Of a stretch of 26,959 nt of DNA, positions 1 to 26,959 are shown piece by piece. The notes below the pieces were generated by a model, which did not search any database, was not told the DNA's origin, and saw nothing but the letters and a program-made list of their open reading frames with translations. Made by a program: the position numbers and the translations under genes. The DNA is taken from NCBI GenBank assembly GCA_045046875.1, contig JASFYY010000082.1, positions 1 through 26,959 of the forward strand, in the 5' to 3' direction. The stretch comes from Verrucomicrobiota bacterium. Lineage in GTDB: Bacteria; Verrucomicrobiota; Verrucomicrobiia; Verrucomicrobiales; DEV007. Numbering within the stretch: position 1 is the first letter of the stretch; each line of letters opens with the position of its first letter.

Positions 1-23
1 CGCCATCACCGCCTCCCTCCATT

Positions 24-1463
24 TCAGCTGTTCTGGACCAGATGCTCTCGCTCCTCGTCTTTCACCCGCGCTCTCTGCTGTTTCAAATCACGCTCCATCA
101 ACACCTCGTAGATAGGTCGGTCACCCATCCCTTCGGCTACCATGTATGCTGTCAAGCAGGCACCCAAAAGCGGCAACATCAAAGAGTAACTATTGGTCAT
201 CTCCAGGATCAGAATAATAGCGGTCAGTGGAGCTCTCACCACTGCTGTGAAAAACGCCGCCATCGCCACCACCGCAAACACCTGCGGCTGTTCAATCGCC
301 ACCGGATAATATTTTTGTGCCAACAACCCCACCGCCAAACCCAACAAAGCCCCCAATACCAACACCGGGGCAAAAATCCCGCCGGGAGCTCCGCAACCAT
401 AACTGACCATCGTCATAAAAAAACGAATCACAAAAAAGACCACTATAGCCCCGATTGCCAAGTCCCCGGCCAAAGCTTGCTCGGTCACCCCATGACCACT
501 ACCCAACAAAGTCGGAAAAAACCAACCCACACTTCCCACCAGCAAACCGACGATCAAACCCACTGCCCAGGCCGGCCAGCTCTTCGTATGATCGAACAAC
601 CGCAAACTGCCCAGCAAACCACGGTTGAAGGCCACTCCCAACACCCCTGCCACCGATCCCACCACTAGAAACACTGGGAAGACCAACAGACTCGGAATAT
701 CCAACAGCTCAACTCGCAATACCGGATCCTGACCTAACATGAATCTTGACACCGTGTCTGCCGCCACTGTCGCCAGCAGTCCGGCAAAAAACACCACCGG
801 GGTGAACGCACGGCTGATCTCTTCCAACACAAAAATCAATCCCGCCAGCGGCGCGTTAAACGCTGCCGACAAACCCGCCCCGGCTCCCGCCGCGATCAAA
901 ATATAACGCTCGGCCTGGGTCATGCCCAGCATCCGCCCCACCATCTTTCCCGAAGCTCCTCCCATCTGCACCATCGGCCCCTCACGCCCCAGCGCCAACC
1001 CGCTGCCCATCGCCAGCAGCCCGCCAAAAAACTTCACCAACAGAATCGACCACCAGTTCATCCTCCGCAGATGCAATAATACCCCTTTCAACTGAGGAAT
1101 CCCACTGCCCGCAGAAGCCGGCGACCAGGTCCGCACCATCCAAACACTGATGGCTGCCCCTAAACTGACCATCAACACGGGGATCCACATCGTGCCTACT
1201 CCACCACCCGCCTGCTGCTCAAGAAAGCCTGAGCGCCATTCTCCCAGTAGATGCAAAGAATATCGAAATGCCGACGCGATCAATCCCGCCACCACTCCCA
1301 CCAACAGCGCTCTAGGCAACAAACGTTTGCGTAGATTGCGCGCATTACGCTCATCGGCGATCTCCTCCTGGATCTCGCGTTGAGTGATCTTGATCAACGG
1401 CTGCTCTTGAAAAGTCGTCCGCTCCGCATCTTGCGAAATAACATTTTTATTTTCCTCGTTCAT
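24..1463 (-). CDS. clcA: ClC-family H+/Cl- exchange transporter
   Basis: 479 aa multi-TM protein with ClC signatures GSGIP, GREGP (gating Glu), GLSAAFNAPLAG, FVLEE (proton Glu) and GGIFAP; no CBS tail. Confidence 0.93.
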   Translation of the reverse strand: MNEENKNVISQDAERTTFQEQPLIKITQREIQEEIADERNARNLRKRLLPRALLVGVVAGLIASAFRYSLHLLGEWRSGFLEQQAGGGVGTMWIPVLMVSLGAAISVWMVRTWSPASAGSGIPQLKGVLLHLRRMNWWSILLVKFFGGLLAMGSGLALGREGPMVQMGGASGKMVGRMLGMTQAERYILIAAGAGAGLSAAFNAPLAGLIFVLEEISRAFTPVVFFAGLLATVAADTVSRFMLGQDPVLRVELLDIPSLLVFPVFLVVGSVAGVLGVAFNRGLLGSLRLFDHTKSWPAWAVGLIVGLLVGSVGWFFPTLLGSGHGVTEQALAGDLAIGAIVVFFVIRFFMTMVSYGCGAPGGIFAPVLVLGALLGLAVGLLAQKYYPVAIEQPQVFAVVAMAAFFTAVVRAPLTAIILILEMTNSYSLMLPLLGACLTAYMVAEGMGDRPIYEVLMERDLKQQRARVKDEEREHLVQNS

Positions 1464-1616
1464 TCAACACCCCGCCCAACCCGCACCGTCCAGCGAAAGG
1501 CTGAAGACAAATAAGGCACAGGTGAAAAAGCGCCGCACCATCGGGCAAGCTTCGTTTTGCGCAAGGTTTTTCCCTGACGGGCTTCGCAAAACCTTCAACT
1601 GCTTGTCCATCAAACC

Positions 1617-2171
1617 CTAAGGAGCCTTGCGCTGATCCATTTTATTCGCCGGATGTTGCTCTGTTTTACCATGCACCCGCACCGCCACCCACTCCGCCAG
1701 ACGCTGCCCCAACATACGGCAATTCGCCTGCGCTTCCGGTTCACGAGGCTCGCGCACCGCTACCGCTCCGTAGTGCGCCGTCATCATCTCCTCCGCGTAG
1801 TCGGTCACTCCGAAAACCAAAAAGCCGAAATTCATCAACACCGTCAAGATCGACTGGCAAGCCAACTCCATACCTCCTCCCCAGCCACCCGCTGTCGAAA
1901 AAGCACAGCCAATCTTGCCATCCACCTTCATCCACTGATCCGCCATCGTTTCATCCCAGAATCGTTTCATTTTCCACGACAAAATCCCCATATTAGTCGG
2001 ACTGCCCACCGCCAGGCCGTCACACCAGAGCACATCCTCCGCGTTCGCTTCATCTACCGATTTTATCCGCACCTCCGTATCCTCGATATGGCGCGCGCCC
2101 TCAGCCACCAGTTCAGCCATTTTTTTAGTATTGCCAGAGGCCGAATCAAAGAGCACCAGTATTTTATTCAT
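1617..2171 (-). CDS. WrbA-like flavodoxin / NAD(P)H:quinone oxidoreductase
   Basis: FMN P-loop SASGNTKKMA, GSPTNMG and GKIGCAFSTAGGWGGGME. ATG at 2171 (MNKILVLF) is preferred over the ORF-track start at 2198. Confidence 0.85.
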   Translation of the reverse strand: MNKILVLFDSASGNTKKMAELVAEGARHIEDTEVRIKSVDEANAEDVLWCDGLAVGSPTNMGILSWKMKRFWDETMADQWMKVDGKIGCAFSTAGGWGGGMELACQSILTVLMNFGFLVFGVTDYAEEMMTAHYGAVAVREPREPEAQANCRMLGQRLAEWVAVRVHGKTEQHPANKMDQRKAP

Positions 2172-2236
2172 ACCTTCGGATAAATGTACCGCCCTCAAAG
2201 GTCAAGCTCCATTCCTCCTCAGCCATCTCCATAACC

Positions 2237-4414
2237 ATGCCCAAATCCCCCATCACTCCTTTTTTAATTTTCGGCTTACTTTTCATCGCCACCCACCTCT
2301 GCGCCGCCGCACCCGCGGACCCTTACGAAAATTATCTCAAAAACAGCAAAGACTTCCATCGAGTCAAACAAGATAAAAACTGGATCCTCAAAGCCTGGCC
2401 CTCGTGGCTCTATATGCCGTGGTATTACCAATGGGGCATCGGACACAAGCAGGCAGGTGCGGACTTCAGTAAAAAGCACGGTTATAACGGCGCTTTTCTT
2501 GACCACGGCGACACTCAAAACCTCGCTTGGATCGAAAAGAACCAACTGCGTTTTTACATGGATCACACCGCCGGCAAAGGAAGCCTGTATCTTTATAATA
2601 AAAAACCACAGGATAAAACACGACTGAAAAACGAATTGCCTGGCAACGGTGTGCGCCCCGTCGCCCTGAATGCCTCCACCACACAGGACCTCAAAAAACA
2701 AATATTTCACAATATCGAGCAAGTCCGCCACTCCCCACAACGCGCCGCTTATGCCCTCGATGATGAAATATCCAGCGGCTCCTTCGTCCGCCCCTGCACC
2801 TGGCGACTGATCGAGGACTTCGCCCCCTACCTCTCCTGGCTTGATGGAATTTACGGGAAGGGCAATAAACCCGACTACAAAAGACCTTGGATCACCTACG
2901 ACGACCTGCGCAAAAAACTCCCGAACTGGACGCTCGCCGAATTCGACTGCGGACAACTAATGGATCAGTGGACTTTCAACGACGCTTATTGGGCCAACTA
3001 CCTCGGGGATTTGGTCGCCTACTCTAATTCCATCGATCCCGCTACGCCCTGCGGTTTTGTCGGCGGCCAGTCACCCAGTGCCATGGGCGGCTACGACTAC
3101 GCCCGCCTGATGCGCAAAATTCAATTTATCGAAGCTTACAACATCGGCAGTTCACAAGCCGTGATCCGCTCCTTCAATCCACACAACGCCCTACCCACAG
3201 TCACCACGCATTTCCATCGCTCCGTCAATGACACCATCTGGCAAGCCTGGTATTACCTCGCCCAAGGAAACCGTGGTCACATTGGTTGGGTGCAGGATTG
3301 GTTCGATGGCAAAAAACCCAAAAGTTGGCATCAAGCCGTCGCCCCTCACTATCTCGAAATTGCAGAAAAAATCAGCCCCCTGCTTGCCGATGCCGAATGG
3401 CTACATGACGGCGTCGCCATCTATTACAGTCACCCTTCCATCCAAATGAGCTGGATCCTTGACGCCGAAGCCCACGGCAGCACCTGGCCCAACCGCAATA
3501 GTGATCACCGCCTCGGAACTTCACACCTGGTTCGCAAAGCCTGGGAGAATATGTTACGTGACAGTGGCTATCAATTCTCTCATTTGAGCTATATCGATCT
3601 GGTTCAAAATGAACAAGCTCTGGATAAGTTTAAAGTTCTCATCCTGCCTGCGACTTACTGCCTCTCTGAGGCCGAAGCCAGACGCATCCGGGCATTTGTC
3701 CTCCGCGGCGGCACCGTGATCGCCGATTTTCTACCCGGCGTTTTTGACCAACACGGCCGGGGAAGAAACACCGGAGGCGTTCTGGATGATGTTTTTGCCA
3801 TCCAGCATCAAAGCAGTTGGAAAGCTACAGATATATTCAGTGTTCATCTGTGGGTGGAGGCCGATCAAGAGGCGAACTTCTACTTTAAATCATACGAAGA
3901 CTTGCTAGACAAAAACAACAACCCTCTTCGTCATCCTGCCGGATTCGCCCGGGCGGCGCGTAACCTCGAGAGTGATAGCAGCCATTCTTATGGCGAGGGC
4001 AAAGCCGTATTGATGAATCTCTCACCGCAGTGGTACCACGCTCTCCGAGGACAAGGAGCCAAAGCCGCTGCCTCTCGATCCGTATTCATGAAACATCTGG
4101 GCGAAGCCGGGATCCAATCCCCGGTTCGGCTCAGTAATAATTTGGAAGAGGTCTTCGGCTATGAAATCACCTACTGGAAAAAAGACAACCGCACCCTGCT
4201 CTTCCTCATCATGAATCCGGAAGTCACGGGCACTTCTACTGGTGGCGGAAATTCACAGGGATTAAAAACAAAAAAAATCACTGTCACCTTGGAATTCCAA
4301 AAACCTGTTGATCAAGTGCGCAACGAGCTCAATGGGAAAATTCTTGGGGACGGCAAAAAATTCACCATTGACTGGATAACAAACAAAGCCGTCGTTTTGT
4401 CATTCAACGAGTAA
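2237..4414 (+). CDS. Secreted glycoside-hydrolase-like protein with beta-galactosidase (GH42-type) trimerisation domain
   Basis: N-terminal signal peptide (PFLIFGLLFIATHLCA-A). Central region has candidate catalytic acids (ALDDEIS, QFIEAY). C-terminal FKVLILPATYCLSEAEARRIRAFVLRGGTVIADFLPGVFDQHG is typical of GH42 trimerisation domains. Confidence 0.65.
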   Translation: MPKSPITPFLIFGLLFIATHLCAAAPADPYENYLKNSKDFHRVKQDKNWILKAWPSWLYMPWYYQWGIGHKQAGADFSKKHGYNGAFLDHGDTQNLAWIEKNQLRFYMDHTAGKGSLYLYNKKPQDKTRLKNELPGNGVRPVALNASTTQDLKKQIFHNIEQVRHSPQRAAYALDDEISSGSFVRPCTWRLIEDFAPYLSWLDGIYGKGNKPDYKRPWITYDDLRKKLPNWTLAEFDCGQLMDQWTFNDAYWANYLGDLVAYSNSIDPATPCGFVGGQSPSAMGGYDYARLMRKIQFIEAYNIGSSQAVIRSFNPHNALPTVTTHFHRSVNDTIWQAWYYLAQGNRGHIGWVQDWFDGKKPKSWHQAVAPHYLEIAEKISPLLADAEWLHDGVAIYYSHPSIQMSWILDAEAHGSTWPNRNSDHRLGTSHLVRKAWENMLRDSGYQFSHLSYIDLVQNEQALDKFKVLILPATYCLSEAEARRIRAFVLRGGTVIADFLPGVFDQHGRGRNTGGVLDDVFAIQHQSSWKATDIFSVHLWVEADQEANFYFKSYEDLLDKNNNPLRHPAGFARAARNLESDSSHSYGEGKAVLMNLSPQWYHALRGQGAKAAASRSVFMKHLGEAGIQSPVRLSNNLEEVFGYEITYWKKDNRTLLFLIMNPEVTGTSTGGGNSQGLKTKKITVTLEFQKPVDQVRNELNGKILGDGKKFTIDWITNKAVVLSFNE

Positions 4415-4484
4415 AAACCTTAGTCCCTTTTCCTCCCCCAAGTTCAAATCACTCATTCTCCCAGCAATCAAAATCCCATTCTCT

Positions 4485-6230
4485 ATGCCTTCCTCCAAAC
4501 CACGCTACCGAGCCTTCATCAGCTACTCGCATCGCGACGCGAAATGGGCGAAGTGGCTGCATCGCTCTTTGGAGCACTACGTGGTGCCCATTGATGCTTT
4601 TACTGAAGGCAAAAAACCGAAATCCGATGGGTCGACAAAAAATCGCCGCCTGACACCAGTATTCCGTGACCGGGATGAACTGCCAGCATCGGGTTCACTC
4701 GGCGATACCATTCATCATGCACTCGCGTCGTCAGAAAATCTGATTGTGCTCTGCTCACCGGATTCCGCCGCATCACAATACGTCAATGCCGAGATTGATA
4801 TTTTCCGCACACTGCATCCTGACAATGAAAAGAAAATCTACGCTTTGATCATTAAAGGCGAACCCCCTGCGTGTTTTCCTCCAGCCTTGCTCTCAACCGG
4901 AGCCGAGCCCATTGCCGCCGACGCCAGGGAAACCGGTGACGGCAAAACGGACTCGAAACTGAAACTGATCGCCGGCCTGCTGGGCGTGGGTTTTGATCGC
5001 TTGAAACGACGTGAAGCCAAACGCCAGCGCAACCGGTTAATGTTAATGGTTACCGTGATATCGACGGTAGCGGTGATAACATCGCTGCTATCCTTGTGGG
5101 CATTAAAATCAGAACAAGAGGCCAATGAAGCGCGGGATCTCGCAGAGCAACGTCAGTTGGAAGCGGAAAAAGCCCGACGCAAAGCTCAAGATCTGGCTAC
5201 TTTTATAGGTCGGAAAATGCTTGAGACCATGGACAGACGAGGCAATTCCAGAACCTTGTTCGAGGTGGTGGAACGAATGGACGCTTATTACAAAGATATC
5301 CCCGTAGCGAATTTGAGCCAGGAAGAAAAGTCCTATTATATGGTAGCCATGATTCAAGGAGGGGAGCAAGCTCTGGCAGAACTTAATCTTGACGCGGCGG
5401 ATGACTATTCCAATCGAGCCCTTGCATTGAGCAAACAAATGGATTTGAAGGATTCCGATCCATTTTTCAGCTCGGCGGCCTTATTACGTGTTTCTTTTTT
5501 AATTAAAAAAAATACTCCGGACAAAGCCGGAGACATTATAGCCCTACTGGATGAGGCCATAACAAAATCAACCCCGGAGGATCAATTTAACTTATTGATT
5601 CAGAAAGGCAGTTTCCTGAAAAATGAAGGTGATTTTGAAGAGGCTCTTTCCTCTTATATCCAAGCGGATAAGTTGGCCAAACACATTCTAACCGAAGAGG
5701 GCATGGGAGTTAAAAGTATCATGCTGATTCGAGGGCTCTTGCATAACAACTATTTTGAAACCGGCCTTGTCTATGGAAAATTAGGCCGCAAAGAAAAGGC
5801 AAACACCTGTTACCTACGCGCCATCAATGGAGCAAAAGAACAACTGCGACGCAGACCTGGCAATACCGACGCCATGCACATTATTTTCATGGCATCGGGG
5901 GCCTTGGGGCATTCATTCTTGGCTGACGGTAAAAATGGTGAAGCCATGATAGTTTTCCACAAACGTGAAGAGATTACAAAAAAAATACTCGACCTGAAGC
6001 CTGACAACCCTATTTATCAACAAGCTCTCATCAGCGCCAGAATTCTCGAAGCCAGACACAGCCCAAAATTGAGCATTAAGGAAAAAACCCAACTTTACGA
6101 AAAAGCCTTGGAAGATTTCAAAGCTATTCCAAAAGCTGATGACGTCCTGTATGGCGTGGACAAAGAAACCCAGGTAGAAATCCGTGAAAAGTGGATGCAA
6201 GAGCTGGGGGAATTGAAAGCCCTACAGTAG
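4485..6230 (+). CDS. TIR domain - transmembrane helix - TPR protein (paralog 1)
   Basis: TIR motifs YRAFISYSHRD, FRDRDEL, LIVLCSP and YVNAE (candidate catalytic Glu103). Basic stretch KRREAKRQRNR precedes a hydrophobic helix (~5037-5105). Degenerate TPR-like helices follow (GDFEEALSSYIQA, YGKLGRKEKANTCYLRA). Confidence 0.88.
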   Translation: MPSSKPRYRAFISYSHRDAKWAKWLHRSLEHYVVPIDAFTEGKKPKSDGSTKNRRLTPVFRDRDELPASGSLGDTIHHALASSENLIVLCSPDSAASQYVNAEIDIFRTLHPDNEKKIYALIIKGEPPACFPPALLSTGAEPIAADARETGDGKTDSKLKLIAGLLGVGFDRLKRREAKRQRNRLMLMVTVISTVAVITSLLSLWALKSEQEANEARDLAEQRQLEAEKARRKAQDLATFIGRKMLETMDRRGNSRTLFEVVERMDAYYKDIPVANLSQEEKSYYMVAMIQGGEQALAELNLDAADDYSNRALALSKQMDLKDSDPFFSSAALLRVSFLIKKNTPDKAGDIIALLDEAITKSTPEDQFNLLIQKGSFLKNEGDFEEALSSYIQADKLAKHILTEEGMGVKSIMLIRGLLHNNYFETGLVYGKLGRKEKANTCYLRAINGAKEQLRRRPGNTDAMHIIFMASGALGHSFLADGKNGEAMIVFHKREEITKKILDLKPDNPIYQQALISARILEARHSPKLSIKEKTQLYEKALEDFKAIPKADDVLYGVDKETQVEIREKWMQELGELKALQ

Positions 6231-6266
6231 AAAGCCTAAGGTGGGACGCAGAAAATCCCGAAGAAC

Positions 6267-6295
6267 TTGAAAAAAAGAATTTTTAGTAGCATTAT
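6267..6295 (+). promoter_or_regulatory. Possible sigma70-type promoter upstream of the cyclase gene
   Basis: TTGAAA-17 nt-CATTAT in an AT-rich intergenic spacer, ending 12 nt before the ATG at 6308. Confidence 0.3.
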
Positions 6296-6307
6296 CTGGA
6301 GCAGTCC

Positions 6308-8254
6308 ATGACAAAAATGAAAACCAAAGTCGACGATTTGCTGAGAACGATCCAGTCTCCCTCGACCAGCATACACGAGCTGCGGGACATTTGGGAATCC
6401 CGCTCTCTTGCCATCTGGCTGAACCACCCGGAACTCCACGCCGCCCTCACCCTTCGTTTACAACATCGCAGTCACCCCTTCTGGGTCTTTGAAATCACTG
6501 ACGAAGGCAAACAATGTGAGGCCTGCAACGATGAAATTTTCACTCAACTAACACGAACTGCAGCCCTCAGCCTGGCCCGCACCGGCGCCACCCGCAGCGC
6601 CATGGAAATGCTGAACAAGCTATTGGAAAAAGGTTCCCCGCAAGCGGAAACATTCTGCCTGCTCGGTCGTTTACAGAAAGATGTAGCTTACACCGCCAAA
6701 GCCGGGGAGAAACGTAAGCAACACCTGCAATCCGCTTTTTCCTATTATTCGCGTGCGGTAGAACTTGAGCCCTATAACTATTACCCACTGATCAATACCG
6801 CAACCGTCGCCCTTCTACTCGGCAACAAAAACGAAGCCTCTATCGTAGCTGAGCAGGTAATTGCACTCTGCCAAAAACAAATCGAGGAAAACGACGACTA
6901 CTGGCTATTGGCCACGCTGGCGGAAGCGCAGCTACTGCTGGGAAATACCGACAAAGCCGGCGCGCACTACCGCGCAGCAGCCGAAAAAGTTGGCCATGAA
7001 TACTCCAGCCTGCAATCCATGCGTAGCCAGGCCCGGCAAATCCTTAATGCGCAGGATCAGGATCCCTCTTTGCTCGATTCCACCTTCCTAATGCCTCGGG
7101 TTGTCGTATTTTCCGGACACCGCATTGATGCAGCCGAGCGCAGCAAACCACGTTTCCCGCCATCCGCGATTGCCGCCGTATCGAGGAATATTTCAACCGC
7201 TGTCGCCAACTGGACCCCCATGATCGCCTACGCTTCCGCCGCCCCGGGAGGAGACCTGATTTTTTGTGAAGCTGTTTTAAAAAACGGCAACGAGCTGCGC
7301 CTAGTGCTGCCCTTTGATTTGAAAAATTTTCGAGGCTACATTTTGCAAAGCGCTGACGCCGATTGGTTGCAACGTTTTGACTGGGTAGCCGCCAGAGCAA
7401 CCAGCATCGTAACCGCCTCTTCTGGAAAACACCATGAGCAGATCCAGGGATCTGCCATCTACGACTTTGTCAATCGTCTCATCCTTGGCCTGGCTCGCTT
7501 CGAATCCCGTTTTTTGGAAACCTCTTTACAGACCATCGCCTTGTGGGATCAAGTCGGCCTAACCGTCACCGGAGGAACTGCCGACTGCATCGCGCTGTGG
7601 CAGAGTGTTGGCCTAACGGTCGATACCATCATCGATCCTTCCGGAGCCCCCCTCCTGCCAGTCCACCAAAGCCCGGATTTGATTAAACTTGATCGATCGA
7701 GTTTACAAAACAAAAACGAGCAACAAATCAAAGCCATCCTTTTTGCTGACATCGTTGGATACAGCAAATTAGAGGATTACGACCTGCCTCGTTATTACGA
7801 CAGCTTCCTGAAACCTATTGCAGAAAGCATCGCCCGCTTTGATTTCGCCCCCTTGACCTCCAACTGCTGGGGAGACGCCTTCTATTTTGTCTTCGACAGT
7901 GTTCGGGAAGCCGGGCTTTTTGCCTTGGAGTTCCACCGGGCCATCGAACAACAAGAGTGGCTGCCACAAAGCACGGGGAAAAAACTCCACTTCCGGATCG
8001 CCTTGAATGCCGGACCGGTTTTCGAGCTCCGCGACCCCGTCACCGGCACCCTCAACTTCACCGGACAACACACCAACCGAGCCGCCCGAATCGAACCCAT
8101 GGTCCAGGAAGGGCAAATCTACGTCAGCGAATATTTTGCCGCCCTCGCCTCCGTCGAGCAAATCGACGAGTTCGCCCTCGACTACGTCGGCTACCGCCCT
8201 CTGCCAAAAAAATACGGTAGCAGCCGCGTCTTCATCCTACGCGCCCCCCAATAA
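6308..8254 (+). CDS. TPR (TPR-S/DUF4071-like) + SLOG-like domain + class III nucleotide cyclase
   Basis: TPR region: ETFCLLGRLQKD, YYPLINTATVALLLG, DDYWLLATLAEAQLLLG, LQSMRSQA. SLOG/YspA-like Rossmannoid region ~7097-7630: VVVFSGHRID, YASAAPGGDLIF, LVLPF, ALWD..GGTA. Cyclase ~7727-8250: LFADIVGYS, WGDAF, RIALNAGPV, GQHTNRAARIE, GQIYVSE. Confidence 0.88.
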   Translation: MTKMKTKVDDLLRTIQSPSTSIHELRDIWESRSLAIWLNHPELHAALTLRLQHRSHPFWVFEITDEGKQCEACNDEIFTQLTRTAALSLARTGATRSAMEMLNKLLEKGSPQAETFCLLGRLQKDVAYTAKAGEKRKQHLQSAFSYYSRAVELEPYNYYPLINTATVALLLGNKNEASIVAEQVIALCQKQIEENDDYWLLATLAEAQLLLGNTDKAGAHYRAAAEKVGHEYSSLQSMRSQARQILNAQDQDPSLLDSTFLMPRVVVFSGHRIDAAERSKPRFPPSAIAAVSRNISTAVANWTPMIAYASAAPGGDLIFCEAVLKNGNELRLVLPFDLKNFRGYILQSADADWLQRFDWVAARATSIVTASSGKHHEQIQGSAIYDFVNRLILGLARFESRFLETSLQTIALWDQVGLTVTGGTADCIALWQSVGLTVDTIIDPSGAPLLPVHQSPDLIKLDRSSLQNKNEQQIKAILFADIVGYSKLEDYDLPRYYDSFLKPIAESIARFDFAPLTSNCWGDAFYFVFDSVREAGLFALEFHRAIEQQEWLPQSTGKKLHFRIALNAGPVFELRDPVTGTLNFTGQHTNRAARIEPMVQEGQIYVSEYFAALASVEQIDEFALDYVGYRPLPKKYGSSRVFILRAPQ

Positions 8255-8306
8255 CCGCAGCGCCACTCCCACCTCAATCCCAGCGCTTCACAAGAATAAA
8301 AATGCA

Positions 8307-8408
8307 ATAGGTCTGACCCTTTTTATAGGTCTGACCCTTTTTATACTCTCAGGACCCTACTTTCCTGCCACAAGCATTAAACTACATGAGGCCTGACCCT
8401 TCTTTATA
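8307..8408. repeat. Tandem 18-bp direct repeat with palindromic GGTCTGACC core plus a degenerate third copy
   Basis: ATAGGTCTGACCCTTTTT at 8307-8324 and 8325-8342 (exact tandem); AGGCCTGACCCTTCTTTATA at 8389-8408. Confidence 0.85.
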
Positions 8409-8442
8409 TTTAGACTGACTTTTCCAGCTCTAATTTTTTCAT

Positions 8443-8472
8443 TTGCGCCCCCCTCCCCCCCACTGCTAGTCT
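8443..8472 (+). promoter_or_regulatory. Putative extended -10 promoter giving a leaderless or near-leaderless GAF transcript
   Basis: TTGCGC-18 nt-TAGTCT with TG at the extended -10 position (TGcTAGTCT). ATG follows 6 nt later with no Shine-Dalgarno. Confidence 0.4.
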
Positions 8473-8478
8473 TTTGTT

Positions 8479-9027
8479 ATGGATCCGAACGAGGCTCTCT
8501 ACCATAAAATCACTAAATTTGCGCAAAATGCTGACCTCTATGGTTTTATGCAGTGGCTGCCAAGTTCCACCCCCGCCCTGCTCAAACAAACGATCCACCA
8601 TATGGGCGGGCATGAAGGCAGTATCTGGATCGTGGATGCCCCCAAACAGCAACTGGTGACTTGTTACAACACCTTGGAATTACAACGGCATGTCTGTCAG
8701 GATCTCAGCTCCGGCCTGGTTTCCAAAGCTTTCAACGAAGAACGCGCAGTTCATCACCAAGGGGTGCACCGTTTCAAGGACAGCTCGGGCAGTGTTGATG
8801 AGACACTTGAGCAAAAAACCCAACACCAGATCAGTGTTCCTTTTTACATCTGCGGCCAATTATGTGGCGCTCTGAGTGTCGTGCAGCTTTCCAGTGATTT
8901 CCACAGCGCCCCGCGCGAAGATGTTCCCTGGGGGTTCAAAGACGACGCCATTCCCCTTTTGGCCGCCGCCGCCACAGTCATCGCCGAGGGCATCGAGGCC
9001 AAGTGGCAATCAGGCTCTGATAAATGA
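8479..9027 (+). CDS. Stand-alone GAF domain protein
   Basis: 182 aa with GAF pattern GSIWIVD..QQLV, GLVSKAF, ISVPFYICGQLCGALSVVQ and terminal F.DDAIPLLAAAATVIA helix; no output domain. Confidence 0.78.
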   Translation: MDPNEALYHKITKFAQNADLYGFMQWLPSSTPALLKQTIHHMGGHEGSIWIVDAPKQQLVTCYNTLELQRHVCQDLSSGLVSKAFNEERAVHHQGVHRFKDSSGSVDETLEQKTQHQISVPFYICGQLCGALSVVQLSSDFHSAPREDVPWGFKDDAIPLLAAAATVIAEGIEAKWQSGSDK

Positions 9028-9047
9028 TGGCTTGAAAAGCGCGCGCC

Positions 9048-10145
9048 TTACGGTAAATGCTCGGGTTTCACGGTTTCTTCCGCGTATATCCTGCCGAGCT
9101 CTAGCAACTTTGGCACGGACGCAATATCACTCAATTCAAAAGGATGAGTGCTGCCGGTTTCCCGACGGCAGTCTTCCTCCTCCTCATCTGTGAATTGGTG
9201 CTGATAGCGGCAATAGAGGAATTTCTCCAATCCCCCTTCGGTCAAAGCATCCAGTTCCCCGTCGATTGACGCACCGCAGATAGTTTTGCCCAATACCCGG
9301 CATAATTTATCCTGCTCAACCAATACTGAATCCATCAGGCCCTTCAGCGCTCTGAGTCCACCTCCCAATACATTGACATGCCCCAACTCGCCCGGCGCAT
9401 AAGTGATCGAAACCCGTCCCGTCCCCACCGAACACAGGAACAGCTTGTCCGCCCCGGTCGGCATATTCATATTGTAAGCTGGTAAAGTAGCCGCCAGATA
9501 CATCGCCACCGAAGGATTGTTGTAAGGTGACACCGCTCCATCAATAAACTCAAATTGCTGCTCGGTGCCGTCCGGAGAATGCAACTTAACCAATTCGGTA
9601 GGGAAAAAAGCCGGTGCCGCCGCGCTCGCCCTGATCAACTGCCACAAAGGAATATCGAGATTAGTGGGGATTTCATCATTCGGGTTGCGTTTATTATAAC
9701 GTGCTTCGGGATGATTAGTGATCGGCCAAGTCGAACCGGTGGTGCCATTGCGCATCACCAACATCAAACAGGTTTTCAACTTTTTTGATCCCAGCGTCAT
9801 CGGCTCCCCCGCCGATTCCTCGAAATTTTCCTTCAACAAACGAGTAAAAGCTTCCGACCCATAAAAACTACGCCACGATTGCCAGAAAGGTTTACGCCGG
9901 AAAACAATCGGACCCAGTTGTTCGTAACTTTCCCGAACCTCCCTCACCGACATTCCTTTAGACAACATCGCTGCAATAATGCCGCCGGTACTATTGCCTC
10001 CAATGAAATTAAAATAATCAGCTAGCACAAAATCCGGATTCTCCTTCTGATAACGCTCCCGCAGGATGTTTTCTATACGTTCCAGAATGGCAACGCTGAA
10101 TATCCCGCGGATGCCTCCGCCGTCGAGTGAGAGAAGTCGGTTCAT
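9048..10145 (-). CDS. Patatin-like phospholipase
   Basis: Oxyanion motif LSLDGGGIRG, nucleophile elbow GNSTG (G-x-S-x-G), RASAAAPAFF, catalytic Asp in FIDGAV, YNNP, SVGTG. Confidence 0.92.
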   Translation of the reverse strand: MNRLLSLDGGGIRGIFSVAILERIENILRERYQKENPDFVLADYFNFIGGNSTGGIIAAMLSKGMSVREVRESYEQLGPIVFRRKPFWQSWRSFYGSEAFTRLLKENFEESAGEPMTLGSKKLKTCLMLVMRNGTTGSTWPITNHPEARYNKRNPNDEIPTNLDIPLWQLIRASAAAPAFFPTELVKLHSPDGTEQQFEFIDGAVSPYNNPSVAMYLAATLPAYNMNMPTGADKLFLCSVGTGRVSITYAPGELGHVNVLGGGLRALKGLMDSVLVEQDKLCRVLGKTICGASIDGELDALTEGGLEKFLYCRYQHQFTDEEEEDCRRETGSTHPFELSDIASVPKLLELGRIYAEETVKPEHLP

Positions 10146-10267
10146 ACTTTAGCTAAATTTTGATTACAAGTAACAACAGGAGATCCCCCACCGCACCGCT
10201 TTTTTCTATAAAAATCAATTGGCTTGAACCTCGGGATAGCCTTTCTTATCGGCAACTCACCCAACTT

Positions 10268-12439
10268 ATGCCTCACGACAAACCACACTACCGGGCCTTC
10301 ATCAGCTATTCGCATCGTGATGCAAAATGGGCGAAGTGGTTGCACAAAGCCCTGGAACAATACCACGTCCCCATCGACGCCTACCCGCCTGGCGACAATC
10401 TGCAAGATGATGGCTCGAAAAAAAGCCGACGCCTGACCCCGGTGTTCCGCGACCGCGACGAACTGCCCGCCTCTGGCTCGCTGGCGGATACCATCCAGGA
10501 AGCGCTTGAGGCTTCCGAAAACCTGATCGTTCTCTGCTCCCCCAACTCCGTCGCTTCACAATACGTGAATGCCGAAATTGAAATATTCCGTGGTTTGCTA
10601 CCTGAGAATGATCAAAAAGTTTACGCCCTGATCGTCGACGGTGACCCGCCCGATTGTTTTCCTGCGGCGCTGACGGCCGGCGGTGCTGAACCCATCGCCG
10701 CTGACGCCAGGGAAGAAGGCGATGGCAAAGCGGATGCCAAGTTGAAATTGATCGCAGGGTTGTTAGGGGTTGGTTTTGACCGCCTGAAACGGCGCGAGGC
10801 TACCCGCCAACGCAATCGTTTATTGATCATGGTATCGGTGATTTCTGCAGTTGCTGTGATGACTTCCTTTTTAGCCGTGTGGGCGCTGAAGGCAGAAAAA
10901 GAAGCGACCAAACAAAAGGTGGTAGCAGAGCAGCAACGTGAACTCGCGGTAGAATCTGAAAAAGAAGCCACCACCCAAAAAGAACGTGCCGAGCAACAAC
11001 GAGAGTTGGCTAAACAATCAGCCAAAGAAGCGACCGCAGCCAAAATCGTAGCTGAAAAACAACGGGAACTGGCCGTACAATCGGAGAAAGTCGCCACTAC
11101 TGCCAAGGAGCACGCAGAGCAACAACGCGAACTAGCCGAACAAGCGACCCGTGAAGCCAAAGCCGTGTTAGCCTTTTTTAATGCCAAAGTCCTCGCCGCC
11201 GCCAGACCCAAACAACAAGACGGAGGGCTCGGCATTGACGCTACGATTCGCGCAGCTATCGATGCCGCAGAGCCTCAAATTTCCACTGCTTTCAACGATC
11301 AGCCAGCAGTGGAAGCCACCATCCGTACCGCCATCGGCACTTCCTATTGGTATCTCGGTGAAGCCCAGACTGCCATCCCCCAACTCCAGCGGGCGCTGGC
11401 TCTACGGGTCAAATTACTCGGACCGAAACATCTGGATACACTCAAATCAATGACCGTGCTGGCCAATTCCTATCAACGGGTCGGACGCAGGGAAGAAGCC
11501 CTCGAGCTACGGGAAAAAACTTTGCAGACGGAAAAAGAAATCCTCGGCCCCAAGCACACCGACACCCTCACTTCGGCGAGTAATCTGGCCGTTTCTTATC
11601 GCGGAGCAGGACGCTTCAAAGAAGCTCTGGCCTTGGATGAAGAAACGCTCAAGCTACGCAAAGAGGTGCTCGGACCAGATGACCCTGCTACTATTTCGTC
11701 CATGGGCAGTCTGGCATCATCCTACAGTTCCCTCGGCCGACAAGAAGAAGCTTTAAAGCTTCGTGAGCAAGTGTTGGAACTTTTCAAAAAAGCCCGCGGA
11801 GAAGGCCACCCCGACACGCTCAATTCGATGCAAAATCTGGCTAACTCCTATGAGACGCTGGGACGCGAAAAAGAAGCGCAAGCCTTGCGCGAACAAACCC
11901 TTAAACTGCGAATCGAAGTGCAGGGCCCCGAGCACCCGGACACCCTGCGAGCCAAGTTCAATATGGCCAATTCATACATCTCTGCCGGACATTGGGATCA
12001 AGCTATAGCTTTACACCAATCCACATTGCAATCGATGATCCAGGTTCTCGGCCCGGACCACCGCGAGACCATCGGCACCATGAATAGTCTGGCCTATTCC
12101 TACTGGAAGACCGACCAGCTGGCTAATGCTGAAAAACAATACCGACAGCTGTTGGCCGCACGCAAACGACGAGAGGACATCGACTTGGGATTTTACCACG
12201 CTCAATCAATATTGGGTGAAATTCTTGCTGAACAGAAAAACTACCCTGAAGCTGAAACCTTGTTACTTGCGGGATACAAAGGAATGGAATCCTTGCTTTC
12301 CAAAACCAAAGGCCGTGAGCGTTTGAAATTTGCAATCGAACGCCTGGTGACCCTTTACCAAAAATGGGACAAACCTAAATCCACCTCCCTCTGGCTGAAA
12401 AAACACAAAGCCCTGGAAGCGCCTGCGGCTACACAATAG
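10268..12439 (+). CDS. TIR domain - transmembrane helix - coiled stalk - 42-aa TPR array protein (paralog 2)
   Basis: Start at ATG 10268 (MPHDKPHYRAFISYSH) aligns with the paralog 1 start. Same TIR motifs including YVNAE, then a TM helix, 21-aa repeats and kinesin-light-chain-type TPRs (LGPxHxDTLxSxxNLAxSY). Confidence 0.9.
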   Translation: MPHDKPHYRAFISYSHRDAKWAKWLHKALEQYHVPIDAYPPGDNLQDDGSKKSRRLTPVFRDRDELPASGSLADTIQEALEASENLIVLCSPNSVASQYVNAEIEIFRGLLPENDQKVYALIVDGDPPDCFPAALTAGGAEPIAADAREEGDGKADAKLKLIAGLLGVGFDRLKRREATRQRNRLLIMVSVISAVAVMTSFLAVWALKAEKEATKQKVVAEQQRELAVESEKEATTQKERAEQQRELAKQSAKEATAAKIVAEKQRELAVQSEKVATTAKEHAEQQRELAEQATREAKAVLAFFNAKVLAAARPKQQDGGLGIDATIRAAIDAAEPQISTAFNDQPAVEATIRTAIGTSYWYLGEAQTAIPQLQRALALRVKLLGPKHLDTLKSMTVLANSYQRVGRREEALELREKTLQTEKEILGPKHTDTLTSASNLAVSYRGAGRFKEALALDEETLKLRKEVLGPDDPATISSMGSLASSYSSLGRQEEALKLREQVLELFKKARGEGHPDTLNSMQNLANSYETLGREKEAQALREQTLKLRIEVQGPEHPDTLRAKFNMANSYISAGHWDQAIALHQSTLQSMIQVLGPDHRETIGTMNSLAYSYWKTDQLANAEKQYRQLLAARKRREDIDLGFYHAQSILGEILAEQKNYPEAETLLLAGYKGMESLLSKTKGRERLKFAIERLVTLYQKWDKPKSTSLWLKKHKALEAPAATQ
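10892..11143 (+). repeat. Four tandem 63-bp (21-aa) coiled-coil repeats inside TIR paralog 2
   Basis: AEKEATKQKVVAEQQRELAVE / SEKEATTQKERAEQQRELAKQ / SAKEATAAKIVAEKQRELAVQ / SEKVATTAKEHAEQQRELAEQ. Confidence 0.9.
11414..12169 (+). repeat. Six 126-bp (42-aa) TPR repeats
   Basis: Units begin LLGPKHLDTL, ILGPKHTDTL, VLGPDDPATI, ARGEGHPDTL, VQGPEHPDTL, VLGPDHRETI at 42-aa spacing. Confidence 0.9.
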
Positions 12440-12475
12440 GCATATCCATATTTTGTGAACATGTTCGCCAGACAC

Positions 12476-12509
12476 AAAAAAGGCGGGTTAAAAACCCGCC
12501 TTTCTTTTT
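12476..12509. terminator. Bidirectional intrinsic terminator
   Basis: AAAAAAGGCGGGT-TAAAA-ACCCGCCTTTCTTTTT: GC stem with A-tract before and T-tract after, between convergent genes. Confidence 0.88.
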
Positions 12510-12532
12510 GAACCTATCGTCTGATTTCAGAA

Positions 12533-13018
12533 TTAAATGCCAACGTATTCAGCGTTAACTGAACCAAATTTCACAACCTCACCCTTTTTAGGAGTCTTCT
12601 CCAGCTCATAAGCCGAGCTGTTCACCATTTTATCCTTTTTGGTGTCGTAGAGCATCACCGTATCGGACTTGGTTGCCGGCACGGCTACGTAACGGGTCTT
12701 AGGTGCTGATTTTGATTTGCTGGCCACTTTCTTCCTCACCTTGGCCACTCTCGCTGCTGCAGCAGCTTGCTCACGTTCGGTAGCTTTTCTTTTCTGATAA
12801 GAATAAACGATCACGGCAGCTGTCACGCCCACCGCAGCCCCGATCAAAGCTGATTCAGTTGACGATGCCCCGGCATGCCGGGCAATCGCACCCGACCCTA
12901 ACCCGGCGATCCCACCTACCACGCCCGCCGAAGCGAGTGGGTCCATGGTCTCACAACTAGTGAGAGAAATTGAAACAAGAAGGGTGGCTGCTGCTATTTT
13001 TTTTGGGAGTGCTTTCAT
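12533..13018 (-). CDS. Putative lipoprotein with glycine-zipper-like hydrophobic segments
   Basis: Start MKALPKK at 13018; lipobox SLTS-C; GVVGGIAGLGSGAIA / ALIGAAVGVTAA; basic C-terminal domain. Confidence 0.65.
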   Translation of the reverse strand: MKALPKKIAAATLLVSISLTSCETMDPLASAGVVGGIAGLGSGAIARHAGASSTESALIGAAVGVTAAVIVYSYQKRKATEREQAAAAARVAKVRKKVASKSKSAPKTRYVAVPATKSDTVMLYDTKKDKMVNSSAYELEKTPKKGEVVKFGSVNAEYVGI

Positions 13019-13116
13019 GTTAACAGCAAGCGGATCACAAATGCAGGGTGCTGTCAATACAAGGGAGTAAAAAAGCTGCTCTTATATTTCCCAAGCCTGC
13101 CCATATTCTATGACCA

Positions 13117-14184
13117 TCACCCCAACAAAGTTACAATGCGTTTCTCTTTGGCACTAAGCACCGCCGTGTCCACAATCTGCTGGCCAATTCTCGAAATCTC
13201 CACGCTCAAAGGCCCTTCGATCTCACTGTTTGTTTCCAAACAATGCAAAAAATACTGCACCGGATTAGCAAAAGGCGCTTCCAAATCGGGCACCTCCACT
13301 TCAAACCCTTCGGGACGCTCGCGTGTTTGCACCCGCAAGGTTTTTTCATATTCGTAACAACTCAGTGTGCCCTCACTGCCAACCATCACAAACCCCGTTT
13401 TTGGTTGCGGCTGTAACGTCCACGGATCGGTAAAAGTTCCCCAACGGGTTTCAAAGGTCGACAAGCCGCTCGCATAGCGTGCCGTGGTCACACTGTGTTC
13501 GTCCACCTCCAAGCCTTCGGGCTCATCCACCATACAGCTTACTTCGATTGGTTTTTTTCCGCCGAGATGCCAAGTGCCCAAAGTCGTCCCATATCCCATA
13601 TAGTCCATCAAACTGCCTCCGCCTTCGGCTTTTTGATAAAACCACGAAGCCGCCTTTTCCTCAGCACTAGGGTCATGGGTATTTTTATCAGCGCCATGGC
13701 GTAGCGGACCACTGTTTCCTCCGTAGCTATGCACTTCCAATACTTCGCCGATCAAGCCCTCTTCAATCAATTGGTGCGCCTCCACCTGCACCGGCGCCCA
13801 GCGCAGAGGCCAGTTGATCGCCAGTTTTTTTCCGCTGGCCGCCATCACTTCGATCATGCGATCCGCATCCTCCAGTGAGGCTGCAAAAGGTTTTTCCATC
13901 AAAATATGCACCCCGTAAGCAGCCACCTTCTCCGTCCATTCTGCATGACGAGCCGCCGCAGGACAAAGAATAACCAGATCCGGGCGAGTTTTTTCCAAAC
14001 ACTCTTTATAATCACTGAACACCTGATCCGGTGATAGCGAAAAATTCTTTGCCGCCTCCTGCATCCGCTCTGGAATCTCATCGGCGATGCCCACAAGCTC
14101 CGCATCGGGATGTTCATGCACCATGCGCAGCAAGTCCCCCATATGAAAGTGATCAAAATTTATTCCTACAATTTTCCAAGCCAT
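13117..14184 (-). CDS. Gfo/Idh/MocA family oxidoreductase
   Basis: HILMEKPFA, LIEEGLIGEV, GGGSLMDYMGY. ATG at 14184 preferred. Confidence 0.9.
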   Translation of the reverse strand: MAWKIVGINFDHFHMGDLLRMVHEHPDAELVGIADEIPERMQEAAKNFSLSPDQVFSDYKECLEKTRPDLVILCPAAARHAEWTEKVAAYGVHILMEKPFAASLEDADRMIEVMAASGKKLAINWPLRWAPVQVEAHQLIEEGLIGEVLEVHSYGGNSGPLRHGADKNTHDPSAEEKAASWFYQKAEGGGSLMDYMGYGTTLGTWHLGGKKPIEVSCMVDEPEGLEVDEHSVTTARYASGLSTFETRWGTFTDPWTLQPQPKTGFVMVGSEGTLSCYEYEKTLRVQTRERPEGFEVEVPDLEAPFANPVQYFLHCLETNSEIEGPLSVEISRIGQQIVDTAVLSAKEKRIVTLLG

Positions 14185-14371
14185 AATAAACAACTGATCA
14201 CCCAGAATCCTGTCTTTGCCAAAACAATTTCACCCTTCCATCAGGTCACGATTGTAATTCTCACCCCCCGTGGACAGGCATGCAGCGGTTCAATTCTTTT
14301 CACCTGTCACACCCCTCAAATGTTCACAAAAGCCATTTGAAGTTTCCCCAATGGAATGGGACAGTCGTGTC

Positions 14372-14875
14372 ATGAGCTTAGAAGACATCAAAATCATCAT
14401 TAAGACCGAAAAAGGCGATATCCACGCCACCATGTATGCCAGTGACGTGCCCACCACCGTCGCCAACTTCCTCAACCTCGCCAGCCGAGGTTATTACGAC
14501 GGCATCGTTTTTCACCGTGTCATCCCAAATTTCATGATTCAAGGCGGCGACCCGACAGCGACTGGCACCAGTGGCCCCGGCTACAAATTCGAAGACGAAT
14601 TCCAACCCAACCGAGTGCATGACAAACCGGGCATCTTCTCCATGGCCAACTCCGGCCCCAATACCAACGGCAGCCAGTTTTTCATCACCCACGGCCCCAC
14701 TCCCCACCTCGACATGAAACATTCCGTGTTCGGTGAAGTGACCGAAGGCCAAAACGTCGTCAACGAAATCGCCGGCGGCGATGCGATCAAAGAAATCGAA
14801 ATCCTCGATTCCACCGAAGCTCTGTTTGCCGACCAAGCCGACCGCATCAAAGACTGGAACGCCGTGCTCGGTTAA
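14372..14875 (+). CDS. Cyclophilin-type peptidyl-prolyl cis-trans isomerase
   Basis: [51 protein letters not shown]. Start MSLEDIKII at 14372. Confidence 0.95.
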
Positions 14876-14927
14876 TCACCGAAGCTCGGACATCTTGCTG
14901 TAGCACAAATAACCACGGCAAAACCCT

Positions 14928-15266
14928 ATGAACGAGCAGCAACAAGGCGAATGGTTCACTCTCGGTCGTGCCGATGACATTGAAGAAGGTCAAGCGAGAT
15001 CCTTCTCATTGCCAGCGGAACTGGGCGGGAACGCCATCGCCGTGTTCCATCAACAAGGCGAATGGTATGCCCTGGATGATTGCTGCAGTCACGCCCGCAT
15101 CCCCATCGTCGATGGACCGATCAAGAATGGCTGCCTGATGTGCCCTTGGCACTACGCCGAATTTGATCTCAAAACCGGCGCCGCGCTATCCGGCCCGGCA
15201 ACCGAAGCGATCAGAAGCTATCCCGTGCGCTTGAATGAAACAGGAACCATTGAAGTTAAACTATAA
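14928..15266 (+). CDS. Rieske [2Fe-2S] ferredoxin
   Basis: CSH...CPWH ligand motifs and FDLKTG; 112 aa. Confidence 0.92.
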   Translation: MNEQQQGEWFTLGRADDIEEGQARSFSLPAELGGNAIAVFHQQGEWYALDDCCSHARIPIVDGPIKNGCLMCPWHYAEFDLKTGAALSGPATEAIRSYPVRLNETGTIEVKL

Positions 15267-15503
15267 AATTAACAACCCCTTGGTCACAAGATAGACAAAA
15301 CATCCAGAAATTCGACCCCTCTGTGAGTAATGGCCTAACGGAGAATTTATAAACGGGACCAAAGCTTAGGTGTAATACGAGCAGCATTCCTACATCCAAC
15401 TTGTCATCGCTATCGTCACGATACTCTTCGGGCTTTGAAGCGAACTGCTGATCTCGGCATGGCTCTTCCTGCAAGAGTTTTTCATTGAGATTTAGAACAA
15501 GTG

Positions 15504-16253
15504 TTACTCACCAGCTTCAATATTTTTATACCGATAAGGCCGATACCCCAGACCCTTCACATAATCGACGGATATCGGATGCTTCAACACCTTCCAACTC
15601 GGCGGAGAGCCCGTTTCGTAAGCAAGGAAGCTCTTACGCTCACTGCCCAAGAATTTCACAAAAAGCAAACAGTGCACATTGGATTGATTCACAATATCCC
15701 CAGGTTGGAGTTCTTTGAATGAAGCAAGCTCGTTAGAAAGCGCCGGCAATTCCCTTGTCGAAAACGATCTCTCTAGCCGCCAGCAACGAGAGATAAATCC
15801 CGAGCAGTCTATTCCGCAGGCCTGCAAACTCACCCCGTCATCCAATAAACGCCTTTTCTCCGAGGAATAAATATCTCCGGCATAGAAACCTGACGACAAT
15901 TTTTGTTCAAACGATACAGGCGTATCAAACCCACCCCACATATACGGAATACCGGTATTTTTTTTATTTGAAATCCACCAACCGGGGCGCTCCGCCCCTG
16001 GGTCAGTATAGGCAATATCCGGTGTATCCACCCGAATTCCACCGTCATCAACACCGTGAAAAATATTTTTCTCCGACGGCACCCAACGATGCGAGTGATA
16101 GGCTTCTGCTATTTTTAAAACATCCTGCCTGGAAACAGAACTCCTAGACTCGAAACTAAGCCCTTTCCCAGAATACTTAGAAACACATGAGCCAATTAAA
16201 AAAAATACAATAAGTGAAGCAAAGCGAAGCATGAAAATAGAATACACCTTCAC
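15504..16253 (-). CDS. NlpC/P60-like (papain-fold) lipoprotein, putative peptidoglycan peptidase
   Basis: Lipobox-like LIGS-C; GIPYMWGG, GIDCSGFISRCW (catalytic Cys), LQPGDIV, VHCLLF (His), AYET. Confidence 0.72.
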   Translation of the reverse strand: MKVYSIFMLRFASLIVFFLIGSCVSKYSGKGLSFESRSSVSRQDVLKIAEAYHSHRWVPSEKNIFHGVDDGGIRVDTPDIAYTDPGAERPGWWISNKKNTGIPYMWGGFDTPVSFEQKLSSGFYAGDIYSSEKRRLLDDGVSLQACGIDCSGFISRCWRLERSFSTRELPALSNELASFKELQPGDIVNQSNVHCLLFVKFLGSERKSFLAYETGSPPSWKVLKHPISVDYVKGLGYRPYRYKNIEAGE

Positions 16254-16744
16254 CTCTTCCGCAATTCCTCTACCATCTGTTCGGCACGAACAAGTTTTTG
16301 CGTAGAAGCATCTAGTCTTTGAGCCAATAACTCAGCCAAGAAGCGATACATGCCCGCGTAATAAGCATTCCGGGCTTCTGCATTTAGCCCGTCGAGAAAA
16401 TCTTGTTTCACCTTAATACAATACACCTGAGTCTCGGCCACAATAGTCGCCGTCCGTTGCCCCTCCTTAAGCAAAGCAATTTCACCCAACAACTCGCCAC
16501 CTCCAGAGGCGGCTCCGATGACCGACCCATCCTTTTGAACGCGAACCTTGCCTTTCAATAAAAACAGAAGATCCCGTTCATCCGCCCCTTCCGCGATCAC
16601 CACATCCCCGGGCTCGCAATCGAGCATCGTCGTGCTCGACAACATTTCCTCAACAATCTCCGGTGCCAGCGTCTTAAAAAAAGGGATCTCAGCAACGGGA
16701 GCAGGCACTGTACCTGCACGATAATTCAGCGGGTATTCTTTCAT
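16250..16744 (-). CDS. Stand-alone cyclic nucleotide-binding domain protein
   Basis: PGDVVIAEG, LLFLLKGKVRV and phosphate-binding cassette GELLGEIALL...QRTATIVA; no HTH. Stop overlaps the NlpC/P60 GTG start by 4 bp. Confidence 0.88.
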   Translation of the reverse strand: MKEYPLNYRAGTVPAPVAEIPFFKTLAPEIVEEMLSSTTMLDCEPGDVVIAEGADERDLLFLLKGKVRVQKDGSVIGAASGGGELLGEIALLKEGQRTATIVAETQVYCIKVKQDFLDGLNAEARNAYYAGMYRFLAELLAQRLDASTQKLVRAEQMVEELRKR

Positions 16745-16790
16745 AATCAATGACTCCGTTGTTTACTCAAAGGGAAGAAGCTCCCAAGCT

Positions 16791-19505
16791 CTATGCATTC
16801 TCCCGTAGAATCTGTTGAAGCACGTATGGCAAAATACCGCCGGCACGATAATAATCAATCTCCACGGGTGTATCGATGCGCACCAGCAAAGGCAATTCAA
16901 AGGAAGCTCCATCAGATTTGGTCACTTTCAATACACACTCGCTGAGCGGCTGTGTGTCATTATCAATCCCCAGAATGCTGAAACTGGCATCCGACAAATC
17001 GGCCACCTGATCGTAGTCCTCCTTGTTTTTGAAATTCAATGGCAATACGCCCATGCCCACCAGATTCGAACGATGAATGCGCTCAAAGCTCTTGGTCACC
17101 ACGGCTTTCACTCCCAGTAACTTAGTTCCCTTGGCCGCCCAGTCACGCGATGATCCCATACCGTAATCCTCACCACCGATCACCACCAACGGCTTGTCTT
17201 CTTGTTTGTATTTCTCAGCAGCATCAAAGATGTCCATCTGCTCTCCTTCACTCGAACCCTCAGCGTAATACTGTGTCACGCCGCCTTCGGTGCCGGGGCA
17301 CATGAGGTTTTTGATCCGCACATTGGCAAAAGTTCCGCGAGTCATCACGCGGTCGTTACCACGACGCGATCCGAAGGAATTGAATAAAGCCTGTTCCACA
17401 CCATTGGCGCTCAAATAACGTCCGGCTGGACCGTCCGGCTTGATCGCTCCCGCTGGAGAAATATGATCAGTGGTCACCGAGTCGCCGAAAATGCCCAGTG
17501 GTCGAGCGTCGTTGATCTCAACGATGTCCTCAGGCTCCATGGAGAAATTTTCAAAGAAAGGCGGATCCTGAACGTAAGTCGAATCTTCGTTCCAAGTGTA
17601 AACACTACCGGTCGATGCAGGGATCTCATTCCACTTAGGATTGAGCGCTTCAAAGTCGGTGTACATCTGACGAAAAGCCTCCGGTGATAAGGAGCGAGCA
17701 ATGGCATCCTTCACTTCTTCCAGCGATGGCCAGATATCTTTCAAAAATACGTCATTGCCATCAGTGTCCTGCGCCAATGGCTGGGTCGTCAGATCGATGT
17801 CAACCGTACCAGCAATCGCGTAAGCCACCACCAGTGGTGGGCTCATAAGAAAGTTCGAGCGGATATTTTGATGAATCCGCGCTTCAAAATTCCGGTTACC
17901 GGACAGTACCGAAGCCACCACCAGCTCCTTATCCTGAATCACACTCTCAATGCCGGGATCGAGCGGCCCCGAGTTGCCTATACAAGTGGTGCAACCATAG
18001 CCCACCGTTTCAAAACCGAGCTGGTCGAGCTCTTTTTGCAAGTCCGTCTTGGTGAGATAATCCGTCACCACACGCGATCCGGGTCCGAGTGAAGTTTTCA
18101 CCGCAGGATTGATCGTCAAACCTTTTGCGTTCGCCTTCTGAGCAAGCAAACCTGCCGCCAACATCACGCTGGGATTGGAAGTATTGGTGCAAGAAGTGAT
18201 CGCCGCGATCACCACCGAACCATCCTTGATGCTGTCTTTCACCCCTCCCTTGCTATCCACCGTCACTTCGTTGTCATCGGTGTTTTTTTCCTTCTCAAAT
18301 CCTCCGTCGTTTTTCGAAATTCCCATCAACTCAGTGAAACGGTCCGCTAAATCAGGCAGCTCGATTCGATCCTGTGGGCGTTTCGGCCCAGACACCGCTG
18401 GCACCACATCCGCAAGATCCAACTCAAGCTGATCGGTGTAGTCGATGTCACCCTTTTCAGGAATGCCCCACAAATTCTGCGCTTTATAATAAGCCTCGAA
18501 AGTCGCCACCGCTTCTTCAGAACGACCAGTGCCAGTCAAATAAGCGGACGACTCTTCATCAATCGGGAAAAAGCCCATCGTTGCGCCGTATTCAGGTGCC
18601 ATGTTGGCAACTGTCGCCCGATCCGGCAGCGGCAACGCGCGTGCGCCTTCTCCAAAAAATTCCACGAATTTACCCACCACGCCATACTCGCGTAACATTT
18701 GGGTTACGTGTAAAGCCAAGTCGGTCGCCGTCACTCCCTCGCGCAGCGCTCCCGTCATGTGAACCCCTACCACTTCCGGCACCAGAAAAGTCACCGGTTG
18801 ACCGAGCATGCCCGCTTCCGCTTCGATGCCGCCCACTCCCCAAGCCACCACCCCAAGACCATTGATCATGGTGGTATGCGAATCCGTTCCGACCAGCGTA
18901 TCAGGGTAATACATGCCGTCCTTTGACAACACACCCGATGCCAGATATTCCAAATTCACCTGATGCACAATGCCGATACCCGGGGGCACCACCGAAAAAG
19001 TATCAAAAGCCTGCTGCCCCCATTTCAAAAACTCGTAGCGCTCACGGTTACGGGTGAACTCCAAATCGAGATTCTTGCTCAAAGCGTCCGCAGTGCCCGC
19101 AAAATCCACCTGCACCGAGTGATCCACCACCAGGTCAACCGGCACCAAGGGCTCGATCATGCCCGCATCCTTGCCCATGCGATCCACCGCCGAACGCATC
19201 GCAGCGAGATCCACCAACAAAGGAACACCCGTAAAATCCTGCAATACAATGCGCGCTACGGTAAAAGGGATTTCGAACTCACCCGGATCCGCCGCGTTGT
19301 AATTCGCCAGATTGCGCACGTCCGCTTCAGTGACTTTTTTTCCATCAAAATTACGCAGCAACGATTCCAGAACAATGCGAATACTGACCGGCAAGCGTGA
19401 CAATTTTTCAAAACCCTGCTCCTGTAGCGCAGGAAGGGACTGGAACTGACCCTCACTGCCGTTTCCCGTGGTGAAAGTGCGGACGATATCAAATGCTTGG
19501 CTCAT
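16791..19505 (-). CDS. acnA: Aconitate hydratase A
   Basis: 904 aa; [74 protein letters not shown]. Confidence 0.97.
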
Positions 19506-19527
19506 GGTTCTGTGTGGCTGGTAATAG

Positions 19528-19569
19528 TTAAAACAACCGAGCCGCGTAGTTACTCACTGCCGCGGCTCG
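19528..19569 (-). terminator. Hairpin with U-rich tail between the peroxiredoxin gene and acnA
   Basis: Perfect 9-bp inverted repeat CGAGCCGCG (19538-19546) / CGCGGCTCG (19561-19569), followed on the minus strand by GTTGTTTT. Confidence 0.6.
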
Positions 19570-19589
19570 AATTTATAAATAAAGTTCAA

Positions 19590-20084
19590 TCAGGCGAGCT
19601 CGCCGAGTTTGGCTTTGATCGCATCAAAATCAGGTAACTGACCCGGATTATCGCTGCTCTCTGCGTATTGGATCACACCTTCACGGTCAATAATGAAAGC
19701 CGAACGCTTGGGCACACCGCCCATGGTCAGGTTTTTATCAGGCAAAAATGCCTCGTAAGCCACCCCGTAAGCCTGCGTCACTTCGTGCTCGTAATCGCTG
19801 AGCAATTTCAATCCAAAACCTTCTTTTTCCGCCCACGCCTGCTGCGCAAATGGATTGTCACCGCTGATCCCGATCACCTGGGCATTCAAACCGTCGTATT
19901 CGTCCATGTTCGCTGACACCGCACAAAATTCTTCGGTGCAAACTCCAGTGAAAGCCATCGGCACAAAAAGCAGCACGATGTTCGATTCCCCTGTATTCTG
20001 GCTAAGTGTGAAAAGTTCAGGACCACTTTCGCCAAGAGTCGTGAGAGTGAAATCCGGTGCTTTGTCGCCTACTGAAAGTGCCAT
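19590..20084 (-). CDS. Peroxiredoxin (AhpC/TSA family, AhpE-like)
   Basis: LSVGDKAPDFTL, FVPMAFTGVCTEE (PxxxTxxC), LLSD, RSAFIIDREGVIQY. Confidence 0.92.
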   Translation of the reverse strand: MALSVGDKAPDFTLTTLGESGPELFTLSQNTGESNIVLLFVPMAFTGVCTEEFCAVSANMDEYDGLNAQVIGISGDNPFAQQAWAEKEGFGLKLLSDYEHEVTQAYGVAYEAFLPDKNLTMGGVPKRSAFIIDREGVIQYAESSDNPGQLPDFDAIKAKLGELA

Positions 20085-20142
20085 AATGTGAGTTGAGTTG
20101 CGTTTTTTGACTAAATCTAGAAATTCTTCCTAAAGAGCGGCC

Positions 20143-20170
20143 AATATAGAGGGCGGCGGCAAGTGGTCAA
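20143..20170 (-). promoter_or_regulatory. Putative sigma70 promoter of the peroxiredoxin gene
   Basis: Minus strand TTGACC-16 nt-TATATT, ~58 nt upstream of the ATG. Confidence 0.55.
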
Positions 20171-20323
20171 TGCCAAAACCCACCCTCTAAAGCTGATTTT
20201 CATCCATTTTCACCCCCAAGTGATCAAAAATCACGCAAAACGCCCCCGAACCCTCGAGGTGAACCATTGCACCGCCTTTTTTTACAGGCTATCGTCAGCT
20301 GTTCTCCCAGCCCGCGCCCATTG

Positions 20324-21258
20324 ATGCCTTGGAAAAAAATCACCTCCACCCTGCTCATTCTGACCATCATCGGGCTATTGCTGGCGCCCCACGACCTCGA
20401 TAGCCTCTCCAATGCGACTAGCGAAACCCGCGGAGACGCTGCCCACTTCCCCGCTTTTTTACTGCTCGCTCTGCTGTTTTTTTTCCTATTGCCACCAAAA
20501 CACAGCTGCAAATTCCGCCTCATCACAAGTGCTATCATCACCACCTCCCTGGCGCTCGGCACGGAGTGGCTGCAAAGCTTTACCCCCGGGCGCATGGCAT
20601 CCCTGCATGACCTGATCGCCAACGGACTCGGTATCGCTGCCGCTATATCAGGCTTGTGGATTTGGAAAATCCATGCCCCCCCTGGTTTTTCATGGCAAAA
20701 AAAGCTTCACCTCGTCACCACCTGCCTTATCGCCGCCGCACTCACCTGGCCCTATGCCCGACACATCTCCGCCCGACTCCAAACCCAAAAACAATTCCCC
20801 CTACTGAGCGATTTCAACAACTCCGACTTCGTCTACTTGTGGAAAACCCAAAATGAAGCCCAGGCCAGCTTGAGCAGCCAAACTCCAGCCAGCCTCGAAA
20901 TCACCCTGCCTGCCCAGAGCGACTTTCCCGGCATCAACTACCTGCCCGGCCCACAAGATTGGAGCCCCTACCACAGCCTTCACCTCACCCTGATCAATCA
21001 CGGCTCCGCATTTCAACTCGGCATCCGCATCGATGACGGCGGCGACTGCAGCCAACTAAATTCCCGCTTCAACGATCAACGCCAACTCAACCCCGGCGAG
21101 AATCATATCATCATCGATCTCCAGCACATCCACCAATCCCCCAATCCCCCAAAAACAGGAAACTGAACCTCAACGCTATTCAACGCCTGCTGCTTTTCAC
21201 CCAGACGAATCCTCAAGCGCAAAAGTTTTTTATCGTCCGAATGTGGCTGGAAAAATGA
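20324..21258 (+). pseudogene. VanZ-like membrane protein with C-terminal beta-sandwich domain, frameshifted near the 3' end
   Basis: VanZ motifs DAAHFPAF and TEWLQSFTPGRMASLHDLIANGLG; soluble domain FPGI...DWSPYHSL...LNPGENHIIIDL. The ORF stops at 21166 after a CAATCCCC duplication; removing one copy extends the frame to TGA at 21258. Confidence 0.7.
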
Positions 21259-21292
21259 ACTACTAAAAATAGAGCCCCTCCTCAAAACAGGC

Positions 21293-22426
21293 TCACACCG
21301 TCAACAAAGAACGCACCTGCGACAACAGCTCGATCATCATCCTGTTTTGTCCGGCACGCATGAGAATTTCTCCCACCAGTCCGACATCTCCAAAACTGCG
21401 AATCGGCCACAATTCCGAAGTCTCTGCGCAGCCAGGGATCGAACGTCTCAAATGCCAGAAACCACTGCCTTGGCCATCATCCGAACGCACGATATCAAAA
21501 CGCGCACCGCCCTCTGCTGCCAGCAAGCTCACTTTCAAAATCGCAGAGCCAGGCATCTCCGCCTCGCTCAATTCAGCCTCAGTCTGCTCAGTCAGACCCA
21601 CCTTCAACACCTGTTGCCGCCCCATGCCTGACTCGAACACATAACTTTCCCCATCACTCACGGCAGGGTTCAATTCTGCCCGCAGTCGATTGGCTAACCA
21701 CGCCACCAACCACACCGCTGTCATCCGCTGACCAGCTCTATAGCTGATTTCCACTTTTTCCAAAGCCGAAACCTGTGCCAGTGCGGCGGGATCATCAAAA
21801 CAAAGCGCCACCGCTTCACGCAGTTGATTGCTCTGCGTATAGGCGATGTCATGCAATATGTAAGTCGCCTCTCCTTCCTGGGCAGCACTCGCCAAACGCA
21901 AAAACTGCACAGCAGGATCAACCCAATCCCGACTGTCCACGATCAAGCGTCCAATACGACTAAAAAGACGCTCTTCGAACACCTCGGACAACTCCCCCTG
22001 CCACCAGAAGATCAGCGGCAAATCCGCATCGAGATGGGCAAACACGATGTTGCGCACCATGTCGGCTGAGCTGCCGCACAACAAAAAAGAAACCTGCTCA
22101 GAACACACCGCTTTGCCTCCACTGCTGTCTATATTACAATGTGCCTGCACCCACGCGCGCACCGCCATCTCACCCTCTGGCTGGGAAACGATAAGCAAAG
22201 CACGGCAAGCATGCTCTCTGGTCAGCTCTTGGATAATCTCAGTATTCCGATTAACCTTTTCGACGCTCTCGCTGTAAACCGCCAGATTGATCAAGGACGC
22301 TCGGGCAATGCCGGTATCCGCCGCGAAATATTCACGCAGCTCACTGTCGATGCGTTTCACCGCAACCTCTTTCCCGAGCAATTCGGTAGGGATTTTGACC
22401 AAACAGCCTGCCTCTTTATTTGTCAT
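21293..22426 (-). CDS. opcA: Glucose-6-phosphate dehydrogenase assembly protein OpcA
   Basis: Immediately downstream of zwf; RASLINLAVY, EHACRALLI, VCSEQV, DLPLIFWWQG, RLIVDS. Confidence 0.85.
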   Translation of the reverse strand: MTNKEAGCLVKIPTELLGKEVAVKRIDSELREYFAADTGIARASLINLAVYSESVEKVNRNTEIIQELTREHACRALLIVSQPEGEMAVRAWVQAHCNIDSSGGKAVCSEQVSFLLCGSSADMVRNIVFAHLDADLPLIFWWQGELSEVFEERLFSRIGRLIVDSRDWVDPAVQFLRLASAAQEGEATYILHDIAYTQSNQLREAVALCFDDPAALAQVSALEKVEISYRAGQRMTAVWLVAWLANRLRAELNPAVSDGESYVFESGMGRQQVLKVGLTEQTEAELSEAEMPGSAILKVSLLAAEGGARFDIVRSDDGQGSGFWHLRRSIPGCAETSELWPIRSFGDVGLVGEILMRAGQNRMMIELLSQVRSLLTV

Positions 22427-22447
22427 CTCCTATCACTCCGGTTCAGA

Positions 22448-23995
22448 TCACAATCGACGCCAGTGGCGCCCGTCGCGACGCAATAATTCATCCGCTTCCT
22501 GTGGCCCCCAGGAGCCCGCCGGGTACTCCGCCATCTTTGGTGGAGTCTCGGATTTATGCCAAGCATCCTCAATTTGATCAATGAACTTCCACGCGTTCTC
22601 CACCTCGTCACGCCGCGCAAACAAAGTCGCGTCGCCCGCCATCGCATCAAGCAACAGGCGCTCGTAAGCTTCAGGACTGCCTTTACCAAAAGAGGTGGCG
22701 TATTGAAAATCCATTTTCACCGATTCCATGCGCAAAGCCGACCCCGGTAGTTTCGACTGCATACGCAGTGAAATACCCTCGTTAGGTTGAATCCGAATCA
22801 CCAACACATTCTCCGAATCCGCATCCGGAACGGTATTAAACAACACCGCCGGCGGCTGTTTGAAGTGAATCGAAATCTCGGTCGCCTTTTTTGGCAACTG
22901 CTTGCCCATGCGCACGTAAAACGGCACCCCTTCCCAGCGCCAGGTATCAATGTGAATACACAAAGCCACGTAAGATTCCGTCAACGAACCGGGATTGACC
23001 CGATCCTCCCGCCGGTAGGCCGAAGCCTCCTTGCCGTCCACCACTCCTGCGGTGTACTGGGCTCGCACCACATTGGCACCGACCTCTTCAGCTCCCGACA
23101 AAGGGCGCAGGGATCGCAATACCTTGACTTTTTCGTCACGAACTCCGTCCGCGCTGAGATCAGTGGGAGGCTCCATCGCAATCAAACTCAACAACTGCAA
23201 CAAATGATTCTGAACCATGTCGCGTAAAGCACCCGCCGTATCATAATAAGCTCCACGTCCGCCTTCCATACCCAGATTTTCTGCACAGGTGATCTGCACA
23301 TGGTCAATATGGCGGTTATTCCATAGAGGTTCGAAAATCGCGTTAGCAAAACGCAGCACCATGATATTCTGCGCCGTTTCCTTGCCCAGATAATGATCAA
23401 TGCGATAAGTGTCACTTTCGTGAAACGTGTCATTAACCACCCGGTTAAGATGCTGAGCGGTATTCAAATCCGTACCAAAAGGTTTCTCGACCACCGCCCT
23501 CGCCCAAGCGCCCGGCCCTGCACCAGCCGCTACTTTGTTCAAACCCGCATCACGCAAATGCAACAGGATGTCATCGAAATACTCCGGCGCGGAAGCCACG
23601 TAAAACAAACGATTACCACTGCCACCTCCCTTTGACTCAATCTCCTCCAAACGGGTTCGCAACCCTGCATAACCCTCCAAATCCTGAAACTCGCTCTGAT
23701 GGTAAAACACATTTTGAGCAAAGCTTTTCCACAACCGGTCGTTATAGGTCGTTGGGGAAATCTCCTGAATAACCGCCTCAAGACCATCGCGAAATTCTTC
23801 GTCAGATTTTTCCCGTCGCGCAAAACCGATCACCTTCAATCCCGGCGGCAAGTTTCCCTCCGCGGCCAAATTATAAAGTGCAGGGATCAGCTTGCGATGA
23901 GTGAGGTCACCCGTCGCGCCGAATATCACCAATGTGCAAGACTCCGGACGATTCCGAATGTCTAGATCTTCTTCTAAAAATGGATTGTTTTCCAT
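22448..23995 (-). CDS. zwf: Glucose-6-phosphate 1-dehydrogenase
   Basis: IFGATGDLTHRKLIPAL, VEKPFG, YRIDHYLGKE, RDMVQNHLLQ, EAYERLLLD. Confidence 0.97.
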   Translation of the reverse strand: MENNPFLEEDLDIRNRPESCTLVIFGATGDLTHRKLIPALYNLAAEGNLPPGLKVIGFARREKSDEEFRDGLEAVIQEISPTTYNDRLWKSFAQNVFYHQSEFQDLEGYAGLRTRLEEIESKGGGSGNRLFYVASAPEYFDDILLHLRDAGLNKVAAGAGPGAWARAVVEKPFGTDLNTAQHLNRVVNDTFHESDTYRIDHYLGKETAQNIMVLRFANAIFEPLWNNRHIDHVQITCAENLGMEGGRGAYYDTAGALRDMVQNHLLQLLSLIAMEPPTDLSADGVRDEKVKVLRSLRPLSGAEEVGANVVRAQYTAGVVDGKEASAYRREDRVNPGSLTESYVALCIHIDTWRWEGVPFYVRMGKQLPKKATEISIHFKQPPAVLFNTVPDADSENVLVIRIQPNEGISLRMQSKLPGSALRMESVKMDFQYATSFGKGSPEAYERLLLDAMAGDATLFARRDEVENAWKFIDQIEDAWHKSETPPKMAEYPAGSWGPQEADELLRRDGRHWRRL

Positions 23996-24092
23996 AAGCT
24001 GATTCTGATCAAATAACTAAAGATGCGTGACACGAGCCTCCGACCCGCCGCCCTCGACGAGCGATAAACACCGCTCTAGGTCACTCACTCGT

Positions 24093-25838
24093 TCAAGGCA
24101 ATGGATAGCCTTTGTTCAAATCCATCACCTTCAAGCGAATCTCTTCCAACCGCGCCGCATCTTTACGATGGGTCAGTGCCTCGTGAATCAAATCAGCTAT
24201 CACCGTCATTTGTTCTTCCTTCATTCCGCGCGTGGTCACCGCTGGGGTGCCAATGCGAATGCCTCCACCCTTGAATGGGGACTCCGTATCAAAAGGGATC
24301 GAATTTTTGTTCACGGTGATGCCTGCATGGTCGAGGGTCTCCTGAGCGATCTTACCATTCAGTCCTGCGTCACGCAGATCGACAAGAAACACATGGTTAT
24401 CCGAACCGCCGGATACGATGCGGTATCCGTTCGCTTCCATTTTCGCCGCCAGCGCCGTGGTATTTTTTACAATCTGAGCCACGTAATCCTTGAACGACGG
24501 CTTCAGAGCTTCGAGCAAACACACCGCCTTGGCTGCGATCACGTGCATCAACGGACCTCCCTGGGTTCCTGGAAAAACCATTGAATCGATTTTTTTCGCT
24601 AAATCCGCATCATTGGTCATGATCAGACCTCCACGAGGTCCGCGCAAACTCTTGTGCGTCGTAGTAGTGACAAAATGAGCATGCTGCATCGGTGACGGAT
24701 GCGCGCCACCCGCTACCAAACCTGCAATATGCGCCATATCGACAAACAAATATGCATCCACCGAATCGGCGATCTCACGCATGCGCTGCCAATCAATCAC
24801 CCGAGAATAAGCCGAAGCCCCTGCCGTGATCATATCGGGCTTGAACTCTTTGGCGGCTGCGGCCAGTTCGTCGTAATCGAGGGTTTCCGTTTCTTTGGAC
24901 ACTCCGTAGTGCTGAACTTGGTAAAATTTGCCCGAGAAATTTGCCGGATGCCCGTGGGTCAAGTGTCCCCCATGAGACAACTCCATCGTCAGTATTTTAT
25001 CGCCGGGATTGAGCACTGAATAATAAACCGCCGCGTTGGCCTGCGATCCACTGTGCGGCTGAACATTTACAAAACCCGCGTTGAAAAGCTCTTTGGCTCG
25101 TTCAATGGCCAATGCTTCCACTACGTCCACATTTTCACAACCTCCATACCAACGCTTGCCAGGGTAACCTTCCGCGTATTTGTTCGTCAAAACCGAACCC
25201 TGAGCTTCCATCACCGCTTTACTGGTGAAATTTTCCGAAGCAATCAACTCGATATTATTCTGCTGGCGCACTGCCTCTTTGCTGATCGCTTTGGCAATCT
25301 CAGGGTCCACCGATGCCAGTTTTTTACCTTCTGCGCCACAAGCCGAAGCCTCCAGCTTATCAACCCGACGTCCGTGACGCCCACCTGCCTCGAAGGCTGT
25401 AGTCAAAAATGTATCCGCAATCGCCGCCGCCGTATCGTTGTCCACTCGCGCTCCGCTGAGACACAACACATTCGAGTTGTTGTGCGTGCGAGTGATTTTT
25501 GCCGTATCCACATCATCCGCGATCGCTGCGCGGATATCCGGATGTTTGTTCGCAGCAATACTCATGCCAATGCCACTGGTGCAGCAAAGAATGCCAAAGT
25601 CGTGTTTTCCAGCAGCCACATCACAAGCCACTTGATGCGCGTAATCAGGGTAATCAACCGACTGCGCCGAATCCGTGCCGATATCCTCCACCGTATGGCC
25701 GCTGGCACGCAAGTGATTGACCACGGCTTCTTTCAGCTCATATCCGCCGTGATCTGCTCCGATAATAACGGATGCGGTCTGTTTGGAGTCGTTCACGGAT
25801 GTAGCGGGGGCATCGCTGGTATCTGTTGCTGTTGTCAT
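24093..25838 (-). CDS. glyA: Fusion of ribose-5-phosphate isomerase B (N-terminal) and serine hydroxymethyltransferase (C-terminal)
   Basis: Rpi[48 protein letters not shown]. In-frame Gly[60 protein letters not shown]. Confidence 0.95.
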
Positions 25839-25873
25839 GCTGCTGGTATTCGGTCTGTGTTTGATAGTTTGAT

Positions 25874-26365
25874 CTATTTGCTAGAGTCGTTCTCTTGCTT
25901 CGCTGTATTTTTCACAAAGTCAAGCAAAGCGGGCATTGCTTCCTGGATCAGATTACGGGTACGCTCATATTCGTCCTTGCCCATGCCAATCGGATCGGGC
26001 ACATCAAGCTCCAGTGAATCCATATCCACGCCAGAGACAAATTCCCGCAATACAAAAACTTTTTCATTACTCGCTGGAAAGTAGGAAACAATCGCATCGC
26101 GATGCCCTCGGGTCATTCCCAAAATAAAATCCGCCTGCTGCACGGTCTCCGGCGTCAGCATTTGACTGCGTTGTGCCGTGATATCAATGCCCTGCTCACG
26201 CAGCACCTCCACTGAATGATCACTCGGCGACTGCCCGTCATACACACTGATTCCCGCCGATGACACCGAGATGCCCACATCCTCAGCCACCAATTCACCA
26301 AAAAGCCCTTCCGCCATCGGACTGCGACAAATATTACCGGTACAGACAAAAAGAACCTCTTTCAT
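25874..26365 (-). CDS. Low-molecular-weight protein arginine/tyrosine phosphatase (YwlE-like)
   Basis: [16 protein letters not shown] (CX5R) and DVPDPIG; lies upstream of rpiB-glyA, as in the Bacillus ywlE-rpiB-glyA order. Confidence 0.92.
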
Positions 26366-26562
26366 AATGACTCCTCAATCGCAAGCAGGCAAAACGACCG
26401 CTTTCGCTTTGGTGAAACCCCATCATCTCCAGCGCCAGCCGTAATACCTTCAGCGACAATGGAGCGCGGCATCAGCAAATGTCAAAAAGGAAGGTCGGTT
26501 TCTTGAAAATGAAACGTCCCTGCAATCCAGACAAAGCTGAAAATACAATAGATCGCTTCAAC

Positions 26563-26959
26563 TCACTCCTCGCTCCCACCTTGCAACAACCCTGTCCCTA
26601 AATCCCGCAATACCCGCAATTCCCCCCACTGCGCCCCCCGCATCTTTCTACCGCCATCCTTGCGTCGCTCCCCAAAACACTCTCGCCGCCCCGCAAAAAA
26701 CTCATCCACAAATCCCTGACTCCCCAACACCGCCCCATCAGTAAAATACCGCACCCGACAGCGTAAAGCTGCCGCCAAAGGCAATTTCCCACCCGCCCGC
26801 AACACCTCCTCAATCTCCTCCTGAGTAAATCCCCCCTTCCGCCGATCCACTCCGTCCGGTGTAACCCCACCCAAGCGCTCCTCCCCCGTCCCATACAACA
26901 AACACCGATATTCCGCCTCCACCGTCCGCCAAGCCACCCTTTGCCGCCCCATCACCGCA
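26563..26959 (-). mobile_element. 3' end of a REP-associated tyrosine transposase (RAYT/IS200-like), truncated by the window edge
   Basis: LRCRVRYFTDGAVLGSQGFVDEFF...FGERRKDGGRKMRG recalls the C-terminus of verrucomicrobial RAYT-like transposases. The HUH/Y catalytic part lies outside the window. Confidence 0.65.

Follow-up and report, generated by a model that had tools for sequence, protein, structure and literature searches.

The window, as the whole 26,959-nucleotide stretch of Verrucomicrobiota DNA analysed here is called, has five open reading frames lying side by side. In order they encode a TIR protein (TIR1; 4485..6230, plus strand, 581 aa), a protein with TPR-S, SLOG and cyclase domains (6308..8254, plus strand, 648 aa), a GAF-like protein (8479..9027, plus strand, 182 aa), a patatin (9048..10145, minus strand, 365 aa) and a second TIR protein (TIR2; 10268..12439, plus strand, 723 aa), for which the match to TIR1 gives the ATG at 10268 as the probable start. 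The five adjacent genes of the preliminary description are real, with catalytic residues intact, and the aspartate codons at 7748 and 7874, the TIR glutamate E103 and the GNSTG motif at patatin residue 50 are all where it placed them. They are not, however, one operon: the patatin gene is tail-to-tail with the GAF gene and head-to-head with the TIR2 gene, so the block has at least three transcription units. Is it then the 'island' that had been proposed? Its G+C is host-like (0.50–0.55), the exception being the TIR1 ectodomain (0.44); cyclase, patatin and the TIR family are each present in all six genomes of the genus; and no further defence genes were found among the 15 flanking proteins, where the sole match is to a 166-aa protein, in its cNMP-binding part. 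An island is therefore not supported, and the cluster is neither a single operon nor a mobile island. Vertical, single-copy, host-like inheritance without defence neighbours is atypical for anti-phage systems. A bidirectional terminator had also been noted, and a terminator-like hairpin at 12476..12506 (11 pairs, 12479–12503) does separate TIR2 from a convergent lipoprotein-like gene, though the hairpin scan overall is near chance (18 found against 12.2 ± 3.7 in shuffles). Short intergenic repeats occupy 8289..8404 (two 36-nt copies 80 nt apart and an 18-nt tandem); run X4 has an 18-nt deletion inside them, at 8307, and pieces resembling them are on four other contigs.

Both TIR proteins match TIR_2 and TPR in Pfam. 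TIR1 consists of a TIR domain (about residues 8–168), a single transmembrane segment, a coiled coil and a variable TPR ectodomain, and TIR2, which is 72% identical to TIR1 over 232 aa in its TIR part, of a TIR domain, a single transmembrane segment, coiled-coil repeats and a TPR_12 ectodomain related to that of a kinase-TM-TPR-like protein on contig C113. The one hydrophobic helix per protein, at about 186–204, has counterparts in 130 of the 133 anchorable relatives (of 150 listed), all 130 having the more positive net charge on its TIR side; both proteins would thus be single-pass, with the TIR domain cytoplasmic and the TPR ectodomain outside. The catalytic-type glutamate E103 is invariant (28 of 28 sequences). 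This TIR-TM family is very large (2,127 clusters at 50% identity, E <= 1e-30), and the ectodomains of 40 scanned relatives are TPR in 20 and WD40 in 15, with none in five. What is outside can be exchanged: in G005 another TPR domain stands in place of the stretch 5177..6242 (plus strand, G+C 0.44), blastn against a 95–96% identical genome leaves an alignment gap from 5176 to 6243, and other upstream alleles are seen as loose ends at 6239 (run X4) and 6249 (run X1). The ectodomain has been swapped between near-identical strains; comparison inside one allele gave dN/dS of 0.16–0.21, with no non-synonymous excess. A tandem copy is deleted in G001, and in G005 TIR2 has an in-frame stop.

For the 648-aa protein Pfam reports TPR-S, MAP3K_TRAF_bd and Guanylate_cyc, and the structure model (pLDDT 94.2) resolves the order as TPR-S (about 1–255), a YpsA-type SLOG (262–450) and a class III nucleotide cyclase (468–648); it lacks the RyR domain that many relatives have at the N-terminus. 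The TPR-S score is 61.9 bits (PF20308, cut-off 27.6), and this part matches the ASK1 central region (Z 22.5, rmsd 3.0, 249 aligned). The SLOG assignment rests on the fold match to YpsA 2nx2 (Z 17.9, rmsd 2.6, 158 aligned), which bears out the SLOG-like domain originally suspected. In the cyclase, D481, D523, N590 and R594 are in place, N519 stands at the base-selecting Lys/Glu position, and the signature N-x-W-G-D is family-wide; the fold is closer to CyaB and Cya2 (Z 20.8 and 19.5) than to pyrimidine cyclases (Z 14.3–15.1). The product is probably a 3',5'-cNMP other than canonical cAMP. What might read it? The genome has ten cNMP-binding matches; one, a stand-alone protein encoded at 16250..16750 (minus strand), outside the coordinates first described, is a weakly supported candidate receptor, and in G029 a cNMP-binding protein 31% identical to it adjoins the cyclase together with a metallophosphoesterase.

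Structure comparison puts metazoan TIRs of the scaffold and SARM1 kinds closest to the TIR model (Hydra TRR-2 Z 14.8, MyD88 14.6, SARM1 13.9), with ThsB behind (12.1). Could the TIRs then be scaffolds, or NAD-depleting effectors, with the SLOG, alone or with TPR-S, itself making or destroying a nucleotide signal? In the passages drawn on here, the cADPR isomer of BcTir/Tpr is reportedly made by the TPR protein and not by the TIR, and YpsA-family SLOGs are predicted to be sensors or signal generators (PMC6459960). Such an arrangement nevertheless seems very unlikely for this locus, given the invariance of E103 and a cyclase protein with no Pfam match to a glycosidase (CMP-hydrolase) domain and with nothing but helical TPR in residues 1–250, and the Z differences of 2–3 among TIR folds say nothing on function.

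The patatin has GGGIRG at 9, GNSTG at 50 and DGA at 202, matches CapV structures at E 3e-16, and adjoins TIR2 in all six genus genomes; 794 bp separate its gene from that of the cyclase protein. TPR-S-patatin (L161) and patatin-SLOG (L204) fusions occur among its relatives, and in G021 and G028 the patatin adjoins a DUF4062-like-nSTAND1 gene. On C162 a third TIR gene is adjoined by a second patatin remnant. The GAF-like protein is another matter, its Pfam match being weak (19.3 bits, cut-off 28.6). In all 11 family relatives fetched the GAF gene is followed by an S8 subtilase gene, a partner it is without here. It adjoins the patatin gene in five of the six genus genomes, no copy was detected in G004 (91% complete), and its family is near none of 80 patatin loci. 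The GAF gene appears to be an orphan left from a GAF-subtilase unit, with no role in a relay.

Within the genus the five-gene block is intact in three of six genomes, four of the genes are adjacent in G002, and in G003 and G004 a break parts cyclase from patatin, lying in G003 at the repeat junction 8289..8404; the G003 cyclase has no adjoining TIR. The locus is thus two separable modules, TIR1-cyclase and patatin-TIR2. Values of dN/dS against G001 (patatin 0.04, cyclase protein 0.13, TIR domain of TIR1 0.14) indicate purifying selection. In the same comparison dS is 0.46–0.58 for TIR1 (TIR domain and ectodomain) and the cyclase, 1.05–1.26 for three flanking genes, and 1.5–2.1 for GAF and patatin.

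Beyond the genus, neighbourhoods were counted for the best 80 of 552 cyclase loci and the best 80 of 563 patatin loci, sets that include many kin, so that the counts overstate independence, and with TIR profiles seeded from these loci themselves. So counted, 42 of 80 cyclase loci have a TIR-like gene within 8 kb and 33 have one within 1.5 kb, which supports the proposed link from TIR to SLOG and cyclase, and none was detected by these profiles at the other 38; the family of TIR1 and TIR2 itself is near 13, of which 12 are outside the genus (Acidobacteriota, Verrucomicrobiota). Of 80 patatin relatives, 36 have an adjoining TPR-S and/or SLOG protein, which is within 700 bp in 35 cases and on the same strand in 34; such proteins are present at 19 of the 27 loci whose two flanks each reach at least 1.5 kb. 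None was found at 44 of 80 (contigs are often short, with 5 kb reached at 41 of 80), nor within the stretch fetched around the five closest non-genus patatins (49–54%), and G021 and G011 have zero matches to the TPR-S/SLOG profile. Checked for co-localisation, the block as a whole is confined to those three genus genomes and was never seen outside the genus among 80 cyclase loci, while the pairwise links extend across phyla. That unrelated genes have loosely piled up in one genus, sharing no pathway, might be argued from this confinement, from the mixed orientation, from the repeats at an internal junction and from the breakage in two of six genomes. We regard it as the least probable of the alternatives: the cross-phylum clustering of TIR with cyclase and of patatin with TPR-S/SLOG is not chance, and the 5.59 Mb genome has one TPR-S gene (that of the cyclase protein), three patatins and four TIR_2 genes, a background of only about one such gene per 1–5 Mb, of which one, one and two are within these 8 kb, a concentration exceeding chance.

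The second tier of the preliminary proposal fares less well. CBASS patatins are activated by cyclic nucleotides, which lends some appeal to a serial cascade in which the TIR product acts through SLOG on the cyclase and the resulting cNMP, perhaps through GAF, on the patatin; the adjacency of five genes in three genus genomes and four in G002, the place of GAF beside patatin in five of six, and a patatin relative (E < 1e-40) elsewhere in four of the seven non-genus genomes with a full-length cyclase all accord with it. Yet a patatin is near one of 80 cyclase loci, that one from this genus, and thus near 0 of 79 outside it; no cyclase domain is present in the 36 patatin-linked TPR-S/SLOG neighbours; the GAF family keeps company with S8 peptidases and not patatins; and the modules are apart in G003 and G004. 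The cascade is accordingly improbable.

How does the locus relate to named systems? The preliminary view that it fits none stands, no match to a named system having been obtained. Predicted TPR-S-centred immune systems stem from Burroughs and Aravind 2020 (J Bacteriol e00365-20), here known through 10.1101/2023.05.26.542521, 10.64898/2025.12.03.692087 and PF20308; the first of these, citing the 2020 data, lists TIR-, YspA-, Patatin-, LSDAT- and calcineurin-Tpr assemblies, and the Fig. 1 legend of PMC6459960 has A/G_cyclase among YpsA family contexts. With its TPR-S core, two linked TIR genes, YpsA-type SLOG and patatin, the locus is, as far as those citing passages describe them, a variant within these TPR-S/TIR/YpsA/patatin systems, differing in the fusion of TPR-S and SLOG to an N-x-W-G-D cyclase and in TIRs that are single-pass receptors with swappable ectodomains; it is not Thoeris I or VIII, Pycsar or CBASS. 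In the parts consulted, Thoeris type VIII (ThsB with ThsI) and BcTir/Tpr, anti-phage by experiment, likewise pair a TIR gene with a TPR-bearing partner believed to sense cADPR, but ThsI/BcTpr bears a CMP-hydrolase/glycosidase domain, in contrast to the cyclase output, added SLOG and membrane-anchored TIR here. Thoeris I and III resemble it in a TIR product read by SLOG, with the catalytic-type glutamate, and type III, as partially consulted, in several TIRs with one SLOG effector; here, by contrast, the SLOG is nearest YpsA and flanked by TPR-S and cyclase, with no SIR2 on it and no PADLOC ThsA (SIR2-SLOG) hit, the genome has two SIR2_2 matches, both off this contig, and the TIRs have a transmembrane segment. 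Pycsar and Pucsar share a class III cyclase with altered base-selecting residues in a putative immune setting, but here a receptor module is placed upstream of the cyclase, whose gene is flanked by those for GAF, patatin and CNBD-free TM-TIR-TPR proteins; there is no CNBD-TIR or 3TM/TM effector beside it, and a CNBD-only protein is 8 kb away. Placement outside the PycC clade rests on two points, no PADLOC PycC match at E <= 0.01 and PycC-type structures ranking below physiological cyclases. From CBASS CapV, whose fold and catalytic motifs it shares, the patatin differs in that it scores 99.6 bits with NF041079, whose cut-off is 200, and no CD-NTase/SMODS (PF18144) match was obtained in the window or the 94.7% complete genome.

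The overall idea of a conflict-type nucleotide-messenger locus is upheld. The wiring to which we give about an even chance has one TIR-made, NAD-derived, receptor-driven ADP-ribose messenger with two parallel outputs, cNMP and phospholipase. A cue outside the cytoplasm would bind the variable TPR ectodomain, and the clustered receptors would activate their TIR domains to convert NAD+ to a derivative of ADP-ribose; E103 and the Thoeris analogy make cADPR or one of its isomers the likeliest. This messenger would bind the TPR-S and/or SLOG pocket and switch on the cyclase, whose cNMP may be read by regulators such as cNMP-binding proteins; the same messenger, or the liganded TPR-S/SLOG protein, would in parallel activate the patatin, which could then damage or remodel membranes, with the GAF remnant outside the relay. 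The most likely role is defence or self/non-self surveillance at the envelope. Available passages of 10.64898/2025.12.03.692087 give precedents both for two effectors in one operon sharing one TIR messenger and for a TPR-bearing effector responsive to cADPR. As far as the sources seen extend, earlier predictions already cover the parts and most of the pairings, and the proposed novelty is the receptor-to-cyclase wiring.

In animal Toll-like and IL-1 receptors a repeat ectodomain, one transmembrane segment and a cytoplasmic TIR follow each other. The likeness is of architecture, an analogy with no descent claimed; here the TIR is N-terminal, TPR or WD40 replaces LRR or Ig, and the catalytic-type glutamate is kept. 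A bacterial counterpart of that pathway, with periplasmic TPR/WD40 sensors feeding a TPR-S/SLOG-gated cyclase relay and phospholipase in parallel, can be entertained only tentatively, and it is similarly doubtful that the exchangeable sensors detect an attacker or non-self cell and the N-x-W-G-D pocket selects a non-cAMP cyclic mononucleotide. In known Thoeris systems a soluble TIR acts straight on a toxic effector; if true, the Toll-like reading would bring to bacteria a messenger-to-messenger relay and outside-in TIR signalling. The locus is compact enough to clone for probing two proposals, that swappable ectodomains may let bacterial TIRs signal from outside the cytoplasm and that a TPR-S/SLOG-gated cyclase with an unusual base pocket may convert an ADP-ribose messenger to a cyclic nucleotide. 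As TPR-S corresponds in bacteria to the regulatory region of ASK1, a ligand for it would inform animal stress signalling.

Would the same chemistry serve physiology instead, as envelope or surface sensing in which the TIRs behave as do the kinase-TM-TPR receptors with which they share ectodomains, the cNMP adjusts transcription or proteolysis and the patatin alters lipids without causing cell death? Presence throughout the genus, housekeeping surroundings and host-like G+C point that way, as do two kinds of cyclase neighbour, a family of sigma-70 region 2 proteins and S8 peptidases, each at 12 of 80 loci, the cNMP-binding protein and phosphoesterase in G029, an Atlas cluster in which the TPR-S/SLOG/cyclase architecture is fused to BTAD and cNMP-binding domains, and a TIR2 ectodomain 51% identical over 339 aa to a C113 protein with a kinase-like N-terminus. 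We consider it unlikely, though with some claim to attention; against it are fast ectodomain replacement, paralogue gain and loss and pseudogenes, the relatives' neighbours SLATT, nSTAND1, DUF4062 and LSDAT, typical of conflict systems, and the phage protection given by a TIR plus TPR-core operon in the portion consulted of 10.1101/2023.05.26.542521. On C162 a third TIR gene is adjoined by a second patatin remnant.

The five ORFs listed in a preliminary description of this DNA are, by ORF calls, all present. Pfam finds TIR_2 and TPR both at 4485-6230 (TIR1, +) and in the ORF ending at 12439 (TIR2, 10268-12439, +), TPR-S, MAP3K_TRAF_bd and Guanylate_cyc at 6308-8254 (the cyclase protein, +), Patatin at 9048-10145 on the minus strand and, below threshold, GAF at 8479-9027 (+). 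As patatin is encoded on the minus strand, the five-gene block is not one operon. TTG at 10160 was rejected as the TIR2 start. Is the set then a chance assembly? Among 60 relatives searched, all five other genomes of the genus have the cyclase, patatin and TIR family and four of them have GAF; the order is complete in the own genome (G000), G001 and G005, is cyclase-GAF-patatin-TIR2 in G002, is divided in G003 into a solitary cyclase and, at a second site, GAF-patatin-TIR2, and in G004 TIR-cyclase and patatin-TIR2 are separate. Patatin-TIR2 is thus unbroken in 6/6 genus genomes and TIR-cyclase in 4/6, and while such division is what a chance grouping could also give, that reading is very improbable: the cluster is real and non-random. 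With G+C host-like and presence in 6/6 in the genus, a mobile defence island was rejected. Of 401 genomes sampled evenly across the phylum, nine, own included, have the cyclase family at E <= 1e-30, and full-length relatives outside the genus often have an RyR domain at the N-terminus.

In an AlphaFold2 model of the 648-aa cyclase protein (alignment of 105 rows, pLDDT 94.2), residues 7-306 match the central regulatory region of ASK1 (Z 22.5, rmsd 3.0, 249 aligned), residues 262-450 match YpsA (Z 17.9, rmsd 2.6, 158 aligned) and residues 468-648 match CyaB (Z 20.8, rmsd 2.6, 175 aligned). ThsA SLOG was absent among the 50 structure matches listed for the model, a PDB sequence search gave no SLOG match for the protein, and Foldseek returned cyclases alone. 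The catalytic residues are intact in nearly all of the 105 rows (D481 102, D523 102, R594 104), and so are those of the SLOG motif (G270 105, H271 103, D316 103, T424 100) and of TPR-S (R121 99, K124 103, Y147 105, N163 104, W199 105); conservation like that of catalytic residues is as expected of ligand pockets, which both parts may therefore contain. A reading with the enzyme roles reversed is distinctly improbable. At the base-selecting position adenylyl cyclases have Lys and guanylyl cyclases Glu; here, in the register from the 3mr7 alignment, it is N519 in 94/105 rows, followed by W521 in 99/105, which leaves the product uncertain and makes canonical cAMP questionable. Complex prediction with residues 1-450 and the patatin scored 0.00, which has no bearing on binding. 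One Atlas cluster, made up of cyclase proteins assigned to phages, scores 0.86 against the 648-aa protein and is a lead only.

What accompanies the two enzymes elsewhere? On the cyclase side, 552 genome loci were confirmed; among the best 80 of them (one being a G002 contig), a TIR_2- or DUF4062-type gene is within 8 kb of the cyclase in 42 and within 1.5 kb in 33; the figure of 42 may be low as TIR profiles overlook some TIR-like neighbours. G000 itself has four TIR_2 genes in 5.59 Mb, a density at which about one would be expected in all of the 1.25 Mb examined; the control is rough, since other genomes may be TIR-richer and many loci are kin. In the same 80, nSTAND1 is near the cyclase in 23, the TIR family of this window in 13 (blastp), S8 peptidase in 12, the GAF family in five and patatin in one, namely the genus locus. 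For the patatin side the best 80 of 563 loci from metagenomes were used; identity ranges over 36-69%, and 41 of the 80 are at least 5 kb. At 36 of these the cyclase-family profile matches a TPR-S and/or SLOG part (SLOG 31, TPR-S 20) and at none of the 36 the cyclase part; the match is within 700 bp of patatin in 35/36, on the same strand in 34 of the 35. Thirty chosen patatin neighbours include, by Pfam, X-TPR-S-SLOG proteins, SLOG-SLATT, LSDAT, TIR and a TPR-S-patatin fusion, and one patatin matches the SLOG profile at its C-terminus. TIR-type genes, by our own profiles, are at 11 of the best 80 of 563 loci. Counting against the patatin-TPR-S/SLOG link, no TPR-S/SLOG gene lies beside any of the five closest patatins from outside the genus; two of them (in G021 and G028) adjoin DUF4062-like-nSTAND1 repeat proteins, and in two of the five genomes tested the cyclase-family profile has no match. 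As each enzyme is common without the other, and G000's only TPR-S gene is 794 bp from patatin, cyclase and patatin appear, on gene context, to behave as exchangeable outputs of one receptor type.

This bears on the serial cascade first proposed, in which a TIR product acts through SLOG on the cyclase and its cNMP, possibly via GAF, activates patatin. The five genes adjoin in three genomes of this genus; the cascade is improbable. Its GAF relay was rejected: the GAF family is at 0/80 patatin loci (best 80 of 563), and in 11/11 relatives fetched, of 34 non-own family matches, an S8 subtilase gene comes directly after GAF. That partner was not found among G000 ORFs, nor in 5/5 genus genomes by a search without positive control. 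The conserved pair is exemplified by L213:5056-6442 and ten other loci (L211-L221); GAF matches occur in 25/36 family genomes, and in Chthoniobacterales and Pyrinomonadaceae loci both the pair and a sigma-70-like gene are close to the cyclase.

TIR1 and TIR2 have residues 1-230 in common (72%) and diverge beyond. A hydrophobic helix at about 186-204, preceded by a basic stretch, is present in 130 of the 133 anchorable sequences among 150 listed relatives from a very large family (2,127 representatives at E <= 1e-30). As all 130 have more positive net charge on the TIR side, the positive-inside rule implies a cytoplasmic TIR and a C-terminal domain predicted to lie outside. Scanning 40 relatives (every second row of the list, cut to size) gave ectodomains with TPR in 20, WD40 in 15 and no named domain in five. 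E103 is invariant in 28/28 TIR sequences; a PDB sequence search with TIR gave no close match (best E 0.058).

The ectodomain is replaced rapidly between strains. G005 aligns at 95-96% over 1-5176 and 6243-13312, and the gap between is a different TPR domain; G001 has a G000-type TIR gene and then a second TIR gene with an internal deletion, ending in a G005-type tail. Immediately upstream of the cyclase, loose contig ends occur in sequencing runs X4 and X1, that of X4 matching the G005 tail; X4, by its label a hydrothermal vent metagenome, covers every one of the window's 30 bins, and one contig spans 7184-12618. Among the runs listed for this DNA none is RNA. G+C of the G000 ectodomain is 0.44 compared to 0.50-0.55 in surrounding DNA. 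Positive selection inside one ectodomain allele was sought and none found, several dS values being saturated. By simple Nei-Gojobori counts, the cyclase (dS 0.46) and the TIR domain and ectodomain of TIR1 (0.51-0.58) have diverged less from G001 than three flanking genes (1.05-1.26), GAF (1.5) and patatin (2.1), which suggests that TIR1-cyclase may have been exchanged as one unit. G005 TIR2 has an in-frame stop. Another G000 contig carries a third TIR-TM-TPR gene (C162:73-3181, locus L038; 920 aa). It lies tail-to-tail with what is left of a second patatin (~69% identical), a C-terminal part in two frames where the contig begins.

The domains themselves, catalytic and pocket residues that are intact, selection of the purifying kind, sensor exchange, and recurrent TIR-cyclase and patatin-TPR-S/SLOG pairing are observed. 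On the reading we favour, about equally apt to hold or to fail, a cue from outside would cluster the TIR receptor, TIR would produce an ADPR-type messenger, its binding by TPR-S/SLOG would release the cyclase, and patatin would be switched on in parallel. The first step is probably akin to that of Thoeris; membership of Thoeris I/VIII, Pycsar and CBASS was rejected in each case, and the initial view that no named system fits has held, PADLOC and NCBIfam assigning none. In the available text of one preprint, BcTir/Tpr is anti-phage, TPR-core partners drawn from Burroughs and Aravind 2020 are TIR, YspA, Patatin, LSDAT and calcineurin, and the word 'cyclase' is absent (10.1101/2023.05.26.542521). 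Another, in the portion available, annotates 29 putative Thoeris types, phospholipase effectors among them, and shows type VIII (CMP hydrolase + TPR) to respond to cADPR (10.64898/2025.12.03.692087). The accessible text on Pucsar divides immune cyclases into two clades and lacks the word 'SLOG' (10.64898/2026.08.12.744502); A/G_cyclase is among YpsA contexts in the sections available of PMC6459960, and those of PMC9503650, PMC11350192, PMC7159879 and PMC10907252 describe no matching system. A literature search for TPR-S with SLOG as whole words found nothing, and in the literature as available no TPR-S-SLOG-cyclase tested with TM-TIR was found; Burroughs and Aravind 2020, Burroughs et al. 2015 or preprint supplements may list the architecture. 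This window adds a predicted receptor topology whose sensors are swapped between strains, a division of the locus into two modules and a tie of patatin to TPR-S/SLOG; it also takes GAF out of the chain.

That the same chemistry serves a role other than defence is rather unlikely, with the anti-phage BcTir/Tpr on one side and, on the other, the presence near relatives of cNMP-binding proteins, a phosphoesterase, and sigma-like and S8 genes, which point to regulation as a possible cNMP route. The window has a stand-alone cNMP-binding protein at 16250-16750 (-), and in G029 (L033) an RyR-TPR-S-cyclase is flanked by a metallophosphoesterase and a 31% identical relative of that protein. The commonest cyclase neighbour in Acidobacteriota and others, at 21 of the best 80 of 552 loci, is a ~500-aa TIR_2 + DUF4062-like protein whose partner carries nSTAND1 repeats (L057:981-7075 and 20 loci like it); L224 and L225 have, by eye, N-terminal TIR-like motifs beside the cyclase. 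At L052:10076-14503 and L053:10080-14471 a 50% cyclase relative is followed by a 645-aa alpha/beta-hydrolase-like gene, which may replace patatin, and a TIR-TPR gene. Beside the RyR-cyclase of G038, GAF, S8 peptidase, radical SAM, two alike ~120-aa proteins and an ABC transporter (L035:1860-8502) resemble a modified-peptide cluster. Adjoining patatin at L200:3728-5671, L156, L171, L172 and L161 are ~650-aa proteins with TPR-S, SLOG and a ~200-aa N-terminal domain that has no Pfam match. Elsewhere in the window, the 581-aa ORF at 24093-25838 (-) presumably, from its resemblance by eye, joins a ribose-5-phosphate isomerase B domain to serine hydroxymethyltransferase. The contig-end fragment at 26563-26958 (-), which we take to be transposase-like, shares 41% identity with an ORF of 341 aa in L043 and may be connected to short repeats at 8289-8404.

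Follow-up and report, generated by a model that had tools for sequence, protein, structure and literature searches.

A TPR-S, SLOG and class III nucleotidyl cyclase fusion flanked by TIR genes in a Verrucomicrobiota bacterium: a non-canonical base-selecting pocket and a putative TIR-gated cyclase outside Pycsar

Which base would a class III nucleotidyl cyclase use when both of its base-selecting positions carry Asn, and which signal would switch such an enzyme on? This question is raised by a gene in the window, i.e. the whole stretch of 26,959 nucleotides analysed here, for which an earlier note had described positions 7727..8254 as a class III cyclase with an intact catalytic core and had leaned towards a cyclic pyrimidine product as in Pycsar. 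The cyclase domain is indeed there, but it is only the last of three domains in a protein organised as follows:

6308..8254, + strand: whole cyclase gene, 648 aa, TPR-S/TPR + SLOG + class III cyclase
6521..7057, + strand: TPR-S sensor domain and subsequent TPRs, residues about 72-250 (PF20308, PF13281)
7091..7642, + strand: SLOG domain, YpsA-like, residues about 262-445 (fold comparison of the model)
7727..8245, + strand: class III nucleotidyl cyclase domain, residues 474-646 (PF00211, fold match)

The gene is preceded by a GGAG six bases 5' of its ATG and encodes a protein in which no membrane helix was found (19-residue hydropathy maximum of 1.24) and for which 58 homologues were listed. At its N-terminal side, PF20308 matches residues 72-167 (E 9.3e-17) and PF13281 residues 91-217 (E 2.9e-11), the Pfam TPR-S family being predicted to sense nucleotides derived from NAD. 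For residues 262-445, Pfam gives no match; the model of this region (pLDDT 94.8) is nonetheless of SLOG type, with YpsA 2NX2 as best fold match (Z 17.7, rmsd 2.5, 158 aligned), followed by DprA (Z 13.1), LOG, TRPM and ThsA, and a Foldseek E of 1.2e-5. The linker before the cyclase domain, on the side where PycC enzymes have a hallmark N-terminal helix, is unconserved in the family consensus. In 53 full-length relatives, drawn from 80 genome loci and scanned for domains, the cyclase was found in 53/53, TPR-S in 52/53 and an added RyR domain in 37/53, the latter being absent from the protein studied here.

Regarding the cyclase domain itself, PF00211 matches above its cut-off (E 9.5e-6) and the AlphaFold model (pLDDT 97) is closest to 8HBH (Z 21.4, rmsd 2.4, 176 aligned), with CyaB 3R5G at Z 20.8; adenylyl and guanylyl cyclases are about tied among the top fold matches, at Z about 21. 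With this fold, both metal-binding Asp and the transition-state Arg, the domain is a class III nucleotidyl cyclase, and the intact catalytic core described earlier is borne out by the fold matches together with the conserved residues. Conservation was counted over 305 distinct family domains scoring at least 90 bits, pooled from all fetched proteins and loci, near-relatives included:

7748..7750, + strand: D481, first metal-binding Asp, in F-A-D-I-V-G (D in 300/305 family domains)
7862..7876, + strand: N519-C-W521-G-D523, base site 1, family-marker Trp and second metal Asp (N 280, W 299, D 302 of 305)
7994..7996, + strand: R563, phosphate-binding Arg (305/305 family domains)
8054..8089, + strand: N583 (base site 2), H588, N590 and R594 (N583 133, H588 271, N590 87, R594 305 of 305)
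8207..8209, + strand: K634, last-hairpin Lys, putatively phosphate-binding from alignment of the K-G-K-G motif (301/305)

The phosphate role of R563 is presumably the one known by mammalian cyclase numbering. Both metal-binding Asp, D481 at 7748 and D523 at 7874, are intact as the earlier note had them, the codons of N519 and W521 starting at 7862 and 7868. The same note had called the NxxxR motif intact, which is true of this copy, where N590 (8075) and R594 (8087-8089) are in place, but only the Arg is constant in the family, Asn being a minority state at position 590 (Ser 176, Asn 87 of 305). Since the residues that bind metal and phosphate hardly vary across the 305 relatives, the domain is very probably an active cyclase. 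When two cyclase domains were modelled with ATP and Mg, the pair scored 0.86 against 0.00 for the best of 3 controls, beyond a mark reached by 20/30 solved homo-pairs and 1/23 single chains, a pass that may reflect likeness to the class III dimers already solved and does not show binding. At least 98% of contacts are common to the runs, pLDDT is at least 91, and in this model N519 touches N519' and W521 touches W521' across the two-fold axis.

Around the cyclase gene, the following neighbours were delineated:

4485..6230, + strand: upstream TIR + membrane helix + TPR gene, candidate signal maker, 78 bases 5' of the cyclase gene
8479..9027, + strand: stand-alone GAF gene, candidate cyclic-nucleotide reader (GAF_2 E 0.0014, below the curated cut-off)
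9048..10145, - strand: patatin phospholipase gene, candidate effector (PF01734 E 3.3e-22; NF041079 E 2e-28, below cut-off)
10160..12439, + strand: second TIR + membrane helix + TPR gene, sharing 72% identity with the first across 232 aa

The upstream TIR protein matches TIR_2 (E 8.7e-14) and ThsB_TIR (E 6.4e-9) and has its helix at residues 186-204. Both flanking TIR proteins keep the conserved, presumably catalytic Glu, in S-Q-Y-V-N-A-E-I for the upstream one. Two of the three profile-found TIR genes in this 5.6 Mb genome flank the cyclase gene and, in the best 80 of 595 confirmed genome stretches, a TIR domain lies within about 8 kb in 45 loci, for a background of 1-4 TIR_2 matches per 3.9-8.7 Mb genome (five genomes), i.e. 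about 0.4-1.6% per 16 kb; these loci are kin and do not count as independent. The linkage is uneven, being found in 32/37 loci of Acidobacteriota, 5/23 of Verrucomicrobiota, 5/15 order-level loci and 4/24 metagenome loci, mostly short contigs, and no TIR was found in the 18 kb around the close relative L175. In the same best 80 of 595 loci, the GAF family occurs in 14, patatin in 4 and a cNMP-binding domain in 4, so no conserved cyclic-nucleotide reader emerges from them; GAF, GAF-fused and kinase-cNMP neighbours are seen in some related loci. A stand-alone cNMP-binding gene at 16250-16750 was considered as a dedicated reader and is not favoured, since the L002 flank, whose end is near this point, has no match to it. 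The scan for promoters and terminators stayed at shuffle level.

The closest parallels in gene arrangement are found among TIR-based systems. Burroughs and Aravind are said to have predicted TIR/TPR-S systems in 2020, and the features found here are an adjacent TIR with the conserved Glu and putative NAD-signal sensor domains assigned by profile and by fold of the model. Type VIII Thoeris, for its part, combines a ThsB TIR with the effector ThsI, a CMP hydrolase with TPR that responds to cADPR as signal, according to the available part of the preprint (bioRxiv 10.64898/2025.12.03.692087). Shared with both is a TIR gene adjoining a fusion of TPR sensor and nucleotide enzyme, recognised here by the Pfam TPR-S and ThsB_TIR matches; unlike type VIII Thoeris, the present arrangement has a class III cyclase as its enzyme, an interposed SLOG domain, and long TIR proteins that are anchored in the membrane and carry a TPR tail. 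No cyclase effector appears in the accessible main text of that preprint, where the word cyclase occurs in 3 places for other proteins only, and PADLOC gave no match for the 648-aa protein. Type I Thoeris ThsA (SIR2-SLOG) likewise has a SLOG fused to an enzyme, but the SLOG studied here is much nearer YpsA (Z 17.7) than the ThsA SLOG 7UXS (Z 6.8, rmsd 3.8, 128 aligned) and its output is a cyclase, not an NADase. Because a cNMP-binding domain is lacking in the TIR proteins on either side, the signal would run from TIR to cyclase, the reverse of the Pycsar order, and gating of the cyclase by a TIR signal is fairly probable.

As for the pocket, the family is large: the cyclase domain alone matches 2,484 clusters at 50% identity at E 0.001, 1,696 at 1e-10 and 315 at 1e-30, of which the weaker matches will include other cyclases, and Asn519 is found in 133/150 representatives of the best 150 clusters among the matches listed. 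The family profile N-T-W-G-D aligns on E-T-I-G-D of the guanylyl cyclases 3ET6 and GC-A, and L-N-F-T-G-Q-H-T-N aligns gap-free on Y-D-Y-Y-G-R-T-P-N of the trypanosome adenylyl cyclase 1FX2. The earlier placement of Asn at the Lys/Glu site (519) and at the second specificity site (583, codon at 8054) was thus in the right register, the purine-pocket alignment reveals no Lys/Asp pair, and the non-canonical base-selecting pocket is genuine. With Asn519 and Asn583, the protein has neither the canonical adenylyl cyclase pair (Lys with Asp, Thr or Ser) nor the guanylyl cyclase pair (Glu with Cys). In the 305 family domains, site 1 is Asn in 280, Glu in 13 and Lys in 1, and site 2 is N in 133, T in 58, S in 57, G in 14, D in 12, K in 7, E in 5 and others in 9. 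For comparison, 67 class III domains were gathered from ten genomes, this genome and four further loci: Trp at the 521 position occurs in 4/67, all four falling inside the family on the tree, and in 0/63 of the others, Asn at site 1 in 4/63 unrelated domains, Thr, Asp or Ser at site 2 in 54/67, and the Phe equivalent to F479 in 53/67, making the latter generic. The first Asn is therefore family-wide but not unique, the second is no family trait, and Trp521 is the distinctive feature, W521 (299/305) and H588 (271/305) serving as family markers. Trp521, His588 and Tyr/Phe526 are conserved without explanation and could reshape the pocket. The copy studied is an ordinary family member and no special case; with the motif found family-wide, a local oddity, chance or a sequencing error as source of the Asn pocket is ruled out.

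One of the closest comparisons for such a pocket is Rv1900c (LipJ), an adenylyl cyclase by its PDB title, which reads N-T-A-G-D; because it has Asn at site 1, a Lys there is not required of an adenylyl cyclase. Its cyclase domain (1YBT/1YBU) is also a close fold match (Z 19.8, rmsd 2.4, 159 aligned), but it has Ala where the family has Trp, is fused to a hydrolase, shares about 21% identity and has no link to TIR, SLOG or TPR-S. In the available part of the source (PMC4886424), both activities, adenylyl and guanylyl, are reported for Rv1900c in the absence of the transition-state Asn, a residue that is thus dispensable there and is replaced by Ser in 176/305 of the present family; similarly, Ma1120 is described as working with Ala in place of this Asn (PMC4215837, available part). 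Of the 280 members with Asn519, 245 have Asn, Thr, Ser or Asp at site 2, and Asn519 with a polar site 2 would match the donor/acceptor polarity of the adenylyl Lys with Asp, Thr or Ser. Being shorter than Lys, Asn would be poorly placed to reach a smaller base, and the modelled contact of N519 across the dimer axis may offer an alternative reason for its conservation. A minority of the family carries another pair, Glu/Lys at sites 1 and 2, in 6 sequences (6/13 Glu members, 6/7 Lys members) spread over two separate branches, the pair having arisen twice, with Lys at site 2 missing in 7/13 Glu members. In the accessible part of the preprint (bioRxiv 10.64898/2026.08.12.744502), the cGMP-making PucC of Pucsar is modelled with Glu118/Lys195 as its pair for guanine, and the Glu/Lys form is no more than suggestive of a PucC-like guanine use: the covariation gives a Fisher p of 1e-8 on raw counts, inflated by kinship, and a median p of 1 on independent pairs. 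All in all, the unusual pocket is a better fit to a purine signal such as cAMP than to a cyclic pyrimidine.

From these elements, a TIR-signal-gated cyclase making cAMP, perhaps with a relaxed base choice, is the preferred reading, with about an even chance of being right as a whole; cAMP as main product, considered on its own, hangs in the same balance. A flanking membrane-anchored TIR protein would sense a cue via its variable TPR tail and cleave NAD+ into an ADP-ribose-type messenger, which would bind the TPR-S and/or SLOG domain and let two cyclase domains close into the head-to-tail dimer seen in the model. By the roles known for class III enzymes, D481 and D523 would hold the metals, and R563, R594 and K634 the phosphates. 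The base would most likely be adenine, yielding cAMP, possibly with a looser choice between A and G; Asn519 would replace Lys as in Rv1900c, mainly pairing across the dimer axis, and site 2 would retain an oxygen-bearing acceptor. In what would be the weakest step, the GAF protein encoded next door, or else general cNMP-binding proteins, may read the cAMP. Six further class III cyclases occur in this genome, so a cAMP output would need telling apart from theirs.

Read differently, the protein would be a base-indifferent effector which, once triggered, converts NTPs of every kind and depletes the nucleotide pool, being itself the harmful output and needing no reader. The near-invariance of the phosphate and metal residues next to a variable base site 2, as well as the want of a conserved cNMP reader nearby, would fit such a drain, and precedents exist in the accessible parts of two sources, where the TPR-fused enzyme of type VIII Thoeris is proposed to alter the nucleotide pool (bioRxiv 10.64898/2025.12.03.692087) and Rv1900c, with the same site-1 Asn, uses two substrates (PMC4886424). 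The strong conservation of Asn519, Trp521 and His588 and the recurring Glu/Lys variant suggest, however, that base choice matters, and the GAF, GAF-fused and kinase-cNMP neighbours of some loci speak against a drain as well; a nucleotide drain is unlikely.

Quite unlikely too is that the main product is cGMP or a cyclic nucleotide with a modified base (e.g. from ITP), or that the domain is a slow or inactive NTP-binding dimer switch for the SLOG, the SLOG then being the enzyme. The side chain of Asn can be a hydrogen-bond donor or acceptor, so Asn at the pocket may play either part, and guanylyl cyclases are among the best fold matches, tied with adenylyl cyclases; yet the studied copy has no Glu at site 1. 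As regards an inactive switch, enzymes are known among SLOG domains and conflict systems include inactive cyclases, in the portions available of two articles (PMC9503650, PMC7159879), and the transition-state Asn is Ser in 176/305. Against this, D481, D523, R563, R594 and K634 are kept in 300-305/305, which is hard to explain without catalysis, and N590 is retained in the studied copy.

The Pycsar-like lean of the earlier note fared less well. PycC and PucC do share with this family the class III fold, a non-canonical pocket and an immune-type gene context (BcPycC 7R65, EaPycC 8JSF, AnPycC 8JSZ for Pycsar, and for PucC the modelled Glu/Lys pair that a minority of the family carries, in the accessible part of its preprint), but PycC is a small stand-alone enzyme whereas the family cyclase has fused sensor domains. 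The PADLOC PycC models gave 0 matches to the cyclase domain, for controls at E 1e-87 (PycC P0208) and even E 1e-16 (an ordinary CHASE2 cyclase), and 3/8 relatives match a single PycC model, with E values from 6e-4 to 0.016; the P0208 control lies beside a PycTM gene and matches BcPycC 7R65 at E 5.5e-41. The pyrimidine-selecting triads given in the available part of PMC11224242 are Y50/D94/R97, F100/R142/Q144 (EaPycC) and F60/K104/F109 (AnPycC), the latter standing around D62 and D106. None is present in the protein, which has F479/N519/W521/A524/F526 as mapped by spacing from the catalytic Asp residues, and 15/15 PycC controls show the Y/D/R triad. Besides, no Pycsar effector model matched among the four neighbours scanned, a cNMP-binding domain is in neither flanking TIR protein, PycTM (PF18967) was not found in this genome (94.7% complete), and the site-1 Asn is shared with Rv1900c. 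By profiles, triads and neighbours, membership of Pycsar is ruled out.

A pyrimidine cyclase could still have arisen independently of PycC, with Trp521 and Tyr/Phe526 shrinking the pocket and Asn reading uracil or cytosine. In the portion of PMC11224242 available, pyrimidine selection by PycC involves positions matching 479, 521 and 526 (AnPycC) or 479, 519 and 521 (EaPycC), and Asn reads uracil in PycTIR. The family bears F, W and Y/F at 479, 521 and 526, the bulky W521 and Y/F526 lying where AnPycC narrows its pocket, and Trp is lost in 5/5 members of one Glu/Lys branch, as if a larger base needed room; Trp is nevertheless kept in 2 Glu/Lys members, F479 is generic, no long polar residue occupies 521 or 524 as it does in the PycC triads, and W521, pairing with its symmetry mate in the dimer model, may be structural. 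In a quick tree with 95 rows, 25 of them from the family, the latter form one side of a branch with a support of 100, outside of which lie the PycC sampled, namely one PycC clade and one further candidate. A forced sister relation to PycC is unrejected (p-AU 0.80), but so are six other sister joins (p-AU 0.80-0.90), and all seven scored above the free quick tree, which is thus silent on the sister group. PycC structures were absent from the approximately 50 rows shown per fold search and from the best 60 of the profile search, where unlisted does not mean excluded, and comparing the family and the L089 cyclase by profile gave a weak match (probability 3.7%). With no PycC profile match and no PycTM match in this genome, such an independent pyrimidine cyclase is most unlikely. 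A two-messenger cascade, where an NAD-derived TIR signal would activate a cyclase with an Asn/Trp/His pocket that yields a non-standard cyclic nucleotide (pyrimidine or modified base), is very unlikely as well; were a non-standard product true, it would represent a second, PycC-independent route across many phyla, in which the Glu/Lys branches would have been retuned to cGMP.

Under the preferred TIR-gated, cAMP-making reading, and provided the gating is right, a TIR product would control cyclic-nucleotide synthesis, joining two messenger systems usually studied apart and in the reverse order of Pycsar. The new aspect is an arrangement resembling type VIII Thoeris with a cyclase as output, rather than one more Pycsar member. 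In addition, base selection in class III enzymes becomes directly testable through the natural series of pockets, Asn/Asn, Asn/Thr, Asn/Ser and Glu/Lys, Trp being present or absent. No functional study of the family or architecture was found in a literature search covering few subscription journals. The architecture may already be listed in Burroughs and Aravind (2020), and the family may have been placed in the 'immune clade 1' of the Pucsar preprint (bioRxiv 10.64898/2026.08.12.744502).

The family is large, widespread and often beside TIR immune-signal genes. No relatives were found on viral contigs, and the gene is patchy, occurring in 20/301 genomes of the order at E 1e-10 and in 4/4 of the genus. 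In the locus L001, the cyclase protein is 98% identical, and in the upstream TIR protein the first 232 residues are kept (84%) but the TPR tail differs, a swap as expected of a putative sensor under diversifying pressure. Further neighbours in related loci include STAND ATPases, DUF4062 and SLOG-SLATT proteins.

Divergent cyclases bearing the Trp that marks the TPR-S, SLOG and class III cyclase family were encountered at two loci (L112:349-2679 and L113:1-1977), where they form long branches within the family tree; the transition-state Asn is replaced by Val in both, and a TauD dioxygenase domain is fused to the cyclase in the L112 protein. The same cyclase is present in further domain fusions in six proteins (P0163, P0053, P0167, P0175, P0181 and P0203), with an N-terminal GAF, a C-terminal HATPase_c_2 or a C-terminal RyR, the N-terminal GAF fusion being found in a member with Glu at the first base site and Lys at the second. 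The relatives P0041 and P0046, in which TPR-S is retained and both metal-binding Asp are replaced (Glu, Ser), are probably inactive copies.

Two further cyclases of the window's genome also lack the Lys at the first base site, with Asp in one (G000:C42:24197-26164) and Gln in the other (G000:C103:4254-5342). In other genomes of the same class, two Pycsar-like operons were found (L088:736-1449 and L089:668-1438); the L089 cyclase adjoins a PycTM-family gene and yet exhibits the Lys/Thr base-site pair of adenylyl cyclases.

Regarding gene neighbourhoods, six loci of soil Verrucomicrobia (L034, L037, L040, L043, L054 and L061) harbour a cassette without TIR 5' of the cyclase match, in which an unannotated ORF, a GAF gene of the same family as the window's, an S8 peptidase and a CobW_C-like gene precede the cyclase in that order; CHAT-TPR and CHASE2-cyclase genes often lie 3' of it. 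In the near-identical relative L001, the first TIR gene (L001:4635-6575) shares 84% identity with its window counterpart (4485-6230) across 232 aa of the TIR and membrane part, whereas its TPR tail is swapped for one similar to that of the second TIR gene; the surrounding genes are 92-99% identical. The second TIR-TPR gene (L001:10441-12720) is split there into two ORFs of 400 and 329 aa.

Elsewhere in the window lie:
16250-16750, stand-alone cNMP-binding protein (PF00027, E 1.5e-13)
26563-26958, ORF fragment

The cNMP-binding gene, 8 kb downstream of the cyclase gene, adjoins an aconitase-like gene. The ORF fragment may represent the end of a REP-associated transposase. Directly 3' of the cyclase gene (8310-8400), the short repeat GG(T/C)CTGACCC occurs three times, its two forms having 17 and 15 exact copies genome-wide.
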